Shown here: piece after piece, positions 1 through 64,000 of the stretch
Layout of the letters: each line of letters starts with the position of its first letter
Position numbering within the stretch: position 1 is the first letter of the stretch
Assembly: GCA_964586695.1 (NCBI GenBank)
Contig: CAZPGQ010000002.1
Span: 6,337-70,336 of the forward strand
Direction of reading: 5' to 3'
DNA from: an uncultured Candidatus Saccharibacteria bacterium
GTDB taxonomy: Bacteria; Patescibacteriota; Minisyncoccia; Phycocordibacterales; DATDWN01
DNA length: 64,000 nt
The notes under the pieces: generated by a model
What the model was told of the DNA's origin: nothing
Seen by the model: only the letters and a program-made list of their open reading frames with translations
Database searches by the model: none
Made by a program: the position numbers and the translations under genes

Positions 1-3000
1 ACAGCTCCTCCGGTTGCACTCACTGCTCCAGTTGCATATGAATAATTTTCTATGATTCCACCACCAGCTCCCGCAGCAGTTCCGTTTGAACCAATAAGTC
101 CGCCAGCATATGCTGCACCGCCGGCTCCTGTAGCACCACCGGCACCACCCACTCCTCCGATTGAAGCTGTTCCACCTGCACCTCCAGCAACACCATTTGC
201 TCCGTTACCACTAGCACCACCGGTCGCAGTCACTGCTCGCGTAGAATAATTTGTAGTAATTTGTAAGTTATTACTTGCAGTGTTTGTTGTCTGTGCAACA
301 AGTCCACCAGCGTATGCTGCGCCTCCGGCTGAACTCGCACCACTCGCACCTGTTGCACCTCCAACTCCAGATCCTCCAGAAGCTGAACTACCAGCACTTC
401 CGCCAACACCTGATACACCTCCTGTTGCACTTACAGAACTAGTAATAGAATAATTATCTAGATAGTGAATAAATCCTGTTGTAACACTCGCAAGAGCAAC
501 AAGCCCACCTGCATCTGCTTCACCGCCAATTCCTCCCGCACCTCCTGCACCACCGGCGCCACCTATTGTTCCCCCTGTTGCACCTGCGCCTCCAGTACTA
601 CCAACAGCACCAACTCCACCTTGTGCACTGACAACTCCGGTTGAATATGAATTTGCAATACTACTGCCCGCAGGTGTTGTTGTAATTCTATGAATGCCAA
701 TAAGTCCACCTGCATATGCCGCACCGCCTGCTGGTGGAGTTCCAACTGCAGCTCCTCCTGCGCCCCCAGTAGCACCTGAAGCTGAAGATCCTCCTGCACC
801 AGAAGTTCCCTGAGTACCTGCATTTCCGCCAGTTGCACTAACACTGCCAGTTGCATAGTTAGAAAGATAGTCAATTGATCCAGTTGTTAAGTTGGATAAA
901 CCAATCAATCCACCTGCATCTGCTTCACCACCAACACCAGCGACTCCTCCCAATCCCCCGGCGGATCCTGTGTGAGTAGAACTTCCAGTTGAGCCATCAC
1001 CACCAGTACCACCTGTACCACCATTTCCACCCGTGCCACCCACAACACTGACATTACCAGTTGCATAAACATTTGAAATTCTCATTACTTGTGTAGTACC
1101 CGTGATACGACCAACCAACCCTCCTCCATATGTCGCGGCACCGGCACCACCATTTCCACCAACACCAGCAACAGCTGCCGTACCACTCGACTGACTTGCT
1201 CCTGATGTTCCACCAGCACCACCATTTCCACCATTACCACCAGTACCGCCTGTAACAGAAATATTTATATTTGAATATGAAGTATCTTGAATCGAACCAA
1301 GTGTTGATAGATAATCACCAACAAGTCCGCCGTATGCACGAATACCACCGGCACCTCCTGCGCCACCAACTGCACCAACACCACCGTTAAATGCACCAAC
1401 TCCTGTTCCTCCATTTCCGCCAGTACCACCATTACCTCCTGCCTGCTCACTTCCAGAAATACTTAAGTTAGTTGCGTATGAAGATGTAATAACACCAGAA
1501 CTAAATCCAATTAGACCACCCACAAACGCACCAGAAGATGCGCCTCCAACACCAAGTGTTGCAACAGCACCAGCTCCACCAGCACTTCCACCTGCTTTTC
1601 CTGAACCACCATTACCAGCATTACCACCATTTCCTGGAGTTCCACCTGTCACAGAGATATTACCTGTTCCCGCGCCGGCATCATAGCTGGCGTAAGAAGA
1701 AATAACATCTGCTGTTGCGTATCCCGCTAGACCTCCTGCATAAACAACTCCTGAAGCACCACCAGTACCAGGAACACTTCCGGCAACACCAGTACCTGAT
1801 GAACCTGAAATACCATTTGCACCGTTTGCCCCAGTACCGCCTGTTAATGTAAGTGTTGTTTTTGAATATGATCCATCTTGGATAACACCAGTGCTGTATC
1901 CAACAAGACCGCCAGCATAAACAGCACCACCTGCACCACCGTTTGATCCCGCTCCACCAATACCGTTAAGCGCTGTACCTGTACCAGTACCACCAGCACC
2001 ACCAAGCGCAGAAGCACCACCCGTACCACCAGTCGCTGTTACAGTTCCTGTTTTTGCATAACTATTTGTAATTGTTCCTAAAACATTTTGACCCGCAAGT
2101 CCCCCCGCTTGAACTGATGCTGCAAGAGTAATCGCACCAGCACCTCCGGCACCTGCTGCACCACCCACTCCACCAGCGTGGTTAGTTCCAGCAGAACCAT
2201 CTCCACCAACACCACCCACTCCTCCTGCACCTCCATTTCCACCAACAGCTGTAACACTAGTTGTTGCATATGAATCTGTAATACTTGCAGATAATGCAGT
2301 TACTCCATTTCTTCCAACAAGTCCTCCGACTGAAACTGCACCTCCGACACCACCCGCAGCACCAGCACCACCCGTCGCTGCAGTACCATTTGTAATTGTT
2401 CCAGACGCGCCCGCCGCACCACCAGCCCCACCCACGCCACCATTTCCACTTGTTGCAGTAACTGCTCCACCAATATGATAAGAATTTAATATATGTGAAG
2501 TATTATCACCAACAAGTCCACCAGTGAAGTTTACACCACCTGCACCACCCACTGTTCCTACAGTTCCTGCAGTTCCTGCTGAAGAAGATCCTCCCGCGCC
2601 TCCTGCGCCGCCGGCACCAGAATTTCCTCCGTTTCCAGATGTTCCTGTCACTGCACCGGTAGATGATGCATGAGAAATATTTCCTGTGGTTACAAGACCC
2701 ACAAGTCCACCTGTGTATGATGCACCGCCAAGACCTCCTGCGCCGCCGGCACCACCAGCACCACCCACTTGCGATGCACCACCTGTTGCACCTGCACCAC
2801 CCGCACCAGCATTACCTCCATTTCCTGCAACAACAGTAACATTACCTGTTGAATATGATGATTCAATCGAAACTCCAGTGTTTGTAAACCCAACAAGTCC
2901 ACCACCATATGCAAAACCTCCTGCTCCACCCGCACCACCTATGCCTCCTGCACCTCCAGCAACTGCACTTATAGCATTACTACCTACCCCACCGATACCA

Positions 3001-6000
3001 CCGGCACCACCTGTGTCTCCGGTAATTGTTACATTTCCTGTAGCATAAGAATCCTTTAATACAACTCCAGCTCCTGAAATAGAACCAATAAGACCTCCTG
3101 CATTTGATGCTGTTGCTTGAGTAATACCTCCAGCACCGCCGGCACCTCCAGAACTTCCAGCTGCACCGTTTACACCAGCAACTCCAGATCCTCCTGTGCC
3201 ACCTGTATCAGCATTGACAACAACATTATTGGTAGAAAATAGGTTATTGATATAAGCAACAGCAGAGTTACCCCCCAAAGCTCCTCCAACAAAAAGTGCA
3301 CCTGTTGCACCGCCGGCACCTCCAGCACCTCCTACTCCATTTCTTCCACTTCCTGAACCACCTGAACCACCAGCGCCACCTGAACCACCGTTTGCACCTC
3401 CACCACCAGAAGTAGCGGTAATCGTACCACCCTCACTACTTGAATTTGCAATATTTCCGTTCCCTTGACCAACAAGACCTCCTAAATATAAGTTTCCACT
3501 TGCTCCACCCGCTCCACCGGCACCACCAACTCCACCAGTGTGACCACCAGTTCCACTTGCACCGTTTCCTCCTGCGCCGCCGGCACCACCAGCACCACCA
3601 TCAACATTACTACTTGTAATATCTCCTACTACAATTGAATTATTTATAAGTCCTGGATTATCTCCTGCAAGTCCTCCTATATATGTTGCGCCTCCTGCGC
3701 CGCCGGCACCACCAGCACCACCTGTTGCTCCAGCACTTCCAGAAATATTACCGGATGCTCCAGCATTACCTCCGTTTCCACCAACACCTGGTGTTCCACC
3801 TGAGACAGTGATAGTAGTAATTGTATAATTGGTATTTCTAATAACACCAGTATTTGAACCGGCTATACCTCCACCATACCCCGCACCACCGGCACCACCA
3901 GCGCCTCCTACACCACCGGCACCACCTATTGCACCCGTAGAACTACCGCCCGCACCACCATTACCACCTGCACCACCATTACCACCTGCTCCACCTGCTG
4001 AATTAACCGTTCCTGTATTATTTGCAATATTAATTGTTCCTGCTATGACACCATTCCAACCCATAACACCCCCTGCATACGAGGCTCCTCCAGCACCTCC
4101 TGCACCTGCAGCTACTCCGGCAACACCAACAACTCCAGCGCCACTATTACCTCCATTTCCTGCATTTCCACCAGCACCACCAGCACCACCTGTTGCAGAA
4201 ACATTACCATTTGCATAAACATCTGATGCAACAGCACCAACACTAAATCCAATAAGTCCACCTGCTGCACCAACACCACCAACAGTTCCGACACCACCCG
4301 CAATACCAGTTCCTCCAGTAAATGCACCAGTTGATGTTCCTCCATTTGCGCCCGTAGCACCATTTGCACCTGCACCACCCGTTGCTGTTGCATTACCTGT
4401 TGCATAAGAACCTTGCACACTTCCATTTGTAGAATTAAATCCGATAAGCCCACCAGCATATCCAACACCTCCAAGGTTTGTTGCAGTAGCACCAGCTGCT
4501 CCACCAGCACCTCCAGCAGATGTTGCTCTATCACCACCAACACCACCACCACCATTCGCTCCACCGGCACCTCCAGTTGCTATCGCATTTCCAGTAGAAT
4601 ATGTCTCATGTATAGAACCTGTATTCATACCAACTGCTCCACCAGAATATCCAGCTGCTCCAACAACACCGGCACCTCCCACACCTCCAGCAGCACCCAC
4701 ACCTCCAGCTCCACCAGTCCCACCGATACCAGATGATCCTCCTGTTGAAGTAACAACAATATCAGCATATGAATCATTCACCACTCCAGCAGAATTAAAT
4801 GCAACAAGACCGCCTGCATATCCAATACCACCAGCACCGCTCGCACCACCTGTTCCACCCGCTGCACCAAGAGCTCCAGTACCACCGATACCACCAGCAC
4901 CACCTGTTGCACCTGTTCCACCATTACTACCGATTGAAGTAACAGAACCAGTTTCAAAATTTACCGAAGTTATACTTGCAGTATTTAAACCAGCAATACC
5001 ACCTGAATATGCAACTGCACCCGCACCTCCTGCTCCACCTGTAGCTCCTGCAGCACCAGTACTTGAAGCACCACCAGAAACATTACTGCCACCAAGACCC
5101 GCTGAACCACCATTCGCACCAGCAGATGCTGTTGCAGTTATTGTTCCACTTGCATAAGAATTAATAATTGTGTTTGTGTTGTTACCAACAACTCCAGATG
5201 CATACGCAATGGCACCAGCACCACCCGTGCCTCCAGTACCTCCTACTGCTCCTGCTCCAACAAAGGTTCCCACTGACGCACCTCCGGTACCACCGGAACC
5301 ACCAACCTGTGCAGTTCCTCCAAGTGAAGTAACATTACCTGTTGAATACGAAGTATCTTGAATCACACCAGCACTTTGTCCTGCTACACCTCCTGCAGTA
5401 GCAACACCACCAGCGCCTCCTGCTCCAGCAGCAGCACCAATACCACCCGCAAAGTTTGTTCCACCAACACCGCCAGTTCCTCCATTTCCAGCAGAACCAC
5501 CTGCACCACCAGTAACAAAAACATTTCCAGTATTGTAACTACTAGTAACTGTTCCTAGAATAATCTGTCCAACTACTCCTCCACCAAATGCTGCACCTCC
5601 TGCTCCACCAGCAGCTCCAGTCGATCCTGCTCCACCAGTGTTTGAAGTTCCCGCTCCACCATTCCCCCCGTTACCTCCGAGTCCACCAACACCACCAGTT
5701 GATGTAGCAATACCTGTTGAATATGAATTTTGAATTTCTCCGTTGTTAAGGTACCCAACAACACCACCTGCATAAGCGATACCACCTGCAGCTCCCGCTG
5801 AACCCGCAATACCAGCTACACCTGTTGTGAAAGTGTATCCATTACCACCATTTGCACCTGCTCCACCAGCACCAGATGTTCCTTCTACATTACTTGTTGA
5901 ATATGAGTCAGAAATTGTAGTTCCTGTATTGTGTCCAACAACTCCTCCCGCATAAATAATTCCTCCAACTGTTGCAGCACCAGCTGCACCTTGTGTTCCA

Positions 6001-9000
6001 CCTGTCCATGCACCACCAGCACCACCTGCGCCAGCAGATCCTCCTGCACCAGCTACACCAACTACACTACCGGTAGTATGGTAACTTTCTCTAACTGACA
6101 ACGTGCTGTTACCTGCAATTCCTCCAATATATAAAACTCCAGCTGCACCTCCAGTTCCGCCAGCAATACCAGCAAGTCCGTTCTGGGCCGCCACACCTGT
6201 GGCTCCTGCACCACCTGCACCACCAGTGCCAGACACAGCATTTGTAGAAGATGCAAATGCATTAACACCAAGATTACTTGCAACAACACCTCCAACATAT
6301 GCAGTACCACCAGCTCCACCTGCACCAGATGCACCCCCGGCACCAGATGTTCCCGCTGATCCCTTTGCACCACCGGATCCTCCAGTACCCCCAACTCCTC
6401 CAACTCCACCGACGACACTAACTAGTCCAGTCGTTGAATTTACATATCTAATCGCTCCATTATTTAATCCAACCAAGCCACCTGAATATGCTCCACCACC
6501 AGCACCACCAACAGACCCAGCTCCACCAGCACCACCTGTACCTGTAGTAGTAAGTGAAGCACTACCACCTGCTCCACCCGTAGTACCATTTTTACCCGCA
6601 GATCCTGTTGCCGTTACAACACCACTAGCGTAAACTTCTAAAGTTTCGCCTGAAATAATTCCTGATATACCATTTTGAGCAACGAGTCCTCCAGCGTATG
6701 CGATTGCTCCAGCACCACCAGCACCTCCAGTCGCAGTTGCACCAGATGCACCAGCAGCCACTGAACCCGCGGCAGAAGCACCACCCGCACTTCCCGCTGA
6801 ACCGTTACCTGGTGTACCACCAGTTGCCTGGACAACTCCTGTTGCATAACTTCCATTTTCAATAGTTCCTGAATTGTTTCCAACTAATCCACCTGCATAC
6901 GAAACACCACCAATTCCTCCAGCGGCACCGGCACCACCAATTCCTCCAATATTTGATCCTCCACCACCAGTTCCTGCATTACCCCCAGTACCAGATGTTC
7001 CTGCATTACCACCTGCACCACCTAGCGCAGTAACTTCTCCAGTAGTGAAAGAGGAACTCACTGTCCCGGCTTGTATCCATCCTACAAGTCCTCCAACATA
7101 AGAAACGCCTCCGGCTCCAGCTACTGCAGCTGCACCGCCTGCTCCACCAATTCCAGTTCCAACTCCAGTGACTGATCCATTTCCTCCATTTCCTGCATTT
7201 CCACTTGCACCTCCTGCTCCACCAGTACCAATAATTGTTGCCGTACTTGTTGCAGTTGCAATACTTCCTTGTTGTGAATATCCAACTACACCTCCCACAT
7301 ACACAGTACCGCCAATTGCAGCGGCATTACTAACAGCTGAACCACCTAAACCACCAGTGTTCGTCCCAGTTGTAGTGTTTCCACCGTTACCGCCAGCACC
7401 TCCTGCACCACCAGCACCTCCTGCACCAGTAACACTTCCCGCAACTCCAACATTTGTAATTGTTCCTGTGTTATATCCAACCAAACCACCGAGATATAAA
7501 ACACTACCCGCAGTACCAGCACCACCGTTAGTACCCGCAGTTGGTGATGCTCCATCCGATCCAGCTGAACCAGTACTACCTACAGTTCCCGCGGTACTTG
7601 TTGCACTAACAGATAAACCAGAAAGATATACATTTTGAATAAGGTTTGTTGAATATCCAAAAATTCCCACATAACTTGATGTCGTTGTGGCAATAAATAA
7701 ATTGCTTATGGTGAAATTATTTCCATCAAAAATTCCTGTAAATGTATTAACAGTTGAATTGCCCACTGGATCAAAACCGGCTCCAGAGTTCCAACCAGTT
7801 GTATTTGTGGCATCTATGTTGTTGTTTAATTTATAAGAACTTGATGTCGCAGTTTTCATTCCCTGTAGTCCATACACATCATAAATTATGAAAGGGTCTG
7901 TACTTATACCCAATCCGGTATATCGACGAAATGTACCTGCGCTTACAGAAAAACTTCCTGTCACGGTTAATGTATTTGTTTCAGGATTGGTCGCTGTAAA
8001 TGTCGCTGCAGATGTCTGAGAATAATTTCCAGACTGGCCACCAGAGTTTGTAATTGTAAGATCTTCACTTTGAACAATTGTCCCTGTATATCCACTGATA
8101 GTGATTGAGCCTGCAGTCGCAGAAGTATCTATGGTAATTACAGAAGATGCAGATCCAGAACTTGCATCAAAAAATACCGCAGTTGTTGCATCTGGAATAC
8201 CACCAAAACTTCCAGCCACACCGTTAGAAGATGCAGCCCATTTGTTTGAATCAGACCAATTTCCAGTACCTCCCACCCAGTAAGCATTTGGGTCAGTGAT
8301 GTAGTCTATCTCAATATTACCAATAATCTTTAAATCAAAAACTGCTGTCGGATTTATAAGCCCATTAAGAACTAGACTGTATCTTCCGTCACTACCGATT
8401 GTCGCAAAAGTTCCAACGTATGTACCATCAATTGTATAAACTTCTACCGTTACGGGAGAGCTGGAGCTAGCAGGTCGAGCAAACAATGTAATGTCACGTG
8501 TATTATCCAAAAGATGTTCAAATGTAACTCGCACATACTGCCCATCTAAAATACTCACATAATTTTGATCACGTGTTTTAACTAAATCATAAATATCCTC
8601 AATAACATTTTTAGCACTGTCCAATCTCATAGCATTTGAAATTAAAATAATTTCAAAAATCTGTGTAGACAAATGTGGAACTATCCATGCTACGTGATCT
8701 ATGTAACCGTTTCCATCTTCATCAGTTGCAACAAATTGCATTTCCTGAGCTCCGTTATTTTTCCACTGAATTTTAATTTTACTTTCATCACCCACTTTAA
8801 AAATTTCTGGTATAGCAGTTTGAACTGGAATGTTTATCATCGGTGTAATCAACTCCTGTTCCGGTGTTGCTGAAACTACTACTGTTTTTCCATTCTCTGA
8901 AATTTGCTCAACGATTGTTGGAATTTCTATTTGTGAAGATTGCGAACCTCCACCAGAAAGTGAATCATGGGTTTCAACTGAAGTTGTAGAATTCTGACTT

Positions 9001-9449
9001 ATAATATTTTCAGTAGAAGTTGAAACCTGTTCTTCGTTTAAAATTAAAACTGAAGTTGAGGTTGAAAATTGACCTTCATCTAAAACCGAATCAGAGTCAA
9101 GAATATTTTCATTATTTGAAATTTCATCCGTAGTTGTAGCAACAGAAATTTCTGTTGCTGTGGAATTTTGAATCTGCGTATCTATCTCAACTTGATTCTC
9201 GATTAGCGGATCTGCTGCCTGCTCAATATTTTCTTCAACAAGAATTGAAGGTTCAGTTATTTCTGGGATAGGCAATTCTGGAACTGCAGGCACTTCAGGA
9301 GCCACAACCTCTATTGGATCCACCTGGACCAATACTTCATTATCAGCATGGAGCTCCAATGGCAGCGCGACAAAGGCAAGTAGAAAAAATATCACTAAAG
9401 TATTTTTAGTGAAATATAATTTTAAATTTTTTATCCGTTCAAAAAACAT
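1..9449 (-). CDS. Giant secreted glycine-rich GLUG-repeat surface protein. 5'-partial (ORF runs off the left window edge), >3100 aa in window.
   Basis: Minus-strand ATG at 9449 encodes signal peptide MFFERIKNLKLYFTKNTLVIFFLLAFVALPLELHA. About 600 aa of non-repeat N-terminus follows, with GLUG-like stretches (GIFGYSTNLIQNVYLSGLSVSAT). Then about 7.6 kb of degenerate repeats of the form AGGLIG..ITNSYATGSVSA.GG separated by G/A/T/S linkers (e.g. ANGVAGGAGGTASIGGVGGAGGATGAGGAAYAGG read from revcomp of 100-200). No ORF ending at 9449 is listed in the track, so the frame stays open to the window edge. Confidence 0.8.
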   Translation of the reverse strand, partial: MFFERIKNLKLYFTKNTLVIFFLLAFVALPLELHADNEVLVQVDPIEVVAPEVPAVPELPIPEITEPSILVEENIEQAADPLIENQVEIDTQIQNSTATEISVATTTDEISNNENILDSDSVLDEGQFSTSTSVLILNEEQVSTSTENIISQNSTTSVETHDSLSGGGSQSSQIEIPTIVEQISENGKTVVVSATPEQELITPMINIPVQTAIPEIFKVGDESKIKIQWKNNGAQEMQFVATDEDGNGYIDHVAWIVPHLSTQIFEIILISNAMRLDSAKNVIEDIYDLVKTRDQNYVSILDGQYVRVTFEHLLDNTRDITLFARPASSSSPVTVEVYTIDGTYVGTFATIGSDGRYSLVLNGLINPTAVFDLKIIGNIEIDYITDPNAYWVGGTGNWSDSNKWAASSNGVAGSFGGIPDATTAVFFDASSGSASSVITIDTSATAGSITISGYTGTIVQSEDLTITNSGGQSGNYSQTSAATFTATNPETNTLTVTGSFSVSAGTFRRYTGLGISTDPFIIYDVYGLQGMKTATSSSYKLNNNIDATNTTGWNSGAGFDPVGNSTVNTFTGIFDGNNFTISNLFIATTTSSYVGIFGYSTNLIQNVYLSGLSVSATSTAGTVGSTGSAGSDGASPTAGTNGGAGTAGSVLYLGGLVGYNTGTITNVGVAGSVTGAGGAGGAGGAGGNGGNTTTGTNTGGLGGSAVSNAAAIGGTVYVGGVVGYSQQGSIATATSTATIIGTGGAGGASGNAGNGGNGSVTGVGTGIGGAGGAAAVAGAGGVSYVGGLVGWIQAGTVSSSFTTGEVTALGGAGGNAGTSGTGGNAGTGGGGSNIGGIGGAGAAGGIGGVSYAGGLVGNNSGTIENGSYATGVVQATGGTPGNGSAGSAGGASAAGSVAAGASGATATGGAGGAGAIAYAGGLVAQNGISGIISGETLEVYASGVVTATGSAGKNGTTGGAGGSASLTTTGTGGAGGAGSVGGAGGGAYSGGLVGLNNGAIRYVNSTTGLVSVVGGVGGVGGTGGSGGAKGSAGTSGAGGASGAGGAGGTAYVGGVVASNLGVNAFASSTNAVSGTGGAGGAGATGVAAQNGLAGIAGGTGGAAGVLYIGGIAGNSTLSVRESYHTTGSVVGVAGAGGSAGAGGAGGAWTGGTQGAAGAATVGGIIYAGGVVGHNTGTTISDSYSTSNVEGTSGAGGAGANGGNGYTFTTGVAGIAGSAGAAGGIAYAGGVVGYLNNGEIQNSYSTGIATSTGGVGGLGGNGGNGGAGTSNTGGAGSTGAAGGAGGAAFGGGVVGQIILGTVTSSYNTGNVFVTGGAGGSAGNGGTGGVGGTNFAGGIGAAAGAGGAGGVATAGGVAGQSAGVIQDTSYSTGNVTSLGGTAQVGGSGGTGGASVGTFVGAGAVGGTGGTGGAGAIAYASGVVGNNTNTIINSYASGTITATASAGANGGSAGLGGSNVSGGASSTGAAGATGGAGGAGAVAYSGGIAGLNTASITSVNFETGSVTSIGSNGGTGATGGAGGIGGTGALGAAGGTGGASGAGGIGYAGGLVAFNSAGVVNDSYADIVVTSTGGSSGIGGTGGAGGVGAAGGVGGAGVVGAAGYSGGAVGMNTGSIHETYSTGNAIATGGAGGANGGGGVGGDRATSAGGAGGAAGATATNLGGVGYAGGLIGFNSTNGSVQGSYATGNATATGGAGANGATGANGGTSTGAFTGGTGIAGGVGTVGGVGAAGGLIGFSVGAVASDVYANGNVSATGGAGGAGGNAGNGGNSGAGVVGVAGVAAGAGGAGGASYAGGVMGWNGVIAGTINIANNTGTVNSAGGAGGNGGAGGNGGAGGSSTGAIGGAGGVGGAGGAGGAGYGGGIAGSNTGVIRNTNYTITTITVSGGTPGVGGNGGNAGASGNISGSAGATGGAGGAGGAGGATYIGGLAGDNPGLINNSIVVGDITSSNVDGGAGGAGGAGGNGASGTGGHTGGVGGAGGAGGASGNLYLGGLVGQGNGNIANSSSEGGTITATSGGGGANGGSGGAGGSGGSGSGRNGVGGAGGAGGATGALFVGGALGGNSAVAYINNLFSTNNVVVNADTGGTGGSGVAGVNGAAGSSGGAGGAGGITQATASNAGGLIGSISGAGVVLKDSYATGNVTITGDTGGAGGIGGVGSNAISAVAGGAGGIGGAGGAGGFAYGGGLVGFTNTGVSIESSYSTGNVTVVAGNGGNAGAGGAGATGGASQVGGAGGAGGAGGLGGASYTGGLVGLVTTGNISHASSTGAVTGTSGNGGNSGAGGAGGAGGSSSAGTAGTVGTVGGAGGVNFTGGLVGDNTSHILNSYHIGGAVTATSGNGGVGGAGGAAGASGTITNGTAATGGAGAAGGVGGAVSVGGLVGRNGVTALSASITDSYATTSVTAVGGNGGAGGVGGVGGDGSAGTNHAGGVGGAAGAGGAGAITLAASVQAGGLAGQNVLGTITNSYAKTGTVTATGGTGGASALGGAGGTGTGTALNGIGGAGSNGGAGGAVYAGGLVGYSTGVIQDGSYSKTTLTLTGGTGANGANGISGSSGTGVAGSVPGTGGASGVVYAGGLAGYATADVISSYASYDAGAGTGNISVTGGTPGNGGNAGNGGSGKAGGSAGGAGAVATLGVGGASSGAFVGGLIGFSSGVITSSYATNLSISGSEQAGGNGGTGGNGGTGVGAFNGGVGAVGGAGGAGGIRAYGGLVGDYLSTLGSIQDTSYSNINISVTGGTGGNGGNGGAGGTSGASQSSGTAAVAGVGGNGGAGAATYGGGLVGRITGTTQVMRISNVYATGNVSVVGGTGGNGGTGGTGGDGSTGSSTHTGSAGGLGGVAGVGGEADAGGLIGLSNLTTGSIDYLSNYATGSVSATGGNAGTQGTSGAGGSSASGATGGAGGAAVGTPPAGGAAYAGGLIGIHRITTTPAGSSIANSYSTGVVSAQGGVGAVGSTGGAGATGGTIGGAGGAGGAGGIGGEADAGGLVALASVTTGFIHYLDNYSITSSVSATGGVSGVGGSAGSSASGGSGVGGATGASGASSAGGAAYAGGLVAQTTNTASNNLQITTNYSTRAVTATGGASGNGANGVAGGAGGTASIGGVGGAGGATGAGGAAYAGGLIGSNGTAAGAGGGIIENYSYATGAVSATGGA

Positions 9450-9903
9450 AGATTATTATTAATAATTTTAACAAACAGATTTTTTTATGTATATGAAAAA
9501 TGATTATATTTTTAGTCATATTCTTCTACTAAACTTTTTAATTTTATTAGTATTTTTTCACAGAAAAAATAGCTAGCTTTTTGCGGGAAAACAATTTAAA
9601 AATCAGCATTAACTATCCAATGAAATATTAGATTTGAAAATAATACTTGCATGAAACATCTACCCAGACGAAGCCATCACCTTTAAATTTATTATCGATA
9701 GAAATAGAAAATGTTTTTATGTATTTATATATACTATATTATTGGGCCGACACATTAATAAACCTTGATAATGATATATACGAAATTGACTATTTTATCT
9801 ATATTTATAGCTCCACTAGTTTAAAATTTATATTTTACTTGTAGATTTAATTTTTTGGTAAAAGTATGCCTAATTTAAATCTGTGTAACATTTTTGATTT
9901 TTG

Positions 9904-9974
9904 AGCCAAGAATGAGAATCGAACTCATGTTCCTGCTTTACGAAAGCAGTGTTCTACCACTGAACTACCCTGGC
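9904..9974 (-). tRNA. tRNA-Thr (anticodon CGU)
   Basis: Cloverleaf on minus strand: acceptor gccaggg/tcttggc (2 GU pairs), anticodon stem ctgct/agcag, loop ttCGTaa, T arm atgag-ttcgatt-ctcat. No encoded CCA. Confidence 0.75.
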
Positions 9975-10056
9975 TAATGAATACAATATAGTTCCAAAAT
10001 ATTGTATGTACCAAATTAAGTTATCCACAATCAAACTTAAAATTTGTTTAATTTTG

Positions 10057-10128
10057 AGCCGCTGGCGGGAATCGGACCCGCGCTCTCCGTCTTACCAAGA
10101 CGGTGCTTTACCACTAAGCCACAACGGC
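10057..10128 (-). tRNA. tRNA-Thr (anticodon GGU)
   Basis: Minus strand: acceptor gccgttg/cagcggc, anticodon stem ccgtc/gacgg, loop ttGGTaa, T arm gcggg-ttcgatt-cccgc. Confidence 0.75.
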
Positions 10129-10152
10129 ATTCGAACAATATAACACATAGTT

Positions 10153-10782
10153 TTATTTTTGGTCATACTCCTTTATCTTCCCCATTTCTATTTCTATCTT
10201 ATCCGCTTTCCTTAAATTTTTAATTTGTTTTTTTGTGAGTATTTGGTGGTGAGTTATTTTATCTAAATATTCTGGTATCTCAAAAAGATCGACTTCTGAT
10301 GTTCTCCAATTTATTTTATTAAAATGATTGAGATCAAAAGGATCAGAATATTCTCTCAAAGTTTTCAGACCATTATTGTTCAAAAAATATTCGTGAAAAT
10401 ACGACATTACCAACTCTCTTATGCTTTTATATACTGGCTCTCTGTACCTCAAAACTCCATGATTTGTTTTTGATATAGCTCCATAAAAACCCTCCTCATT
10501 CCAAATAGCAACGACATGGTCGTAGTCAAAAGGTTTTTTGGATGACCTCAAATCAAGTACTAGTGGTTTGAAACCATGATGTTCCAAAATTGCTGAAGCT
10601 AGTAACGCACCTTCCATGCAATGAGCTTTGTTCTCCAAAAGCACGCTTCTTGGAGACATACAGGTCTCACCTTTTTTTTCAAAATTAAAAGGTATTTTAT
10701 TCAAAAAATCTTGAATCTTTGCTGGTGTATTCAGTTTCTTAAATAATTTTTCTTCAGTTTTTGTATAACCAAAATTGTTCAT
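10153..10782 (-). CDS. Hypothetical protein with conserved Cys/His-containing core (CMSPRS...HCMEGALLASAILEHHGF...DYDH). Possible transglutaminase/papain-like fold, function unknown.
   Basis: 209-aa ORF with clean start. Motif recognition only. Confidence 0.5.
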   Translation of the reverse strand: MNNFGYTKTEEKLFKKLNTPAKIQDFLNKIPFNFEKKGETCMSPRSVLLENKAHCMEGALLASAILEHHGFKPLVLDLRSSKKPFDYDHVVAIWNEEGFYGAISKTNHGVLRYREPVYKSIRELVMSYFHEYFLNNNGLKTLREYSDPFDLNHFNKINWRTSEVDLFEIPEYLDKITHHQILTKKQIKNLRKADKIEIEMGKIKEYDQK

Positions 10783-10809
10783 ATATAGAACAATTTTAAC
10801 ATAAACAGA

Positions 10810-12258
10810 CTAATAATTTACTCCAAGCTCTTGAGATTTATAGGTGTCTTTTAGCCAATTTACTAGAGATAGTGTATCTTCATCTTTTGAGGATGAGCCG
10901 AGAATAACTACAGCAACTTTTCTGTCTTTACCATTAATTGGAACATTAAATATACTGGTTGCAACCTGCTTTAAATCTTCTGTTTCTCCGTGTTGGGTCA
11001 TAAGCACAGACTGATCTAGCAAAGTAGAATTATTCGTCCAAGAATAACTTTTATGTGAAGAACTTTCATCTATTTTATAACTTTTAACTGTTGTTACCTT
11101 TGATAAATATGAATGTTTCCTATAAAAATAACTCACTAATCTAAACATATCACTAGCAGTAGAGACATTCTCAGGATTCTTACTAATCACATCAGAGAAC
11201 TTTGTATCTGACATTTTTAGTGCTTTTGCTTTTATATTCATAAGACCAATAAACATACTCTTTCCAGCAGAATGTGCGATAGAGTCCCCTGCTACATCCT
11301 TACCGCCAATAAGAAGAGGCCTAAGCATTTGAGTTATTGTAAGCACGTCACCTTTCTCCATATCATAATTTAGACCAGCATGATCGCCAGAAATGTTTAC
11401 AGGAACTTTGCGGTCATCTCGATATATTTCGTCAGATATAACGGCAGTCATAATATTTGCCAATGAAGAAATTGGCATTTTCTCTTTAGAAGACTTTTCA
11501 GCAAATACAAAACCTGTATCTATATCAGCTACTACATAAGAACTGGCATCAACCTCTGGAAAGACACTTATACTACTAAAGTCTTTGTGGAATGACTCTA
11601 CAATAGCAACTGTATCCTGACCTTTTTCTGGTTCAATAATAAATACAGGAGTCCCAATTTTTACAAAATCAAAAACAATCTTCGAATTTTCATTTGAAAG
11701 CCTAATACAACCACCAGAATCTCCATCTCTAATGTTAACCCCGTTTGCATAATGTGGCATACCATGTATAAAAAAGTTTCCAAAAAACTGCATGCTGTAC
11801 GGCATATAAATATTACCTATTGAAACAGGATGACTAACTTCTTTGGTTAATACTTTATATACACCGATAGGAGTTTCGTATCTTGACCCTTCTTTACCTT
11901 TTGCCAAAATATTCAACTCTTGTTCAATTTTTCCGTCATTAATAAGCTTGATCTTCATTTCTGTTAAGTCAGCAAAAACAGCCTTACCTTCTGTAGGAAT
12001 ATCTATACCAGTTCCATCAATGCTAATAACCCTCTTTGATATAGAAGAGTTAATTGCATCCAATCTTTCTTGCTCAGCTAATTGCTGTTGTAACTTTTCA
12101 AACTCTACACTCTTTGCTTCTTCTGCCAATCTCTGTTTCTCATACTGAACATCAATATTGTGACTGCATATTGATAAACCAAATGATCCGAGACTTAAAA
12201 CAAAAAAAAGACTAGTGATAATGATTATGAAAGTCTTTCTTTTATTCCATATTTCCAT
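10810..12258 (-). CDS. Membrane-anchored L,D-transpeptidase (YkuD) domain protein with C-terminal PBP5/D-Ala-D-Ala carboxypeptidase-like region
   Basis: N-terminal TM, coiled-coil. YkuD catalytic signature FFIHGMPHY...DSGGCIRLS. C-terminal region carries the PBP5-like block PISSLANIMTAVI (resembles PASLTKIMTA but with N in place of K). Confidence 0.6.
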   Translation of the reverse strand: MEIWNKRKTFIIIITSLFFVLSLGSFGLSICSHNIDVQYEKQRLAEEAKSVEFEKLQQQLAEQERLDAINSSISKRVISIDGTGIDIPTEGKAVFADLTEMKIKLINDGKIEQELNILAKGKEGSRYETPIGVYKVLTKEVSHPVSIGNIYMPYSMQFFGNFFIHGMPHYANGVNIRDGDSGGCIRLSNENSKIVFDFVKIGTPVFIIEPEKGQDTVAIVESFHKDFSSISVFPEVDASSYVVADIDTGFVFAEKSSKEKMPISSLANIMTAVISDEIYRDDRKVPVNISGDHAGLNYDMEKGDVLTITQMLRPLLIGGKDVAGDSIAHSAGKSMFIGLMNIKAKALKMSDTKFSDVISKNPENVSTASDMFRLVSYFYRKHSYLSKVTTVKSYKIDESSSHKSYSWTNNSTLLDQSVLMTQHGETEDLKQVATSIFNVPINGKDRKVAVVILGSSSKDEDTLSLVNWLKDTYKSQELGVNY

Positions 12259-12320
12259 GTGTAAAAAATACTTTACTATGAAAAACCAGATTTGTCTAAT
12301 ATATTTTAGTATGGTAATTA

Positions 12321-12722
12321 TTAAAATGGAGACTGAGATTGGCTTAAATAGTTACAGATTGGTAAAAAAAGTGGTTGAGGTAATTTATCCCATTCGAACC
12401 AATCCCAAGATTCACATTTATTTGGTTCTTTGATTTCTGGCTCGCCACTATCATAGTCAGCAATAACAAATAGTGTGATGAAATGTTTACCTTCTTCCTT
12501 AAACATATCATTTGTGTAAATACTGTTCTTTAGATTTTTTATTTTCAAACCGGTCTCTTCCTCAACCTCACGCATCGCGCATTCTTCTGGTGTTTCCCAT
12601 AAATCTAATTTTCCACCAGGAAAACTCCATGTACCCGCGCCATGAGCCCCTTTTCTTTTACCAAGTAGAACCTTGTTACCTCTACGAATTATTACTCCAA
12701 CACCAATTCCAGGTTTTTCCAT
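12321..12722 (-). CDS. NUDIX hydrolase
   Basis: Nudix box GGKLDLWETPEECAMREVEEETGL. Confidence 0.8.
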   Translation of the reverse strand: MEKPGIGVGVIIRRGNKVLLGKRKGAHGAGTWSFPGGKLDLWETPEECAMREVEEETGLKIKNLKNSIYTNDMFKEEGKHFITLFVIADYDSGEPEIKEPNKCESWDWFEWDKLPQPLFLPICNYLSQSQSPF

Positions 12723-12727
12723 ATTGA

Positions 12728-13138
12728 TTATATTATTTTAATAAAATCTAATACTTTTGATTTTATTATATCCCTCAAGTTATTGTAAAATTCTTGACCA
12801 TCACCTACTGCACCCGACACATCCCATGTTTCCAGTTTGTTTGAATTCTTTAAATATTCAGGTAATTCGTCAAAAGAAATTAAGGACACTATTCTGTCTG
12901 AATTATAGACTGGATCAGGTGTAAGTTGATTTCTGACTTTTTTAGTAACATCTATACCCTCTTCAGTCATTGTATTTACTAATTTAGTATCAATTTCTGA
13001 AACCAACTGATTTTCATTTTGAACAGGAACATCTGTCCCAGCACTAAATGCAGTATGTTCTGAATTAAAATGTGAAAATAATGCTTCCGCCATCTGGCTC
13101 CTTCCAATATTTGATTTACACACAAACAGTATTTTCAT
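12728..13138 (-). CDS. Low-molecular-weight protein tyrosine phosphatase / ArsC-type arsenate reductase family protein
   Basis: P-loop ILFVCKSNIGRSQMAEA (C-X5-R-S) at the N-terminus. Confidence 0.7.
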   Translation of the reverse strand: MKILFVCKSNIGRSQMAEALFSHFNSEHTAFSAGTDVPVQNENQLVSEIDTKLVNTMTEEGIDVTKKVRNQLTPDPVYNSDRIVSLISFDELPEYLKNSNKLETWDVSGAVGDGQEFYNNLRDIIKSKVLDFIKII

Positions 13139-13147
13139 AATAAAATA

Positions 13148-13612
13148 CTATTTTAATGATGGAATTTTACCATTCATCATTATTTCCCATGAAGTAAATC
13201 CTTCTCCAAAAAGGCCACCAAATGTTCTAAACATGTCCGCAATATAAGTTACAGTAAATAGTATTATCAATATAAACATTATTTTCTTAATCCCTGAAAT
13301 TTTTGCTTTACTTCCTAGAAAAATTATCAACCCCATTAAACCCAAAGCTACCATATTTCCAATAAGATAATTTGGAAGTATGCTGGATACCAAAGAAAGT
13401 AGTCCAACTGGGGTAAATAAACCAAAAAATCCTGCAATGTGACCACCGGTAGACCCAACAAAACTGTCATTCAAATACTGATTATACAAAAGTATATAAA
13501 TCAAAGTTATTGAAAGCCACCATATTAACAATTCTTTACCGAAACTATCTTTAAACTTTACATTCATACTCTTTGCAAATACTTCTTCCTGGTTTAGATC
13601 ATAATTATTCAT
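13148..13612 (-). CDS. Polytopic membrane protein, function unknown
   Basis: 154 aa with about 4 hydrophobic helices. Confidence 0.5.
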   Translation of the reverse strand: MNNYDLNQEEVFAKSMNVKFKDSFGKELLIWWLSITLIYILLYNQYLNDSFVGSTGGHIAGFFGLFTPVGLLSLVSSILPNYLIGNMVALGLMGLIIFLGSKAKISGIKKIMFILIILFTVTYIADMFRTFGGLFGEGFTSWEIMMNGKIPSLK

Positions 13613-13733
13613 TTATAAATTATACCAAGTTAGAATTTAAAAGTCCTTATTTTAGGTGCTTTTATTTCAGCGTGACCTAATGGATGATGTTAGAACTAGT
13701 TTTGAAAGGATAAATGATGCAACAATCGTATTA

Positions 13734-14309
13734 CTACTGATTAGAAACTAATCTAAATGTTGAGAGAGCCTTTTTAAAGTTTTCTAATCTTTGGTCTGAA
13801 ATTACACAATAGTCATTTTTACCAGTCATTCCTGTATCTATAGAGTCACAACTCAACGAGAAGAAAACTGATTTACCATTTAACAAATTAGTGCTTGCAA
13901 CTACATTTCCACTCATTGAATATTGAACGACTATATTTTTACCATTTGCTAAAATATTACTACATCTAGTATCTACACTTTCAATACAAGTCAGCGAATT
14001 TTTAGAATCTTTTAACTGAATTGAAATAATTTTTTGACCAACATTATTTTGAAAATTATCTAATTTGTTTAACACCTCAACCCTTTCTTTGCTATATATA
14101 AATTCAAACCCATACTCACTATTTGTATATATTTCTGGTATACCATGCTTATCTATATCCTTCTGCATTCTGGCAATATCACTTTTTGTGGTTACTGGCC
14201 CACCCAAATAAGAGAGCAGGAAAGCAGCCATTAATACGATAATTATTAATGCACTTAAAACCAGAAAAATAATTTCGATTGCTTTTTTCATATACCAAAA
14301 TTCTACCAC
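13734..14309 (-). CDS. Membrane-anchored secreted protein with 4 Cys, function unknown. Likely start MKKAIEII at 14291.
   Basis: N-terminal TM anchor. Shares the Y-x-N-x-EYGFEF-x-Y motif with ORFs at 49076 and 51010. Confidence 0.5.
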   Translation of the reverse strand: MVEFWYMKKAIEIIFLVLSALIIIVLMAAFLLSYLGGPVTTKSDIARMQKDIDKHGIPEIYTNSEYGFEFIYSKERVEVLNKLDNFQNNVGQKIISIQLKDSKNSLTCIESVDTRCSNILANGKNIVVQYSMSGNVVASTNLLNGKSVFFSLSCDSIDTGMTGKNDYCVISDQRLENFKKALSTFRLVSNQ

Positions 14310-14364
14310 AGTTCTAATTCACTACACCCGTGTTTTGTGGCTAATTTATTTAGTGAAAAAGTTG

Positions 14365-14439
14365 CGCGGTCGACCGGACTTGAACCGGCAGCCTCTCCCG
14401 TGACAGGGGAGTGCTCTAACCAAATTGAGCTACGACCGC
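14365..14439 (-). tRNA. tRNA-Asp (anticodon GUC)
   Basis: Minus strand: acceptor gcggtcg/cgaccgc, anticodon stem ctccc/gggag, loop ctGTCac, T arm ccgg-ttcaagt-ccgg. Confidence 0.75.
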
Positions 14440-14530
14440 ATATATGCGAACAGATAAAACTGTAGCAGATTTTTAAGCTGAAATCAATTTATAAAAATAA
14501 GGATCAGTCCCCTATTTAAAGTGCACAAGA

Positions 14531-14557
14531 TTACGTCTTGTGTCGAGGGTGGGTTAC
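14531..14557 (-). repeat. Direct repeat of the last about 27 nt (T-arm 3' side + acceptor 3' strand + trailer) of the tRNA(CAU) gene at 14700-14772
   Basis: cgtcttgtgtcgagggtgggttac at 14533-14557 matches cgtttgtgtcgagggtgggttac at 14697-14720. The intervening about 140 bp is GC-rich with multiple hairpins (gcgac..gtcgc, cctggtc-tact-gaccagg, gaaagccg-taaca-cggctttc). Confidence 0.7.
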
Positions 14558-14699
14558 TTCCGCGACTATTTTTTCGCCGTCGCTCAAAAATGTCGTGTCC
14601 GCGACTCGCGACCTGGTCTACTGACCAGGTGCCCGCTCCGTCCATCGAACCCACACGAAAGCCGTAACACGGCTTTCTCCTCGCACAAAACTACGTTTG

Positions 14700-14772
14700 T
14701 GTCGAGGGTGGGTTACGATCCCACTGCCTTGGGCTTATGAGTCCCACGCTCTACCAATTGAGCTACCCCGAC
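14700..14772 (-). tRNA. tRNA with CAU anticodon (elongator Met or Ile2/lysidine type)
   Basis: Minus strand: G1-C72 acceptor gtcgggg/cctcgac, D arm gctc/gagc, loop ctCATaa (A31-G39 mismatch noted), T arm gtggg-atcgtaa-cccac. Confidence 0.65.
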
Positions 14773-14817
14773 AATCCATAAAATATAGCAGAAAATTGCA
14801 TAAAAACAAATATGTGC

Positions 14818-14846
14818 TTGCAAAGTGCTAAAAACAGTTGTAGAAT
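14818..14846 (+). promoter_or_regulatory. Sigma70-like promoter for the plus-strand tRNA (TTGCAA-17 nt-TAGAAT)
   Basis: ttgcaa at 14818-14823, 17-nt spacer, tagaat at 14841-14846, about 7 nt upstream of the tRNA 5' end. Confidence 0.5.
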
Positions 14847-14853
14847 GACCTGT

Positions 14854-14924
14854 AGCGGGATGGAGAAGCAGTATCTCGGTAGGCTCATAACCTGCAGACC
14901 CAGGTGCAAGTCCTGGTCCCGCAA
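14854..14924 (+). tRNA. tRNA-Met (anticodon CAU) with initiator-like features
   Basis: Acceptor agcggga/tcccgca with unpaired 1-72 (A-A). A11:U24 in D stem (gaga/tctc). Anticodon stem gtagg/cctgc, loop ctCATaa. T arm ccagg-tgcaagt-cctgg. Confidence 0.6.
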
Positions 14925-14925
14925 C

Positions 14926-14972
14926 AAGTATGAAAAAAGAACCCTTATGGGTTCTTTTTTCATACTTGTTGC
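14926..14972. terminator. Perfect 21-bp-arm palindrome (bidirectional terminator candidate)
   Basis: acaagtatgaaaaaagaaccc-ttat-gggttcttttttcatacttgt lies between the 3' end of the plus tRNA and the 3' end of minus gene 15115-16053. Confidence 0.6.
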
Positions 14973-15114
14973 GGACAGACATAGTGCCGAGCACTATGTC
15001 GTCAGGACTTGCAAGGCGGAGCGGGCACACACTCACCAGAGTGGGTCGAGAGCCGGGGAGGCGGAAATTTTGTTGCAACAAAATTATCCGTCGACGATGT
15101 CCTGGTCCAATTTT

Positions 15115-16053
15115 TTATATTATTTGAAATTCCTCAAACACATTCCTATAAAGGCCAATTACAATCTTTGCCTCTCTTTGATTTAAAATAAAACCTTCTC
15201 CATCATGACTTATTCTATTTCTTACTTTGTGTGCCTCCCAAGCATCATCTAGAGTTCTAAAATCACTTTTTTCTACAACCTTCAACTTGTCCCCTATTGT
15301 GTCGCCAGGCAAAGATAATTTATCCAAAAGATCACCTAACATTATATCTGCCTCAATAATAGCTATCTTCCAATCATTTTCGTTTAGTGAATCTGCGCTT
15401 GCCTCTATTCTTTGCCATTTTGGATTGTTAACTCTTTCTTCCTCTACGCTAACTGGATATAGCAACACTCTTTCATTTTCCAAAATTGGTTTTATTTTAA
15501 AATCTAGATAAAGAATATACAGGAAACACAATATACAAAATATTATTATTAATATCTTTATCAAACCGATCATTGAGAATAACCATATCAAGGTTTTCTC
15601 TAAAGCATTTGGTTCAGTATCTACATATGCAATATTGTTTTCATCTACCCAACCATCCACCCCAGAATCGTAGTCCACATACCAATATTTTTTACCACCT
15701 ATTTCGACTGGTCCCTGAAGTATCTTTCCCCTTGCACCCATTCTATGACTACCGATTTTTTTACCGCCAGGGCTGTCATAAACATCAGCCTTATTCATAT
15801 TTATAACACCTACGCCTATAGCATTCTGAAGTGAGGCTATAGGTCGCGTATGAGCCAACAAAATACTCTTTCCATCAATAAAACCCTTGAGTCCGGCAGA
15901 AAACCACCTATTTGAATTTATCTTAGAAGTAACCGAATTAAAGATAGCAGAAAAAATTATGAGAGCAATAATAAGAGTTGCTATTTCAGCAAACACTGTC
16001 GCTTTATCATTCTTAACTTCTGGTTTTGCTTCTGGTTTTTTTTCGTCTGCCAT
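15115..16053 (-). CDS. Two-TM membrane protein with periplasmic/extracellular SH3b-like domain and C-terminal HEPN-like (R-x4-H) cytoplasmic domain
   Basis: TM1 FAEIATLIIALIIFSAIF. SH3b-like MNKADVYDSPGGKKIGSHRMGARGKILQGPVEIGGKKYWYVDYDSGVDGWV. TM2 LIWLFSMIGLIKILIIIFCILCFLYILYL. C-terminal about 120 aa alpha-rich with AWEAHKVRNRISHDGEG. Confidence 0.55.
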   Translation of the reverse strand: MADEKKPEAKPEVKNDKATVFAEIATLIIALIIFSAIFNSVTSKINSNRWFSAGLKGFIDGKSILLAHTRPIASLQNAIGVGVINMNKADVYDSPGGKKIGSHRMGARGKILQGPVEIGGKKYWYVDYDSGVDGWVDENNIAYVDTEPNALEKTLIWLFSMIGLIKILIIIFCILCFLYILYLDFKIKPILENERVLLYPVSVEEERVNNPKWQRIEASADSLNENDWKIAIIEADIMLGDLLDKLSLPGDTIGDKLKVVEKSDFRTLDDAWEAHKVRNRISHDGEGFILNQREAKIVIGLYRNVFEEFQII

Positions 16054-16095
16054 ATGTAACTATTATACATCAGAAAAAAACTTAACTGTAGAACT

Positions 16096-17520
16096 TTATT
16101 CATTCAAAAACTTTTTACCAATTTCAAAAAGGATATCCTCGCAGTTATGTGGAGCCATAATTTGTAAACCTAGTGGTAATTTTACACCTAGTGATTCAAC
16201 TTCACCATTTGGGATAGAAATGGCTGGAATGCCTACAATATTTGCCGGTACTGTAAAAACATCTTCCAAATATAGTGATAATGGATCGTTAATTTTTTCT
16301 CCAATCTTGAATGCAGGACCAGGAGTTGTTGGAGTTATTATTGCATCAACTTCAGAAAAAGCTTTCTTAAAATCTTCAGAAATTTTCTGTCTTAAAATTA
16401 AAGCTTTATTGTAATAAGCATCATGATATCCAGCAGAAAGAACATATGTACCAATAAGAATTCTTCTTCTAGCTTCTGGACCAAAGCCTTGACCTCTAGT
16501 TTTTAAATAATCCTGCAAAAGATTGTCCCCATCAACATGGAGACCAAATTTTACTCCATCAAACCTAGAGAGATTGGATGAGACTTCTGCTGGCATAATA
16601 ATATAATATACAGCAAGTGAATACTCGATATTAGGAAGTTTGATATCTTTTATTTCATAGCCTAAATCTTTTAGTTTTTTAACCGCCTCTTCAAACTTAG
16701 ATTTTGATTCATCAGGAATTCCACCTTTTTCTAGAATATGATAAGGCACTCCAATAGTTAGACTATTTTCAATTTTTCTTTTCTCATATATATCATCACC
16801 AAAAGTTGTGCTATCAAAAGAATCTTTACCTTTTATTATGTTAAACAAAATCTCCGAATCAGTTACAGTCTTTGTAATAGGACCAATAACATCCAAAGAA
16901 GACCCCATGGCCATAAGCCCGTGTCTTGAAACAGAGCCGTATGTTGGTTTTAATCCTACAACTCCACAAAAAGATGATGGTTGCCTAACAGAGCCCCCAG
17001 TATCAGAACCAAGTGACGCCAAGGCGCCATTCATTGCCACAGCTGCTACTGAGCCACCGGAAGAACCCCCCGCAACACGAGAAGTATCTAGAGGATTTTT
17101 TGTTACACCAAAGGCTGAATTCTCTGTCGAACCACCCATAGCAAATTCATCCATATTTGCTCTTCCCAAAAACAAAGCTCCTGCTTCTTTTAACTTTTTA
17201 ATAACAGTTGCGTCATATGGAGACACAAAACCTTCTAAAATTTTTGATGCAGAGGTTGCTTTTTTACCATCAATTAAAATATTATCCTTTATTGCAAGCG
17301 GAACACCAAAAAGAGGTCCTATTTCCCCTTTTTCTATTTTTTCATCTAATTCCTGTGCCTGATCTATTACATCAGAATATACTTCTAGATAAGCATTGAT
17401 ATCAGAATTATTTTTTTTAATGTTTTCTAAATAAGCTTCTGCAAGCTCCTTTACAGTAAAGTCCTTTGACTTTAAATGCTTATTTAGATCTTTAATTGTT
17501 AACTTTGAAATATCAATCAT
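16096..17520 (-). CDS. gatA: Glutamyl-tRNA(Gln) amidotransferase subunit A
   Basis: Amidase signature GGSSGGSVAAVA...GSDTGGSVRQP. 474 aa. Confidence 0.9.
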   Translation of the reverse strand: MIDISKLTIKDLNKHLKSKDFTVKELAEAYLENIKKNNSDINAYLEVYSDVIDQAQELDEKIEKGEIGPLFGVPLAIKDNILIDGKKATSASKILEGFVSPYDATVIKKLKEAGALFLGRANMDEFAMGGSTENSAFGVTKNPLDTSRVAGGSSGGSVAAVAMNGALASLGSDTGGSVRQPSSFCGVVGLKPTYGSVSRHGLMAMGSSLDVIGPITKTVTDSEILFNIIKGKDSFDSTTFGDDIYEKRKIENSLTIGVPYHILEKGGIPDESKSKFEEAVKKLKDLGYEIKDIKLPNIEYSLAVYYIIMPAEVSSNLSRFDGVKFGLHVDGDNLLQDYLKTRGQGFGPEARRRILIGTYVLSAGYHDAYYNKALILRQKISEDFKKAFSEVDAIITPTTPGPAFKIGEKINDPLSLYLEDVFTVPANIVGIPAISIPNGEVESLGVKLPLGLQIMAPHNCEDILFEIGKKFLNE

Positions 17521-17795
17521 AAAATTTTCTTAACTTTAAGGTACCTGCCTTCTCTAGATGGTGCATTATTTAAAAGTTTTTCAGTATACTCATCTGAATT
17601 ATTAGTTATAACATCATCCCTCATGACATTTCTTAATTTTGAGACGTCAGCTTTTGCATCTCCAGTAGAATTCTGTATCTGTCCGACATAGCCCAAAATT
17701 GAGTCTATTTGTGATGTTAGACCCTCAGCCTCTTCGTCAGATACCTCTATACGGGCAAGATCAGCAAGTTTCTTTATTTCGTCTTTTGTAATCAT
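17517..17795 (-). CDS. gatC: Asp/Glu-tRNA amidotransferase subunit C
   Basis: 92 aa. IDSILGYVGQIQ motif. 4-nt overlap with gatA. Confidence 0.8.
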   Translation of the reverse strand: MITKDEIKKLADLARIEVSDEEAEGLTSQIDSILGYVGQIQNSTGDAKADVSKLRNVMRDDVITNNSDEYTEKLLNNAPSREGRYLKVKKIL

Positions 17796-17800
17796 AGTAT

Positions 17801-19831
<2,031 letters not shown>

Positions 19832-19842
19832 TTAAATTAGCA

Positions 19843-20754
19843 CTACCAAGTAGCCGTTACGGCAGAATTTGAACTAACTTGCCACGACCATGTTGGTCTC
19901 TGAGGATCATAAAATGGATCAGAAACAGAATAGCCACTTTCTGAACTACAATGAGAAATTAATTTATAGTTAACACCATCTGATTTATATAAATAAGCAT
20001 TATGCCAAGTACTAGGAAGACATATGGCCACCTTCGTTATCTCGACCCCCCTTGGGTCGTGTGGATATGTTGGCATAAAATTCGGAGCCAAGCCAGGTAT
20101 CCAATCCGGGGTAGAATACCACAGATCACCAACTTCAGAACTCTTCCACACCATACTAGTGTTTGGGTACGTACCATTTGCACTTTTATAAGCTTCTATT
20201 GCAGACTGAAGTTTTAACAATGTAGCTTTTCTTATTGAATCATTATCCTGCTTGTTTTCATATGTAATTGAAACCCCCCTTTCGTATCTTCTTGGTGATG
20301 TTGTATCACAAGTGTTATACCCCCTAGAGTCTATTGTTGTATAACCATTAGCTTTCTTTGTTACAGTTACAATGGCACAACCTTTTGTATAGGTTAGATA
20401 AAAAGTACTTGTTGCATTTGCAATTCCTCCACCACCAATAACACTACTCTGTGTTGGATTAGTAGGGACAGTTTGTAAACCAGTCTTTATAGTCTGGAAA
20501 TTACAAAAAATAGTTCCTGGTGTTGCTGTAGCAAAAGGGCTTAAATCTGCACTGCTTAAGTCCCAATGTTTTGCACACTCCAGACCACTGTCCGCCGCAA
20601 AAAACGCATATTGTGACTCTTCATTAGAGGTTGCAAGTTTTAATTGCTTTACAGCAACATCACTTAGCATAAAACCTATAACCAAAAGCATGGATGTAAC
20701 TACAACTGCAACTACCAATGTAAAACCTTTGTTTTTTTTCATTTTACTGACCAT
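19843..20754 (-). CDS. Pilin-like protein with non-canonical prepilin leader (KGFTLVVAVVV, no Glu5). Probable minor pilin / pilus-tip component.
   Basis: N-terminal KKNKGFTLVV hydrophobic helix. Cys-rich 303 aa. First gene of the pseudopilin run. Confidence 0.5.
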   Translation of the reverse strand: MVSKMKKNKGFTLVVAVVVTSMLLVIGFMLSDVAVKQLKLATSNEESQYAFFAADSGLECAKHWDLSSADLSPFATATPGTIFCNFQTIKTGLQTVPTNPTQSSVIGGGGIANATSTFYLTYTKGCAIVTVTKKANGYTTIDSRGYNTCDTTSPRRYERGVSITYENKQDNDSIRKATLLKLQSAIEAYKSANGTYPNTSMVWKSSEVGDLWYSTPDWIPGLAPNFMPTYPHDPRGVEITKVAICLPSTWHNAYLYKSDGVNYKLISHCSSESGYSVSDPFYDPQRPTWSWQVSSNSAVTATW

Positions 20755-21328
20755 TAAATAATGATTCTTTTATCTGAAATGATTTTGCTAAATTACCAGT
20801 ATTCCAACTCATTGTAACAATTATTTCAACTTCTGTTGAAGATATTGGTGAAATTTGTACTTCTCTTTTAAAATTAGATGACGTCCAACTTGCTCCAGAT
20901 GTATAACTAAATGCTCCAGTTGTAGAATTCTGTTTTAGATTTTGACACGTTCCAAAACCTCCGGCACAATTTGCAACAGTTTTTGTATAAACGTCTACAG
21001 TACAAGTCTTTTGTGATACACCAGTTCCTCCATACCAACATGCGTCAGATGTGACCTCTGATAATCCATGTAGCCAATTCACCATTGAACATGAGCCTGT
21101 TGAGATACAATATGTATCATTGAGTGCATTTTCATCTTTTAAATTTTTAATAAACTCTACAGCTTCTTGAGCCAGATAAAATGCGGTTACCTGATCTTTT
21201 ACAATAAGAGAACTTTTTAAGCTACCCTGCACAGCAGTAAATGTTGCCAATATAGAAACAGTCAAAATACTTATAGCCACCAGAGACTCAACTATCGTAA
21301 AACCTTTGTTGTTTTTTAAAATTTTCAT
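20744..21328 (-). CDS. Type IV pseudopilin / minor pilin
   Basis: Prepilin cleavage/methylation motif NKGFTIVESLVAISIL. Confidence 0.7.
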   Translation of the reverse strand: MKILKNNKGFTIVESLVAISILTVSILATFTAVQGSLKSSLIVKDQVTAFYLAQEAVEFIKNLKDENALNDTYCISTGSCSMVNWLHGLSEVTSDACWYGGTGVSQKTCTVDVYTKTVANCAGGFGTCQNLKQNSTTGAFSYTSGASWTSSNFKREVQISPISSTEVEIIVTMSWNTGNLAKSFQIKESLFNGQ

Positions 21329-21333
21329 AGATT

Positions 21334-21930
21334 TTATTGTGTATCAAAAAGTCTTTGTGAAACCGCAGTTTGTATTGCAAAAGTAGATTTAATAGTTGGC
21401 TTTGAACCCACATAACCTTTAATAATTATGACTATCATAGGTTGTGCAAAATTAAGACTTGAATATTTTGCTGAACCATAAACATAAAACTTTAAACTCT
21501 CAATGGTAACGTCTGAACTAGTCAAATAAGATGGTGTAGCAGAGCCTCCAACGTATCTTGTAATACGATTACTCTCAAGCTTATAGATATAATTTACACC
21601 AGATGATGAATACAAAGATATTGAGGATGCTCCATTTACCATATCAGGACAGTCACTTGGCAGAGTCAAAACTACTGGATTAGTGGCTGGATCAGAATCA
21701 CAATGATAAAGATAACCAAAACGCATTACTCTTGTCATTGATTCCAAAGTAATATTTAGATTGTCCATAATGGATCGCATACTTTGTGATTTCCGATTTC
21801 CTTCTATAACACTGTATATAGACCCCATACTTATAGTCATAATAACTATAAATATAGTTGAAGAAACCATGATTTCTATCAGAGTAAATCCTCTTTTTTT
21901 ATTTATTTTTTTTATCTTATTGAATATCAT
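21334..21930 (-). CDS. Type IV pseudopilin / minor pilin
   Basis: KRGFTLIEIMVSSTIFIV prepilin N-terminus. Confidence 0.7.
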   Translation of the reverse strand: MIFNKIKKINKKRGFTLIEIMVSSTIFIVIMTISMGSIYSVIEGNRKSQSMRSIMDNLNITLESMTRVMRFGYLYHCDSDPATNPVVLTLPSDCPDMVNGASSISLYSSSGVNYIYKLESNRITRYVGGSATPSYLTSSDVTIESLKFYVYGSAKYSSLNFAQPMIVIIIKGYVGSKPTIKSTFAIQTAVSQRLFDTQ

Positions 21931-21942
21931 TATAAATATTTA

Positions 21943-22533
21943 CTATTGGAAATTTACCTGACCTGTTTTTTCTACCGTTATTGTAACAGTCTTACTTTTT
22001 GGAGACCTTAAAATAATTTTACCTGTATTTTTAGTAACTATATAATTATTACTACTATCAACAAAGTATATTATCGAATCTGGATCAGGACGAAGAAAAC
22101 CTATGTACATCCTTGTAGCGTTTGGAGGTGGACAAATCAAATCCCCACAAATACCATCAATTACAACATTACTTTTATATGCCCCCTTTTCAATACACTC
22201 TGTAGTACTAGTACCACAACCTGTTCCAACATCATAACGACCGTTAACATTTTTATCCACAAACAAATAGTAATCTGGACTTGAAGTGTCAAAATAAACG
22301 GCATAAGAATAATTAAAATTACCCCCAGAAACAGATGCCTCCCTAACATTTATTGCATAAGCTTGTGCTTGTTTTATTAATGACGCTATATCCTGAGCTG
22401 ATGCTGTCAAAGCCAATCTATCATTAAAATCAGAATAATTAAACAGCACAAAACTAGATATTATGGTTACTATTGATATAGAAACCAAAAGCTCAATTAA
22501 AGTGAAACCTCTTAAAGATTTTATGGTTTTCAT
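21943..22533 (-). CDS. Type IV pseudopilin / minor pilin
   Basis: LRGFTLIELLVSISIV prepilin N-terminus. Confidence 0.7.
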   Translation of the reverse strand: MKTIKSLRGFTLIELLVSISIVTIISSFVLFNYSDFNDRLALTASAQDIASLIKQAQAYAINVREASVSGGNFNYSYAVYFDTSSPDYYLFVDKNVNGRYDVGTGCGTSTTECIEKGAYKSNVVIDGICGDLICPPPNATRMYIGFLRPDPDSIIYFVDSSNNYIVTKNTGKIILRSPKSKTVTITVEKTGQVNFQ

Positions 22534-22535
22534 AA

Positions 22536-23372
22536 TTAACTCAATAGTTCTTTTATACCCAACACATCAATTCCACTAAAAAATACAATAACCATAGCCA
22601 GTATAAGAAATGGAGCAAACGGAATTTCGGAACTAACACTAACTCCATTATTTTTAGATAATTTGCTCCTTAATAGAATAAATACGCTGTATATTGCACC
22701 TATCCAAAAGGCCAATACTACAGCATTTAAACCAGAAGAAAGCCCCATAAATGCACCGATACCAAAAACAAGCTTAGCATCACCAAATCCCATCCAAAGA
22801 CCAGATGACACGAGCCACAACAAGGCAAATGGTGTAAATAAGATAAGAGGCGCAGACAAATCTAGATAATCCAAGAAAGAAAGATCAAAGTCTTTACAAT
22901 AAGCAAAGATAAAGAAACGAATCAGTGAAAGGAAAATAAAAGTGTATACCAGCTTATCTGGAATTATTTTATGCTTAATATCATATATACACATAACCAA
23001 CAAAAGAGAAAAGACCACTATATAGTAAATAGAAAATAAAACAGAATAAACAAGAGCATTTTCCAAACCAACATACATTGGCCAAAGCATATACTGTCTT
23101 AGACCAATCAATACAAATATTAAGCCAGCAGAAGCTTCGACAATAGGATACTGAATTGAAATCTCACTATGACAAGTTCGACATTTACCCCTTTGAAACA
23201 AAAAACTAAAGAGTGGTATTAGCTCGTACCATTCTAATGTTTTGTTACAATCGAAACATTTTGATCTTCCTGAAGCGAAAGAAAGCCCGCTGTTATATCG
23301 CAAACCTATTACATTAACAAAACTGCCGACAATAGTACCGAAAACAAAAAGTAGTATGAACAATAGCTCCAT
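22536..23372 (-). CDS. pilD: Prepilin peptidase (A24 family)
   Basis: N-terminal Zn-binding CxxC...CxxC (CFDCNKT...CRTCHSE), polytopic membrane, DIKHKIIPD catalytic region. Confidence 0.8.
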
Positions 23373-23415
23373 ATAACTATTATATTATTAAAATCAAACA
23401 TTTGCACCAAAGATA

Positions 23416-23835
23416 CTAACAAGCGGTGATGCGACCTGCGCCAGCTGGTCTAGGTATCTGCTTAGAACTACCCACACTATCAACACACCAAACCTGCGCG
23501 CCACCGACAGAAGATTTGAGTGGGACCCAAGCGGCCCAAGCAACAATACTAGGCCAGCAAACCCCAACACTACCACCACTAGCATTTTTTGCTGCTTGAA
23601 ACAACTCATTCATTCTAGACTCTGCACAAATTGACCTAAAACCAATATCATTTACGTCATACCAATTTTCTCCTTCCCCTCTCATTGCGGATAAATTACT
23701 TTTTATTGCAGAATCTGCTGCATTATTTCTACCTGTCGTAAAAAAATTCAGCACAACTGATGACAATATACCGATAATCGCAATAACCACCAACAATTCG
23801 ATAAGTGTAAAACCTCTAATAGTTTTATATGTCAT
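23416..23835 (-). CDS. Type IV pilin (PilA-like), paralog 1
   Basis: IRGFTLIELLVVIAIIGILSSVVL N-terminus. C-terminal Cys pair. Confidence 0.8.
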   Translation of the reverse strand: MTYKTIRGFTLIELLVVIAIIGILSSVVLNFFTTGRNNAADSAIKSNLSAMRGEGENWYDVNDIGFRSICAESRMNELFQAAKNASGGSVGVCWPSIVAWAAWVPLKSSVGGAQVWCVDSVGSSKQIPRPAGAGRITAC

Positions 23836-23914
23836 TTTATAATTTTAACAAGAATTGGCTCAATTATTATTAATAATAAACTATTTTTTTTAAAAAATAT
23901 AGTTTATTGGCAAC

Positions 23915-23939
23915 AAAAAACCGCAAATAGCGGTTTTTT
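23915..23939. terminator. Rho-independent terminator hairpin downstream of pilin paralog 2
   Basis: aaaaaaccgcaaatagcggtttttt (palindromic, T-runs both sides). Confidence 0.6.
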
Positions 23940-23963
23940 GTACATTATAAAACGTAAAATAAA

Positions 23964-24443
23964 CTAAGTGTTTGCAATTACACAATCTGCATCTGTATTT
24001 GCGTCAAAAGTAGCAGTAGTAATTTGCATTGAGTTACCTGAATTATCCACACACCAAGCATTAGCGGGATCAGTCTTCAGAGGAGATGCTATTACATACC
24101 AAGTAGAATCCCCGGCGCAAATCACTTCAACATTACCATTCTTTACTATAGCATCATCAATCTGTTTCTGGACAGTTGGGTCGTCGGAAACTGAACTTGG
24201 CTGTCCAGCTGCCCCACAAGTGGCATTATAGTAAGCGCCAACAGGACCATAGTTACCACTAGTATCATAAAATACCTCAGCAGCCGCTCTAATACCTGCG
24301 ATGTCAGCCTTTATAGCAGCGTCAGAACCCTTTGCTCTTGCTGTATTGAGGGATGCCAAAACAACTGATGACAATATACCGATAATCGCAATAACCACCA
24401 ACAATTCGATAAGTGTAAAACCTCTGTTAAGTCTATTTTTCAT
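23964..24443 (-). CDS. Type IV pilin (PilA-like), paralog 2
   Basis: MKNRLNRGFTLIELLVVIAIIGILSSVVLASLNTAR... N-terminus. First about 60 aa near-identical to paralog 3. Confidence 0.8.
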   Translation of the reverse strand: MKNRLNRGFTLIELLVVIAIIGILSSVVLASLNTARAKGSDAAIKADIAGIRAAAEVFYDTSGNYGPVGAYYNATCGAAGQPSSVSDDPTVQKQIDDAIVKNGNVEVICAGDSTWYVIASPLKTDPANAWCVDNSGNSMQITTATFDANTDADCVIANT

Positions 24444-24516
24444 TATTTTAAAATGATTATTATAATTAGTTACTTAATAATAAATCATTTATTTTATAAA
24501 GTATAGTTTATTATTA

Positions 24517-24542
24517 ACAAAAAACCGCAATTTGCGGTTTTT
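24517..24542. terminator. Rho-independent terminator hairpin downstream of pilin paralog 3
   Basis: aaaaaaccgcaatttgcggtttttt, near-identical to the hairpin at 23915. Confidence 0.6.
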
Positions 24543-24568
24543 TGCACATCATGAAATGTGGAAATATA

Positions 24569-25051
24569 TTAACTATTTGCTAATACACAGTCAGAATCTC
24601 CAGTACCTGTGAAAGTAGCCATTGTAATCTGCATTGAATTACCTGAACTATCCACACACCAACCATTAGCTGTACTTGTCTTTAGAGGAACAGCAACAAC
24701 ATAGAGTGAAGGAGAACCAACACATATCGCATCTGTACCACCATTCTTTGCAACAGCATCATCAATTTGTTTCTGTACTATTGGATCTGCTGAAACTGAA
24801 CCAGCAGTAGGTGAAACGCCACAAGATCCATCAAAAAATAGAGCGGCTGAACCGTAGTTACCATTAGCTGTATCATAAAAAACCTCTGCAGCGGCTCTGA
24901 TACCTGCAACGTCCGCTTTGATAGCAGCATCTGATCCCTTACTTCTAGCTGTGTTTAGTGAAGCCAAAACAACTGATGACAATATACCGATAATCGCAAT
25001 AACCACCAACAATTCGATAAGTGTAAAACCTCTGTTAAGTCTATTTTTCAT
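24569..25051 (-). CDS. Type IV pilin (PilA-like), paralog 3
   Basis: Same conserved N-terminus, divergent C-terminal half. Confidence 0.8.
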   Translation of the reverse strand: MKNRLNRGFTLIELLVVIAIIGILSSVVLASLNTARSKGSDAAIKADVAGIRAAAEVFYDTANGNYGSAALFFDGSCGVSPTAGSVSADPIVQKQIDDAVAKNGGTDAICVGSPSLYVVAVPLKTSTANGWCVDSSGNSMQITMATFTGTGDSDCVLANS

Positions 25052-25211
25052 AATTAAATTTTATAATTTTTATTACTAATTTTTTATAATATAACCTCCA
25101 TAATTATTCGACCATCGCTCTCTTTTCAGAGATTACCGTTTTATATAAACGAATAGATATATTATACGGCTGTATTAGAACTAATAAAAGTACCCCTGTG
25201 GATAAGCCACT

Positions 25212-26423
25212 CTATGCAGCAGAAGCAATATTGTATATAGGCATCAAAACAGCGGCCAGAAGCACTCCAACTCCGAGACCAAGAGAAACAATCATCACAG
25301 GCTCTATAAGACTAACCAGAGTGTCGACAGCTGTCATAACTTCTCTTTGGTAGAAATTTGATAGGGATTTAAGAATTTTACCCAATTCCCCCGTCTCCTC
25401 TCCAACCTTAACCATCTGGGTAAGAATATTTGGGATTTCTTTATGCTGCGCAAAAGCATTTGATAGAGATGTTCCTTCTTTAACCTTCTGTAGTGCATCA
25501 TTTAGAATATCTCTAAACATTATATTGTCTACAATTGAAGAAGTTATTTCTAAAGCCTTTAAAATTGGTATTCCACTAATAATCATAGTATTTAAGTTGT
25601 CTGCAATACGTGACAAGTAAAGTTTCCTGTACAAATCTCCTACATATGGAACATTAAGTTTAAGGGTATCAAAATATGCAGCTCCTTCTTCTGTCTGCGC
25701 ATACTTCCACGACATAAAACCCAAAACAACCAACCCAATTGCCATATAAATGCCATAATTTATGAAAAGACTACTTAAATTTAAAACTATAGATGTATAT
25801 ACAGGCACAGGTTGACCAGAGTCAGTTATCATCAAAGCAATTTTAGGAATTATGACTGTTAGCATCAGAACCATAACAGCCAAAAATGTAAATATAATAA
25901 ATGCTGGATATATTAATGCACTTTTTGCTTTTGATGTTACAGCATATGTTCGATCAAGATAGTCTGCTAAGTAGTTAAATATTTCATCCAACTTTCCAGA
26001 CTCTTCACCAGACTTAACCATATTTACGTAAAAACCAGAAAATGTATCTGGATATTTTGACAAAGCCATTGAGATAGAACTTCCACCTTGTATATCATCT
26101 GAAACTTGAGACAAATATTTTGAAAGCAACTTATTGTCAACCTGTGCAGAAAGTAATCTAAAAACTCTTAATGCTGATATTTGAGCTGAAAACAAAGTTG
26201 CTATCTGTCTAGACAATATGACTATATCTTTATTTGAAACTTTATTAAAAATAGCCAAATTGGATAAGTCAAAACCTTTTTGTGACTCATCTACAGAGTT
26301 TATTTGTGTAATAACCAGACCATTACTTTGTAGTTGCTTTATGGCAACATCCACATTAAAAGCCTCTACAGTTCCTTCTGTGGGTGAACCAGTTTTATTT
26401 ATGGCTTTATATTTGAATATCAT
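25212..26423 (-). CDS. pilC: Type IV pilus inner-membrane platform protein (GspF/PilC family)
   Basis: 403 aa, duplicated T2SSF-like domains with 3 TM segments. Confidence 0.8.
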   Translation of the reverse strand: MIFKYKAINKTGSPTEGTVEAFNVDVAIKQLQSNGLVITQINSVDESQKGFDLSNLAIFNKVSNKDIVILSRQIATLFSAQISALRVFRLLSAQVDNKLLSKYLSQVSDDIQGGSSISMALSKYPDTFSGFYVNMVKSGEESGKLDEIFNYLADYLDRTYAVTSKAKSALIYPAFIIFTFLAVMVLMLTVIIPKIALMITDSGQPVPVYTSIVLNLSSLFINYGIYMAIGLVVLGFMSWKYAQTEEGAAYFDTLKLNVPYVGDLYRKLYLSRIADNLNTMIISGIPILKALEITSSIVDNIMFRDILNDALQKVKEGTSLSNAFAQHKEIPNILTQMVKVGEETGELGKILKSLSNFYQREVMTAVDTLVSLIEPVMIVSLGLGVGVLLAAVLMPIYNIASAA

Positions 26424-26427
26424 AAAT

Positions 26428-27495
26428 TTATATCATTCTATCTAGACCTTTTGGATTCTGAGTGTGTAGATAAGCATTTTCAATAGAAATCTCCCCCGCC
26501 CTCACCAAGTCACTCAAGTATCTATTTAAATCAATCATTCCCTGATCTGAACTAGTTTCTATAACAGAATTTATTTCGTGTATACGATTCTCTCTGATTA
26601 GATTTGCAACAGCACTATTGTTTATAAGCAACTCTACAGCAGGAATAAGCCCTCCTGAAATTCTTGGTATTAAACGCTGAGAGAAAATTCCAAGTAAACT
26701 TGAAGATAACTGACTTCTAATCTGTGACTGCTGTCTTGTATCAAATGAGTCTATGATACGGTCTATAGTTTGCGCAGCATTGTTAGTGTGAAGTGTAGAA
26801 AAAACCAAATGTCCAGTTTCTGCAGCGGTAACAGCTGTAGAAATATCTTCAGGAGTTCTCATTTCACCTATCATAATCACATTTATGTCCTGTCTAAAAG
26901 TACCCTGAAGTGCTGTATGAAAATCTGGTGTATCTTCCAAAACTTCCCTCTGATCTATAATAGATTTTTTTGATTCGAATATGTACTCGACAGGGTCTTC
27001 TATAGTAACTATATGTTCTAGACGCTCTTGATTTATGATTTCAATCATAGAGGCAAGTGTTGTACTTTTTCCCTGACCAGTAGGACCCACAACAAGAAAG
27101 AAACCCTGCTTTTTGCTTGTAAAATTCGTAAGAATAGAAGGCAATTTTAATTCTTCAAGTGTTTTTACATGTCGAGGTATAATTCGAAGCGCTATACTTA
27201 TCTTACTCAACTGAATAAATGCATTACCTCTAAATCTTGCAATTGTTCCACTGTTATATGCAAAGTCTACTTCTTTCTTTGTAACAAATATTTCCTTTTT
27301 AGAATCGTCTATCATTTCATCCAGAACCCCCTTTACATCCTGTTTTGACATAACGCCCTGGTTTACAAGAGGAATCAAAATACCAGAAACACGAATAGCA
27401 GGAACTCTACCCTCTCCAATATGTATGTCCGAAGCACCTTCTTTCAAAAGAATTGCAATCAAAGTGTCTAATTGTTTTTTATAATCTGTTGCCAT
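26428..27495 (-). CDS. pilT: Type IV pilus retraction ATPase (PilT family)
   Basis: 355 aa. Walker A GPTGQGKSTTLASMI. Size and architecture of PilT rather than PilB. Confidence 0.8.
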   Translation of the reverse strand: MATDYKKQLDTLIAILLKEGASDIHIGEGRVPAIRVSGILIPLVNQGVMSKQDVKGVLDEMIDDSKKEIFVTKKEVDFAYNSGTIARFRGNAFIQLSKISIALRIIPRHVKTLEELKLPSILTNFTSKKQGFFLVVGPTGQGKSTTLASMIEIINQERLEHIVTIEDPVEYIFESKKSIIDQREVLEDTPDFHTALQGTFRQDINVIMIGEMRTPEDISTAVTAAETGHLVFSTLHTNNAAQTIDRIIDSFDTRQQSQIRSQLSSSLLGIFSQRLIPRISGGLIPAVELLINNSAVANLIRENRIHEINSVIETSSDQGMIDLNRYLSDLVRAGEISIENAYLHTQNPKGLDRMI

Positions 27496-27882
27496 TTATT
27501 TTTGTTTATTTTTATAGACAGAAAGCACCTGATCAACAACTTCCGATGGAATAGTAGTTGCTTTTATTATATAACCATCAACACCAAGCACCTTTGCTTT
27601 ATCAAAATCATCTGCCTGATTTGTTAACATAATTATTGTTGATTCTGGCAATAATTTTTCCTCTCTAATTTTTTTAAGAAGCTCTAAACCATCCATACCA
27701 GGCATTATTATATCCATAAGTATAATGTTATAGACATTTGAGCGAATTTTTTCTAGAGCAGACAGACTATTTGATGACGTATCTATCTCAAGACCTGACT
27801 TCTTAAACTTCATGGAATACATATCGAGAAGAAACTTGTCATCATCAATAAGTAGTATTTTTATTTGTGGGTTATCTGACAT
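27496..27882 (-). CDS. CheY-like response regulator receiver (stand-alone REC, PilH-like)
   Basis: KILLIDDDKFLL...ILMDIIMPGMDGLELLKKIR. 128 aa, no output domain. Confidence 0.75.
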   Translation of the reverse strand: MSDNPQIKILLIDDDKFLLDMYSMKFKKSGLEIDTSSNSLSALEKIRSNVYNIILMDIIMPGMDGLELLKKIREEKLLPESTIIMLTNQADDFDKAKVLGVDGYIIKATTIPSEVVDQVLSVYKNKQK

Positions 27883-27890
27883 TTTTTTGA

Positions 27891-29609
27891 TTATAACATA
27901 TTGACCTCTTCAAAAGGAATCAGCTTGTGCATTGCTTTTATAATTGCATCTTCTTTCATTGTGATCATTCCATTTGCTCTAACTAGTTTTGCAATTTCTA
28001 TTTCATTTGCACCTTTCAAGATCAAACTTTCTAGGTCTTTACCCATTTCCATAACTTCCATAACAGCAACTCTTCCTCTTGTTCCATTTGGGCATTCTGG
28101 ACTTTCACCTGCCTTATAAACTTTATCAGTGAATTCTATTTCATCTTTAAATTTCTTTGGCAGGTCTTCGAATTGTTTATCTATCATAACTTTTATACTA
28201 CCTTCTACCGCCATTGGCACACCAGCATCTGGACACAATCCCAACGCTAGGCGCTGTGCTATAGCCAAAATAAGCGTAGGGGCAATAAGATATGGATCAA
28301 TACCCATATCTATAAGTCTTGGAATCACGCCAACAGCTGTGTTCGTGTGGATTGTCGAAAGCACCAAGTGACCCGTCAAAGCAGCCTGTATGGCTAGCTG
28401 AGCTGTCTCTTTGTCTCGAATCTCACCCACCATTATAATGTCTGGGTCTTGACGAAGTGTTGTACGAAGTCCAGATGCAAATGTATAACCAATCTCTGAT
28501 TGAACTTGGGATTGAGATATACCCTCAATGTTATATTCGATAGGATCTTCAAGAGAAAGAACATTTTGATGTTCCCTATCAAGCTCGTTTAACATTGAAT
28601 AAAGAGTTGTTGTTTTTCCTGAACCTGTTGGACCAGAAATTAATATAAGGCCATACGGTTTATCAATCGCATCCCTGATAAGTTTTATATTTTTTGGACT
28701 CAAACCTAATTGTTCCAAAGTTTTTATACCCTTTTCTTGATCCAAAAGACGCATCACAACCTTCTCTCCAAAATATGTAGGGAATGTAGAAACACGAAAG
28801 TCTATCTTCCTACCTTCAATACGTGTAGTAAAACGACCGTCCTGTGGCTTCCTTCTTTCATCCAATCTCATTTCACTCAAAATTTTGATACGAGCAACCA
28901 CCGCAGAATGAACTTTTGAAGGCAACGTCAGACTTGTGTTCATAACGCCATCAACACGAAAACGAACCTTAACCTGTTCTCTCCACGGTTCAATGTGAAT
29001 ATCTGAAGCATTACCGTCTGAAGCATATCGTAGTATTGTTGCTACGATTCTTGTTACTGGTGCATCTTCTGAAATTTCACTTTCATTTGGAGTTTCATTT
29101 TCAGCATTTGCTCTTTCTTCCGCTCTCGTGGTTTCCAGTGCTAGTTCTGTTTCTAGCTCACTTAATGTCTTAGAAACCTCTGCTGTTATGCCTTTGTATT
29201 GTGAAGAAATTTTATTAAAATCTGCCTCAGAAATTAAGAAGATTTTAAACGGCATACCAATTTTTGTTGATATGAAATTTAATGCATCACGAGCCTCTAT
29301 GTCATCAGGATCAACCATTCCAACCTCTAGTACCCCGTTTGTAACAGCCAAAGGAACAAAACGATAGTGCGAGACTGAATCTTCTGGAATATAAGAAAGA
29401 ATTTTTTCTGAAACATCCTTACCACTCAAATTTTTTGTTGGTATATCAAAATACTCCCCTTTTGCCAAGAGAATATCGTGAGGAGAAACTCCATTTTTAA
29501 TCAAAGATTCTTCTATTGTTATACCTTCGTTAACAGAATAATCAGTAATCTTATTGACATCACTTTGATTAACTATTTTCTTTTGTACTAATATCTGAAT
29601 TATATCCAT
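27891..29609 (-). CDS. pilB: Type IV pilus assembly ATPase (GspE/PilB family)
   Basis: 572 aa. N-terminal GSPII_E_N-like region. Walker A ISGPTGSGKTTTLYSML. Confidence 0.85.
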   Translation of the reverse strand: MDIIQILVQKKIVNQSDVNKITDYSVNEGITIEESLIKNGVSPHDILLAKGEYFDIPTKNLSGKDVSEKILSYIPEDSVSHYRFVPLAVTNGVLEVGMVDPDDIEARDALNFISTKIGMPFKIFLISEADFNKISSQYKGITAEVSKTLSELETELALETTRAEERANAENETPNESEISEDAPVTRIVATILRYASDGNASDIHIEPWREQVKVRFRVDGVMNTSLTLPSKVHSAVVARIKILSEMRLDERRKPQDGRFTTRIEGRKIDFRVSTFPTYFGEKVVMRLLDQEKGIKTLEQLGLSPKNIKLIRDAIDKPYGLILISGPTGSGKTTTLYSMLNELDREHQNVLSLEDPIEYNIEGISQSQVQSEIGYTFASGLRTTLRQDPDIIMVGEIRDKETAQLAIQAALTGHLVLSTIHTNTAVGVIPRLIDMGIDPYLIAPTLILAIAQRLALGLCPDAGVPMAVEGSIKVMIDKQFEDLPKKFKDEIEFTDKVYKAGESPECPNGTRGRVAVMEVMEMGKDLESLILKGANEIEIAKLVRANGMITMKEDAIIKAMHKLIPFEEVNML

Positions 29610-29611
29610 AT

Positions 29612-29953
29612 TTAAGGTCTAGATGCAGTTTGTGTTTTTGGAGCTCTATAAGTCCCATCCTCAGCACCTATAGGAGCAAATGGATTTGGTCTACCCTGCT
29701 CTTCAGGCGAAATAATAGACGAAAAATCGACTAAACTTAGAAAAGCTTCATTTGAAAAAATTGTTTTATCAATTTTTAAATCCTTAAGTTTAGTAACTAA
29801 TGCTACAACATCCTCACTAGTCGTTTCAGCCTCAATAGATTCATTAAGAACAACACCTTCTGTAGATTTGTTGTATAAACCGTAACCCAAATAGGCCACA
29901 AAAATAATAGTTATTGATACAGCTATTAATTTTTGAACGAGTGATGTGAGCAT
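29612..29953 (-). CDS. Small single-TM pilus-assembly accessory protein (PilP-like position), function uncertain
   Basis: 113 aa, N-terminal TM, operon context. Confidence 0.4.
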   Translation of the reverse strand: MLTSLVQKLIAVSITIIFVAYLGYGLYNKSTEGVVLNESIEAETTSEDVVALVTKLKDLKIDKTIFSNEAFLSLVDFSSIISPEEQGRPNPFAPIGAEDGTYRAPKTQTASRP

Positions 29954-29954
29954 A

Positions 29955-30509
29955 TTATTTTAGAGAATAGGTATTTACTTCTAATGAAACTTTGACCAAA
30001 GAATCCAACTTTGTACTATCTGACAATTCTACGTCCAGGCCAACAACATCTATGACTCTTAAACTAGTCTCTATATCATTCAAAAAACCTAATGCATCCT
30101 CATATTTACCAACAATATTAAAAGTCGCCGAGGTTGTCCTATATGTTGGTGTGAGTAAACCAGTTATATCATCTTGTCTAACATCGGATCTGTTGTCTGT
30201 AGTGGTAAACCCATCAAACGAAAGGTTCCTTTGGTTTGCCATACCTGTTAAATCATTAACAAAAGTAACTGGATCAAACTTATCTGGCACAGCCTTAGTC
30301 AGTCTATCCATATCTTCCTGTGATATCGTATTGTAATCCTGCAATATCTGATCTCTTTTATCATTTAAACCAGTAGCCTCTTGAATTACAGTTTTATAAT
30401 CTTTATTCATTTTTGCTAGTAATTTTACTTTACCAGCAAGAGGTACTATATAAAAATAGTACATAAAGATTGAAATTATAACGACTAATATTGGTGTTAA
30501 TGATTTCAT
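29955..30509 (-). CDS. PilO-like bitopic pilus assembly protein
   Basis: 184 aa, N-terminal TM followed by coiled coil. Context between pilN-like and pilB. Confidence 0.45.
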   Translation of the reverse strand: MKSLTPILVVIISIFMYYFYIVPLAGKVKLLAKMNKDYKTVIQEATGLNDKRDQILQDYNTISQEDMDRLTKAVPDKFDPVTFVNDLTGMANQRNLSFDGFTTTDNRSDVRQDDITGLLTPTYRTTSATFNIVGKYEDALGFLNDIETSLRVIDVVGLDVELSDSTKLDSLVKVSLEVNTYSLK

Positions 30510-31151
30510 TTATGGTTCAATTTGTGACTCATCAGTTACAGTTGATTCAACCTGATCAACAGCAGTATCCTCTGCCTTCATATAAGAAATAACAGTAGTG
30601 TCTATACCAGATGTAAAAGTAATTTTCACATTACCATTGTCTTGTAATGAAAAATCGCCAAATGTAGGATTTACTATGTACGGATTCTGAGAAAAAATAT
30701 TTGATTGCTCGACTACTGCGTTATATGTCTGTGCCTCACCCGCCATTGTTAATGTTGGAATATTATTCTGCTTATTATAACTTAACTTTGTTAGTCTAAC
30801 TTTCTTTACAATTAAATCTTGCATGAGGTACAAAATTTCTGAAGTAGACACGTGATTATTTATAATTCTTCTTGCAGAAGTTATCTTAGCATCTACATCA
30901 ACCAACTCTTGCACTTTTTCGACTTGATAGACAGCTTTAGCTTTTTTTAAATCTTCATCTGCTTTACTTATCTGACTCAATAAAATCATTTTGTATAAAA
31001 ACAAGCCTCCAAAAGTAGCTAGAGAGATAACAAATATAGTATTAGAAATTATAGATATAATATTAATATCTCTTACAACATTTGAACTATGACCAGGTTC
31101 ATTTATTATAGATTTCTTAGGAATGAACGATGTTTGGAATGTTGGTTGCAT
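30510..31151 (-). CDS. pilN: PilN-like bitopic pilus assembly protein
   Basis: 213 aa, TM (IFVISLATFGGLFLY) followed by coiled coil. Immediately downstream of pilM. Confidence 0.5.
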   Translation of the reverse strand: MQPTFQTSFIPKKSIINEPGHSSNVVRDINIISIISNTIFVISLATFGGLFLYKMILLSQISKADEDLKKAKAVYQVEKVQELVDVDAKITSARRIINNHVSTSEILYLMQDLIVKKVRLTKLSYNKQNNIPTLTMAGEAQTYNAVVEQSNIFSQNPYIVNPTFGDFSLQDNGNVKITFTSGIDTTVISYMKAEDTAVDQVESTVTDESQIEP

Positions 31152-31237
31152 AAGTTATAAGTAATTATATTACAGTATATATAAAAAGACTATATGCTAT
31201 TGGTGGAAAACTAATTATAAACTATATAAATTAAAAA

Positions 31238-32350
31238 TTAATCTAACTCTTGTAACTTTCTCAACGCAATACCGACAGCAACAGCAAATTCTGGACCGGT
31301 TTCTTTTAATACTTTTTCTAAAAATGCTGGGGCAACTACTTTTGAAAATGGGTCTCCAGCAACAACTTCTGTCTGAAAAATATTTTTTGCAACATCAACA
31401 ACCCCTTTTAATGCACTACCTCCGCCAACAAGCATAACTTTACTTACGTTTTTGTTGTATTTTTTTTGATAAGCCATAACAACGTGACTTGCTTCAGAAA
31501 AAATATAATTAAGCGTAAAAGAAGCGACATCTTTGAGAGCTATACCGTTAATATCCCCTAAAAGTCCCTTCTCTCTCTTTAAATACTCTGCATCTTCGAT
31601 TGAAATTCCTATGGATTTTGAAAGTTCATCAGTTATATTGTGAGATCCCCTATCTATCATATGCGAAGATCTAAGTACACCTTTCTCAACAATGTATAAT
31701 TTTGTTGTAGATGCCCCCATATCAATTATCATTACTGGAGAGACTTCTTCGTCCAAAACCGAACGCATTGTACTAAAAATCTCTATCTCAAAAAACCCAG
31801 CAATAAGTCCAGTTTTTGTAACTATATCTTTGTATCGATTGATTGTGTCATTATGTAAAGCAACTATTAAAACCTCCATTTTCTGCATTGTTTCCCCTTC
31901 ATTCTCAACAGGTATTGGATCTATATTTTTTTCCTTTGGTACTACATACCAATCCAAAGTTACCTCTGAAATTGGAACTGGAATGTATTTTCTAGCTTCT
32001 ATTGGAACCATTTGCTCTAGCTGTTTTTTATCAACAACTGGCATATCTATCACGGTCATCAAGCTTGATGAAAACTGAATTGCAACACCGCAATCTCTTG
32101 TTGTAATATTGACCTCCTTCTCCTTTAAAATATCATTTACAGCTTCTATGATCTTTTCCGTCGAAAGATTTGTTGACTCTCCCACTCCCTTGCCAGAATA
32201 AGGTCCTAGAGCAAGTTCACCGTAAGTTTCTAGAACGGCATGACCATTCCTTTTACTTATTTGAACTATTTTTATTGAAGAGGAGCCTATATCTACACCA
32301 AGAACGCTGGCGCTTTGTTTATTAAATAGTTTTGTAAAGAAATTAGCCAT
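31238..32350 (-). CDS. pilM: Type IV pilus assembly ATPase-like actin-fold protein
   Basis: 370 aa. N-terminal VLGVDIGSSSIKIVQI actin-like phosphate-1 motif. Confidence 0.75.
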   Translation of the reverse strand: MANFFTKLFNKQSASVLGVDIGSSSIKIVQISKRNGHAVLETYGELALGPYSGKGVGESTNLSTEKIIEAVNDILKEKEVNITTRDCGVAIQFSSSLMTVIDMPVVDKKQLEQMVPIEARKYIPVPISEVTLDWYVVPKEKNIDPIPVENEGETMQKMEVLIVALHNDTINRYKDIVTKTGLIAGFFEIEIFSTMRSVLDEEVSPVMIIDMGASTTKLYIVEKGVLRSSHMIDRGSHNITDELSKSIGISIEDAEYLKREKGLLGDINGIALKDVASFTLNYIFSEASHVVMAYQKKYNKNVSKVMLVGGGSALKGVVDVAKNIFQTEVVAGDPFSKVVAPAFLEKVLKETGPEFAVAVGIALRKLQELD

Positions 32351-32403
32351 AGAGAATTTTGTTCCTATTCAAGTTAGTATAACACATTTATTGGCTGTAT
32401 AAT

Positions 32404-33066
32404 ATGTATATGTTGAAAAATATACAAAATATAATGGATTTTGTATTAGACAGCATACTTCCTCCTAGGAAAGATTTTGATATTGTTAAGAGACTTAATC
32501 CAGAAAAAATTTACAAATTACCAAAACCTGAAAAAGTTGTTGGTGAAGATTGGATTCACCCATTATTTCAATATAAGGATAAAAGAGTCAAAGCTATAGT
32601 ATGGGAATTAAAATACAGAGAAAACACTCTTCCAATCGATACAATAGGCAAAATACTATATGAAGAGATAATATCAACTATTTCGGATATATTTATCTTT
32701 GACAATGATGCCAGTTTTGTCTTAATACCAGTTCCAATAACAAAGTACAGAAGAATTGAGAGGGGTTATAATCAAAGTGAAATAATAGCAAAATCAATAA
32801 TACAATATGATCTAAACCACATTCTATTATATGCTCCACAGTGGTTAGAAAAAACAATAGACACTCCAAGACAAAGCCGTAGCGAGACAAAATATGACAG
32901 AGTGATGAATCTTCTGGATTCATTTAAGGCAAACCATATGGTTAAGGGGAAATATGTAATATTAGTTGATGACGTAGTAACAACTGCCAGTACTTTAAAA
33001 GAAGCTCGTAAAGAGCTTCTTTTAAATGGATCTAAGCAAGTTTTAGCTTTTACAATAGCGCACTAA
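32404..33066 (+). CDS. comF: ComF-family phosphoribosyltransferase-domain protein (competence protein F-like, lacks N-terminal zinc finger)
   Basis: C-terminal PRTase motif KYVILVDDVVTTASTL. Divergent from the pilus operon. Confidence 0.65.
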   Translation: MYMLKNIQNIMDFVLDSILPPRKDFDIVKRLNPEKIYKLPKPEKVVGEDWIHPLFQYKDKRVKAIVWELKYRENTLPIDTIGKILYEEIISTISDIFIFDNDASFVLIPVPITKYRRIERGYNQSEIIAKSIIQYDLNHILLYAPQWLEKTIDTPRQSRSETKYDRVMNLLDSFKANHMVKGKYVILVDDVVTTASTLKEARKELLLNGSKQVLAFTIAH

Positions 33067-33070
33067 ATAT

Positions 33071-36000
33071 TCACTTGAAAGTCTTATCAAGGAAGTTTTT
33101 TATCTTTCCAACAACACTAGTTGAGCTTTTTCCAGTAGAAGACTGATTTGAATCAACAGTGGATGGTATTGCTTCTGTTGTCTTTTGTACAGAGATTGAG
33201 TTAACAATATTAACTGTAGCTGATTTGGACACAGGTTTCATATTTGCACCTCTACAAGTTATCACATAAGTAGAAGTTCTAGCAGGAGAAACTACTTGGG
33301 ATCCTGATAAATTCTTGCTACCAGCCCAACTACCAGAAGCCGTACAAGAAGTATATGACTTTGATGACCACTTAATAGTTGATGATCCTCCAAGTGTAAT
33401 GGACGAAGGTGATGCAGTGATCGTAACCAATTGAGATGAAGGTTCTACTTTGTTTACTGTTGTGGGTTTAACAGTAGTTGCTCCAGTTGATGACGTTGAT
33501 GATAATGTAGTAAATGAAAGAGTGTTTTCTCCTGACAAAACCCTTAGATTACCAGATGCATCAACAGCTTTTATCTTAAACATGTATGTAGTTTTTGGAT
33601 TTAAGTTAACAACAGTCATTGAGTGAACAGTTGATAACTCTGAATTTAGTCCTGTAATACAACCTGTAGATGGACAATTTCCAACAAACTCTATCTGACC
33701 AGTGGTTGGTTCATTTGTCTTCCAATATATTTTAACAGAATTCTTTGTAATACTTGTCTTAGCTACATTTGTTATAGTTGGAGCGACTGTATCAGTAGGT
33801 GAAGCTGTAGTTGTTTGTCCTGAACTTGTAACATTAACTGTTACAGAAGAAACGTACGTGACCAAACCATCACCGAAACATATCATTGTATATTTTGTTG
33901 TTTCTTTAGGAGAAACTATCTCTGAACCAGAAGTGTTAGTACTTGTTGTCCATGCAGTTGCCTTACAACCAGTGTATGCCGTAGAAGTCCATGAAATAGT
34001 AGATGATTCACCAGCTTTTATGGAAGTTGGAGAAGCTGAGATAGATAATGAAGGAAATACGTTGTTGGAACCTGTTCCTCCGGTACTTCCTCCAGTAGTT
34101 GTGCCTCCACCAGTTGTTCCAGTGCCTCCTGTTGTTCCACCAGTAGTACCACCAGTACTTCCCCCTGTATTACCTGTCGTTCCAGTTCCTGTGCCACCTG
34201 TATTTCCTCCAGTGTTTCCACCAGTTGTATTAGCAGGAGTAACATTTATAGAAGCAGACTGAACAGAAGACGCACCACCAGACCCACTACAAGATATTGA
34301 GTAGACTGAATCACTTGTTGGATTAACTGTAACTGTTCCAGATGTTCCCTTTGTGCCTGACCATGCCCCACTTGCTGTACAAGTAGTTGCATTGTTTGAT
34401 GACCAAGTAATAGTAGAAGGATCTCCAGAAACCACCACAGATGGTGAAGCGGATATGCTTGCTGTAGATATAAGCGCTGCTGTAACACTAACCGTTGCAG
34501 ACTGAGAAACTAAAGTTGTATTTGCTCCACTACATGCAAGTGTGTATGTTGTATTAGCTGTCGGACTTATAGAAACTGAACCAGATGTTCCCTTTACTCC
34601 AGTCCAACCTCCACTAGCTGTACAAGTTGTTGCGTTAGTTGTTGACCAATTTAACGATACAGGACTACCTACAGTGACAGATGAAGGTGAGGCAGAGATT
34701 GTAACTGTTGCAAGAGGACTCAGAGTAGTGACATTGATTGTGACTGACTTAGAAATTGATGTTTGACCAGTTCCACTACATGTAAGTGTGTATGTAGAGT
34801 TTGCTGTTGGGCTTACAGATACAGAACCAGATGTTCCTTTTGTACCTGACCATGCTCCGCTTGCTGTACAAGTAGTAAATACGGTTGATGACCAAGTGAG
34901 AGTTGATGAATTACCTGAGTTTATGTTTGTAGGTGAAGCAGAAATACTTACGGTTGGAGTTGGAACAACAGGAGGAATAACTGTAACTGTAACTGATTTT
35001 GAAACCGCTGTAACATTTGCTCCGCTACATGTAAGAGTGTAAGTAGAATCAGTTGTTGGACTCACTGATACAGAACCTGATGTTCCCTTTGTACCCGACC
35101 ACGCTCCTGATGCAGTACATGTTGTGGCGTTTGCTGTTGACCAAGTGAGAGTTGATGAATTACCAGAGTTTATGTTTGTGGGTGATGCTGAAATATTAAC
35201 TGTAGCTAAAGGTGGAGCTGTAACTACAATTGTTGCCGATTTAGAAATTGGAGTCGCATTCGCTCCACTACATGTAAGTGTATATGTAGAGTTTGCTGTT
35301 GGGCTTACAGATACAGAACCAGATGTTCCCTTTGTCCCTGACCATGCTCCACTTGCTGTACAAGTTGTTGCATTGGTTGATGACCAAGTAAGTGTAGATG
35401 AATTACCAGAAACAATTGTTGCTGGAGAAGTAGAAATACTAACAGTTGCTGGAGGAGGAGTAGAAACGTTGATAGTTGTAGACTGAGAAACACCAGTTGT
35501 ATTTGCGCCACTACATGTAAGTGTATATGTAGAGTTTGCTGTTGGGCTTACAGATACAGAACCAGATGTCCCCTTTGTTCCAGACCACGCTCCACTTGCT
35601 GTACAAGTTGTTGCATTGGTTGTTGACCAAGTAAGCGTTGATGAATTACCAGAGTTTATACTTGCTGGTGAAGCAGAAATGTTAACTGTTGCTAGAGGTG
35701 AAGTAATCAAGCTAATTTTTATATTCTGCGAAGCTGAAACTCCCCCAGAACCAACACAAGTCAATGTATATGAAGCTTGAGCATCCGGAGGTGTAACACT
35801 TTGACTACCAGAAGTTCCCTTTGTTCCTGTCCAATCGCCAGAAGCCGTACAAGATACCGCATTCGTTGTTGACCAAGTAATAGTTGATGAACTTCCAGCT
35901 ACAACTGAAGTTGGAGAGGCAGACATAGATATTGTTGGTGCTGAACCAGTACCAACAGAAACAGTAACTGACTGTGATGCAGAATTTATATTTGTTCCAT

Positions 36001-38647
36001 TACAAGTCAATGTATAAGTAGTGTTTGCTGTTGGGTTAACTGTTGCTGTTCCAGATGTAGCCTTTGTTCCAGTCCATCCTCCACTTGCTGTACAAGTTGT
36101 TGCTATAGTTGAAGACCAAGTGATTGTTGCAGAGCCACCAGATGAAACTGAGGTTGGAGAAACAGACATAGAAACCGTAGCTGTTTGATTTGTAGAAACT
36201 ATTGGACCCCCAACAAGACCTGTAGGTTTAACTATAGGTGTGAGTGGTGCAGTAGAAATAGAAGTATATGGACATGTTATTCCATTGATTTCTGGACGAG
36301 AAGTCGTGTCTGAACAAGTTGCTGGTGTTCCAGCAACAGCATAACCATATTGAGCAAAACTTTGGGTATTGGTTAGCCCAGCTACAGGAGTAGATAGAAG
36401 AGAAATACAGTTTGGTCCATATTGAAGCGAATAGTAACCCTGCGGAACTATAGCATTTGCATCTGCCTCTTTGTAGAACACTCTGAAGTTATTCCCTGCT
36501 ACTTGATTATAGTCTGTAACAAATAATTCATCCTTTTGAATAACGCTTCTTACTGGATTTGCGGAAAATACCATACTAATGTTTTTTGTAGCTGGACCAG
36601 ATGCATCAAATTTTACATTTTTTACTAGAGTCAGTCTTGGTAGGTTATATATCGCACTACAAGAAGATGTCCACATCGTACCGTAATATATATTATTGGT
36701 ATAGTTTCTAAGATATGTATTCTCTATTATTTGTGTACCTTGCACATCTGTACTTGGTGATATTCCAACGTTCATACCCTGAATATCAGAATTCTTAATT
36801 GTTATATTGTTTCCATAATAATCACCACCATTGTAACCAAGCCCACAACAAGAAGCCTGATTAGGTGGTATATTTCCGCCTCTTATTACCAAACCATCAA
36901 AAGTTACGTTGTAGCTTGGGTACTGCCAAATACCATTGTCGGAAACATGCCAAATCTTAAGATCTTTAATGAGATTTACCCCTGATGCTCTTGGTGTTCG
37001 ATATTCAGCACCCAACCACCAGAATGTAAATCCAACCGTTCCGGCACCATATATTTCGTTATTTGAGTCCTCTGGAATAACAATAGAGTTACCTTGAACT
37101 ACAGTATACTGGCCTGCAACAGTAGTATCTGCACCCTTGTACTTTGGTATTTTTACATTACCTAAATATTCATGCCAGTATGCAATCCCCCATGATCTAA
37201 AATTTGCAACAACATTGTTTCGCAAAATGTTGTTTGGTCCTCTAAGCCATATTCCTCCTCCTTCGAAACCAAATTCTGTGCCTCTTTCATTACCTCTTCC
37301 TCCAGCTCCGTCAGTTCTAACAACAAAGTTATGATCAAAGACATTCATTGTTTCATTTCCATCCTCTGTCATAATTCCAGCACCAGGATAGTTGTATACA
37401 ACATTGTCCTGTATCAATCCAAAGTGACTATCGTGAATAGTAATACCCCACTTAAACTTGTGGACAGTTGAACCTCCATCTACAGCATTTCCAATCAGTG
37501 TGAACTGATAGCCATTTGAAGGAGTGGTCATTGGACCCATATTGTGGTGCATATGCAGAGGATATCTACCCTTTTGGTTTGTACCGATAGCTACAGGATC
37601 ATATGTTGTACGTCCCATATCCTTGAATGTTGCGTAACGTATATCTGTGTCTGACATATGCATCATCGCCATATGACCTCGTGTGCCAGTAGGATTAGCA
37701 GAGCTAAATGTTATATTTCTAGTTAAGTTTCCTACGTGTGGCAAGAAAGTGATGCTTCCAGCAACATCCCTAGCACCTTTATGGTTATAAGCAAGGGCTC
37801 GATCTAGAGTAATTGTTGAACCAGATATACCCTGTATTGTAAATTCTTCCCATTGAGGTACCTTTGGATAAAATCTACTATCAACATCAGCCTGTCTGTA
37901 GTGTCTTGTATCTGGGATAAAAATTCTGTCCCCAACTTGCCATCCAGTTGGAGCCTGTGCCAAAGAAATAGTACTTTGTCCTGCCATTGGCTCTGATGCA
38001 ACTTTTACAAAAGTTGGATTCTTTGTTGAACCAGCAATTCTAACCTTTCCAAGAGATAGAAAACCTGTTCCCCATTGTTCAGGATCAAGATTTGTATCTA
38101 TTGCAGTGTTAGCGATAACAACCTCTGCTGTAACAGATGGATTAACAGGTGTAGAAACAGTACCTATTTCTAGATAACCGTTAGACATAACCTGTAAGTT
38201 TGTAACTGTAAGTTTTGTATTTATATCTGTTCGGAACTTTAGAGTACCATTTATGGATACAGTGTAAGCTGTACCAGAAGTAGAATCATATGTAATAGTC
38301 TGACCAGTAGGAATAACCACAATATCAGCAGAAGTTGGAAGAACACCCCCAGACCACACTGTCGGATCAGACCAAACACCGGATTTCAAAGATGTAACTT
38401 GTGGTTTTGTAAAATCTTGCGCAAAGTCAGGGATATGATCACCACTCATAACCAAAGCATTAGGCAAAGCAGCTGCATATGCAGTGGAAATATATGTAGT
38501 ATAAATCGCTGAAGTAAGAGAGAAAGTAGTAATGAGTGCTATAGCAACAAACCCGGCCCAGTGAACATGATGATGATAATCTTTTTCATGCCAATTCTTA
38601 TAAAAATCACTGTTGTCAGTGAACCACGAATGTATTGTATTGATCAT
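33071..38647 (-). CDS. Giant (1858 aa) cell-surface protein: N-terminal TM/signal anchor, right-handed parallel beta-helix (pectate-lyase-like) region, Gly/Thr-rich linker, about 10 tandem 85-aa Ig-like repeats with conserved Cys pair, FN3-like domains
   Basis: Repeat unit ...TLTWSSTNATTCTASGAWSGTKGTSGSVSVSPTANSTYTLTCSGAN... is near-identical at DNA level across 34.2-35.7 kb. Beta-helix signatures NVVANFRSWGIAYW and HMSDTDIRYATFKDMGRT. Confidence 0.8.
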   Translation of the reverse strand: MINTIHSWFTDNSDFYKNWHEKDYHHHVHWAGFVAIALITTFSLTSAIYTTYISTAYAAALPNALVMSGDHIPDFAQDFTKPQVTSLKSGVWSDPTVWSGGVLPTSADIVVIPTGQTITYDSTSGTAYTVSINGTLKFRTDINTKLTVTNLQVMSNGYLEIGTVSTPVNPSVTAEVVIANTAIDTNLDPEQWGTGFLSLGKVRIAGSTKNPTFVKVASEPMAGQSTISLAQAPTGWQVGDRIFIPDTRHYRQADVDSRFYPKVPQWEEFTIQGISGSTITLDRALAYNHKGARDVAGSITFLPHVGNLTRNITFSSANPTGTRGHMAMMHMSDTDIRYATFKDMGRTTYDPVAIGTNQKGRYPLHMHHNMGPMTTPSNGYQFTLIGNAVDGGSTVHKFKWGITIHDSHFGLIQDNVVYNYPGAGIMTEDGNETMNVFDHNFVVRTDGAGGRGNERGTEFGFEGGGIWLRGPNNILRNNVVANFRSWGIAYWHEYLGNVKIPKYKGADTTVAGQYTVVQGNSIVIPEDSNNEIYGAGTVGFTFWWLGAEYRTPRASGVNLIKDLKIWHVSDNGIWQYPSYNVTFDGLVIRGGNIPPNQASCCGLGYNGGDYYGNNITIKNSDIQGMNVGISPSTDVQGTQIIENTYLRNYTNNIYYGTMWTSSCSAIYNLPRLTLVKNVKFDASGPATKNISMVFSANPVRSVIQKDELFVTDYNQVAGNNFRVFYKEADANAIVPQGYYSLQYGPNCISLLSTPVAGLTNTQSFAQYGYAVAGTPATCSDTTSRPEINGITCPYTSISTAPLTPIVKPTGLVGGPIVSTNQTATVSMSVSPTSVSSGGSATITWSSTIATTCTASGGWTGTKATSGTATVNPTANTTYTLTCNGTNINSASQSVTVSVGTGSAPTISMSASPTSVVAGSSSTITWSTTNAVSCTASGDWTGTKGTSGSQSVTPPDAQASYTLTCVGSGGVSASQNIKISLITSPLATVNISASPASINSGNSSTLTWSTTNATTCTASGAWSGTKGTSGSVSVSPTANSTYTLTCSGANTTGVSQSTTINVSTPPPATVSISTSPATIVSGNSSTLTWSSTNATTCTASGAWSGTKGTSGSVSVSPTANSTYTLTCSGANATPISKSATIVVTAPPLATVNISASPTNINSGNSSTLTWSTANATTCTASGAWSGTKGTSGSVSVSPTTDSTYTLTCSGANVTAVSKSVTVTVIPPVVPTPTVSISASPTNINSGNSSTLTWSSTVFTTCTASGAWSGTKGTSGSVSVSPTANSTYTLTCSGTGQTSISKSVTINVTTLSPLATVTISASPSSVTVGSPVSLNWSTTNATTCTASGGWTGVKGTSGSVSISPTANTTYTLACSGANTTLVSQSATVSVTAALISTASISASPSVVVSGDPSTITWSSNNATTCTASGAWSGTKGTSGTVTVNPTSDSVYSISCSGSGGASSVQSASINVTPANTTGGNTGGNTGGTGTGTTGNTGGSTGGTTGGTTGGTGTTGGGTTTGGSTGGTGSNNVFPSLSISASPTSIKAGESSTISWTSTAYTGCKATAWTTSTNTSGSEIVSPKETTKYTMICFGDGLVTYVSSVTVNVTSSGQTTTASPTDTVAPTITNVAKTSITKNSVKIYWKTNEPTTGQIEFVGNCPSTGCITGLNSELSTVHSMTVVNLNPKTTYMFKIKAVDASGNLRVLSGENTLSFTTLSSTSSTGATTVKPTTVNKVEPSSQLVTITASPSSITLGGSSTIKWSSKSYTSCTASGSWAGSKNLSGSQVVSPARTSTYVITCRGANMKPVSKSATVNIVNSISVQKTTEAIPSTVDSNQSSTGKSSTSVVGKIKNFLDKTFK

Positions 38648-38737
38648 ATGCTCAACATTATCTCACTCAGAGAAATAAAAGTCTATGAAATATGAGAACT
38701 TATCCACAAAACATTCGGCATATTTAAAATTCCAATG

Positions 38738-38826
38738 CGGAGACGGACGGATTCGAACCGTCGGTGCCGTTTAAAGGGCACACCTCTTTAGCAAAGAGGC
38801 ACGTTAGACCACTCTGACACGTCTCC
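38738..38826 (-). tRNA. tRNA-Ser (anticodon GCU), class II
   Basis: Acceptor ggagacg/cgtctcc, anticodon stem cctct/agagg, loop ttGCTaa, long variable arm, T arm ttcgaat. Confidence 0.75.
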
Positions 38827-38891
38827 AATATAGTGCAGATTATCACAAATAGGCATTTTTTAAAATGTTGTGATATATTTACTTTTATCTT

Positions 38892-38978
38892 GGAGAGATG
38901 GATGAGTGGCTTAAATCAACGGTTTACTAAACCGTCATCCCTTAATTGGGATCGCGAGTTCGAATCTCGCTCTCTCCG
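38892..38978 (+). tRNA. Class II (Ser-type) tRNA whose anticodon reads ACU as drawn (unusual A34). Needs tRNAscan-SE verification.
   Basis: Acceptor ggagaga/tctctcc, D stem gat/atc, anticodon stem acggt/accgt, loop ttACTaa, variable stem atccc/gggat, T arm gcgag-ttcgaat-ctcgc. Confidence 0.6.
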
Positions 38979-39125
38979 CAAGTAAAAATTACTTGTAATT
39001 TTTATCGAAGGAGAGGAGGACTAGCTTTTTGTATTCAAAAAGCGTTAGTCGATTCGAAAAGGTTCTTTAGATATTTTTAGAGCTTGCGAATAAAAATATC
39101 AAAAACCTGCACTGAAACTGTAAGT

Positions 39126-39147
39126 TTCGAATCTCGCTCTCTCCGCA
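39126..39147 (+). repeat. Direct repeat of the 3'-terminal 22 nt of the tRNA at 38892-38978, located about 145 bp downstream
   Basis: ttcgaatctcgctctctccgca occurs at 38959-38980 and again at 39126-39147. Confidence 0.7.
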
Positions 39148-39197
39148 GGAGAAATTTATTATGATAAAATAATGCCATTATTATTATCATAAATAAA

Positions 39198-39467
39198 ATG
39201 TTCAAAATCATAGGAGATATTTTTATTCCCCACCCCTATCTTGCACTAATACCAGCTATTATTTTTGGTTTTATATATTTTAAAAATAAGCAATCAGCAC
39301 TCCTTTGGCCAATTTCACTTTGGACACTGTATGCAATATACGAGGAGCTAAATTTACTCAGAATCACTTGTTCTGGGGAATGTAATATAAGAATAGATTT
39401 GTTTTTGATCTACCCTATTCTTGCAGTTGTATCTATCTGGGGAATTATAAAAAGTTTTAACAAATAA
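39198..39467 (+). CDS. Small (89 aa) three-helix membrane protein, function unknown
   Basis: Hydrophobic ORF followed by GC hairpin terminator ggcgcggg...ccgcgccc (39476-39500). Confidence 0.4.
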   Translation: MFKIIGDIFIPHPYLALIPAIIFGFIYFKNKQSALLWPISLWTLYAIYEELNLLRITCSGECNIRIDLFLIYPILAVVSIWGIIKSFNK

Positions 39468-39788
39468 ACGAAAGGGCGCGGGTAAATTCACCGCGCCCAC
39501 CGTATCAATCAACTTCCCGACATCTTTTGGGAATTTTGCTGATATCCTCGATCCTCTGCTTCCTCTCCCGCATCTGCTTGTCTGTTTCACCCGGGGCCCT
39601 TTCTGGCGGAGGAGCAGACTCTTCAGAATCTCGATTGGTTAGAATTTCCAAGATGAGCTCCTCTCAAGGTTTCGGTCCGGCACAATCCGCATTTAATTAT
39701 ACCACCATACCAAACTACGTCAATAGATACCAAAATAGTAATAAATGTGGATAATATTTGTAGTATAATGTTCTCCTAACCTAACCAA

Positions 39789-40946
39789 ATGAACTACTAC
39801 AAAAAATCACTGGATCTACACAAAAAACTTAAAGGCAAACTAGAAGTTATTTCAAAAACAAAAATAAAAAACAAAGATGACCTTTCGACTGTATACACTC
39901 CGGGTGTAGCAGAAGTATCCAGAACTCTCTCAAAAAACCCTGCTCTCGCCAGAACTTACTCAATGAAAGCAAACTCTGTCGCTGTTATATCTGACGGCTC
40001 TGCAGTACTTGGTCTTGGGAATATTGGCCCATATGGGGCGCTACCGGTAATGGAAGGCAAGGCGGTTTTGTTCAAAGAATTTGCTGGAGTGGATGCCTAC
40101 CCTATTTGTCTTGATACACAAGACACAGAAGAAATAATAAAAACAATAAAAAACATTGCCCCAGGTTTCGGAGGAATAAATCTGGAAGATATTTCTGCAC
40201 CAAGATGTTTTGAAATTGAAGAAAGACTAAAAAAAGAACTAGATATCCCTGTCATGCACGATGACCAACATGGAACAGCTATTGTGGTTCTTGCTTCTCT
40301 TATTAACGCCCTAAAGATAGTTAAGAAAGAAAAAACCAAAGTCAGAGTTGTTATAAACGGCGCTGGCTCTGCAGCAATAGCGATAGCCAAACTTCTTATG
40401 GAATACGGTTTTAATGGTCACAATATGATCATGGTAGACAGTGTGGGAATAATCTACCGTGGTCGCGAAGGCATGAACCCTCACAAATCCTTTATCGCAG
40501 AAAAAACAAACTTAAAAAAAGTATCCGGATTACTTGAACATGCGTTGGTGGGTGCAGATATTTTTATTGGAGTTTCTGTTGCTGATTCTCTAAAACCAGA
40601 ATGGGTAGAAACAATGTCAGAAGATCCTATTGTCATCGCGCTAGCAAACCCTAATCCAGAAATAAGTATGGAAAAAGCCAAAAAAACAAAGATCAAAGTT
40701 TTTGGGACTGGTCGTTCCGACTACCCTAACCAAATAAACAACGTTCTGGTTTTTCCTGGTATCTTTCGGGGAGTCTTAGACAGTGGAGCAAAACAGATAA
40801 CTGAAAAAATGAAGCTGGCTTCGGCAGAGGCTATAGCGAAACTAGTCTCAAAAAAAGAGCTATCTGCTTCTTATATAATCCCAAATCCTTTTGATAAAAG
40901 AGTAGCAAAAGCTGTTGCAAATGCAGTTAAAAAGGTTTCCAAGTAA
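39789..40946 (+). CDS. maeA: NAD(P)-dependent malic enzyme (short form)
   Basis: 385 aa. VYTPGVA...[12 protein letters not shown]...[10 protein letters not shown] motifs of the malic enzyme N-terminal and NAD-binding domains. Confidence 0.8.
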
Positions 40947-41062
40947 ATAAGGACGGGTGTTTTAATTTATGTTCTAATGTTACAATCTTGAAAGGAAGAT
41001 GCGGGTTTATCGTCTTCATGAAAGTACGGTTATTGCCGTCATTTATAATTTAAAATTTACCA

Positions 41063-42064
41063 ATGAATATCAAAAAAATCGCAAGTATAGCCATAGCAGG
41101 TGTTATGGCTATGGGCCCTGTTATGACATACGCACAAACAGCGACCACAACTTCAAATACGCAAGTTCAAACAATGATGAGCCAGATACAAACATTACAG
41201 GCTCAAATACAAGCTTTAAAAAATTTACAAGCCCAAGTTGCATCTACAACAGCAAGTATATCTGCGACACTAGGTCAAATGAGAAATCTTCGACAAGGAA
41301 TGAGTGGTGAAGATGTGAAAGCTCTTCAAGCAATATTAGCTTCTGATCCAAATATCTATTCTGGAGAAATTACAGGATTCTTTGGAAATCTTACTGCCGA
41401 AGCTCTTAAAAAATACCAGAAGAAGTTTGGTATTGACGCAGTTGGATATGTTGGACCAAAAACTCTAAAGAAAATCTCTGAACACATGAATGAGATTGGA
41501 CTTTCATCAGAAAACCGAGAATCAAATAATTCAGAAAAGAAGAAAGGAGATGATGACAAAAAACAATTATGTGTAAAGGTGGCGCCTGGCCAATTAATTG
41601 CGCCCGGTCAGCAAAAAAGAGATGATGATAGAAAAGGTGATGACGACAGAAATGAGAGAGAAAGAAAGAATAACATTTTATCAAAACTACCTCTTTGTAA
41701 AGATCTTCCTAAAGGAATAGACGACAAAATTAATGGTGAAAATCATGGTACAGTAACACCAAGAGACACTACCGCTCCAGTAATATCTTCTGTTGGAACA
41801 AGCAATATTCTTGCAACTACGACAAACATTGTTTGGACAACAAATGAAAACTCAAACAGCAGAGTTTGGTTTGGAACAACAAACCCAGTAAACTACAAGG
41901 CTGATCCAAACATAAGAACTGGAGATCTATTTGTAACAAACCATGTTATTCCTCTATCAGGACTTTCTACTTCAACAACTTACTACTTTGTAGTTGGTTC
42001 AATTGATCCAAAAGGAAATGTAGCAACATCTAGTCAGAGTTCATTCACTACTCTAGCTCAATAA
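41063..42064 (+). CDS. Secreted protein with peptidoglycan-binding domain (PG_binding_1), charged linker and C-terminal FN3-like domain
   Basis: Signal peptide. GEDVKALQAILASDPNIYSGEITGFFGNLTAEALKKYQKKFGIDAVGYVGPKT. C-terminal TAPVIS...TYYFVVGSID. Confidence 0.65.
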   Translation: MNIKKIASIAIAGVMAMGPVMTYAQTATTTSNTQVQTMMSQIQTLQAQIQALKNLQAQVASTTASISATLGQMRNLRQGMSGEDVKALQAILASDPNIYSGEITGFFGNLTAEALKKYQKKFGIDAVGYVGPKTLKKISEHMNEIGLSSENRESNNSEKKKGDDDKKQLCVKVAPGQLIAPGQQKRDDDRKGDDDRNERERKNNILSKLPLCKDLPKGIDDKINGENHGTVTPRDTTAPVISSVGTSNILATTTNIVWTTNENSNSRVWFGTTNPVNYKADPNIRTGDLFVTNHVIPLSGLSTSTTYYFVVGSIDPKGNVATSSQSSFTTLAQ

Positions 42065-42134
42065 GCTTAATTAGATCTGATTTCACAAAAACAACCCTAG
42101 CGGGTTGTTTTTGTTTTCATGATAAAATGCTTAT

Positions 42135-44294
42135 ATGCGCGCAGATTCTACACTAAAGGAAAATTTTAGACTTACAGAATTACAAAGAAAAGCTTTGGCT
42201 AAAATAGGTATTTCTACAGTCGAAGATATGTTGTATCACTTCCCTGTTCGATACGGGGACACAGCCCAAGTGTCATATGTAGATAGCCTAACAAAAGGGA
42301 CAGACTCAGTTATTTTTGGAACCATTTCAGGACTCAAAACTAGTAAAGCTTTTATCAAAAAAATTCCAATGTCAGAAGCTGTGGTGGAAGATGAAACTGG
42401 AAAAATAAAACTGGTTTGGTTCAACCAGCCATACATAGCAAAAATGATGCGCGAAGGTGCACTAGTTCGTGTCGAAGGAAAAGTTACCGAAAGAAAAAAT
42501 GAGCTCTATATGAGTAACCCCAAAATAGAAATGATTAACCAGTTACCAAATGCAGTTGGTGATTCTCTTTTTGGTAAGGCTGAAGGTGACGAACACTCAA
42601 TGTATCCAGTCTACCCAGAAAGCAAAGGTGTGACTTCCTACTGGATGTACCACACAATACAGAAAATATTTTCTGCTGGAGTTCTAGATAACATCTCCGA
42701 CCCCATACCAGAAGATATTTTGAAAAAGTACAACTTACCTGGAATAAAAACGGCACTCATATGGGTTCACACACCAAAAAACGAAAACGATGCCCTGTCT
42801 GCAAGAAAAAGATTTGCTTTTCAAGAAATATTTTTCATCCAACTAGAAAAACAAAAAGAGAAAAAACTTTGGGCAGAGAAAAGTAGTTTCAATATTCAAA
42901 CAAGCGAAAAAGATGTTATGGATTTTGTTAAACGTTTTCCATTTGAAGCAACAGCTTCACAAATGGATGCGATAAAATCTATAACATCTGACTTTCGTCG
43001 AGGTCACCCAATGTCCAGACTCCTAGAGGGAGACGTGGGGTCTGGGAAAACAGCAGTCGCAGCAACAACAATATATGCAGTAACTAATGCCAGACCAAAT
43101 GGAAAGGATTATGGTAACCTCCAAACAGCATATATGGTACCGACTGAGATCCTTGCAAAACAACATTATGAAAATTTTATAAGTTACTTTAATCACCTCC
43201 CTATAAAAATAGGTCTGGTTACTGGGAGTGAATGTAAAATATTCCCTAGTAAAAGTGACCCAACAAAACCAACCAAAATTTCCAAAGCTCAGTTACTAAA
43301 ATGGGTTGCAAATGGCGAGGTGCCAATACTTATTGGCACTCATGCACTCATACAAAAATCCGTAACATTTAAACACCTAGCTTTTGTTGTTATCGACGAA
43401 CAACATCGTTTTGGAACTCTGCAAAGACAGAAACTGACAACCAAAAACGAGATGCTCCCCCACCTACTTTCAATGACAGCGACCCCTATTCCCCGAACAC
43501 TGGCTCTTACTATATACGGCGACCTCGATATAACAGTTCTAGAAGGAATGCCTCATGGAAGAAAACCAATTATTACAAAAGTTGTTCCGACAGTTGATCG
43601 GAAAAATACATATGAGGAAATCAGAAATGAACTAAAAGCTGGGAGACAGCTGTATGTTATCTGCCCACGTATCGATGAACCGGATCCAACAAAAGAAATG
43701 GCAGTAATGGCTAAGTCAGTAACCCTCGAAGCCGAAAGATTGAAAAAAGAAGTATTCAAAGAGTACACCATCGACATTTTACACAGCAAAATGACCCCGG
43801 CAGAAAAAGAATCTGTGATGACAAAGTTTGAGCAAGGCAAAACAAAAATACTTGTAGCTACTTCTGTGGTTGAAGTTGGTGTGAATGTACCAAATGCAAC
43901 TGTTATTATTATCGAGGGGGCAGAAAGATTTGGTCTCTCACAACTCCATCAGTTACGAGGTCGTGTCATACGTTCCAACCATCAGGCCTACTGCTATGTA
44001 TTTCCAGAAAGTAATGGTCAAAAAACCAAAGATAGACTGAAAGCACTAACTACTGCAAAAAATGGTTTTGAACTTGCAGAGTTCGACCTACAACAGCGAG
44101 GAGCGGGCGAACTATACGGACGAAAACAATGGGGTATCTCCGACCTAGCTATGGAGGCAATAAAAAATATAAAAATGGTAGAAGCTTCTAGAAACGAAGC
44201 GTTGAGACTCGTAGATGAAGATGTTGAGTTTAAAAAATATCCAATGATACAAGAGTACTTTAAAAACCAGACTAACAAAATACATTTTGAATAA
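42135..44294 (+). CDS. recG: ATP-dependent DNA helicase RecG
   Basis: 719 aa. N-terminal wedge domain. Helicase motif I GDVGSGKTAVAA, DEQHRFG, QLRGRVIR. Confidence 0.85.
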   Translation: MRADSTLKENFRLTELQRKALAKIGISTVEDMLYHFPVRYGDTAQVSYVDSLTKGTDSVIFGTISGLKTSKAFIKKIPMSEAVVEDETGKIKLVWFNQPYIAKMMREGALVRVEGKVTERKNELYMSNPKIEMINQLPNAVGDSLFGKAEGDEHSMYPVYPESKGVTSYWMYHTIQKIFSAGVLDNISDPIPEDILKKYNLPGIKTALIWVHTPKNENDALSARKRFAFQEIFFIQLEKQKEKKLWAEKSSFNIQTSEKDVMDFVKRFPFEATASQMDAIKSITSDFRRGHPMSRLLEGDVGSGKTAVAATTIYAVTNARPNGKDYGNLQTAYMVPTEILAKQHYENFISYFNHLPIKIGLVTGSECKIFPSKSDPTKPTKISKAQLLKWVANGEVPILIGTHALIQKSVTFKHLAFVVIDEQHRFGTLQRQKLTTKNEMLPHLLSMTATPIPRTLALTIYGDLDITVLEGMPHGRKPIITKVVPTVDRKNTYEEIRNELKAGRQLYVICPRIDEPDPTKEMAVMAKSVTLEAERLKKEVFKEYTIDILHSKMTPAEKESVMTKFEQGKTKILVATSVVEVGVNVPNATVIIIEGAERFGLSQLHQLRGRVIRSNHQAYCYVFPESNGQKTKDRLKALTTAKNGFELAEFDLQQRGAGELYGRKQWGISDLAMEAIKNIKMVEASRNEALRLVDEDVEFKKYPMIQEYFKNQTNKIHFE

Positions 44295-44299
44295 AAGTT

Positions 44300-44620
44300 A
44301 AATATTGGAAAAGCCCGCGGAAAGCCTCAAAGTTGCGGACTTTTCCTACGGGCTAGAGAAGAACTACCTTATGGACGAGTGTCGTGGATCCGTGGTCTTT
44401 CGGCGTCATACTCGTGCCTTCTGGCACGACCATTGTAACCCTGTGGTTATACCAACGGCCAACAGGAATGCTTCTCCTGTACACACCATAGATGACAACC
44501 TGACGAAGCACTGTAATGGTCCCCACCTCCTGGAAGTAGTCACCAATCTTGAGGTCGCCGAACTTTTCATCCCGAAATCTCTTACAGTTATCCTGCATAT
44601 GCCTCCCTACAGTCCATAAT
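44300..44620. other. GC-rich orphan segment of unknown nature (no confident ORF or RNA assignment). Possible remnant of an integrated element beside the tRNA-fragment cluster.
   Basis: Base composition visibly richer in G+C than flanks. Overlapping short ORFs on both strands (44305-44619 +, 44353-44598 -) without recognisable motifs. Confidence 0.4.
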
Positions 44621-44641
44621 ATTTATTAAGAATATATTGTC

Positions 44642-44672
44642 AAACTCTTGTGCGCCTGCCTGGAATCTGAAC
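44642..44672 (-). pseudogene. Degenerate tRNA 3' fragment (T arm + acceptor 3' strand ...caggcgcac)
   Basis: Minus-strand cccagaagttcagattccaggcaggcgcac resembles the 3' end of the tRNA at 44835-44908. Confidence 0.5.
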
Positions 44673-44719
44673 TTCTGGGAAACCCACGGTTTTCCCAATC
44701 CTTCCTCCACGGGAAACTC

Positions 44720-44744
44720 CCGTTTCCCGACCCCTTCCCTGGTT
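44720..44744 (+). pseudogene. Plus-strand tRNA 3' fragment (T arm cctgg-ttcgagt-ccagg + taggca) followed by terminator hairpin aaacgcctttcggcgttt
   Basis: Orientation opposite to the other copies. Confidence 0.45.
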
Positions 44745-44776
44745 CGAGTCCAGGTAGGCAAAAACGCCTTTCGGCG

Positions 44777-44826
44777 TTTATTCTGTGCGCCTGCCTGGAC
44801 TCGAACCAGGGACCCCAGAGGTATAT
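44777..44826 (-). pseudogene. tRNA 3' half (anticodon-loop 3' side through acceptor end). Variant copy with compensatory T-stem swap.
   Basis: Minus-strand tatacctctggggtccctggttcgagtccaggcaggcgcac. T stem cctgg/ccagg versus ccagg/cctgg in the intact gene. Confidence 0.6.
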
Positions 44827-44834
44827 GGGGAAGA

Positions 44835-44908
44835 AAACTCCGTGCGCCTGCCAGGATTCGAACCTGGGACCCCAGAGGTATAAGCTCTGTGCTCTAACCA
44901 ACTGAGCT
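44835..44908 (-). tRNA. tRNA-Ile (anticodon UAU) by loop reading
   Basis: Acceptor gcgcctg/caggcgc, D arm gctc-agttggtta-gagc, anticodon stem cagag/ctctg, loop ctTATac, T arm ccagg-ttcgaat-cctgg. Confidence 0.65.
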
Positions 44909-44988
44909 ACAGGCGCACGCAATTTTCTTCCATCCCATATAGCTGGTTCGATCGGATGTAATGAAAGCAAGCTTTCGCCACATCCTCA

Positions 44989-45027
44989 CTGCCAGCTATA
45001 AGCTCTGTGCTCTAACCAACTGAGCTA
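44989..45027 (-). pseudogene. tRNA 5' half (positions 1 to about 37, ends inside anticodon loop cttata), identical to the 5' half of the tRNA at 44835-44908
   Basis: Minus-strand tgcgcctgtagctcagttggttagagcacagagcttata. Followed by an 80-nt segment bounded by gctgg...ccagc instead of a 3' half. Confidence 0.65.
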
Positions 45028-45043
45028 CAGGCGCATTTATGTT

Positions 45044-45340
45044 ATGATTAACTCATATAAATTAGCACACTTTATGAAAAATAAAAACACACATAAAAAG
45101 TTGTGGTTCAAATCAAAAATGTATGGCTGGGGCTGGCAACCATGTAGCTGGGAAGGTTGGGCTGTCCTCGCTCTTTATATAACAACACTAACTGTTAACT
45201 TTATAAACACAAATAAAATCTATACTACAACTCCTAACACTATTGCAGATTTTACTCCTGTTTTTGTAATTAATACCTTTTTCCTTCTGACTATTTGTTA
45301 TATCAAAGGTGAAAAACCAAGGTGGAGATGGGGCAAATAA
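45044..45340 (+). CDS. Small membrane protein, function unknown
   Basis: 98-aa ORF with two hydrophobic helices. Ends at terminator hairpin. Confidence 0.4.
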   Translation: MINSYKLAHFMKNKNTHKKLWFKSKMYGWGWQPCSWEGWAVLALYITTLTVNFINTNKIYTTTPNTIADFTPVFVINTFFLLTICYIKGEKPRWRWGK

Positions 45341-45344
45341 CTAA

Positions 45345-45378
45345 AACAAAACCCGAGAAATCTCGGGTTTTGTTTTAG
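45345..45378. terminator. Bidirectional rho-independent terminator
   Basis: aaaacaaaacccgagaaatctcgggttttgtttt between convergent ORF 45044-45340 and ftsH. Confidence 0.7.
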
Positions 45379-45383
45379 TTATT

Positions 45384-47318
45384 TTAAACTTGGTGTTCTA
45401 TATCAAGCTTTTTCTTTGGAGTAATACCGTGAGCAACAAGTATACTTTCAAAATCTGCTCGTTCTATAGTTTCTTTATCCATTAGAACAGCTGCTATAGC
45501 ATCTAGAAGTTTTTTGTTTTCAGTAATAGTTTTTTCTGCTTTATCTTTTGCTTCGTTCATTATTCGAGAGACTTCCGCGTCTATGTCAGCAGAAACTTTT
45601 TCTGAGAAAGATTTCTCCTCTACTCCCCGACCAAACAAAGCCTTACCTTCTTGACCTTCTAGCGCAACAGGACCAACCATATCTGACATTCCGTATTTTG
45701 TAACCATGTCTCGCGCAAGAGCGGTAGAAACTTGTAAGTCGTTTGATGGACCAGTTGTAAGATCACCAAACATCATTTTTTCTGTAACATACCCACCTAA
45801 AGAAACTGCAATATCGTCTAGAAATTCTTTCTTTGATTGAAGTTTATTTTCTTCTAATGGCAACTTGAAAACATATCCTAATGCACGTCCTCTAGAAATA
45901 ATTGTGATCTTATGAACTGGATCAGCATAAGGAAGTATTGATGCAAGAACAGCATGACCAGCTTCGTGATAAGCAGTTATTTCTTTTTCTTTCTTTGACA
46001 ATAGATGACTTCTTCGTTCAGGACCAATTATTACCTTTTCGATTGAACGAATCAAATCAAACTGGGCAACAGTAGTCCGGTTTTCTCGCGCTGCAAGTAT
46101 CGCACCTTCGTTCATAAGAGAGTACAGATCTGCTCCACTAAACCCTGGTGTTCTTTCTGCAATAACTTTTAGATTTACATCTTCTGCAAAAGGTTTCTTT
46201 TTGCTATGTACTTTCAAAATCTCCTCTCTGTCGTGTCTGTCTGGAAGGTCCAAAGTAACTCGTCTGTCAAAACGTCCTGGTCGAAGTAGTGCAGGATCCA
46301 AAACATCTGGTCTGTTTGTTGCCGCCATAACAATAACTTTTTCATTTGGCTCAAAACCATCCATCTCAACAAGTATCTGGTTTAGTGTCTGCTCTCTTTC
46401 ATCATTTCCACCGCCAGCACCAACACCTCTTACACGACCAACAGCATCTATCTCATCTACGAAAATAATAGCTGAAGAATTTTTCTTAGCCATCAAAAAT
46501 AGATCTCTTACTCGTGATGCTCCAACACCAACAAACATTTCTACGAACTCTGAACCAGAAATAGAAAAGAAAGCTACCCCAGCCTCACCAGCCACAGCAC
46601 GTGCAAGTAGTGTCTTTCCTGTTCCAGGAGCACCCATAAGCAATATTCCTTTTGGAATACGTGCACCAATGTCTAGAAACTTTTTTGGATTTCGCAAGAA
46701 ATCTACAATTTCTGTGAGTTCTTCTTTTGCTTCTTTTGCACCCGCAACATCCTTGAATGTAACTCTTTGTGAAGAATCATTCGGATCTATCATTCTTGCC
46801 TTTGACTGTCCAAAAGTTAGTGCTTGCATGCCTGCACCCTTTACCTGACGAGTAATAAACCAAATAAAAATAGCGATAAAAAGTATTGGAAAAATAATTG
46901 GTGATAAATTCAAAATCCAATAGCCAACTCCATTTTCATTTTTAATATTAATATTTACTGCAGAAACTTGTTCTTTTGTTACACCGTAGTTAACTAGTGT
47001 TTGAGAAAGAGCCTCGCCATCTTCTTTTTTTGAAATTTTCTTTTCACCAGCTTTGTATTCGATATCCAGAGCGTCTCCTTTTACAACCACGGTCTTTACT
47101 GTCCCTGCTTTTATATCAGTAGAAAGTTGTGAGATAGAAATCTGCTCTGCTTTTTTTGAAGAAGAACTCGATACAAAAGAGTACACTGAAGAAATAAGTA
47201 CAAATATCAAGATCACAGTCAAAACATAGCTGATTATTGATCCGTTTTCTGGATCTCCCCCTGTTCCCTTTTTCTTGATTATTAATTTTGTCTTTTGTGG
47301 AGTTTCTTCTGGTTTCAT
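45384..47318 (-). CDS. ftsH: ATP-dependent zinc metalloprotease FtsH. Start taken at internal ATG (MKPEETPQK...). The track ORF extends to 47420 via an upstream alternative start.
   Basis: TM helices. AAA Walker [22 protein letters not shown]. Zn motif AYHEAGHAV. Confidence 0.85.
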
Positions 47319-47385
47319 AGTAGCCACAGTATACACGAAAAAAGTTAAAATAAAAGCTAAAAAATATGTTATAGTTAGCCGTAAG

Positions 47386-47829
47386 ATGTCATTAATCACA
47401 AACAAAAAGGCACACTTCAACTATGAAATTGGAGAAAAATATACCGCTGGTATAGAGCTTTTTGGTTATGAGGTAAAGTCTGTCCGCAAGGGCCAAGGTT
47501 CCCTAGATGGGTCATATGTGACTGTTCGTGGCGGAGAAGCCTTTCTAATTAACGCTTTTATTCCACCATTCCAAGAGAAGAATGCTCCAAAGGACTACGA
47601 CCCAAACCGAACTCGAAAACTACTTTTGACCAAAAAAGAGATACTAGAGCTAGGAAATATAGAGAAAACAAAGGGATTGACAATAGTGCCTATTTCGGTG
47701 TATAATAAGGGTAGAGTTTTGAAAGTCGAGCTTGGTGTCGGAAAAGGCAAAAAGAAGTTCGACAAAAGAGAGACTTTGAAAAAACAGGATTCTGAAAGAG
47801 ATCTGAGACGAGATTTTAGCGACAGATAG
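47386..47829 (+). CDS. smpB: SsrA-binding protein SmpB. Start at MSLITNKKAHFNYEI (track ORF 47275 carries a spurious N-terminal extension).
   Basis: KKAHFNYEI...YTAGIELFGYEVKSVR...GEAFLINAFIPPF...KGLTIVPISVYNKGRVLKVELGVGKGKK. Confidence 0.8.
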   Translation: MSLITNKKAHFNYEIGEKYTAGIELFGYEVKSVRKGQGSLDGSYVTVRGGEAFLINAFIPPFQEKNAPKDYDPNRTRKLLLTKKEILELGNIEKTKGLTIVPISVYNKGRVLKVELGVGKGKKKFDKRETLKKQDSERDLRRDFSDR

Positions 47830-47984
47830 TTAGCTATCATTCGGCTAAAGTAAGTTTACTTATTACTCATACCTTTTTCTTGTACCAGAATAATTTTCTG
47901 CTGAAAATTTTCTTTCTGCTCACCTTTTCACAGGTTCCGCAGACACAAGAAAAAGCTACGAGTAATAAAATTAAGTTTATTTTA

Positions 47985-48378
47985 GGGGGATGACAGGCAT
48001 AGACAAGTAAGTCCTTTGACAATGTGCACGACAGAACTGAAGTAATTCTTTAAACTGCTTCAAAGCATAGATGCTAAAAACACCTTTGCAAAAGCAATCC
48101 CTTCACCATTTATGGCGAATGGATTCGCTCTCGCTTTCGCTTAATCTTTTAGATTAAACCAAAACGGCGGCTATTCCTCGAAGTCTGTTACAGGAAATAG
48201 TTGATATATCATCGGACTTGAGAACGTCTTAGTTTCGAGGCGGACTGACACAAAGAAAACTAAAATACAATTCATTTTGTTGGTTTAAAGAATTGTATTT
48301 GAAAAATAAAACCAACTACGTCGTGTAGAAACATTGCCAAAACTTATTTGCACGGCGGTTCAAATCCGCCCTTCTCCA
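47985..48378 (+). ncRNA. ssrA: tmRNA (ssrA): tRNA-Ala-like ends plus tag reading frame ANGFALAFA-stop
   Basis: 5' GGGGGAUGACAGGCAUAGAC. 3' T arm ggcgg-ttcaaat-ccgcc + acceptor cttctcc + A, with G3-U70 wobble pairing to the 5' end. In-frame gcg aat gga ttc gct ctc gct ttc gct TAA at 48115-48144. Immediately downstream of smpB, and followed by a terminator. Confidence 0.7.
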
Positions 48379-48382
48379 CAAA

Positions 48383-48415
48383 TATCAAAAAACCGCCAAG
48401 TGGCGGTTTTTTGTG
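48383..48415 (+). terminator. Rho-independent terminator after ssrA
   Basis: aaaaaaccgccaagtggcggtttttt. Confidence 0.7.
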
Positions 48416-48416
48416 A

Positions 48417-48977
48417 CTAAACTTTTAGATATGAAGGCTTTTGGAGCATGCTTGCATCCTTTGACCAAGGGTGGCACATCCAACTTGCACTATACAAACC
48501 TGAACCAAGAACTTTTGCAGCAACAATTTCCTTTGGAATTATTGCTGGGAAATCTGAAAGAGACTTTGGGCGAGTAACTGTTCCTGTATCCTTACCTTCT
48601 GTCCAAGTGTATAGATTTACACCATCATAAACCATAATGTTATTTGTAGAGCCTGAAGCAGTTCGTGATCGGAATTCCGCTCGCATCTTACCGTCAGCAA
48701 GATAAACTGTGTTTGTACTTCTTACTACGTTAACTTCCTCGTAGTCGCACTGATAGTTACCAAGCTTTGGAAGAATATTTGTAAATGTTTCTGTTGGAGC
48801 AACACTGACTGGTTTTGATACAGCAGGCTTAGCAGGTGTTTTTTCTGCCACAACACTTTTTGTTGTATCTTCTGTATTAACACTTTCTACTGGAGCATTA
48901 CCTTTTGAAACTATTAACCAAACCACCAAAACAACACCGACAACCACCAAAGAACCCCACAATATATTTTTATTCAT
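48417..48977 (-). CDS. Membrane-anchored secreted protein, function unknown
   Basis: 186 aa, N-terminal TM (LWGSLVVVGVVLVVWLIV), Pro/Lys-rich linker. Confidence 0.5.
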   Translation of the reverse strand: MNKNILWGSLVVVGVVLVVWLIVSKGNAPVESVNTEDTTKSVVAEKTPAKPAVSKPVSVAPTETFTNILPKLGNYQCDYEEVNVVRSTNTVYLADGKMRAEFRSRTASGSTNNIMVYDGVNLYTWTEGKDTGTVTRPKSLSDFPAIIPKEIVAAKVLGSGLYSASWMCHPWSKDASMLQKPSYLKV

Positions 48978-49075
48978 ATTAAAAATTATTTAATAAAAGT
49001 CGTAACTGTGAATATAATTATATACCCCACAGCAACAAAAACAATGTTGCTTGTGCTATAATCTGGAAAATAGAG

Positions 49076-49714
49076 ATGAAAAAATATATTTTAATAATAA
49101 TTCTTGTAGCTATATTGATTCTTGCCTTTTTGTTTTATAAAAAGTCCAACTCAAAACCAGCAGAAACGAATATTGCTTCATATAGAAACTCTTCTTTGGG
49201 AATTTCTTTTCAATATCCCAAAAAGCTAAAGGTGACTGGGACAACTTCTTCTATTAAAATCCATCACGAAGTTCCCTTTGAGCACCACGACTATTGCGAC
49301 TTTAAAGGTGAAGCTACAACCACAATAAAAACTTTGACAGACTTCAATGTAGAAATGCATTTGGTGAACCAAAGCATAATTAAGGCTATGAAAACCGAAA
49401 GCCCTTACATACCAGAAGAAAATTTTCTAAACGGTAAAATAGTCGTCTCCCCTGGTTTTATTGACCCTGTCACTTTTGGAAACCTAAAAGGCTACAGTAT
49501 ATTTGAAGGCGCAGAAGGTTGTGGCCACACTATATATTATTTTGAAATCGAAAGTGAAAAGACACTTGTTGTTACAGATGACTTCATAACTATATTCTCT
49601 GGAGCAATAGACACAGAAAACATGGATAGAGCTTTAGCTGTCCCAGATGTCATCAATAAACAGTCTGCGACCTCCATATTTGAATCAATAGTAAACAGCC
49701 TGAAGGTAGAGTAG
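49076..49714 (+). CDS. Membrane-anchored secreted protein with Y-x-N-x-x-G-x-SFQYP motif, function unknown
   Basis: 212 aa, N-terminal TM, ASYRNSSLGISFQYPKK. Confidence 0.5.
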   Translation: MKKYILIIILVAILILAFLFYKKSNSKPAETNIASYRNSSLGISFQYPKKLKVTGTTSSIKIHHEVPFEHHDYCDFKGEATTTIKTLTDFNVEMHLVNQSIIKAMKTESPYIPEENFLNGKIVVSPGFIDPVTFGNLKGYSIFEGAEGCGHTIYYFEIESEKTLVVTDDFITIFSGAIDTENMDRALAVPDVINKQSATSIFESIVNSLKVE

Positions 49715-49774
49715 CCAAAAAGCAATAAATATGCTATATTTTCGTGACTAGATTATTAATTTAACTCATTCAAT

Positions 49775-50281
49775 ATTTCACACATACGGATAAATAACCA
49801 AATAACTGCGCCAACACTCCGTGTAATTATGGAAGATGGTACAAACCTTGGAGAACTCTCTTTTAAAGACGCATTGGACAAGGCTCGCGAAGCTGGTCTG
49901 GACCTTATAGAGATTTCACCAAAAGCCGTCCCTCCAGTTGCAAAAATCATGGATTATGGTAAATTTCAGTATGCCGAAAACAAGAAGCTAAAGGTGGCTA
50001 AAACCAAGGCTCACACTGTAGAAATCAAGAATATACAGGTAAAAGTTGGCACTGGAGAGCACGATCTTGAACTCAAAGCTAAGAAAGCCTCAGAGTGGCT
50101 AAAGGAAGGAAATCGTATAAAAGTAGACCTATTTCTACCCGGTAGAACTAAGTATATGGATATAAAGTTCCTAGAGGAAAGAATGGCAAGAGTCTTAAAG
50201 CTCATAACGGAACAGTACAAAATAGCTGATCCAGCCAAGAAAAGCCCTAAAGGACTGAGTGTCATAATAGAGAAGGCATAA
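49775..50281 (+). CDS. infC: Translation initiation factor IF-3, probable non-AUG (AUU/AUA) start upstream of the track ATG at 49829
   Basis: In-frame upstream extension ...ISHIRINNQITAPTLRVIMEDGTNLGEL matches the IF-3 N-terminus. C-terminal domain KIMDYGKFQYAE... Confidence 0.8.
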   Translation: MSHIRINNQITAPTLRVIMEDGTNLGELSFKDALDKAREAGLDLIEISPKAVPPVAKIMDYGKFQYAENKKLKVAKTKAHTVEIKNIQVKVGTGEHDLELKAKKASEWLKEGNRIKVDLFLPGRTKYMDIKFLEERMARVLKLITEQYKIADPAKKSPKGLSVIIEKA

Positions 50282-50300
50282 AAAAATCACGAGAAATAAA

Positions 50301-50489
50301 ATGAGCACAAAAACAAACAAATCATTCACAAAGAGACTAAAGGTCAGTAAAAATGGCAAGATAAAAGCTCGTGCTACAGGCCGAAACCACTTTAGAGCAA
50401 AGGAGTCTCGAAGAGCTCAGCTAGCATCTAACAGAGATGTTACTTTCAATATGAGCAACAAGGATATAGCTTTCTACATAAAGAAATAA
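50301..50489 (+). CDS. rpmI: 50S ribosomal protein L35
   Basis: 62 aa, KRLKVSKNGKIKARATGRNHF. Confidence 0.8.
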   Translation: MSTKTNKSFTKRLKVSKNGKIKARATGRNHFRAKESRRAQLASNRDVTFNMSNKDIAFYIKK

Positions 50490-50513
50490 TTTTAATATAA
50501 ATAACAAACCAAC

Positions 50514-50858
50514 ATGACAAGAGTAAAAGGAGCGGTAAATGCACTAAAATCAAGACGAAATATACTCAGACGAGTAAAGGGTTTTAGAAATGGAAGATCA
50601 ACAAAGGAACGACAGGCACAGGAAGCTATCTTCCACGCAGGAGCTTCTGCTTTTGCTCACCGAAAGGACAAAAAGGGTGATGCTCGAAACATGTGGAACG
50701 TAAAGATCTCATACGCCCTAAAGGAAATGGGAACTTCATACAGCAAAGTTATGGGAGGACTAAAGAAGAAAGGAATCCTACTAGACCGAAAGATTCTTGC
50801 GACACTAGTTGAGGAGAATCCAGAAACATTTAAGAAAGTAGTAGCCCTAGCAAAGTAG
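50514..50858 (+). CDS. rplT: 50S ribosomal protein L20
   Basis: MTRVKGAVNALKSRRNILRRVKGF...GTSYSKVMGGLKKKGILLDRKILA. Confidence 0.85.
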   Translation: MTRVKGAVNALKSRRNILRRVKGFRNGRSTKERQAQEAIFHAGASAFAHRKDKKGDARNMWNVKISYALKEMGTSYSKVMGGLKKKGILLDRKILATLVEENPETFKKVVALAK

Positions 50859-50974
50859 GATCTCCAAATTTGGCGAATTCCTCGTTCCCAAATTTAAAAT
50901 CTTCGTCACCTTATGCTCGATAAGGCTCCTCAAATTTTAAATTTCTCACATCGGATTTCACTCAAATTTTGAAA

Positions 50975-51003
50975 TCCTAAACAAAAAACCGCCATCTGGC
51001 GGT
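50975..51003. terminator. Rho-independent terminator after rplT (bidirectional with 51010-52092)
   Basis: aaaaaaccgccatctggcggtttttt. Confidence 0.7.
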
Positions 51004-51009
51004 TTTTTG

Positions 51010-52092
51010 TTATTTAATGAATTTAAATGTGGAGAGAATTTTATCAAAAAACTCCTGATTATTTTCTGGATGTATATAGAAAACATGTGTAACATCTTCG
51101 ACGGTATGAGATACTATTCTATAAAAACTATAATGGGTTGGAATTGTATACTCATAATCAAAAATTGTCCATTTAATGTTATTTATAATTGATTCTTTTT
51201 CAGCAATTTTTTTACCTCCAAATACTAATAACTTACTAGTGTTTTTAATAATCGAAAAAGTTGTTAAAGATCGACTAAGTCCACCATTATCTACTCCAAC
51301 ATCCATCCTAAATAGGATATCCTGGTTATTTATTAAATTATCGATTTCAATATCTTCTATATAAGGATCATTAAATACCGGATACTTAAACTCAAATCCA
51401 TACTCCTCATTTCGATAAGTATTCCAGTTAGAAATGTCAGTAGTTGTTGAGTTAAAAAATTTAAATGTTGAGAGAATCTTAATTATATATTTATCATAAT
51501 CATAAAATGAGTTACCGTTCTGATAGAACTTAGATACTTCAAACTTAAACACATTTTTATTATCTGAAAAATAGTATGAAAATCCATCACTTCCATCTGC
51601 ACTGTTTATACTTTTTACTACACTATTACCATTGATTATTAATTTTGATTTTGAATCAATAAACTCTGTATTGTAATTTTCTAACCATTTATCAATATTC
51701 ATTCCATTAGAATCTGTGATTGAAACATATATGCCCTTATAAGGTTTATTTAGATCTTGCATATCTATAACCCTAAACAAATCTTCCTTGCCATCAATAG
51801 TCCAATCTTTTGGGTACTTAAACTCAAATCCATACTGTTCATTTCTATATGTTTTCCAATTACTAACATCACTACTGGATTCTACAACATTGTAAGGTTT
51901 TAAAGAATATGCACATTTAGGACCTAGCTCATAACCCAAATAATCCTCCTCAAAACAAGGGTTATTAAAAACTACAAAACCGATTACGACCATAATTAAT
52001 ACAATTAATACAAAAAGTGAGGCGACAATTATTATGAACTTACGATTGTTTTTATGTTCTGGTGGTAGAGCTAAAGGAGTTTGTGGTTCCAT
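51010..52092 (-). CDS. Membrane-anchored secreted protein with internally duplicated domain (SNWKTYRNEQYGFEFKYP / SNWNTYRNEEYGFEFKYP ... ILSTFKF)
   Basis: 360 aa, N-terminal TM, two repeated about 150-aa modules. Confidence 0.55.
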   Translation of the reverse strand: MEPQTPLALPPEHKNNRKFIIIVASLFVLIVLIMVVIGFVVFNNPCFEEDYLGYELGPKCAYSLKPYNVVESSSDVSNWKTYRNEQYGFEFKYPKDWTIDGKEDLFRVIDMQDLNKPYKGIYVSITDSNGMNIDKWLENYNTEFIDSKSKLIINGNSVVKSINSADGSDGFSYYFSDNKNVFKFEVSKFYQNGNSFYDYDKYIIKILSTFKFFNSTTTDISNWNTYRNEEYGFEFKYPVFNDPYIEDIEIDNLINNQDILFRMDVGVDNGGLSRSLTTFSIIKNTSKLLVFGGKKIAEKESIINNIKWTIFDYEYTIPTHYSFYRIVSHTVEDVTHVFYIHPENNQEFFDKILSTFKFIK

Positions 52093-52099
52093 ATATTAA

Positions 52100-53494
52100 T
52101 TATACATCCAATTTGTATGAGACTCCACGTTCAGGATAAATAGCATCAACCTCAAGTTCGTCTCGGAGTCTTTGAGAAAGATATGTCGAAGATTTTGGCT
52201 CACCCATTACCACAAAAACTTTCTTTACTGTCTTTGCTGTGTTTTCTACCAGTCCAACTATTCCATCTGAATCCTTGTGAGAAGAGTAGCCAGATATCAT
52301 TTCTATTCTCGCCCTTACTGGGATCATTTGACCTTTTATTTCTATCTCTTTTGGTTTGTCTTGTATCCGTCTGCCCAGAGTCCCAATAGCTTGGTAGCCC
52401 ATAAGTAGCACAGTGCTTTTTGGATCAGGTAAGAAATGTAACTCATGCCACACCACTCGCCCACCGGATGACATACCTGAGCCAGCGATAACTATCTTTG
52501 GACTTTCTGCTCGCTCTATTTCCTGTGAGTCTCTAGAACCATGAGTGATGGTGAGTTTTGGAAAGTTGAAAATGTTGTCACCACCTTTTATTTCTTTTTG
52601 TACTCCATCGTTAAAATCCTTTATATGCTGAGCATAAATATTTGTAACTTTCTGACCAAGTGGAGAGTCCAGATATATAGGAACAGATGGTATTTTTTTA
52701 TCCTCTACCAGATTATTTAACTCATAAAGTATTACCTGAGTTCGTTCTATAGAAAATGCAGGTATAACAAGAGTTCCCCCACTCTGGATTGTCTCTGTGA
52801 CTATCTGTCTGAAACGTGCGTCTCTTTCTTCTTTTGACTCATGATTTCTATCCCCATAAACACTATCAACGATAAGATAGTCTGCATCGGTTATGGCTTC
52901 TGTATCTTTGAGTAGAGGTGTTGGAGAATTACCTGAGTCACCAGTGAAAACTATTTTCTTGCCATTATATTTAAACTCATACATAGAAGAACCAAGTATA
53001 TGTCCAGCATCCTTCAGATAAACAGAGAAATCTTCTCCAACTTTTGTTTCTGTGTGATATGGAATAGTTTTCCAAAGTGAAAAAGCTGTGTCGAGGTCAG
53101 CCAAAGTATAAAGCGGTTCTTCGGCAACTTTGTCCTGTGGGGCATTTAATCCCAGCTGTTTTGCATTCATTTCCATGACCTTTAGTGCGTCAGCAAGCAT
53201 TGGCATAGCTATTTCTTTTGTTTCTGGAGTTGAATATATAGTTCCACGGAAACCCTCTCTTACTATCTTCCCCACTCTTCCTATGTGGTCGAGATGAGCA
53301 TGAGTTATAAAAAGAAAATCCACAGATTTAACATCATAGTCAAAAGGTTTTTTATTTTCATCAAAAGCGTCTGGCGTTCCCTGAAGTAAACCGCAATCTA
53401 CAGCAATTTTTGTCTTTGGTGATTCCAAAAGAAAGTTAGCACCTGTCACTGTTCCAACTCCTCCATAAAAAGTTATTCTCAAATTATCGCTCAT
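52100..53494 (-). CDS. MBL-fold beta-CASP-type metallohydrolase (RNase J / CPSF-like)
   Basis: HxHxDH motif ITHAHLDHIG. N-terminal TFYGGVGTVTGANFLL. Confidence 0.55.
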   Translation of the reverse strand: MSDNLRITFYGGVGTVTGANFLLESPKTKIAVDCGLLQGTPDAFDENKKPFDYDVKSVDFLFITHAHLDHIGRVGKIVREGFRGTIYSTPETKEIAMPMLADALKVMEMNAKQLGLNAPQDKVAEEPLYTLADLDTAFSLWKTIPYHTETKVGEDFSVYLKDAGHILGSSMYEFKYNGKKIVFTGDSGNSPTPLLKDTEAITDADYLIVDSVYGDRNHESKEERDARFRQIVTETIQSGGTLVIPAFSIERTQVILYELNNLVEDKKIPSVPIYLDSPLGQKVTNIYAQHIKDFNDGVQKEIKGGDNIFNFPKLTITHGSRDSQEIERAESPKIVIAGSGMSSGGRVVWHELHFLPDPKSTVLLMGYQAIGTLGRRIQDKPKEIEIKGQMIPVRARIEMISGYSSHKDSDGIVGLVENTAKTVKKVFVVMGEPKSSTYLSQRLRDELEVDAIYPERGVSYKLDV

Positions 53495-53912
53495 TTGTTT
53501 TTATAAATTTAAGTGAATATAAGATACCAACATAACCTCCGAAAAGATCCATGATTATATCAAAGATAGTATCTTTGATATAAGAAGCCCCATCTGACAA
53601 AAAAGTGATGTCAGCATAAATTTCAAAAAATTCCCAACCAACTCCAACAACCAACACGGAAAGCAAAAACAAACCTATAGCTTTTGCTTTATTTTGAGTA
53701 AATAGAGAAAAATAATAACACAAAATAGCAAAAGCCATTGATACAGCAAATCCTCCACCAAAGTGCATTAGCTTATCAAACCACCAGTAGTTCCAAGACA
53801 GATACAATTTTTCATCCACAAAATAGAAAAAGGCTATTACTAGCAATAAAGATACAAGTCTTTTAAAAAGTCTCTTTTGAAACATGGATTTATTGTAACC
53901 TAAAAATGCCAT
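53484..53912 (-). CDS. Small polytopic membrane protein (VanZ-like?), function unknown
   Basis: 142 aa, 4 hydrophobic segments. Confidence 0.4.
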   Translation of the reverse strand: MAFLGYNKSMFQKRLFKRLVSLLLVIAFFYFVDEKLYLSWNYWWFDKLMHFGGGFAVSMAFAILCYYFSLFTQNKAKAIGLFLLSVLVVGVGWEFFEIYADITFLSDGASYIKDTIFDIIMDLFGGYVGILYSLKFIKTNER

Positions 53913-54159
53913 AAACTAAAACATCCACATTGAAGTGGATGGTCTAGTGGGATCACAGACGATATTTCCCTACCGAAAAAGTAGGTGGGTGCCCGCAAAT
54001 GTATTCGTCAGAACCAAAAATAAATCAGGCTCATCGTGACACAAAGATATAAGGCTCCCGAAATGTTATTTAGGAGGAAAATATCATGAGTGACCCTGGT
54101 AACATTATAACTCTGTTTTTTTGCTACGGAACTTGCAGGAATTACAAAATGGGTTGGAA

Positions 54160-54762
54160 TTATTCTAGAATACCGTCTAGATTTACATCGTACAGTATCT
54201 GCTCCTGAACAAGACGGTAATTTATCATTTCCTCTGGCTTGAACCAGTGTTTTATCTCATCTTCTGCATCTTTTGCTGAACCAGAACAATGCAAGACATT
54301 TCTGATAGATCTCTCATCTGCATCTGACATAGCATATGAATCCAAAACAAAATCCCCTCTTATTGTACCTACATCTGAAGAAAGAGGTTCTGTACCGCCA
54401 GTAATTTTTTTAACAATTTTTTGTGCATGTGCACCCTCCAACACCATAGCAACAAGAGGTCCGGAAGTCATGAACGGCCAAAGTTTATTGAGAAGTTTTT
54501 CTGTTACTTCTAAAGGGTCATTTGTTGGAGGAGTTAACCCCTTATCCAAATATCCTTTTATTGTTTTCTCTCCAGTTATACGTCTCCACTCTGGATCAAG
54601 TGTGTAATGCTTTATGATTTGCTCTTTATCAGCAACGATCATTTTCATAGCAACTAATTTCAACCCCACTCTTTCAAAACGAGAAATGACTTCACCAATC
54701 AGGCCCCTCTGTACTCCGTCTGGCTTTACTGCCACAAAAGTTCTTTCTTTTTTTGGATGCAT
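54160..54762 (-). CDS. ndk: Nucleoside diphosphate kinase (with insertion)
   Basis: ERTFVAVKPDGVQRGLIGEVISRFERVGLKLVAMK and active-site NVLHCSGS. Confidence 0.75.
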   Translation of the reverse strand: MHPKKERTFVAVKPDGVQRGLIGEVISRFERVGLKLVAMKMIVADKEQIIKHYTLDPEWRRITGEKTIKGYLDKGLTPPTNDPLEVTEKLLNKLWPFMTSGPLVAMVLEGAHAQKIVKKITGGTEPLSSDVGTIRGDFVLDSYAMSDADERSIRNVLHCSGSAKDAEDEIKHWFKPEEMINYRLVQEQILYDVNLDGILE

Positions 54763-54769
54763 ATCTTTA

Positions 54770-55552
54770 TTATTTAGTTAATATTATGGGATCTCCTTCT
54801 GTGATGGCGACTGTATGTTCAAAGTGAGCAGCATTAGTTCCATCTGCTGTTTTATATGTATAACCATCACGAGCAAGAACTATTTTATCTGTACCCAAAG
54901 TAAGCATAGGTTCTATCGCAATAACCATTCCAGGCTTTAACAATTCTCCTGTGCCTTTCTTTCCTTCATTTGGTACATATGGGTCTTCGTGAACTTTATA
55001 TCCCACACCATGTCCAGCCAAGCCTTCTGAAAGACCGTAACCCAAACCCCTGGCGAATGTTCCTATTGCCTCCCCTATATCACCAACCCTAGAGCCCCCT
55101 CTGGCGGCCTTAATTCCGAGGTACAAAGCCTCTTTTGTGTGCTCTAGCAACTTTCTATCTTCCTCTAGAACACTGCCAACTGGCACCGTTATAGCACTGT
55201 CTGTAATAAGTCCTTGATGAACCAGACCGAGATCCAGAGAAACGATGTCACCATCCTGCAAAATAAGAGGATCTTCATTTGGTATTCCGTGAACTATTTC
55301 ATTGTTTACAGAAACACATAGTGCTGCTGGATAAGGTCTTTTTGCACCGTGTGGTGTGTAGTTCAAAAATGCAGCAGTGTCCCCACCTTCATGAATTAAT
55401 TTTTGCGCATAGTCTTCTAGATGCTGTGTCGAAACTCCCGGAGCTACCTTTTTTGCAACTTCAGCAAGAATATATGCGTGGCGTTTGCCACCCTCTCTCA
55501 TTATCTCTATTTCCTCCTGTGTTTTTATATTTATAGCCATTTTATAATCCAA
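54770..55552 (-). CDS. map: Methionine aminopeptidase type I
   Basis: Metal-binding residues in DIVSLDLG...HGVGYKVHEDP...IAIEPM. Confidence 0.85.
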   Translation of the reverse strand: MDYKMAINIKTQEEIEIMREGGKRHAYILAEVAKKVAPGVSTQHLEDYAQKLIHEGGDTAAFLNYTPHGAKRPYPAALCVSVNNEIVHGIPNEDPLILQDGDIVSLDLGLVHQGLITDSAITVPVGSVLEEDRKLLEHTKEALYLGIKAARGGSRVGDIGEAIGTFARGLGYGLSEGLAGHGVGYKVHEDPYVPNEGKKGTGELLKPGMVIAIEPMLTLGTDKIVLARDGYTYKTADGTNAAHFEHTVAITEGDPIILTK

Positions 55553-56132
55553 GTTTAGACATCAACTCTTTGTTCACCTCTACGATAGACTGTTCACCAT
55601 TTACAGTTATAAAGTTGTAAAATTCATTATTCTTAAAATACTCTACTGCAGAAAGTACATTATTCTCAAACCAATCCAATCTTTTTTCAATTTGCTCCAA
55701 CTTATCATCTCCTCTTTCTCTTGCGAGCAACTTTTCTCTTGCCCACTCACGAGAAACTTCAATCATAATCACATACGGCTTTTCCCTGTTATAAAACTTC
55801 ATTGCAGAATTAAGTATTGGCGCCTCATGTGCTCGCCTAGAAAGACCGTCGAGTATCATATGTTCATCACCACTAACATGTCTAACAAAATATTCTGACC
55901 AAAGCCAAATAGGCAAGAACTCTGGAAGAAGACCCCCACCATCAATTAACTCTTTCGTCTTCATAGATGTAAATGAAGCCTCTGTCATAAACTCTCGAAA
56001 GCGTCTACCAGTTTCAATATATAAAGTCTTTCTTTCCGGATCAACACTTTGTAAATGATCGATAAGAATTCTTGCTTGTGTTCCCTTTCCGGCTCCTGAT
56101 GGACCGAAAAATATGAAAGTTTTTGGTGTCAT
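55542..56132 (-). CDS. adk: Adenylate kinase (start at MTPKTFIFFGPSGAGKGTQ)
   Basis: P-loop GPSGAGKGTQA. LID/NMP-binding regions. Confidence 0.8.
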   Translation of the reverse strand: MTPKTFIFFGPSGAGKGTQARILIDHLQSVDPERKTLYIETGRRFREFMTEASFTSMKTKELIDGGGLLPEFLPIWLWSEYFVRHVSGDEHMILDGLSRRAHEAPILNSAMKFYNREKPYVIMIEVSREWAREKLLARERGDDKLEQIEKRLDWFENNVLSAVEYFKNNEFYNFITVNGEQSIVEVNKELMSKLGL

Positions 56133-56195
56133 AAGATGAGTATAGCAAAATTTATACAAACGATAAACGACGGCCACTCCTCCAAGTGGACGTCG

Positions 56196-57176
56196 TTAGA
56201 AACGAATTTCAGACTGAACTGCTTTGCCATTCCAAGGGACTTCTTCTCGAGGAATATCGAAGAGGCCGTACTGGAAGTGTGGACCCACCCAGACACCTAG
56301 GGCTGGGACTGACAAAAGATCCCCGAGGTCTGCTGGTCGAACAACTGGTTCGACGATAGTTTCTTCCGTTTTTGGCACGATGACCGCATGCGGAAGAATC
56401 TCGAGGTTAACCTGTACGGGGTTTCTCCGCCACAGAGGGACTCTCGTCAGAAAACCGACAATCTCCTTGAACCGCTTTACTTGTTCGTAGGAAATGGAAG
56501 CTTCCCTTTCGAGTAGTGAGTGATGGAGTCTCTCAGCCCACTTTCGGTGACCAGCAGATTCGAAGCGGAACTTTTCAGGTCCATCGTTCCATGCAGATCG
56601 CCAACTACGAGCCATGAACGAAAGCTCGTGTGGCACAATCTCACAGGATCCAACCAGCGAAGCCAGCCTCTGGGCCAACTGCCAGTCGGTGTCTGTGTAC
56701 AGGAAGTACTTGTGGTGGTCACCTTTAGTCCTAGACTCACCAGAAATACTCGGCCCTGGAAAATATGGAACCAACTGCCAACGAAGAGCTATGCAACCCT
56801 TTATGACAGTTTGACGGTACAGATAAGTCAGCTTCTCAGGATGCAGACCTTGTCTTATCTTCCTTTGCAGACTCTTGGCCTTGAACAGGAAGTCACCAAT
56901 CGGAGTTCCGGCAGAATACTCTACATTTTTCCGACTGGAGAATTTACGAGCCCAATAGTCGAGCTCCGCAAGCAGGTCACTGTCTGACAGAAGTGTAACC
57001 TGCGGTAGGTAGTACAGACGAACCTCGTCGGACTTTTCAGGGTCAGACTTTGGGTCGTAGTCTGGGAATAGTGCTTGTAGCCTTTTCCCAAACTTAGTAT
57101 TTTCCTTTGCTGGTGTCGGGGTAATATTTCGTAAAGCCTTCATGGGCGATACGAAAGACAAAACTCTCGCAGCCAT
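56196..57176 (-). CDS. GC-rich foreign ORF (326 aa from MAARVLSFVSP...) inserted between secY and adk. Function unknown.
   Basis: Composition visibly richer in G+C than all neighbours (many overlapping spurious ORFs in the track). RBS aagagg 6 nt upstream of ATG 57176. No recognisable catalytic motif by eye. Confidence 0.6.
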   Translation of the reverse strand: MAARVLSFVSPMKALRNITPTPAKENTKFGKRLQALFPDYDPKSDPEKSDEVRLYYLPQVTLLSDSDLLAELDYWARKFSSRKNVEYSAGTPIGDFLFKAKSLQRKIRQGLHPEKLTYLYRQTVIKGCIALRWQLVPYFPGPSISGESRTKGDHHKYFLYTDTDWQLAQRLASLVGSCEIVPHELSFMARSWRSAWNDGPEKFRFESAGHRKWAERLHHSLLEREASISYEQVKRFKEIVGFLTRVPLWRRNPVQVNLEILPHAVIVPKTEETIVEPVVRPADLGDLLSVPALGVWVGPHFQYGLFDIPREEVPWNGKAVQSEIRF

Positions 57177-57219
57177 GAAAACCTCTTTCTGAAATTCGTG
57201 TGAAGAACAGCCTGAATGA

Positions 57220-57278
57220 ATGTTAAACAAACACAAAAACAGTGTCAAAGAATTTTCGTTCTTTGACACTGTTTTTGA
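57220..57278 (-). promoter_or_regulatory. Hairpin-plus-promoter module: 18-bp-arm palindrome (57235-57276) whose 3' arm carries TTGACA (-35), 17-nt spacer, TAACAT (-10), upstream of the GC-rich ORF
   Basis: aaaaacagtgtcaaagaa-ttttc-gttctttgacactgttttt. -35 at 57243-57248 and -10 at 57220-57225 on the minus strand. Confidence 0.5.
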
Positions 57279-57424
57279 TTTTCCGCAATGCTGTGTTCAA
57301 AATTCTGAGGATTTTTGTTGAAGTTCGAAGTTTGCAGATTTTACTTTCGACCAAGCTGTACACTGAGTACTGCGCGTGGAGGAAGTAAAATCGAGAACAA
57401 AGAAATTCGGCGAAAAGACCAGAA

Positions 57425-58696
57425 TTAATATTCTCGGATAGAAACTTGTGCATCAACTCGCTTAATCAGGTCGATTACCACTGATACAACGATAAGCAAT
57501 GCTGTACCACCAACTGAAACTGCTGTGATTCCTGTAACACCTCGCATAATAAGAGGTAGAACTGCAATGAAACCTAGGAACAACGCGCCAACTAAAGTTA
57601 GTCGAGTAAGTATTCGAGCAATATGTTCTGAAGTTGATTTTCCTGGTCGAACTCCTGGAATAAACGCTCCGTTCTTCTGTAGGTTAGTTGAAATCTGATC
57701 TGGATCAAATGTAACTGCTGTGTAGAAATATGTGAAGATAAACACAAGCAAGAAATATGCAATAGCGTAGAACCAACTGTTAGCAAGAACTGTTAGGACT
57801 GCAGATGAAATTGTTTGAACTATTGAGTTAGAAGAGTTTTCCAAGAATCTCAAAATCATCTGTGGGAAAAGAAGAATAGAAAGTGCAAAGATAATTGGGA
57901 TAACTCCTGCTTGGTTTATTCGTAGTGGTAGGTATGTAGATGTTCCACCGTATACCCTGTTTCCTCTTACCTGCTTTGCATATGTAACTGGTATTGGTCT
58001 TTCTGCTTCTGTGATGATAACCACTGCAACAATAACAATAACTGCAATAACTGCGAATGCTAGATAAACAGGAATCTGTGATGGATCAAATGAGAAAGCT
58101 AACTGTGAAATTACTGTAGGAAGAGACGCTACGATACCAGAGAAAATAATCAGACTCATTCCGTTTCCAATACCGTACTCTGTGATTAGTTCACCAACCC
58201 ACATCAACAGAACTGATCCAGCTGTTATTACTAAAATATTTGTAACCAAAGCAAGAGGAGGAAGGTGTGCTATTACACTCTGACTCTCTAGAAGTTTTAT
58301 AAAACTGAAAGACTGAAGTACAGCAAGAGGAACAGTGATTAATCTAGAATATTGCGCGAACTTCATTCTTCCTGCCTCACCTTCTTCCTGATACATCTCC
58401 TTTAGTCGTGGAGACATGATAGTCAAAAGTTGCATTATGATAGACCCTGTAATGTAAGGACCTACTCCAAGCATCACTATAGAAAGCTGTGAAAGTCCTC
58501 CTCCAGAGAAAATGTTAAGCAAACCAAAAAACTCATTACTTGTAAAAAACTGTGCAAGTCTTCCACGATCAACTCCTGGAACAGGAATAGAAGCTAAAAC
58601 TCTAAAAAGAGCTAAAGCAAAAAGTGTGAAAAATATTCTTCGTCTCAGGATTCTATCTGCAAAGACGAGTGAAAATTTATTAAAGAATTCTTTCAT
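57425..58696 (-). CDS. secY: Preprotein translocase subunit SecY
   Basis: 423 aa, 10 TM, conserved SecY blocks. Confidence 0.9.
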   Translation of the reverse strand: MKEFFNKFSLVFADRILRRRIFFTLFALALFRVLASIPVPGVDRGRLAQFFTSNEFFGLLNIFSGGGLSQLSIVMLGVGPYITGSIIMQLLTIMSPRLKEMYQEEGEAGRMKFAQYSRLITVPLAVLQSFSFIKLLESQSVIAHLPPLALVTNILVITAGSVLLMWVGELITEYGIGNGMSLIIFSGIVASLPTVISQLAFSFDPSQIPVYLAFAVIAVIVIVAVVIITEAERPIPVTYAKQVRGNRVYGGTSTYLPLRINQAGVIPIIFALSILLFPQMILRFLENSSNSIVQTISSAVLTVLANSWFYAIAYFLLVFIFTYFYTAVTFDPDQISTNLQKNGAFIPGVRPGKSTSEHIARILTRLTLVGALFLGFIAVLPLIMRGVTGITAVSVGGTALLIVVSVVIDLIKRVDAQVSIREY

Positions 58697-58701
58697 AGTA
58701 T

Positions 58702-59142
58702 TTATTTTACACTACCACCAGCTTTCTCGATAGCAGTCTTAGCAGTAGCTGAGACAAGACATCCTTCAAAACTTAGTTTTTTATCTAGTGCTCCTGTTGC
58801 CAAAATCTTTACCTTTGGAAGGTTTCCTTTAGACATTGTTAGTACGTTGTACTTTACCAATGATTCTGGAGAAACAACATCTCCGTTTTTACATAGTTTG
58901 TTCAATAGACCCAAGTTTACTGTAGAGAATTTTGACTGGATACTTGTGTTCAAGTTCTTTCCTCGTCCTCGAAGCTTTGGAAGTCTCTTTATGAAGTCTC
59001 GGATTTCTGGTCGCTTCTTGTGACCTGCTCGAGCATTCTGTCCCTTTGTACCTCGTCCAGAAGTTTTTCCACGAGTTCCACCTCTTCCCATCTGTCGGTG
59101 CTTCTTGTTCTTTGTTACTCTTTTTAGTTCGTGACTTTGCAT
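58702..59142 (-). CDS. rplO: 50S ribosomal protein L15
   Basis: GRGGTRGKTSGRGTKGQNARAG. Confidence 0.85.
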   Translation of the reverse strand: MQSHELKRVTKNKKHRQMGRGGTRGKTSGRGTKGQNARAGHKKRPEIRDFIKRLPKLRGRGKNLNTSIQSKFSTVNLGLLNKLCKNGDVVSPESLVKYNVLTMSKGNLPKVKILATGALDKKLSFEGCLVSATAKTAIEKAGGSVK

Positions 59143-59153
59143 ATATTTTTAAA

Positions 59154-59735
59154 TTATTTAGCTGGCTTCAACATCTGAAGAGCTTTTATTGTAGCCTTTG
59201 CGTTGTTTATCTTGTTCTTTGATCTTGAGAAAAACTTAGCACTAACCTCTTTGATTCCTGCCATCTCTAGAACAACACGAGCAGATGAACCTGCTAGAAC
59301 TCCCTTTCCTGGAGCTCTCATGATAAGAACTTGTGATCCAGAAAACTTTGCCTTTACATCATGTGGAACTGAACCATGCTTTGTTAAGTTCACCTTGATC
59401 ATATTCTTTCGAGCGTCTCGAACTGCTTTGTCGATAGCGACAGGAGTGTCTCCAGCCTTACCCATTCCAACTCCAACTCTTCCTTTGTGATCACCAATAA
59501 CTACACCAACTGAAAATGAGAATCTTCGTCCTCCAGTAACAACACGAGTCACTCTTCGGATTCCGATAAGTTTCTGATCGAATTCAGGTTTAACACGAGC
59601 CTCTCTTCTTGGAGCGCCTTTTCGTGAGTTCTTCTTGAACTCTCTTCCTCCTCGGTTATCCTGTGCAGGAATAGTAGCCTCTACTGGTAGAGTTGTTGCT
59701 GTAACTTCTTCTGTTTTTATTACGTCTGTATCCAT
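59154..59735 (-). CDS. rpsE: 30S ribosomal protein S5
   Basis: VTRVVTGGRRFSFSVGVVIGDHKGRVGVGMGKAGDTPVAIDKA. Confidence 0.85.
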   Translation of the reverse strand: MDTDVIKTEEVTATTLPVEATIPAQDNRGGREFKKNSRKGAPRREARVKPEFDQKLIGIRRVTRVVTGGRRFSFSVGVVIGDHKGRVGVGMGKAGDTPVAIDKAVRDARKNMIKVNLTKHGSVPHDVKAKFSGSQVLIMRAPGKGVLAGSSARVVLEMAGIKEVSAKFFSRSKNKINNAKATIKALQMLKPAK

Positions 59736-59744
59736 ATGTTTTTA

Positions 59745-60095
59745 TTAAAACTTAAGTCCTCCAGCTCTTGCTCCATCAGCCAAAGCTTTAACTGCACCTG
59801 TATAAATAAATCCTCCTCGATCAAAAACTATCTTCTCGACTTTTAATGCGATAGCTTTCTTTGCCATTTCTTCACCAACCTTTACTGACTTCTCCATCAT
59901 TCCCTTTCCTTTTACATCTCGTGAGTGAACAGAAGCAAGAGTCTTACCACTTGAGTCATCAATAAGCTGAGCAGAGATATGCTTGTTTGATTTGAAAATA
60001 GAAAGACGTGGCATTTCTTTTGTACCAGAAATCTTTGATCGTATTCGAGCATGTCGTCTTGTTCTACTTGCTACTTTTGAGTTTGTTGTTTTCAT
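59745..60095 (-). CDS. rplR: 50S ribosomal protein L18 (start at MKTTNSKVASRTRRHARIR; the track extends to 60155)
   Basis: RTRRHARIRSKISGT...FDRGGFIYTGAVKALADGARAGGLKF. Confidence 0.8.
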   Translation of the reverse strand: MKTTNSKVASRTRRHARIRSKISGTKEMPRLSIFKSNKHISAQLIDDSSGKTLASVHSRDVKGKGMMEKSVKVGEEMAKKAIALKVEKIVFDRGGFIYTGAVKALADGARAGGLKF

Positions 60096-60111
60096 AATTT
60101 TATTTTGGAGA

Positions 60112-60645
60112 TTATGCTGTCTTCTTACCTTGCTTTCGTTTAATAACCTCACCATCGTATCTCATTCCCTTACCCTTGTATGGTTCAGGCTTCTTCATAG
60201 ATCGTAAGTTTGCAGCAAATTCACCGACAACTTCTTTATCAATTCCAGAAACTGTTATAACGTTCTTCTCTGCTGTAACTTTCAAAGTAGCTGGGATAGG
60301 TACATTTACTGGGTGTGAGAAACCAAGAGCAAGAACAAGGTTAGTTCCCTTTACTTCTGACTTGTATCCAATACCTTCTAGAATAAGTTTCTTTACAAAA
60401 GGAGTTGTAACACCTGCCACCATGTTCATAACATGAGAAGCATATGTTCCCCAAAGTGCTCGGTTTTCAAGAGACATTGTCTTTGGAGCTAGAGTAACGT
60501 TTCCATCTGCGATTGTTACATCGATATCATTTTTAAAATTCTTTGAAAGAGATCCTTGTGCACCTTTCACAGTCAAAACACCGTTAACTAAAGTAACTTC
60601 TGTTCCTGCTGGTATCGCTATTATTTTTTTTCCGATTCGTGACAT
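60112..60645 (-). CDS. rplF: 50S ribosomal protein L6
   Basis: MSRIGKKIIAIPAGTEVTL... two alpha/beta repeats. Confidence 0.85.
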   Translation of the reverse strand: MSRIGKKIIAIPAGTEVTLVNGVLTVKGAQGSLSKNFKNDIDVTIADGNVTLAPKTMSLENRALWGTYASHVMNMVAGVTTPFVKKLILEGIGYKSEVKGTNLVLALGFSHPVNVPIPATLKVTAEKNVITVSGIDKEVVGEFAANLRSMKKPEPYKGKGMRYDGEVIKRKQGKKTA

Positions 60646-60659
60646 ATATTTATAATTGA

Positions 60660-61049
60660 TTACCAGATCTTAAATAAAGCCTCTCCTCCAAGGTGTGCCT
60701 CTCTAGCAGCCTTGTCTGTCATGATTCCTTTTGGAGTTGAAAGTATAAGTGCGCCATAACCATTTTTAACTTTCTTGATTTCTTTTGACTTACTGTAAAC
60801 TCGCTTTGAAGTTTTTGAAACTCTTTCTACGCCAGTTATCTTTGGACCATTAGCGTCGTATGAAAGACCAACTTCGATAAACTTTGCAACTTTCTTTCCT
60901 TTCTTTCCAAAAGATTTTATAAAACCTTCCTTCATAAGAACGTCTAGAATAGCAAGCTTTATTTTTGACTGCGGAAATACAACTGACTCTTTCTTTGAAT
61001 CAGAAGCGTTCTTTAGTCTCACTATCATGTCTGCGATTGGATCGTGCAT
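60660..61049 (-). CDS. rpsH: 30S ribosomal protein S8
   Basis: MHDPIADMIVRLKNA...KEGFIKSF. Confidence 0.85.
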   Translation of the reverse strand: MHDPIADMIVRLKNASDSKKESVVFPQSKIKLAILDVLMKEGFIKSFGKKGKKVAKFIEVGLSYDANGPKITGVERVSKTSKRVYSKSKEIKKVKNGYGALILSTPKGIMTDKAAREAHLGGEALFKIW

Positions 61050-61119
61050 TTTATTTGTTATTATATCTGGGTAGTTTCTTGCTCCTAGTGGAGGAAGACT
61101 TGCCTAGACTTCTTTTATC

Positions 61120-61305
61120 TTACCAAGAACTTTTCTTGATTCCTGGGATCTTACCTTCGTTAGCCAACTCTCTGAAGCAGATTCTGCAAAGACCAAAGTC
61201 TCGCATGAATCCTCTTCCACGACCACATCGAAAACATCGGTTAGTAGCTTTTGTACTAAATTTTGGTTTCTTTGCAGCTCGTGCTTTTACAGATGTTTTT
61301 GCCAT
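61120..61305 (-). CDS. rpsZ: 30S ribosomal protein S14 type Z (zinc-binding)
   Basis: 61 aa, [23 protein letters not shown]. Confidence 0.85.
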
Positions 61306-61343
61306 TGATTTTGTAAATAAAAAAGCTTTTTCAAGCTGGGGTT

Positions 61344-61409
61344 ATACTACCAATAAGGCAGAAAAAAGTCAACGAAAACGAACCAGCCGGCACCAAAGTG
61401 GTGCCGGCT
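61344..61409 (-). promoter_or_regulatory. Module A: terminator hairpin agccggcac-caaagt-ggtgccggct (61385-61409) followed by cgttttcgTTGACTttttt-17nt-TAGTAT promoter driving rpsN
   Basis: -35 TTGACT at 61367-61372 and -10 TAGTAT at 61344-61349 (minus strand). Small hairpin agctt-gaaa-aagct + T-run in the 5' UTR. Confidence 0.5.
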
Positions 61410-61483
61410 ATGATGGTCACTGACGACCATCGAGGAACTTGGAACGGGAAGCGACATACTTCTCCAGATCTTGAAGGGCTCTC

Positions 61484-61840
61484 TCAATATCTACCGGATC
61501 CCGATAGTGGCTGAGAACATCTGATATCAATTCGGGAATTTGTTCCATCGACAAATATCCGAATTGTCATAACGTATCCAGACACACTGTCAGAGGATTC
61601 TACAACGTAGTACCCATCAAGCACCCTCCACTCTTCCACCTTGAAGCGTGGTTCTGTGAGGAGCTTACGGTACTTACTTGAGAGCTTCTCCTCCCTCTTT
61701 TCCCTTAACCAGCGCCTGTACCCCTGACCGATTTTCTTTATACCCACCCAGTATCTCTTGGCGAGCACCGTCAGTGTACTTGTAGGGATTGCACATCCCA
61801 TACCAAGTGCAAATCCGAGCAGTATTCCACTCAAATCCAT
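61484..61840 (-). CDS. GC-rich foreign ORF 1 (118 aa): N-terminal TM helix + basic/beta-rich C-terminal domain. Function unknown.
   Basis: MDLSGILLGFALGMGCAIPTSTLTVLA... ; G-rich RBS ggggggg upstream; followed by module A. Confidence 0.5.
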   Translation of the reverse strand: MDLSGILLGFALGMGCAIPTSTLTVLAKRYWVGIKKIGQGYRRWLREKREEKLSSKYRKLLTEPRFKVEEWRVLDGYYVVESSDSVSGYVMTIRIFVDGTNSRIDIRCSQPLSGSGRY

Positions 61841-61879
61841 ATCCCGCCCCCCCTAAACAAGGGTATTCTGAATTATAAA

Positions 61880-61928
61880 AAAGTCAACGAAAACGAATCA
61901 GCCGGCACACCCATAGGGCATGCCGGCT
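61880..61928 (-). promoter_or_regulatory. Module B: hairpin agccggcac-acccatagggca-tgccggct plus gattcgttttcgTTGACTttttt, between foreign ORF2 and ORF1 (near-repeat of module A)
   Basis: Shared about 30-nt core ...agccggca...tgccggct(g)gttcgttttcgttgactttttt with module A. Confidence 0.5.
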
Positions 61929-61934
61929 TAGTAC

Positions 61935-62372
61935 TCAGAACCTTGAATCGAGAATTCGACCCAAGTAGATCGTTGTGAATGATATCACATCCTGAGCCGA
62001 CGCGTTTGCGTCGTATAACCGGATGCTCTTTCCCCAGCTAATGTTCCAGTGGATGTCACCCTTGGAACTTGATGACATATCCACCTCGATGTGGATAAGG
62101 GGGATCATATGTTCAGCCACCACAATATGGTGAGCGCCACCCTCTTCAGCACGAACCTGCACCACAAACTGACTACCGAAGTAGCCAGAGATCGCATTTG
62201 CGATCCTATTGGTGATGTTGTCTTGTGTCGACCGGAGCTTGTGGCTCCGTCGCTCTTTGCGGTACCTGACCAGCTTCTTCTGCTGACGGCTCTTGGCATC
62301 ATCGGCGCCAAGTTTCCAGCCAACGAAGAACACGAACAAATACGAAACGATGAGGTTCAGAAAGATGTACAT
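61935..62372 (-). CDS. GC-rich foreign ORF 2 (146 aa from MYIFLNLIVSYLFVFFVGW): N-terminal TM helix + Arg/Lys-rich and His-rich C-terminal domain. Function unknown.
   Basis: Track ORF begins at a TTG (62477) that is actually the -35 box. The ATG at 62372 is preceded by aaggata. Confidence 0.5.
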   Translation of the reverse strand: MYIFLNLIVSYLFVFFVGWKLGADDAKSRQQKKLVRYRKERRSHKLRSTQDNITNRIANAISGYFGSQFVVQVRAEEGGAHHIVVAEHMIPLIHIEVDMSSSSKGDIHWNISWGKSIRLYDANASAQDVISFTTIYLGRILDSRF

Positions 62373-62447
62373 CTTACTATCCTTGTAGGGAGTAAACGTC
62401 CCTTGACGTATTGAGGAATTTGGGTACCTCAATTTACCACTATGTAT

Positions 62448-62477
62448 ATTATACCACACTTTATATATAAAAGTCAA
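62448..62477 (-). promoter_or_regulatory. Consensus sigma70-type promoter TTGACT-18nt-TATAAT for the inserted cassette
   Basis: Minus strand cTTGACTtttatatataaagtgtggTATAATatacat, directly after the rplE terminator. Confidence 0.55.
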
Positions 62478-62495
62478 GCATATAAGAGTATTAGA

Positions 62496-62521
62496 AAAAC
62501 CGCTCGATTGAGCGGTTTTTC
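62496..62521. terminator. Rho-independent terminator after rplE
   Basis: aaaaaccgctcgattgagcggttttt. Confidence 0.65.
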
Positions 62522-62527
62522 TTAGTA

Positions 62528-63073
62528 TTATTTCTTTGTGTCTGCTTTCTTAAATGGGAATCCTAGGTGGTTTAGGAAAGCTCTAGTTTCCTTTGGATTC
62601 TTTATGTTTGTTACTACTGTAACCGCAAGTCCAAACACATCCTTTAGTTCTTCATCTGAACATTCTGGGAAGATAGTGTTTTCCTTTATTCCCATAGTGT
62701 AGTTACCCATCTCATCCATGTTTGTTCCCAAACCTCGGAAGTCCTTTGTTCGAGGAATAGCGATGTTAATGAGCTTGTCTAGGAAGTCATACATTCTCGC
62801 ACCCCTTAGAGTTATCTGCATACCAACGATATCACCCTGTCGTGTTTTAAATGAAGCGATAGAAATCTTTGCACCTTTCTTTACTGGCTTTTGGCCTGTG
62901 ATTTTTGAAAGTCTGTCTACGATAAGTTCTATTTTCTTTTTATCCTTTACAGATCCAACACCAGCAGAAACAACCAGCTTCTCTATTTTTGGAGCCTGCA
63001 TCTTGTTCTTGTATCCGAACTCACCCTTTAGAGCGTCGAATGCTGTTGTTACTTTTGATTTTGTTGATTCCAT
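62528..63073 (-). CDS. rplE: 50S ribosomal protein L5
   Basis: 181 aa, ...QAPKIEKLVVSAGVGS...GMQITLRGARMYDFLDKLINIAIPR. Confidence 0.85.
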   Translation of the reverse strand: MESTKSKVTTAFDALKGEFGYKNKMQAPKIEKLVVSAGVGSVKDKKKIELIVDRLSKITGQKPVKKGAKISIASFKTRQGDIVGMQITLRGARMYDFLDKLINIAIPRTKDFRGLGTNMDEMGNYTMGIKENTIFPECSDEELKDVFGLAVTVVTNIKNPKETRAFLNHLGFPFKKADTKK

Positions 63074-63094
63074 GTTGGTTTAAGTTACTTTATC

Positions 63095-63313
63095 TTATTT
63101 AGCCTTCTTTACGTTTGAAGCTTGTATTGGCATAGTCTTGTCTACTATTTGTCCTTTTTCTCCTGCTTTTCGAGGCTTCTGGTGAACCTTTAGAACGTTT
63201 ACTCCAGAAACAACTATTCTTCCCTCTTTTGGCATAGACTTAAGAACTGTACCAGTCTTTCCCTTGTCTTTTCCTGTTAGAACTATTACTTTGTCGTCTT
63301 TTTTTACGTGCAT
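63095..63313 (-). CDS. rplX: 50S ribosomal protein L24
   Basis: MHVKKDDKVIVLTGKDKGKTGTV (KOW motif). Confidence 0.85.
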   Translation of the reverse strand: MHVKKDDKVIVLTGKDKGKTGTVLKSMPKEGRIVVSGVNVLKVHQKPRKAGEKGQIVDKTMPIQASNVKKAK

Positions 63314-63323
63314 ATATTTAAAA

Positions 63324-63701
63324 TTAAACTACTTCAGGAGCTAGAGAAATAATCTTCTGGTATCCAACTTCACCGATCTCTCGAGGGATGGGTCCGAATA
63401 CACGTCCAGCAACTGGCTCTTTCTTCTTGTCATCCTTCATAACGATAACAACTGCGTTCTCATCGAATCGTAGGTATGTTCCATCCTTTCTTCGGAAAGG
63501 AGCCTTTTGTCGAACAACGATACCGTAAACAACATCCTTCTTCTTTGTTCCCTTTCGAGGCTCTGCCTTCTGAACTGAAAGTACAACCAATTCACCGATA
63601 CTAGCGTATCTTTTCTTTGAGCTTCCAAGCACCTTGAAAATTCTTCCGAGCTTTGCTCCAGTGTTGTCAGCTATTTTAACTATTGATCTTGGTTGTATCA
63701 T
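63324..63701 (-). CDS. rplN: 50S ribosomal protein L14
   Basis: MIQPRSIVKIADNTGAK... Confidence 0.9.
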   Translation of the reverse strand: MIQPRSIVKIADNTGAKLGRIFKVLGSSKKRYASIGELVVLSVQKAEPRKGTKKKDVVYGIVVRQKAPFRRKDGTYLRFDENAVVIVMKDDKKKEPVAGRVFGPIPREIGEVGYQKIISLAPEVV

Positions 63702-63716
63702 GGCTTTTAATGTTAT

Positions 63717-63977
63717 TTATATTACTCGGAATTTCTTGTCCTTTGAGATAGGAGCACACTCTTCGATAGTTACTTTGTCTCCAACTTTCTTTGTGTTTCC
63801 CTTGTCGTCTGCTTTGAATCTCTTGTCGATAGAGATGTATTTATCATACTTTGGGTGTTTTACAAAGCGAGAAACTTCAACAACGATAGTGTCTTTCATC
63901 TTGTCAGAAACAACTGTTCCAACTAGTTGTTTTCGTCCCTTCTTTACTTCTTCTGTTTTTTTAATAGTCTTTGTCAT
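63717..63977 (-). CDS. rpsQ: 30S ribosomal protein S17
   Basis: KQLVGTVVSDKMKDTIVVEVSRFVKHPKYDKYI. Confidence 0.85.
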   Translation of the reverse strand: MTKTIKKTEEVKKGRKQLVGTVVSDKMKDTIVVEVSRFVKHPKYDKYISIDKRFKADDKGNTKKVGDKVTIEECAPISKDKKFRVI

Positions 63978-64000
63978 GGTTTTTATTTAACTTCTGTAGG

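Follow-up and report, generated by a model that had tools for sequence, protein, structure and literature searches.

A giant GLUG-type repeat protein with glycine-rich spacers in Patescibacteria, a candidate surface fiber

Patescibacteria, whose genomes measure about 1 Mb, are believed to live attached to other cells; few of the molecules that make this contact have been described beyond a handful of cultured Saccharibacteria. The window analyzed here—64,000 nucleotides of contig CAZPGQ010000002.1, from an uncultured Candidatus Saccharibacteria bacterium—also encodes a type IV pilus cluster and a second large surface protein. Its left end, positions 1..9449, raises the question whether a stretch in which the ORF listing contains nothing but shadow ORFs of 103–176 aa encodes a protein and, if so, of what kind.

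An earlier note on this DNA had proposed a secreted protein of more than 3,100 aa, still open at the window edge and invisible among listed ORFs that represent its shadow frames. Translation of window:3–9449 bears this out: the minus-strand, Gly-rich frame from 9449 down to 3 comprises 3,149 codons without a single stop, as compared with 65–165 stops in each of the remaining five frames. The gene is missing from the listing because ORFs running off an end are left out. In-frame stops lie immediately 5′ of the ATG at 9449 (−), and the ORF continues past the window at position 1, such that the partial CDS (1..9449, minus strand) has its C-terminal part outside. The coding strand is, as had also been noted, G-rich (35% G in the repeat part), and GC content in the repeat part reaches 0.48–0.51 vs. 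~0.34 for the remainder of the window; synonymous codon preferences are nonetheless A/T-ending, as in neighboring genes (GC3 0.149 vs. 0.25), so the rise in GC stems simply from Gly and Ala codons. In comparison with one ortholog (L007), 48–57% of conserved codons are synonymously changed, at an amino acid identity of 71–81% over the array. The giant frame is thus a genuine coding sequence kept by purifying selection. Two further assemblies carry the identical sequence (100%), making three independent assemblies that are base-identical over their shared span; promoter-like sites upstream occur at chance level (6 vs. 5.1 ± 2.7 expected). Our best reading is that the left end of the window holds the first two-thirds of one gene that is native to a Patescibacteria (CPR) bacterium.

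Most of this partial product is a tandem array. Residues 650–3149 (3..7502, −) form 39 units of ~65 aa, identified with a purpose-built HMM; the figure of about 100 repeats given in the earlier note was too high, the 39 cores in the window recurring with a period of 64.8 ± 3.7 aa (range 56–74). Each unit joins a ~28-aa GLUG-type core (consensus xYxGGLVGxNxGxIxNSYxTGxVxAxGG) to a ~37-aa spacer. The array is 35% Gly overall, very low in charge, and free of Cys; in the spacers, 47% of residues are Gly, arranged in (GGX)n phase (lag-3 autocorrelation 0.46). GGX tracts occur as 62 runs of 2–6 triplets, with X mostly Ala or Asn, always broken by the beta cores. A (GGA)5 tract at the spacer end is in register with the next core, and the Gly pattern is phase-locked at positions −18 to −5 before every core. 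Gly-rich segments between the cores had been recognized previously, but as "GGAGGTGG linkers", a description that does not suit ~37-aa phase-locked (GGX)n segments of near-invariant length across species. The Gly-rich half of the unit is likely a fixed-length structural element rather than a floppy linker. AlphaFold2 models the cores as stacked short beta-strands (pLDDT 87–94, pTM 0.72) and the spacer middles at low confidence (pLDDT 31–58). A Foldseek search with this repeat model gave no significant structural match (best E 0.04, TM-score <0.2), the top nonsignificant hits being antifreeze proteins. TRF reported only 9- and 18-nt micro-repeats and missed the 195-nt unit because its copies are too diverged.

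Scans of the whole protein against Pfam and NCBIfam returned zero matches, probably owing to HMMER composition filters. Isolated units, as compared with the whole protein, did exceed the PF07581 cut-off of 20.5 bits (24.7, 22.8, and 21.4 bits), and 15 of the 39 cores matched this family at E ≤ 0.01, with no other family matched; the GLUG assignment of the earlier note is upheld at this level. The array is preceded by an N-terminal cap (residues 534–649; 7503..7850, −; YKLNNNIDATNTTGWNSGAGFDPVG..FTGIFDGNNFTISNL..YVGIFGY) that shares 46% identity (E 2e-15) with the module opening each canonical GLUG array of the protein P0186, and that also matches P0039, a YDG/GLUG protein. The usual cap patterns are ...FTGxFDGxGxTISNL... 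for the N-cap and ...SFWDxxTSG...GKTTxQMK...W.F...YPxL for the C-cap; the latter lies beyond the window here and is seen in orthologs only, where it matches canonical C-caps at E 9e-7. Neither the cap joined to the first unit nor a canonical GLUG array, used as queries against PDB sequences, yielded anything usable. By motif, profile, and cap similarity, the giant protein is a GLUG-type repeat protein.

The region before the array constitutes a ~650-aa head behind a signal-peptide-like start. The N-terminus, MFFERIKNLKLYFTKNTLVIFFLLAFVALPLELHA|DNE, resembles a Sec signal peptide as judged by eye (residues 1–35; 9345..9449, −): the n-region is basic, the hydrophobic core spans 14 residues, and the putative cleavage site reads LHA|DNE; three homologs (P0002, P0003, P0010) have comparable x-F-A|[DE][DE] sites. 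A signal peptide beginning at 9449, as had been claimed, is consistent with this inspection. Residues 36–183 (8901..9344, −) form an acidic, Ser/Thr-rich region of low-complexity composition that varies strongly among orthologs, with 18–31% identity to the five examined, vs. 65–98% for the repeat array. A conserved all-beta domain follows (residues 184–388; 8286..8900, −), supported by AlphaFold2, Foldseek, and invariant residues; it is predicted with pLDDT 80–95 and contains a calcium-loop-like motif, DEDGNGYIDHVAW. Foldseek matches of the model in the PDB include Vip3 domains (E 2e-5), allantoicase, CBM6 (1uxx; TM-score normalized to target 0.56), CBM15, and SGBP-B. The model suggests a beta-sandwich resembling carbohydrate-binding jelly-roll modules, and the domain is common to other Patescibacteria proteins and a few from DPANN Archaea. 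Next comes a Thr/Ser-rich beta-strand region opening with YWVGGTGNWSD... and kept in orthologs (residues 389–533; 7851..8285, −), modeled at low confidence (pLDDT 35–61) and without a match in a Pfam scan. The motifs quoted in the earlier note—NAYWVGGTGNWSDSNKW, TFTGIFDGNNFTISNL, and AGGLIG...NSYATGSVSA—all occur in frame. The beta-strand motifs of the head are therefore present, but describing them as autotransporter-like is probably misleading, as orthologs end in FN3 and dockerin domains rather than a beta-barrel translocator.

Homologous sequences were found at 68 loci, nearly all in Patescibacteria; about 30 of these contain 20–44 detected cores each, with median periods of 63–67 aa. The array is collinear with 12 orthologs, unit for unit: at 67–92% identity, 10 of the 12 show no more than 7 inserted residues and no more than 6 deleted ones along ~2,500 aa. 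As these core counts and alignments show, the gene recurs, matched unit by unit, in about 30 Patescibacteria genomes, and this match across many lineages implies strong selection on exact physical length or shape. The array had been called a hotspot for slippage and recombination. The comparisons made here gave no hint that repeat number is unstable: no exact DNA repeat exceeds 32 nt, units are 60–75% identical at the DNA level, the three assemblies agree, and ortholog indels are almost nil. A tract shared with L006 at 98% identity may stem from genuine exchange between lineages or from chimeric co-assembly. A tblastn comparison with ortholog loci found no upstream synteny, and our literature searches found no paper connecting GLUG with Patescibacteria.

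The window ends before the gene does, and the C-terminal layout is accordingly drawn from orthologs. A search with the last 500 aa for the missing part in the same organism gave one 76%-identical fragment, with no overlap found; a contig from a sister metagenome (L081), considered as a continuation, proved no closer to the present lineage than to others. C-terminal ORFs of orthologs encode FN3 repeats and poly-Gly, and a search of proteins with an ortholog C-cap plus FN3 query returned short FN3 fragments only, no full-length proteins. In nine orthologs the C-terminus is a dockerin-type tail after FN3 and poly-Gly, without a beta-barrel; Dockerin_1 (PF00404) scored 30–51 bits in all seven metagenomic C-termini tested (cut-off 22.9) and 39.4 bits in the ortholog L072. 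Beyond the window, the gene would thus continue with ~10 more units and a canonical GLUG C-cap; 10–22 FN3 domains would come next, then a small domain containing Cys and a poly-Gly hinge, with a type-I dockerin at the C-terminus. A conserved pair of signal-peptide genes with C-terminal membrane anchors lies 3′ of the orthologs. The larger product matched Pfam Cohesin in both cases tested, at 24.7 and 30.5 bits, narrowly above the cut-off of 24.1; the smaller, in the one case tested, gave no Cohesin match. A profile of the downstream domain reached a scaffoldin cohesin in the PDB at a nonsignificant E = 0.77 and matched nothing in NCBIfam, and the window itself contains no cohesin-type ORF. By extension, the two genes next to the present one would each encode a protein with a signal peptide, a putative cohesin-type domain, and a C-terminal membrane anchor. 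Because the C-terminus and downstream genes lie outside the window, the dockerin–cohesin arrangement is extrapolated from orthologs at 56–92% identity.

The giant GLUG-type protein with Gly-rich segments is real and apparently secreted. On balance we favor its interpretation as a Sec-exported surface fiber of roughly 5–6,000 aa, docked through dockerin–cohesin binding and bearing a carbohydrate-binding-like head. The protein would be exported by Sec and its signal cleaved; its dockerin would then dock onto the cohesin carriers in the membrane. A stalk, at a rough estimate tens of nanometers long or more, would be built from the FN3 chain and the GLUG beta-solenoid, and the N-terminal head, facing outward, may recognize glycans of a host or partner cell. 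For an organism of the episymbiotic type, the sequence is most plausibly read as that of a surface protein or adhesin, in keeping with the pilus cluster and the second large surface protein of the window. The earlier proposal of an S-layer or adhesin candidate is retained in its adhesin half; for the part within the window, where composition filters may have blinded the whole-protein scan, no S-layer family is among the Pfam matches.

A structural envelope component—an S-layer-like coat, a sheath, or a spacer setting cell-to-cell or cell-to-wall distance—in place of a specific adhesin is the least unlikely of the alternatives, though we consider it improbable. Near-invariant length and unit-for-unit conservation would fit a molecular ruler or scaffold; the very low charge and lack of Cys in the repeat region and an outlay of ~1.5–2% of a ~1-Mb genome (a rough estimate from the 977-kb chromosome CP066698.1) also speak for an envelope component. 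However, Pfam and NCBIfam scans of the whole protein (perhaps blinded by composition filters) and of separate head pieces recovered no S-layer family, and the head–stalk–anchor layout, fast-evolving N-terminal tip, and CBM-like head are typical of adhesins and receptor-binding fibers. If the signal peptide were not cleaved, the topology would be inverted, with the N-terminal hydrophobic segment as an anchor and the dockerin as the distal, partner-binding end. The signal was judged by eye and has Leu at −3 of the putative cleavage site, which leaves this arrangement a small chance; against it, homologs retain the x-F-A|[DE][DE] cleavage-type motif, and the adjacent putative cohesin partners bear membrane anchors of their own, suiting anchoring on the same cell.

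We give slightly less credence still to an enzyme-bearing beta-helix, in which the repeats form the catalytic or substrate-binding groove of an IgA-protease-like peptidase or of an enzyme acting on glycans as a lyase or hydrolase. The Pfam description does place GLUG in IgA1 proteases, and the IgA1 protease of Streptococcus pneumoniae is among the weak Foldseek matches, along with pectate lyases and depolymerases of phage tailspikes; these matches are, however, all nonsignificant (E 0.2–10), scans of the part within the window detected no catalytic domain, and the ortholog regions scanned gave FN3 and dockerin only. That the locus is not a gene at all, its open frame arising from G-rich simple-sequence DNA or an assembly artifact, could be argued from the low-complexity composition, the empty whole-protein scans, and the fact that short-read assemblies all break inside it. 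This explanation is effectively refuted by the length of the stop-free frame in an AT-rich genome, the agreement of three assemblies, residue-level conservation alongside saturated synonymous change, collinearity over about 30 genomes, and recognizable caps and domains.

The surface fiber favored here admits a bolder version, which we advance only as a speculation with the odds well against it: that the 65-aa unit is a previously undescribed composite repeat, in which a GLUG beta-solenoid rung alternates with register-locked (GGA)5/(GGX)n polyglycine-II-type helices or with a Gly-only rung along the solenoid, and that the ~5–6,000-aa dockerin–cohesin-anchored fiber is the main host-tethering organelle of a large Patescibacteria group. 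Such a unit would explain the near-invariant spacer lengths between species, and the family may also uncover a new Gly-rich structural element. The family would claim the genome share estimated above and occurs in many lineages. Hardly any members appear in the two protein collections searched, since the gene disrupts both assembly and gene calling. Three parts lend themselves to experiments on episymbiont attachment: the head domain, a rod fragment of several units, and the dockerin–cohesin pair.

Among known systems, canonical GLUG proteins (P0171, P0186, and P0039, the last a Glaciimonas "YDG domain-containing protein") share the core motif YxGGLxGxNxGxIxNSYATGxVxG, the N-cap module, and, via orthologs, the C-cap, and likewise carry tandem arrays in very large extracellular proteins. 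Their arrays, however, are several and short, mostly with 27–34-aa median periods (86 library matches) and 13–25% Gly; here a single run of about 49 units, including inferred ones, has a ~37-aa (GGX)n segment after every core, so that the period is twice as long, at 65 aa, and Gly reaches 35%. Gly-Gly-X triplet tracts give a probable resemblance to PE_PGRS proteins and are shared with polyglycine-II/polyproline-II bundle proteins (antifreeze proteins of snow fleas and springtails; PDB 2pne, 7jjv). In contrast with mycobacterial PE_PGRS proteins, Pfam scans find no PE domain in the giant protein; in contrast with the long uninterrupted GGX tracts of polyglycine-II proteins, its Gly tracts are short, reach at most 6 triplets, and alternate strictly with beta-strand cores. 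Autotransporter and other type V passengers carry a C-terminal beta-barrel translocator; the barrel-free ortholog C-termini argue against membership.

RTX adhesins such as MpIBP presumably offer a parallel in layout, with the ligand-binding region kept from the anchoring end by a very long repeat "extender". Giant genes of Omnitrophota likewise have a very long repeat region, and metagenome assemblies split them as well; the paper on them discusses dockerin-type domains and mentions neither GLUG nor the present gene family (bioRxiv 10.1101/2023.11.21.568195). Both differ from the protein described here in repeat type, secretion and anchoring, and phylum. The Dockerin_1 end and adjacent putative cohesin-domain genes of the orthologs are shared with the dockerin–cohesin systems of cellulosomes (Clostridium and Ruminococcus scaffoldins); in Patescibacteria, however, the cargo would be a giant fiber rather than an enzyme, and the cohesin carriers would be anchored by a C-terminal transmembrane helix.

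Translation of the minus strand gives 3,149 stop-free codons from an ATG at window position 9449 to position 3, whereas the remaining five frames carry 65–165 stops over this interval. In-frame stops lie immediately 5′ of the ATG, and the frame is unclosed where the window ends. Translation in the Gly frame thus bears out the earlier note's claim of a giant minus-strand ORF open at the window edge. As that note also held, the ORFs listed for positions 1–9449 (103–176 aa only) are shadow frames of this gene; only short ORFs appear there because the listing leaves out those running off an end. GC content is 0.48–0.51 in the gene versus about 0.34 elsewhere in the window, with strongly negative GC skew on the plus strand. 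This rise reflects Gly (GGN) and Ala (GCN) content only: codon analysis gives a GC3 of 0.149 in the repeats versus 0.25 in neighboring genes, and synonymous preferences are A/T-ending, as in those neighbors. These data therefore indicate a native gene. An origin as an imported GC-rich island is ruled out by the GC3 and by the neighbor-like synonymous preferences.

The repeat array spans residues 650–3149 (minus strand; HMM and motif anchoring). An HMM built from the protein's own sequence detects 39 positive-scoring GLUG-type cores, and anchoring on GG[LVI][VI][GA] gives a period of 64.8±3.7 aa (range 56–74); the count of about 100 repeats made from sequence alone was too high. Each unit joins a core of ~28 aa (xYxGGLVGxNxGxIxNSYxTGxVxAxGG) to a spacer of ~37 aa (47% Gly, 20% Ala) in which non-Gly residues fall at every third position (autocorrelation 0.46 at lag 3, 0.37 at lag 6, and 0.27 at lag 9), X in GGX following the order A > T > V > N > S. 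Positions −18 to −5 before each core read GG-A-GG-A-GG-A-GG-A-GG in fixed register, with Gly at 61–82% of G positions versus 5–16% of X positions. The whole protein had no match in Pfam or NCBIfam; isolated units exceed the PF07581 (Glug) cut-off of 20.5 bits (24.7, 22.8, and 21.4 bits), and 15 of the 39 cores match PF07581 at E ≤ 0.01 and hit no other family, so that the GLUG assignment stands. In an AlphaFold2 model of residues 540–1000 (pLDDT 69.9, pTM 0.72), each core forms three or four short strands (pLDDT 87–94), spacer ends score about 73–79, and spacer middles score 31–58 without regular secondary structure. Foldseek found no significant PDB match for this model; weak matches included polyproline/polyglycine-II antifreeze bundles, S. 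pneumoniae IgA1 protease, and right-handed beta-helices. The register-locked Gly tracts may form a new structural element beside a beta-solenoid.

The locus is base-identical in NCBI metagenome contig JACCDT011070101.1 and in a Logan assembly, where the gene is broken at 2,622 and 1,919 aa, respectively; every assembly of the locus breaks within the gene, and no repeat-number variation was seen between these two and the window. In a multiple alignment, 10 of 12 orthologues carry 0–7 inserted and 0–6 deleted residues over 2,489 aligned array residues, at 67–92% array identity, and the two most distant carry about 19–20 insertions and as many deletions. This near-absence of indels implies that units are individually orthologous and spacer lengths almost invariant. 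Compared with orthologous locus L007, synonymous changes affect 48–57% of the codons whose amino acid is conserved, at 71–81% array amino acid identity; codon comparison indicates that cores and spacers alike are under purifying selection. The Gly-rich segments are thus not the loose linkers previously proposed. The idea of a slippage hotspot is likewise contradicted, as units share only 60–75% DNA identity, the longest exact DNA repeat is 32 nt, and orthologue arrays are nearly indel-free. As an exception to the otherwise uniform divergence, residues 1501–1900 (window 3750–4949) share 98% DNA identity with orthologous locus L006 over a tract of ~1.2 kb that may extend to 2.4 kb; here synonymous changes affect only 5% of conserved codons, versus 32–57% in most other segments and 14% in the adjacent block (residues 1901–2300). 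The tract stems either from a recent recombination between lineages or from chimeric co-assembly of the MAG.

By inspection, residues 1–35 form a Sec signal peptide-like start (basic n-region, 14 hydrophobic residues, LHA|DNE), followed by an acidic, Ser/Thr-rich, low-complexity region (residues 36–183). These N-terminal 183 residues are hypervariable, with 18–31% identity to orthologues over residues 41–183. Residues 184–388 (window 8286–8900, minus strand) form a conserved all-beta domain (AlphaFold2 pLDDT 80–95), for which Foldseek matches were Vip3 domains (E 2e-5), allantoicase, CBM6 1uxx (TM-score 0.56, normalized to target), CBM15, and SGBP-B; as modeled, it resembles carbohydrate-binding-type jelly-rolls. 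This beta-sandwich (motif DxDxDGxIDxxEW...VRVTFE...DITxYA) also stands at the N-terminus of large Staskawiczbacteria proteins that are otherwise unrelated, and it occurs in DPANN archaea (Woesearchaeota, Nanoarchaeota), carriers including loci L068 and L071 and proteins P0022 and P0030; from this distribution it is a module common to both domains among ultra-small, presumably symbiotic organisms. A conserved but poorly modeled "YWVGGTGNWSD" region (residues 389–533; conservation and AlphaFold2) precedes the N-cap (residues 534–649), which has 46% identity (E 2e-15) to the module opening each canonical array in P0186, a large GLUG-array surface protein.

Head alignment across one genome per species matched 68 loci, almost all in Patescibacteria MAGs (labeled Saccharibacteria, Paceibacterota, Parcubacteria, Wolfe-, Falkow-, Kaiser-, Doudna-, and Staskawiczbacteria), along with a few DPANN archaea having the N-domain alone in common. 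The full architecture recurs in about 30 loci, with 20–44 detected cores, median periods of 63–67 aa, and Gly of 0.34–0.37; most of these frames have not yet closed at about 4,000 aa, where the retrieved flank ends. An exhaustive phmmer search with six units against 1.84 billion representatives matched only 86 proteins, among which most full arrays are canonical GLUG (period 27–34 aa, Gly 13–25%) and the Gly-rich form (Gly ≥0.26) occurs only as short fragments. Within this survey the interleaved GLUG/Gly form was confined to this Patescibacteria family and therefore seems to be a variant in its own right.

Orthologue arrays run on for some 10 further units, to position ~3,805 in window-equivalent numbering, and close with a canonical C-cap (SSYWDxxTSG…GKTTxQMKQQATFxGWDF…YPxFNYQ) matching P0186 (E 9e-7). 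Metagenome loci found via this C-cap continue in long ORFs with 10–22 FN3 domains, a conserved Cys-containing domain, 8–20 mostly uninterrupted glycines, and then a C-terminal domain that scores above the Pfam Dockerin_1 cut-off of 22.9 bits in all 7 cases tested (30–51 bits), as does the C-terminus of the L072 orthologue (39.4 bits). From the further units, C-cap, FN3 domains, and dockerin of orthologues, the full product would come to roughly 5–6,000 aa. In the long contig of L072 (JAXLZS010000001.1, 8000–13785), frameshifts inside near-identical FN3 repeats divide the FN3 part among 6–7 gene calls; errors in sequencing or assembly seem a likelier cause than biology, and the product annotated as 4,054 aa is probably about 5,980 aa. 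Wherever sequence is available, orthologues are directly followed by one or both of two genes (about 200–300 and about 330–630 aa), each encoding a protein that has a signal peptide, shares its N-terminal domain with the other, and ends in a transmembrane helix. The larger proteins of orthologous loci L076 and L090 match Pfam Cohesin (24.7 and 30.5 bits; cut-off 24.1); a downstream-protein profile had no significant PDB match (E 0.77 to scaffoldin cohesin), nor did the domain in NCBIfam, and no cohesin- or dockerin-like ORF lies within the window.

Elsewhere in the window, a type IV pilus cluster (19843–29609, minus strand; also present in locus L001) encodes a PilX_N protein, three N_methyl pilins, a prepilin peptidase (A24), and a PilB-type T2SSE ATPase. 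Domain matches identify another large protein of surface type (1,858 aa; 33071–38647, minus strand): behind an N-terminal hydrophobic segment it carries a G8 domain (55.8 bits) and a CEMIP-type beta-helix (52.8 bits), then about a dozen Ig/FN3-like repeats of ~100 aa that show a conserved C..C pattern, and a Gly/Thr-rich linker. Their proximity to the giant gene fits a surface-interaction lifestyle. Immediately upstream of the giant gene are two tRNA-Thr genes (CGU, GGU; 9903–10128, minus strand); that the giant protein is 10–12% Thr is probably a coincidence. An unusual tRNA-Ser with anticodon loop UU-ACU-AA, and so anticodon ACU with A34 (38892–38979, plus strand), adjoins a normal tRNA-Ser(GCU) in divergent orientation; outside tRNA-Arg, A34 is rarely found in bacterial tRNAs. 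An unusual tRNA-Ile(UAU) (44842–44916, minus strand) and a tmRNA gene with tag peptide AKNTFAKAIPSPFMANGFALAFA (47986–48381, plus strand) are also present.

One rival reading makes the giant gene an artefact; the data show a giant GLUG-type repeat protein that is real and conserved, with a signal peptide-like start and, in structural models, a CBM-like head. Orthologous loci suggest that it also has an FN3 extension, a dockerin, and adjacent membrane-anchored, putative cohesin proteins. We propose that the protein would be exported by Sec, with subsequent cleavage of the signal, that its C-terminus would dock onto cohesin proteins of its own cell, and that the head would be displayed outward at the tip of a long stalk. 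A tip that evolves fast on a conserved stalk is what one expects of a receptor-binding fibre. Rival readings would reverse this topology, or would make the protein a structural coat or ruler, or an enzymatic beta-helix.

A literature search found no paper linking GLUG with Patescibacteria, and the giant-gene preprint concerns Omnitrophota only. Unlike autotransporters, the orthologues have no barrel; unlike PE_PGRS proteins, the giant protein lacks a PE domain; Pfam and NCBIfam scans of its window part detected no S-layer module. It departs from the usual 30-aa geometry of canonical GLUG arrays, though it has their motif and canonical caps in common (the C-cap as seen in orthologues), and as proposed here it would work in the manner of giant modular adhesins.

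Follow-up and report, generated by a model that had tools for sequence, protein, structure and literature searches.

A short structured insert behind a tRNA-Met gene and its tRNA-linked relatives in Patescibacteria: a candidate RNA cassette

The 3' end of a tRNA-Met(CAU) gene is found twice in close succession in the window (the whole stretch of DNA analysed here, 64,000 nt long), and the GC-rich segment enclosed by the two copies raises the question of whether it is the scar of a larger integrated element, a miniature element in its own right or a structured small RNA linked to the tRNA. An earlier note had described a repeat of about 27 nt around a segment of about 140 bp with at least four hairpins, and this description holds. 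The 20-nt sequence TTGTGTCGAGGGTGGGTTAC is present exactly at 14538-14557 and at 14697-14716, with a start-to-start distance of 159 nt, while the longer repeat (14531-14557 versus 14691-14716), as read in the sequence, is identical at 26 of 27 nt and differs by one C indel. The expected number of exact 20-mers recurring by chance within about 200 nt in 64 kb is 64000 x 200 / 4^20 = 1e-5. On the minus strand, the copy at 14697-14716 comprises the 3' part of the T-loop, the 3' strand of the T-stem and the 3' strand of the acceptor, and ends with the discriminator and the first trailer bases of the tRNA-Met(CAU) at 14699-14772. The segment between the exact copies measures 139 nt and has 57-59% GC, against 22-37% in its flanks and about 30% in the genome. 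It folds far better than shuffled sequences (z = -5.4 for the minus strand and -6.7 for the plus strand; 0 of 200 shuffles fold as well), and its hairpins are P2, Pa/Pb/Pc, Pd and a closing helix.

In the following, X stands for the 3' arm of the host tRNA, from the T-loop to the discriminator plus a few trailer bases, and X' for its true reverse complement. The element behind this tRNA, E1, consists of the following parts, given together with their neighbours:

14699-14772, minus strand: tRNA-Met(CAU) no. 1, host of E1 (ARAGORN; Rfam tRNA model, 58.6 bits)
14690-14716, minus strand: repeat copy 1 (X), tRNA positions ~57-73 plus trailer, exact part at 14697-14716 (repeat search, sequence)
14679-14707, minus strand: H0 hairpin, in which the acceptor 3' strand and trailer (CCUCG-A-CACAAA) pair with UUUGUG-CGAGG (sequence, RNAfold)
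14679-14686, minus strand: X'(acc), GUGCGAGG, antisense to the acceptor 3' strand (sequence; test of cognate versus non-cognate complementarity)
14657-14677, minus strand: P2 hairpin, GAAAGCCGU-GUU-ACGGCUUUC, with GA on its 5' flank and GU on its 3' flank (folding)
14644-14654, minus strand: X'(T), GUGGGUUCGAU, antisense to the T-stem 3' strand and T-loop (sequence)
14555-14651, minus strand: type-1 core of E1 (covariance model R1, 98.4 bits, E = 2.9e-24; covariation)
14531-14557, minus strand: repeat copy 2 (DR2), the tRNA 3' arm in sense orientation, exact part at 14538-14557 (repeat search, folding)
14491-14542, minus strand: second trailer hairpin CACAAGA-CGUAA-UCUUGUG (14524-14542), then a weak U-rich terminator-like tail (sequence)
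14364-14439, minus strand: tRNA-Asp(GUC), the downstream neighbour (ARAGORN; alignment of filled and empty alleles)

The host tRNA has an unusual T-loop (AUCGUAA). E1 lies on the tRNA strand, with no terminator between the two. H0 forms in the RNAfold prediction of the tRNA joined to E1, and the equivalent helix covaries in orthologues. The P2 stem covaries with that of locus L045 and is almost identical in L039, and X'(T) changes together with the tRNA T-arm in L045. The type-1 core is made up of Pa (3 bp), a G bulge with tandem G.A/A.G, Pb (GCGG/UCGC), the Pc hairpin, a junction and Pd, an AU-rich hairpin with a GACG apex. In the predicted fold, DR2 pairs with X' to form the closing helix P1. 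Two features of this layout had been overlooked in the earlier note: the tRNA 3' arm recurs as its reverse complement in the 5' part of the segment, and the downstream repeat copies each carry a second trailer hairpin 3' of them.

E1 has company in the window. Two further elements of the same design, likewise overlooked before, are found at 14926-15108 (E2, a paralogue of E1 behind a second tRNA-Met) and at 38980-39147 (E3, behind a tRNA-Ser):

14818-14846, plus strand: promoter-like site TTGCAA-17-TAGAAT upstream of tRNA-Met no. 2 (consensus match only)
14854-14925, plus strand: tRNA-Met(CAU) no. 2, host of E2 (ARAGORN, Rfam tRNA)
14919-14974, plus strand: H0 of E2, a perfect 26-bp palindrome formed by the tRNA 3' end and trailer with their complement (inverted-repeat search)
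14978-15000, plus strand: P2 hairpin of E2 (folding; covaries with L122)
15003-15098, plus strand: X'(T) of E2, CAGGACUUGCA, followed by a type-1 core (R1, 78.0 bits; alignment with E1)
15099-15108, plus strand: DR2 of E2, GUCCUGGUCC, shorter than the full 17-nt DR2 in L122
38959-39147, plus strand: E3, the third element, behind tRNA-Ser(ACU) at 38892-38979 (repeat search, homologous core)

tRNA-Met no. 2 is initiator-like, with an A1 x A72 mismatch and the T-loop UGCAAGU; it runs divergently from tRNA-Met no. 1 and is 100% identical in L120-L123. The H0 of E2 contains a terminator-like GAACCC-UUAU-GGGUUC-U6, so that copies of the E2 type have a terminator-like hairpin between tRNA and core, and its arms covary in L045, L091 and L122. 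The X'(T) of E2 matches the tRNA T-loop and stem in antisense at 11 of 11 positions. Common to E1 and E2 are CGGAGCGGGCAC, a 15-nt compensated hairpin and GGUCGnGAG. E3 has an exact 22-nt repeat (38959-38980 and 39126-39147), an H0-like inverted repeat, P2 (39020-39049), X'(T) (39050-39058) and a different, AT-rich type-2 core (39059-39125). An nhmmer search with a two-sequence alignment of the type-2 core gave no match, but blastn later found homologues behind tRNAs in L089, L045, L123, L122 and L048.

The proposal that the duplicated tRNA 3' end bounds an insertion is confirmed by comparison of alleles. The tRNA-Met/tRNA-Asp locus is filled in the window and in L045, and the same locus is empty in the relatives L121 and L120. 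The insert in the window is 208 bp long, contains no ORF and spans 14491-14698. Its distal end relative to the empty alleles is the stretch 14491-14542, and the conserved spacer AAATTGAT stands at 14483-14490 in the alignment of filled and empty alleles; after DR2, this spacer resumes as it follows the tRNA in the empty alleles, and the sequence upstream of tRNA-Asp(GUC) is conserved in filled and empty alleles alike. Behind the identical initiator tRNA, the flank is empty in L121, holds a remnant in L120, a full element in L122, a 3'-truncated one in the window and a degenerate one in L123. Occupancy is also patchy behind tRNA-Thr(GGU). The cassette is, in short, a discrete and dispensable indel, bounded exactly by two copies of X.

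Where the element is present, its arms follow the tRNA. The tRNA T-stem, X'(T) and DR2 differ in concert between the window and L045, and X' answers a G59/A59 change in the T-loop with C/U. At orthologous sites, compensatory changes have preserved every helix of the intact copies, in genomes whose GatA proteins are only 63-77% identical. To judge from these sequence comparisons, such upkeep argues for selection in place, that is, for a host benefit or a need for the element in cis, and not for a purely selfish insert.

The same architecture is found well beyond this locus. A genome scan combined with the covariance model R1 gave 61 matches in 43 sources, with further matches in six more loci, and no match above 28 bits appeared in about 70 high-GC chance loci. 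Overall, the GC-rich core counts about 70 copies in roughly 40 MAGs, all of them from Patescibacteria or unclassified small-genome MAGs, and its sequence is strongly conserved across phyla. A tRNA on the same strand lies 15-93 nt upstream in 43 of the 44 copies tested, with at least 14 amino-acid identities represented. The order of parts is the tRNA 3' arm X, a hairpin, X'(acc), an optional P2, X'(T), the conserved core and the second X. The median antisense run is 9 nt to the cognate tRNA versus 5 to non-cognate tRNAs, and the median direct-repeat run is 10 versus 5. Across the family, repeats begin at T-loop position ~56/57 and the tRNA-derived duplication covers 10-53 nt. Variation is considerable: many elements are degenerate, DR2 is without its acceptor part in many copies (E2, L039, L042 and L048), tandem arrays with a common repeat exist, and unrelated cores, of at least two families, occur in the same arm framework. 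Within one genome (L007a/b), conservation is higher in the core than in P2 or the spacers, which points to a possible trans-acting partner of the core.

Support for the fold comes from covariation. All 23 modelled pairs show double changes, and 98.1% of cells are paired, a percentage somewhat inflated as the alignment was fitted to the model. The covariation score of 0.772 compares with 0.213 for shuffles and 0.05-0.16 for slid controls. G.U pairs outnumber A.C 89 to 4, so it is the tRNA-sense strand that folds, most likely as RNA. In this fold, P1 (X':X) closes a junction that holds P2 and the two-hairpin core. In the three-way junction, a 7-bp helix resembles the acceptor stem, a hairpin with recurrent GA and GU linkers sits precisely between the acceptor and T parts, and the 3' strand is contiguous; a coaxial 5-bp helix is T-like, with a duplex in place of the T-loop. 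Neither ARAGORN nor the Rfam tRNA model calls the element as a tRNA. The GGA/GA loop of the core invites comparison with a K-turn, from which it differs in having a bulge of 1 nt instead of 3.

Several searches were directed at helper genes and known families. The neighbours of the locus are a NAMPT_N-like ORF, an ORF of 312 aa with unknown function and gatA, and no integrase or recombinase gene was found in or beside E1. All-against-all clustering of neighbouring ORFs gave no shared protein, only spurious ORFs antisense to the elements and synteny among close relatives, and the core pattern had no match in 2.9 million viral contigs. The Rfam scan that the earlier note had suggested was run with Rfam 15 on E1 and E2 and returned no family at E <= 10, only noise (microRNA-like on the E2 palindrome), while at gathering score the window and 16 related loci gave tRNA and tmRNA alone. 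A full-text literature search on tRNA-linked RNAs, introns and trailers of CPR bacteria brought up nothing relevant, and the family is apparently undescribed.

Some analogies were tried and set aside. A retroviral-type primer binding site for a tRNA primer does not fit, as X' complements the genomic trailer (CAAAC...) and lacks a complement to CCA. The motifs of hammerhead (CUGAUGA/GAAA), hairpin, twister, HDV and pistol ribozymes gave no match, and the tRNA 3' end has no consistently unpaired site. Analogies with IS91/IS200-type elements, bridge RNAs and TnpB guides were rejected, as there is no transposase and the arms are target-specific.

The explanation to which the earlier note had leaned, that the repeat is the scar of an integrase-borne island or prophage of which nearly everything was deleted, draws on real similarities. 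From its start in the T-loop the repeat extends beyond the end of the tRNA, a sublocation at which many tyrosine integrases act, and tandem arrays share one repeat. However, about 40 genomes carry the same covarying core of about 100 nt, downstream of tRNAs of at least 14 kinds, and independent deletions would not converge on it. Nor does this explanation account for the antisense arm X', matched to each host tRNA, or fit with the missing integrase, the lack of a conserved protein nearby and the absence of the core from viral contigs; a scar of this kind is barely credible and has effectively been refuted. That the element is a mere remnant, unique to this site, is contradicted by its homologues in about 40 Patescibacteria genomes. 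Of the note's two further options, a decayed or miniature element, decay fails, since the unit of about 180 nt is complete, conserved and fully covarying in these genomes; the miniature element stands, jointly with the tRNA-linked structured small RNA that had been offered as its alternative. Very unlikely, too, is a pseudo-tRNA, a tandem copy of the tRNA gene that has degenerated and taken up an insertion in its T-loop; its arms would be direct copies of the 5' strands of the tRNA acceptor and T-stem. X' does resemble those strands, tRNA stems being self-complementary and TTCGAA a palindrome, and the order of acceptor, hairpin and T-stem is tRNA-like. The diagnostic positions are antisense instead: U68 faces an A in X'(acc) of E1, not the G5 of the tRNA 5' strand, and A72 faces a U in E2, not A1. 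Moreover, X' includes the complement of U60, of the non-canonical T-loops UGCAAGU/UGCAAAU and of the trailer, and P2, unrelated to the anticodon arm, is common to elements of different tRNAs (E1 and L039).

Two other proposals concern what the element might do. As a cis-acting conformational switch for tRNA maturation, X' would pair either with the tRNA 3' arm (H0, at the cost of unfolding the acceptor and T stems) or with the decoy DR2 (P1), and a ligand or protein on the core beside P1 would decide between both helices, tuning tRNA output. X' is indeed truly antisense to the tRNA 3' arm, T-loop bases included, and DR2 is an exact competitor, so that H0 and P1 share one strand; RNAfold gives strand-swapped folds for the tRNA with E1 and with E2, P1 directly adjoins a conserved core of junction and internal loop, an arrangement known from riboswitch aptamers, and compensatory evolution occurs in place. 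Against this, identical tRNAs function without the element (L121), unrelated cores use the same arms, and the initiator-tRNA copy of L045 has replaced the conserved GGA/GAG loop by Watson-Crick pairs. Remnants with X'(acc) and no DR2(acc) persist (L120 and E2 in the window), so sequestration by X' is evidently tolerated, and a switch is considered quite improbable. A host ncRNA in a tRNA-like scaffold is a somewhat stronger candidate, unlikely as it is, and is compatible with the cassette reading taken up below: P1(acc), P2 and P1(T) would mimic the stack of acceptor and T-arm, RNase P, RNase Z and CCA-adding enzymes would excise and stabilise an RNA of about 150 nt, and its core would act in trans. 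The three-way junction of tRNA topology, the conservation of the core across phyla and the several cargo types on one scaffold speak for it. The pairing of P1, however, extends past position 73 into leader and trailer and leaves no free acceptor end in E1, the T-loop is a duplex, many copies have a DR2 short of its acceptor part, and the element is dispensable and often degenerate.

The best explanation, held with slightly more confidence than doubt, is that E1 is one complete copy of a Patescibacteria-wide family of ORF-less tRNA-flank cassettes. The cassette would be transcribed by read-through from the tRNA promoter, and the transcript is predicted to form an independently folded RNA, with a closing helix that imitates the acceptor/T-arm stack of its own tRNA. 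This pairing may also prevent X' from invading that tRNA. In the DNA, the tRNA gene and the downstream X would provide two homology arms inside the tRNA gene; recombination between the repeats could remove the cassette, and its transfer into an empty allele of the same tRNA elsewhere might proceed by homologous recombination after DNA uptake or through a recombinase.

A bolder idea, which should be taken as a doubtful possibility, is that these elements form a new class of tRNA-coupled RNA device. In one form, a protein- or ligand-responsive clamp would gate folding of the upstream tRNA, with X' toggling between tRNA and decoy. In the other, unit-length RNAs would be excised at two tRNA-like ends, with termini that abut as a nick in the X/hairpin/X' duplex, and ligation would yield small viroid-like circular RNAs. 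Such circles, or ssDNA counterparts taken up by transformation, could then re-enter tRNA genes, for which the tRNA would be the landing pad.

Several known systems share parts of this design. Islands, prophages and CIMEs in tRNA genes (tyrosine integrase, attL/attR) also have a tRNA 3' repeat that starts in the T-loop, an element-borne copy that completes the gene while the original 3' end is pushed downstream, tandem arrays, and filled and empty alleles. Here, in contrast, the elements measure 180-210 bp with no integrase or other gene, contain an antisense att copy and a conserved covarying single-strand fold, have repeats that often run into a trailer hairpin, and gave no match in the viral contigs searched. 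The geometry would also be compatible with the CTXphi attP hairpin and integron attC sites, in which one strand folds into a target-like duplex, as the inverted X/X' could do, the structure is strand-specific, and cassette-like units lie between imperfect palindromes. In contrast to those systems, the arms consist of tRNA sequence and not of dif or R/L boxes, the core is conserved where attC is variable, and no partner of the XerCD or IntI type was identified; the excess of G.U pairs is at least as compatible with RNA as with ssDNA. MITEs, REP/BIME and Rickettsia palindromic elements are likewise short, ORF-less, structured, multi-copy and patchy, with inverted termini. Their termini, however, are the same in all copies, whereas here they are copied from each host tRNA, and the elements always take one defined position at a tRNA gene in one orientation, with no short fixed target duplication and no cognate transposase.

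Among RNA systems, intervening sequences of 23S rRNA are similar as sporadic, dispensable inserts of about 100-150 nt in the apical loop of a helix, with a long closing stem as a possible RNase III site. In the present elements, by contrast, the insert sits in the flank of a tRNA gene and not in a mature RNA, the 3' arm is duplicated with the tRNA left intact, and the core is conserved across phyla. The mascRNA of MALAT1, plant mitochondrial t-elements, the tRNA-like domain of tmRNA and YrlA present an acceptor/T-arm-like coaxial helix with a side hairpin beside a functional RNA, but the present elements have no T-loop or D-loop elbow, a helix that continues past the discriminator, and arms taken from the adjacent tRNA instead of generic ones. 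With riboswitches they share a conserved junction core closed by P1 and a strand with an alternative partner; unlike riboswitches, they lie downstream of the RNA that would be controlled, their competing helix is the tRNA itself, they are dispensable and no ligand has been identified. An antisense and a sense copy of the host tRNA 3' arm, combined in this way, are not known from any mobile element or RNA family described so far.

The ultra-small Patescibacteria (CPR) account for a large part of bacterial diversity, yet hardly anything is known of their non-coding RNAs. In the present data, many of their tRNA genes, in dozens of genomes, are linked to a conserved core of about 100 nt that neither Rfam 15 nor the searchable literature contains. 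The repeats and stable structures that the elements place at tRNA loci also bear on MAG assembly, tRNA annotation and the prediction of islands from att sites. If the elements are selfish, they would represent a gene-less colonisation of tRNA genes, in which the tRNA serves both as safe site and as homology arm; if they are functional, they would add a new level of tRNA regulation or a scaffolded RNA of a new kind.

The bacterial chromosome in the window has a GC content of ~30% and carries gatA, ligA, a gene for a D-Ala-D-Ala carboxypeptidase/YkuD protein, a PilX-like gene, and tmRNA. The element termed E1 lies behind one of its tRNA genes, and two further elements, E2 and E3, were found behind others:

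14699-14772, minus strand: tRNA-Met(CAU), host of E1
14854-14925, plus strand: second tRNA-Met(CAU), divergent and in the same intergenic region as E1, host of E2
38892-38979, plus strand: tRNA-Ser(ACU), host of E3 (38892-39147 including the tRNA), in which the tRNA 3' end recurs exactly over 22 nt (38959-38980 and 39126-39147)

The duplicated tRNA(CAU) 3' end that the earlier note had reported at E1 is real: the last ~17 nt of the tRNA and the first trailer bases form an exact 20-nt repeat that occurs again at 14538-14557, 159 nt away from start to start, and 26 of 27 nt match if one indel is allowed. By our own arithmetic, the chance of a 20-mer recurring within 200 nt is ~1e-5 per 64 kb. 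The GC-rich, strongly folding spacer was likewise described correctly, as the 139 nt separating the copies have 57-59% GC versus 22-37% in the surroundings, and fold with z-scores of -5.4 (minus strand) and -6.7 (plus strand). What did not hold is the view of a mere scar or remnant of insertion, given the many homologues found. E1 is far more than that: an ORF-less cassette bounded by the repeat, and a member of a CPR-wide family of tRNA-flank cassettes encoding structured RNA.

Scanning 185,579 species genomes for the exact pattern yielded at least 119 loci. Among the pattern matches listed, ~45 are from Patescibacteria, every one with the same 15-nt spacing, and the remainder are high-GC chance matches. 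Aligning 38 copies produced a consensus fold of 23 pairs, and the covariance model R1 was built on this alignment. E1 scores 98 bits and E2 78 bits, and the search of the window with R1 returned no other copy with this GC-rich, type-1 core. Copies elsewhere, a possibility raised in the earlier note, amount to 61 in 43 AT-rich sources, plus 6 strong ones in Patescibacteria loci of higher GC; several MAGs hold two to five within the few kilobases examined per locus. Around 70 actinobacterial and other chance loci gave no score above 28 bits. The Rfam/Infernal comparison suggested in the same note returned no matching family in Rfam 15, even at E <= 10, and no description of such tRNA-flank elements was found in the literature, so the family is apparently undescribed so far.

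The cassettes are co-oriented with tRNA genes and carry a conserved single-strand fold. In 43 of the 44 copies examined, a same-strand tRNA gene lies 15-93 nt upstream, the hosts being tRNAs for Ser, Leu, Thr, Tyr, Glu, Ala, Gly, Trp, Arg, Met, His, Pro, Gln, and Lys. The closing arms are an antisense (X') and a sense copy (DR2) of the 3' arm of the host tRNA. Against the last 20 nt of the cognate tRNA, the 5' arm has exact antisense runs with a median of 9 nt, compared with 5 for other tRNAs; for the 3' arm, the median direct repeat is 10 versus 5, reaching 41-53 nt where the whole trailer hairpin is included. Downstream of tRNAs lacking an element, antisense runs occur at chance level only.

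On the tRNA strand, E1 consists of the following parts, in order:

short trailer hairpin directly 3' of the tRNA
GUGCGAGG, complement of the acceptor 3' strand, X'(acc); U68 faces an A here but a G in the 5' strand of the tRNA itself
P2, a 9-bp hairpin
GUGGGUUCGAU, complement of the T-stem 3' strand and T-loop, X'(T)
GC-rich core of two hairpins
second copy of the tRNA 3' arm (DR2), followed by a second copy of the trailer hairpin

Because X' is complementary to the tRNA 3' arm and DR2 repeats that arm, X' can pair with either, forming helix H0 with the tRNA or P1 with DR2. An A1 x A72 mismatch makes the host of E2 initiator-like. Behind this tRNA come a perfect 26-bp palindrome, which takes in the tRNA 3' end, and then P2; the CAGGACUUGCA of E2 is an 11/11 antisense match to the unusual T-loop and stem, and its distal end (15099-15108) is a 10-nt copy of the T-stem/acceptor start. 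The cores of E1 and E2 share CGGAGCGGGCAC, a 15-nt compensated hairpin, and GGUCGnGAG. Both host T-loops are non-canonical: AUCGUAA, with A54/U58 swapped, for E1, and UGCAAGU, with G55, for E2. None of the tRNA genes in the window encodes CCA, and many trailers start with CAA(A).

Pairing is seen in 98.1% of cells across the 61 copies, and each of the 23 pairs has changed on both sides, with a covariation score of 0.772 versus 0.213 in shuffles and 0.05-0.16 in slid controls, all on an alignment fitted to the model. There are 89 G.U pairs to 4 A.C pairs (38 to 4 without the single invariant G.U), which identifies the tRNA-sense strand as the one that folds. This would fit transcription that starts at the tRNA promoter and reads through into the element; no terminator-like sequence was seen between the tRNA-Met at 14699-14772 and E1. 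The spacer AAATTGAT...TAAAAATCTGCTACA (14483-14490, on to 14440), conserved upstream of tRNA-Asp in four genomes, looks like the tRNA-Asp promoter, and the E1 transcript therefore probably stops at a weak U-run at 14491-14500. Conservation is highest in an irregular helix made up of Pa, a bulged G, tandem G.A/A.G, Pb (GCGG/UCGC), and Pc with its ANYA loop. P2 is present in about two thirds of the copies (29 of 42), 14 of these with a GU linker. An orthologue of E2 (L045 2451-2548, minus strand) has three U-A pairs in place of the conserved GGA/GAG internal loop, merging Pa and Pb into one perfect 10-bp helix, with the other parts kept.

The arm framework is more general than the type-1 core. 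E3 combines P2, X'(T), and an inverted repeat resembling H0 with an AT-rich type-2 core, homologous to elements behind tRNA-Arg (L089) and tRNA-Asp (L045, L123). L041 (2230-2440) and L029 (7830-7990) have, in tandem with the GC-rich type, a different or expanded core: an unrelated one of 190 nt in the former, and a type-1 core with a large expansion in place of Pb/Pc in the latter. A variant in L120 (5609-5708) lacks the 'invariant' GGGCAC...GGU and retains a longer Pc helix. Behind a tRNA-Val (L059 2605-3080), a hairpin and a perfect antisense arm of 16 nt precede ~470 nt of unassigned sequence. No copy of the repeat was found downstream, nor any match in Rfam, and the locus may represent a cassette that is larger or broken. 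A syntenic relative has a LAGLIDADG_3 homing-endonuclease-like gene between tRNA genes (L122 5970-6578), near a type-2 core match (5550-5630). The host of E3 forms a divergent pair with tRNA-Ser(GCU) (38737-38826), and L007 also has a tRNA-Ser(ACU), with a type-1 element behind it. An A34 serine anticodon is unusual for bacteria, as is the UAU isoleucine tRNA (44842-44916). The tmRNA (47986-48381) encodes a long tag peptide, AKNTFAKAIPSPFMANGFALAFA.

Syntenic relatives were taken from the scan loci (L045, L091; GatA 63-77% identical) and through an adjacent 312-aa protein (L120-L123; 63-66% identical). Between tRNA-Met and tRNA-Asp, L121 has the tRNA variant of the window and L120 that of L045, and neither has an element: the conserved spacer AAATTGAT...TAAAAATCTG follows within ~10 nt of the tRNA. 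In the window and L045, what separates the tRNA end from this spacer is exactly the element, and the sequence past DR2 continues as in the empty alleles. The comparison of orthologous loci proposed in the earlier note thus reveals filled and empty alleles of a discrete insertion. Between window and L045, the tRNA T-stem, X'(T), and DR2 differ in step, the arms fitting the local tRNA variant, and in intact orthologous copies H0, P2, Pc, and Pd are held by compensatory changes. The initiator-like tRNA-Met is 100% identical in the window and four related MAGs, and its flank is found in five states:

L121: plain terminator hairpin
L120: remnant of H0 and P2
L122: full element, DR2 of 17 nt
window: 3'-truncated element (E2)
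L123: degenerate element

At tRNA-Thr(GGU), an element is present in L045, L060, L092, and L120, and absent in the window, L091, and L121. L120 and L121 are closely related MAGs, with identical initiator tRNA and tRNA-Thr genes and ~90% identity upstream of the latter, but their tRNA-Met variants differ, and each variant recurs unchanged in a genome that is further removed. Such a difference between close kin indicates exchange at the tRNA-Met locus, and the pattern suggests that recombination replaces alleles at tRNA loci.

The duplication is similar to the attL/attR of tRNA-integrating elements, the inverted X/X' (X being the tRNA 3' arm) is reminiscent of folded single-strand att sites such as those of CTXphi and integron attC, size and structure are similar to MITEs and rRNA intervening sequences, and the junction recalls tRNA-like processing modules. 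Each of these likenesses seems to break on at least one defining feature; the comparisons with CTXphi, attC, intervening sequences, external guide sequences, and integrase sublocations serve as background. The cassettes are best rated as a kind of tRNA-targeting miniature element, and a categorically new tRNA-coupled RNA device is considered unlikely. A regulatory clamp on tRNA folding is possible, because RNAfold predicts strand-swapped conformers for the tRNA with E1 and with E2. Against a single ligand-sensing switch, however, unrelated cores use the same arms, and tRNAs persist with remnants that have X'(acc) without its decoy.

The cassette would be co-transcribed with the tRNA, and its RNA would form a self-contained fold in which DR2, not the tRNA, is the partner of X'. 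No linked integrase, reverse transcriptase, or other gene was found among the neighbours, nor any viral copy of the element; the strong conservation of the core sequence implies a partner for it. The family is widespread in Patescibacteria and varies in presence and absence, as a dispensable insertion. Recombination between the two copies of X would remove a cassette precisely, and the tRNA gene and DR2 could act as two homology arms, through which it may be carried into another genome whose allele of that highly conserved tRNA is empty.

Follow-up and report, generated by a model that had tools for sequence, protein, structure and literature searches.

The gene at positions 15115-16053 of the window (the whole stretch of 64,000 nucleotides that was analysed) raises the question of what a protein with an SH3-like and a HEPN-like domain on either side of a membrane does next to the genes for a tRNA amidotransferase and a cluster of tRNAs. 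To our knowledge, nearly all bacterial HEPN domains known so far belong to conflict systems, i.e., toxin-antitoxin modules, Abi systems, CRISPR accessory proteins, and R-M systems. In Parcubacteria/Paceibacteria, RNA metabolism and roughly half of the core genes are uncharacterised. Our search for literature on this protein family in CPR/Patescibacteria returned nothing.

The interval corresponded exactly to one minus-strand reading frame in the ORF list. From the N- to the C-terminus, the encoded protein consists of an N-terminal tail, a first transmembrane (TM) helix, an SH3-like ectodomain, a second TM helix, and a helical C-terminal domain (hereafter C-domain) carrying the motif R278-N-x3-H283. 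Its features were as follows:

15115..16053, minus strand: membrane-anchored SH3 and HEPN-like protein; complete ORF with ATG start, 312 aa plus stop
16000..16053, minus strand: N-terminal cytoplasmic tail, residues 1-18 (MADEKKPEAKPEVKNDKA); MADEKKP start kept in two-TM forms, net charge about 0
15934..15999, minus strand: TM1 or uncleaved signal anchor, residues 19-40; hydropathy above 1.6, AF2 helix 16-47
15598-15933, minus strand: whole ectodomain, residues 41-152
15619..15822, minus strand: extracytoplasmic SH3b-like beta domain, residues ~78-145; AF2, Foldseek, and Pfam matches of homologs
15508..15597, minus strand: TM2, residues 153-182; hydropathy, AF2, and positive-inside statistics
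15427..15507, minus strand: juxtamembrane linker, residues 183-209; alignment, AF2, and family tether statistics
15118..15426, minus strand: cytoplasmic DUF4145/Swt1-like HEPN domain, residues 210-312; AF2, HEPN-clan Pfam, and Foldseek
15346..15354, minus strand: E234-A-D236 in helix 2, at the HEPN helix-2 acidic position; conserved in alignments
15205..15222, minus strand: R278-N279-R-I-S-H283, Rx4H motif at the C-terminal end of helix 3, invariant; predicted RNase active site

Two segments (approximately residues 19-40 and 153-182) passed the Kyte-Doolittle threshold of 1.6 in a 19-residue window. In the full-length AF2 model (mean pLDDT 85), the helix of TM2 extended into the cytoplasm as far as residue 198. 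Among 321 family members, the 15 residues flanking the last TM contained on average 3.09 K+R after it vs. 1.16 before it, and the count was higher after the last TM in 85% of the proteins. This excess favours a C-domain in the cytoplasm and a middle domain outside it. The hydrophobic segments and the positive-inside statistics thus supported the originally predicted in-TM-out-TM-in arrangement, i.e., a bitopic-hairpin protein of the inner membrane. The N-terminus had been described as Lys-rich, but the tail is not net positive, with 5 K vs. 5 D/E in residues 1-20. In the linker that follows TM2, Y199-P200 was nearly invariant, and the length of the tether was constant across the family, with a median of 91 residues from the TM end to the putative catalytic R (IQR 88-95).

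The ectodomain agreed with the SH3b-like, extracytoplasmic domain that had been proposed from the sequence. The full-length AF2 model predicted beta strands over residues 82-144 (block pLDDT 93-97), and Foldseek matched SH3 domains in the PDB at probabilities up to 1.00, including the bacterial wall-binding SH3b modules 4krt, 4q2w, and 5jqc. Homologs matched the Pfam families SH3_3, GW, SlpA, and Tudor_5, with best E-values in multi-repeat homologs of 5.3e-9 for SH3_3 and 1e-8 for GW. Among the SH3b Pfam families, the window protein itself matched SlpA alone (E = 0.1; 13.2 bits vs. a cutoff of 23). As modelled, the ectodomain has an SH3-like beta-barrel fold and lies on the extracytoplasmic side. 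The number of SH3 modules ranged from 0 to ~6 among relatives, and most species carried a short form without SH3. The module is therefore accessory, and signalling from SH3 to an RNase across the membrane cannot be the core mechanism of the family.

What the C-domain is was less readily answered by similarity searches. Single-sequence scans of the window protein against Pfam, NCBIfam, and PADLOC gave nothing significant; in Pfam there was no HEPN match at E ≤ 10 and no match to DUF4145. Searching with 51 diverse C-domains of the family gave matches to HEPN_Swt1 (27), HEPN_RiboL-PSP (14), DUF4145 (4), Hypoth_Ymh (4), and, more rarely, pEK499_p136 (3), HEPN_Cthe2314 (2), and HEPN_AbiV (1). In all, C-domains matched eight different Pfam families of the HEPN clan, each below threshold. 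The best match to DUF4145 (PF13643) aligned C-domain residues 20-97 with profile positions 8-87 of 88, and the best family member scored 21.3 bits (E = 2.8e-4), 1.8 below the gathering cutoff of 23.1. We therefore call the domain DUF4145-like and do not file it as a member of that family.

The AF2 model of the C-domain (pLDDT 94.5, pTM 0.86) contained, in the domain's own numbering, the helices H1 (6-15), H2 (20-40), H3 (63-82), and H4 (87-103). An insert between H2 and H3 (41-62) held a short helix (48-54), and R73, N74, and H78 were located on H3. The helical domain had originally been described as ending at the motif; in the model a further helix, residues 292-308 of the protein, comes after it. 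The HEPN fold has been defined by an Rx4H motif at the end of helix 3, acidic residues in helix 2, and an insert between helices 2 and 3 (PMC3710099). The motif, the acidic residues, and the insert of the modelled C-domain all occupied these defining positions, and the predicted helix arrangement would conform to that fold.

In Foldseek searches of the PDB, HEPN proteins (1wwp, 7ae6, 1wty, 2hsb, and 5yep) made up five of the six top-ranked matches. All E-values were ≥ 0.3, with many cytochrome b562-type bundles among the matches; small helical bundles readily draw spurious structural matches. MtlR was also present among the structural matches. A profile search with the C-domain against all PDB sequences gave chance matches only, e.g., MukF and GDH. 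Across all matches, similarity to HEPN by sequence or structure reached neither a curated nor a conventional significance threshold.

An R-x4-H spacing by itself is weak evidence: it occurred by chance in 14.5% of shuffles of the window protein, and R[NDH]x3H in 2.2%. What takes the motif beyond chance is its conservation among homologs. R, N, and H were invariant in an alignment of 37 sequences and in an alignment of 51 diverse C-domains, and R[ND]x3H was present in 263 of the 265 homologs retrieved, the two others being a truncated fragment and an SH3-only match. The R and H singled out in the original prediction were thus borne out as conserved, and R278-N279-x3-H283 has the form by which HEPN active sites are recognised, Rx4-6H with a polar N, D, or H directly after R. 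E234 and D236 were invariant in the 37-sequence alignment and present in ≥ 90% of the 51-sequence alignment. In HEPN proteins an acidic residue of helix 2, often within Ex3[KR], is close in space to Rx4-6H (PMC3710099); the Ex3[KR] form is absent from the window protein. HEPN families that have lost catalysis typically lost R and/or H (PMC3710099). Since the R, the polar N, the H, and the helix-2 acidic residues were essentially invariant across deep divergence, we read them as an active-site signature.

These data bear on whether the C-domain could be an unrelated helical bundle specific to this family, with a coincidental R-x4-H and a role in, e.g., signalling or scaffolding. The sub-threshold status of every HEPN match, the chance matches of the PDB profile search, the Foldseek E-values with their b562-type bundles, and the frequency of R-x4-H in shuffles would all fit such a protein. 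However, weak signals from eight Pfam families arose independently and converged on a single clan (CL0291), the full-length DUF4145 alignment fell less than 2 bits short of its cutoff, HEPN structures dominated the top ranks, and motif, acidic residue, and insert lay exactly where the HEPN fold has them. We consider an unrelated bundle very unlikely. The profile searches, proposed at the outset as a check for assignment to an unrelated family, did not refute the HEPN reading, and together the results support a divergent DUF4145/Swt1-like HEPN domain. The combination had been described as not a standard annotated family. The protein indeed has no Pfam or NCBIfam family, but fusions of TM and SH3 with DUF4145-like HEPN domains, from Firmicutes, had already been listed by Anantharaman et al. 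in 2013 (Table 1 of PMC3710099).

Homolog searches gave 1551 matches, and 2392 clusters at 50% identity. At least 576 species-representative genomes contained the C-domain, and virtually all of them bear Patescibacteria-type names. Its divergence was correlated with that of GatA (Mantel r = 0.47, reached in none of 2000 permutations), and pairwise identity averaged 0.55 among C-domains and 0.60 among GatA proteins. The gene thus co-diverges with GatA and is about equally conserved; it belongs to the vertically inherited core genes of Parcubacteria/Paceibacteria (Minisyncoccia). The analysis supplies a name and a domain model for more than 1500 'hypothetical proteins'.

The genomic surroundings pointed in the same direction. 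The neighbours were housekeeping genes (pilins, ligA, gatCA, tRNAs, peptidoglycan enzymes, NUDIX, and LMW-PTP), and the features closest to the gene were:

17801..19828, minus strand: ligA, NAD-dependent DNA ligase; member of the conserved block
17517..17795, minus strand: gatC, overlapping gatA; member of the conserved block
16096..17520, minus strand: gatA, amidase subunit of Glu/Asp-tRNA amidotransferase; precedes the HEPN-like gene by 42 nt on its strand, Amidase (Pfam) matched in homologous loci
14919..14974, no strand assigned: perfect hairpin of 26 bp, 4-nt loop, flanked on either side by T/A runs; likely bidirectional terminator
14854..14925, plus strand: tRNA with CAT anticodon, first of the cluster; 190 nt past the stop and convergent with the gene
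14699..14772, minus strand: second tRNA with CAT anticodon; same strand as the HEPN-like gene
14364..14439, minus strand: tRNA-Asp (GTC), third of the cluster; same strand as the HEPN-like gene

In 78 of 80 species loci, gatA was located directly upstream on the same strand; the gap had a median of 27 nt and stayed below 200 nt in 77 loci, and the linkage included the short forms without SH3. Of 65 loci, 47 had a CAT tRNA no more than 300 nt downstream (38 on the same strand), and the tRNA order 'Met- Met+ Asp+' was found in 8 other species. In most species, the HEPN-like gene (X) lies between gatC-gatA and a tRNA(CAT)-tRNA(CAT)-tRNA-Asp cluster, within the conserved block ligA-gatC-gatA-X-tRNA(CAT)-tRNA(CAT)-tRNA-Asp. 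A scan of the spacer between gatA and X revealed no terminator-like sites, a strong hairpin follows X, and the gene is probably co-transcribed with gatCA. The hairpin likely ends the transcripts of both the HEPN-like gene and the convergent tRNA(CAT). A TATAAT located 10 nt 5' of the ATG could allow independent transcription of the window gene. Conserved synteny may in part reflect low rearrangement rates, without functional coupling. No gatB was found in the window with an approximate B. subtilis-like GatB sequence as probe, which is a weak test. Elsewhere in the window, an ORF desert at 1-9900 was considered as rRNA or recoding and rejected, as it is one giant minus-strand ORF leaving the window.

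The gene had been described as lying beside a region with att-like tRNA repeats. The repeat itself was confirmed: 20 nt of the tRNA-Met 3' end recur exactly (14538-14557 and 14697-14716). However, a mere 159 nt separates the two copies, the segment between them is structured RNA-like and free of genes, and synteny of the tRNA cluster extends across species, so that the repeat was ruled out as the mark of an integrated element. The adjacency of the HEPN-like gene to tRNAs is ancestral synteny and not an integration site.

This context weighs on the role that had been suggested first, a single-protein abortive-infection or envelope-stress toxin in which the SH3b domain detects wall damage or an attaching phage and thereby activates the HEPN RNase, stopping translation. 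Most bacterial HEPN and DUF4145 proteins belong to conflict systems (PMC3710099; RAZR), a sensor-TM-HEPN logic has been proposed for other membrane HEPN proteins (PMC3710099), and SH3 repeats varying from 0 to ~6 are of a kind often seen in surface-exposed, fast-evolving parts. Toxin systems of this kind, such as MNT-HEPN, AbiD/F, AbiV, and RAZR-like ones, are sporadic and horizontally mobile, lie in defence islands, prophages, or plasmids, and come with a cognate antitoxin, an MNT, or a partner that senses the trigger, whereas this gene occupies one fixed chromosomal slot between gatCA and the tRNAs across at least 576 species (78 of the 80 loci), co-diverges with GatA at about GatA's level of conservation, and in most members lacks the ectodomain altogether. 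A PADLOC scan of the window protein gave no match, tblastn of the C-domain against phages gave none, and PHROGs showed no recurrent family match; searching plasmids with the most DUF4145-like member (E ≤ 10) returned one meaningless match. The proposed neighbourhood survey for MNT antitoxins or phage genes was carried out, and no MNT, antitoxin, or defence-island neighbours were seen in the loci inspected. An effector in a mobile, att-flanked setting is therefore not supported for this core gene, and we regard a toxin role as highly improbable.

The reading that accounts best for these data is a predicted housekeeping, membrane-tethered HEPN endoribonuclease, which we favour with a little better than even confidence. 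The invariant functional unit would be the cytoplasm-facing HEPN-like domain, which the last TM helix keeps at a distance of about 30 residues from the membrane. Judging from characterised HEPN enzymes, this domain would most likely be a metal-independent endoribonuclease; RAZR (PMC13017515) sets a precedent for a DUF4145-type HEPN domain that is a genuine ssRNA endonuclease, dependent on R and H and regulated through oligomerisation. Two membrane-tethered copies may pair their R278-N279-x3-H283 motifs, with E234 and D236 assisting, into a composite active site that would cleave single-stranded RNA at the inner membrane face. Because the gene is a vertically inherited core gene, sits in the conserved gatCA-tRNA block, and is probably co-transcribed with gatCA, it most likely serves to process or turn over RNA as a housekeeping function, with tRNA-containing or translation-related transcripts as possible targets, rather than to defend against phages. 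In the lineage of the window genome, one SH3b-type wall-binding module was inserted into the extracytoplasmic loop, where it probably serves to place the protein at the wall or to influence how it clusters. An active RNase that is made constitutively and has no inhibitor would need some other form of control.

The lack of an antitoxin despite apparently constitutive presence would fit a domain that does not cut at all. The R/N/H/E surface could instead bind a nucleotide, RNA, or protein partner, for instance anchoring GatCA, tRNA, or some ribosome-associated factor at the membrane, like the HEPN relatives MtlR, NTase-associated HEPNs, and Swt1, which act by binding. Several HEPN families are non-catalytic binders (PMC3710099), MtlR was among the structural matches, and the tight and ancient linkage to gatCA and tRNA genes would suit a binding partner. 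However, the residues in question are essentially invariant, and families that abandon catalysis typically lose the R or H (PMC3710099). A purely binding role is in our judgement unlikely.

A bolder version of the housekeeping endoribonuclease is an Ire1-like logic within the core genome of a CPR class, in which an essential HEPN RNase tethered to the membrane works in functional coupling with the GatCA/tRNA machinery; we consider it quite unlikely. The substrate of such an enzyme might be the gatC-gatA-X-tRNA(CAT) co-transcript, which it would process, or specific tRNAs, which it would cleave, and so tune translation at the membrane, and SH3-bearing lineages would respond to cell-wall or host-contact cues. 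If true, this would be the first housekeeping, non-conflict bacterial HEPN RNase to be described and a lineage-defining enzyme of RNA metabolism in Paceibacteria.

For the housekeeping endoribonuclease in general, the significance lies in a HEPN-like domain with an intact catalytic signature in a vertically inherited gene of hundreds of Parcubacteria/Paceibacteria species. If it is an active RNase, it would represent membrane-localised RNA processing or decay specific to these ultra-small, largely uncultured bacteria, and it would be a testable candidate, requiring a 110-aa soluble domain and two point mutants.

Among known systems, the closest relatives by sequence are the DUF4145-like HEPN domains (PF13643), which gave the best full-length profile alignment of the family and likewise carry R-N-x3-H at the end of helix 3. 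The Firmicutes TM-SH3-DUF4145 fusions, compared here by description only, have the same overall combination of TM, SH3, and HEPN. DUF4145 HEPNs occur in R-M and defence operons, whereas the present family was found only in Patescibacteria-type genomes, in a core gatCA-tRNA slot and with SH3 optional. The ectodomain resembles SH3b, GW, and SlpA cell-wall-binding modules in fold, extracytoplasmic location, and weak matches to SH3_3, GW, and SlpA; those modules are attached to a hydrolase or adhesin, whereas here the module occupies the loop between the two TM helices.

The idea of membrane-associated, stimulus-dependent HEPN RNases was published in 2013 (PMC3710099). The groups described there, i.e., WP-signature TM proteins with DUF4145, Salmonella-type proteins with a helical domain, TM, and Abi2/Swt1 HEPN, and HEPN-2TM-Zn-ribbon proteins, share with the present one a cytoplasmic HEPN domain on an inner-membrane anchor, and were proposed to cleave RNA at the inner membrane face, possibly in response to external stimuli (PMC3710099). 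Unlike them, this protein has neither a WP signature nor a Zn ribbon, carries its SH3 in the loop of a TM hairpin, has a different phyletic range, and lies in a housekeeping operon. RAZR combines a zinc finger with a DUF4145 HEPN whose similarity to canonical HEPN is only distant; R and H are essential to this ssRNA endonuclease, which cuts mRNA, tRNA, and rRNA and is governed by oligomerisation (PMC13017515). The two have 7AE6 as a common structural neighbour, but RAZR is soluble, phage-triggered, sporadic, and acts in abortive infection, whereas the present protein is membrane-anchored and core.

The KEN domains of Ire1 and RNase L, and C6orf70/ERMARD, all eukaryotic membrane-tethered HEPN RNases, share the logic of an ectodomain or lumenal domain linked through a TM to a cytoplasmic HEPN RNase, and act upon dimerisation or oligomerisation at the membrane (PMC3710099). 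The comparison is an analogy only, since the present protein lacks a kinase domain and, apart from membership of the superfamily, no relationship in sequence is detectable. RNase Y and RNase E are membrane-localised housekeeping endoribonucleases with HD/KH and S1/DNase I-like catalytic folds, respectively. Those folds are unrelated to the HEPN domain described here and imply no homology; what the present protein would share with RNase Y and RNase E is the proposed niche alone, that of a constitutive, membrane-tethered endoribonuclease encoded in the core genome.

Analysis of the protein designated X showed an intact reading frame with a conserved motif near its C-terminus:

15115-16053, minus strand: X, intact ORF with an ATG start, 312 aa
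15205-15222, minus strand: R278-N-R-I-S-H283 motif of X

Hydropathy indicated two clear hydrophobic segments (n=2; residues ~19-40 and ~153-182). The full-length AlphaFold2 model, built on 37 homologs, was confident (mean pLDDT 85). Its N-terminal helix corresponds to TM1 and is followed by a beta domain at residues 82-144 (block pLDDT 93-97) and a helix of 49 residues that includes TM2; a short linker modelled with low confidence then leads to a C-terminal domain of five helices (C-domain). The sequence strings quoted in the original prediction were found in X, with two small corrections: the N-terminal tail, described as Lys-rich, was charge-neutral and not Lys-rich in net terms, and the helical domain, said to end at its motif, has one more helix after R-x4-H in the model. 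The proposed cytoplasmic location of the C-domain was borne out by positive-inside statistics on 321 family proteins, 85% of which obeyed the rule, with a K+R count of 3.09 on the C-domain side of the last TM vs. 1.16 before it. The distance from the end of the last TM to the motif arginine had a median of 91 residues (IQR 88-95), and the constant portion of the family comprised the last TM, a fixed-length linker, and the C-domain.

As a single sequence, the C-domain of X matched nothing in Pfam, and a family profile of the domain found no relative among PDB sequences. When 51 diverse C-domains were each scanned separately, the recurrent Pfam matches were almost all to HEPN-clan families. These were HEPN_Swt1 (27/51), RiboL-PSP-HEPN (14/51), DUF4145 and Hypoth_Ymh (4/51 each), pEK499_p136 (3/51), Cthe_2314 (2/51), and AbiV (1/51); a further model matched was CTD11 of ABC-3C systems (13/51). 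The best alignment paired C-domain residues 20-97 with positions 8-87 of the 88 in the DUF4145 model, and the Swt1 matches likewise spanned the domain. Because the best DUF4145 score among the C-domains (21.3 bits, E = 2.8e-4; cutoff 23.1) lay below the gathering score, the domain is not filed as a DUF4145 member. The HEPN fold consists of a pair of alpha-hairpins, with an insert separating helix 2 from helix 3; its hallmarks are Rx4-6H at the end of helix 3, a polar residue after the R, and, in helix 2, an acidic residue (PMC3710099). All of these fold features were present in the AF2 model of the C-domain alone, which was very confident (pLDDT 94.5, pTM 0.86; helices 6-15, 20-40, 48-54, 63-82, and 87-103): helix 63-82 carried R73/N74/H78 (R278/N279/H283 of the full protein) at its end, E29-A-D31 (E234-A-D236) lay within helix 20-40, and an insert that includes a short helix separated the two. 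In a Foldseek search of the PDB, HEPN proteins ranked top (1wwp, 7ae6, 1wty, 2hsb, 5yep) and MtlR and 2q00 lower, with E-values of at least 0.3 and TM-scores of ~0.5. Taken together, the C-domain is very probably a divergent DUF4145/Swt1-like HEPN domain.

Since R-x4-H arose in 14.5% of shuffles of X (R[NDH]x3H in 2.2%), this spacing by itself means little, and the evidence is its conservation and structural position. R, N, and H were invariant in family alignments and kept in 263/265 retrieved family proteins; with the HEPN-clan matches and the HEPN-like position in the model, this upheld the predicted HEPN-like domain.

In Pfam, the single SH3 copy of X grazed only SlpA (E = 0.1), and multi-repeat relatives matched SH3_3, GW, SlpA, SH3_16, and Tudor_5. 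The modelled ectodomain retrieved SH3 folds in a structure search (probability up to 1.00), with SH3b wall-binding matches to 4krt (phiSM101 endolysin), 4q2w (pneumococcal LytB), and 5jqc (Listeria autolysin). These matches supported both the SH3 fold and its location outside the membrane, as originally proposed.

Relatives of X numbered 1551 in a 90%-clustered database and 2392 clusters at 50% identity; where names were given, they were "hypothetical", "SH3-like", or "GW dipeptide domain-containing" proteins of Parcubacteria, Paceibacterota, and Minisyncoccia (taxonomy checked). When one genome per species was scanned, the C-domain turned up in at least 576 species, essentially all with Patescibacteria-type names. 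A 3.4-kb contig labelled Nitrospira (locus L009), probably mis-binned, also carries gatA-X. Differences in architecture were confined to the region outside the membrane. Proteins had as many as six stretches matching the query, which suggests up to about six SH3-like repeats; most species had zero, and SH3-less short forms (190-240 aa) consisted of the TM anchor and C-domain only. The SH3 domain appears to be an accessory insertion, which appears to be a new observation.

The minus strand of the window carries, in order, type IV pilin genes, ligA (DNA ligase), gatC and gatA (Glu/Asp-tRNA amidotransferase), a 42-nt spacer, X, and a 26-bp hairpin, after which come a tRNA(CAT) convergent with X, another tRNA(CAT), and tRNA-Asp. 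Farther downstream are genes for membrane proteins, LMW-PTP, NUDIX, a peptidoglycan transpeptidase/carboxypeptidase, and two tRNA-Thr. The order ligA-gatC-gatA-X was repeated on three homolog contigs (43-63% identity), and a short SH3-less homolog likewise came after the 3' end of a gatA. Among the best 80 loci of the one-genome-per-species scan, a same-strand gatA lay upstream of X in 78, and in 77 it was less than 200 nt away (median gap 27 nt). A CAT-anticodon tRNA followed within 300 nt downstream in 47 of the 65 loci with enough downstream sequence (same strand in 38), most commonly as tRNA(CAT)-tRNA(CAT)-tRNA-Asp; the "Met- Met+ Asp+" arrangement of the window recurred in eight other species. 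The C-domain and the neighbouring GatA showed correlated pairwise divergence (Mantel r = 0.47, 0/2000 permutations), and the C-domain is about as conserved as GatA, an essential enzyme (mean identity 0.55 vs. 0.60). A PADLOC defence-system scan of X gave no match, tblastn against phages no match to the C-domain, and PHROG no recurrent match; MNT/antitoxin neighbours were absent from the loci inspected. The tRNA cluster, initially taken as a hint of mobility, therefore reflects ancestral synteny, its order being conserved across species, and X behaves as a core housekeeping gene.

The block ligA-gatC-gatA-X-tRNA(CAT)-tRNA(CAT)-tRNA-Asp(GTC) is deeply conserved across Paceibacteria-type genomes (window 9903-19828; homolog loci L001, L003, L005, L008-L087); tRNA-Thr(GGT) and tRNA-Thr(CGT) often follow tRNA-Asp, and in some loci, as in the window, the first of the two CAT tRNAs has the opposite orientation. 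Exceptions to gatA linkage were L054 (CAZHOB010000012.1; a 235-aa member in an apparently higher-GC context, no gatA within 3.6 kb) and L026 (gatA ~2 kb upstream), besides L065, where upstream sequence is cut off. Other features of the window were:

1 to ~9450, minus strand: one giant ORF, 3150 codons or more, running past the window start, GC ~50% vs. 37% in the rest of the window
10810-12258, minus strand: 482-aa single ORF with YkuD L,D-transpeptidase and Peptidase_S11 D-Ala-D-Ala carboxypeptidase domains
14530-14700, minus strand: 171-nt GC-rich segment between tRNA(CAT) and tRNA-Asp
14919-14974: perfect inverted repeat (26 bp, 4-nt loop) with A/T runs on its flanks, between the convergent tRNA(CAT) and the stop codon of X
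16054-16095: gatA-X spacer, no Shine-Dalgarno-like sequence, TATAAT 10 nt upstream of the X ATG
38737-38826, minus strand, and 38892-38979, plus strand: divergent tRNA-Ser pair (GCT and ACT; ARAGORN)

The giant ORF, which the ORF tool did not list because it runs off the window start, probably encodes a giant surface protein of the kind typical of CPR genomes. YkuD and Peptidase_S11 are both peptidoglycan-remodelling activities, and their fusion in one protein is uncommon. The 171-nt segment folds at -74.5 kcal/mol (z = -5.6; 0/200 shuffles as stable), contains a GGUUCGA T-loop-like motif, and has a closing stem whose 3' strand (14538-14557) is an exact 20-nt copy of the adjacent tRNA 3' end (14697-14716). 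It had no Rfam match and may be a structured RNA that derives from a tRNA or resembles one; the reading of the segment and its repeat as a mobile-element att site was rejected. The hairpin looks like a bidirectional intrinsic terminator; it was missed by a simple terminator scan, probably since that scan counts at most 20 stem pairs. Judged from sequence, the TATAAT could be an internal promoter giving a near-leaderless mRNA, besides gatA read-through. The ACT anticodon call is unusual, and Rfam confirmed both tRNA-Ser genes as tRNAs.

The best-supported reading of these analyses is that X is a membrane-tethered, cytoplasm-facing HEPN endoribonuclease; like every activity ascribed to the family here, this one is predicted. 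HEPN enzymes are metal-independent and leave 2',3'-cyclic phosphate ends; their R and H are essential, and dimers form composite active sites (PMC3710099). For a DUF4145-type HEPN, direct evidence of such cleavage comes from RAZR, which cuts ssRNA, tRNA, rRNA, and mRNA in an R/H-dependent manner controlled by oligomerisation (PMC13017515). Because of these precedents and the invariant R, N, H, and acidic residues, catalysis is the default expectation for the C-domain. The tether, at a fixed distance, would restrict the substrates of X, and the optional SH3b repeats would hold it in place or cluster it with respect to the wall. Lineages with SH3 may use X as a sensor, but sensing via SH3 cannot be the core mechanism of the family. 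That the gene has long been tightly linked to gatCA and tRNA genes suggests that X may act in translation-related RNA metabolism.

Neither Pfam nor NCBIfam has a model for the X family, and no literature on it was found; the family appears new, as do its status as a class-wide core gene and its near-obligatory slot between gatCA and the tRNA cluster. The architecture and the concept are already known, since both are in Anantharaman et al. 2013 (PMC3710099): Table 1 has an entry for DUF4145 domains "fused to ... TM and SH3 (Firmicutes)", and a section of its own, drawing an analogy to Ire1 and C6orf70, treats HEPN domains associated with membranes as RNases that depend on a stimulus. By their description in the table, these Firmicutes TM-SH3-DUF4145 proteins have an architecture like that of X.
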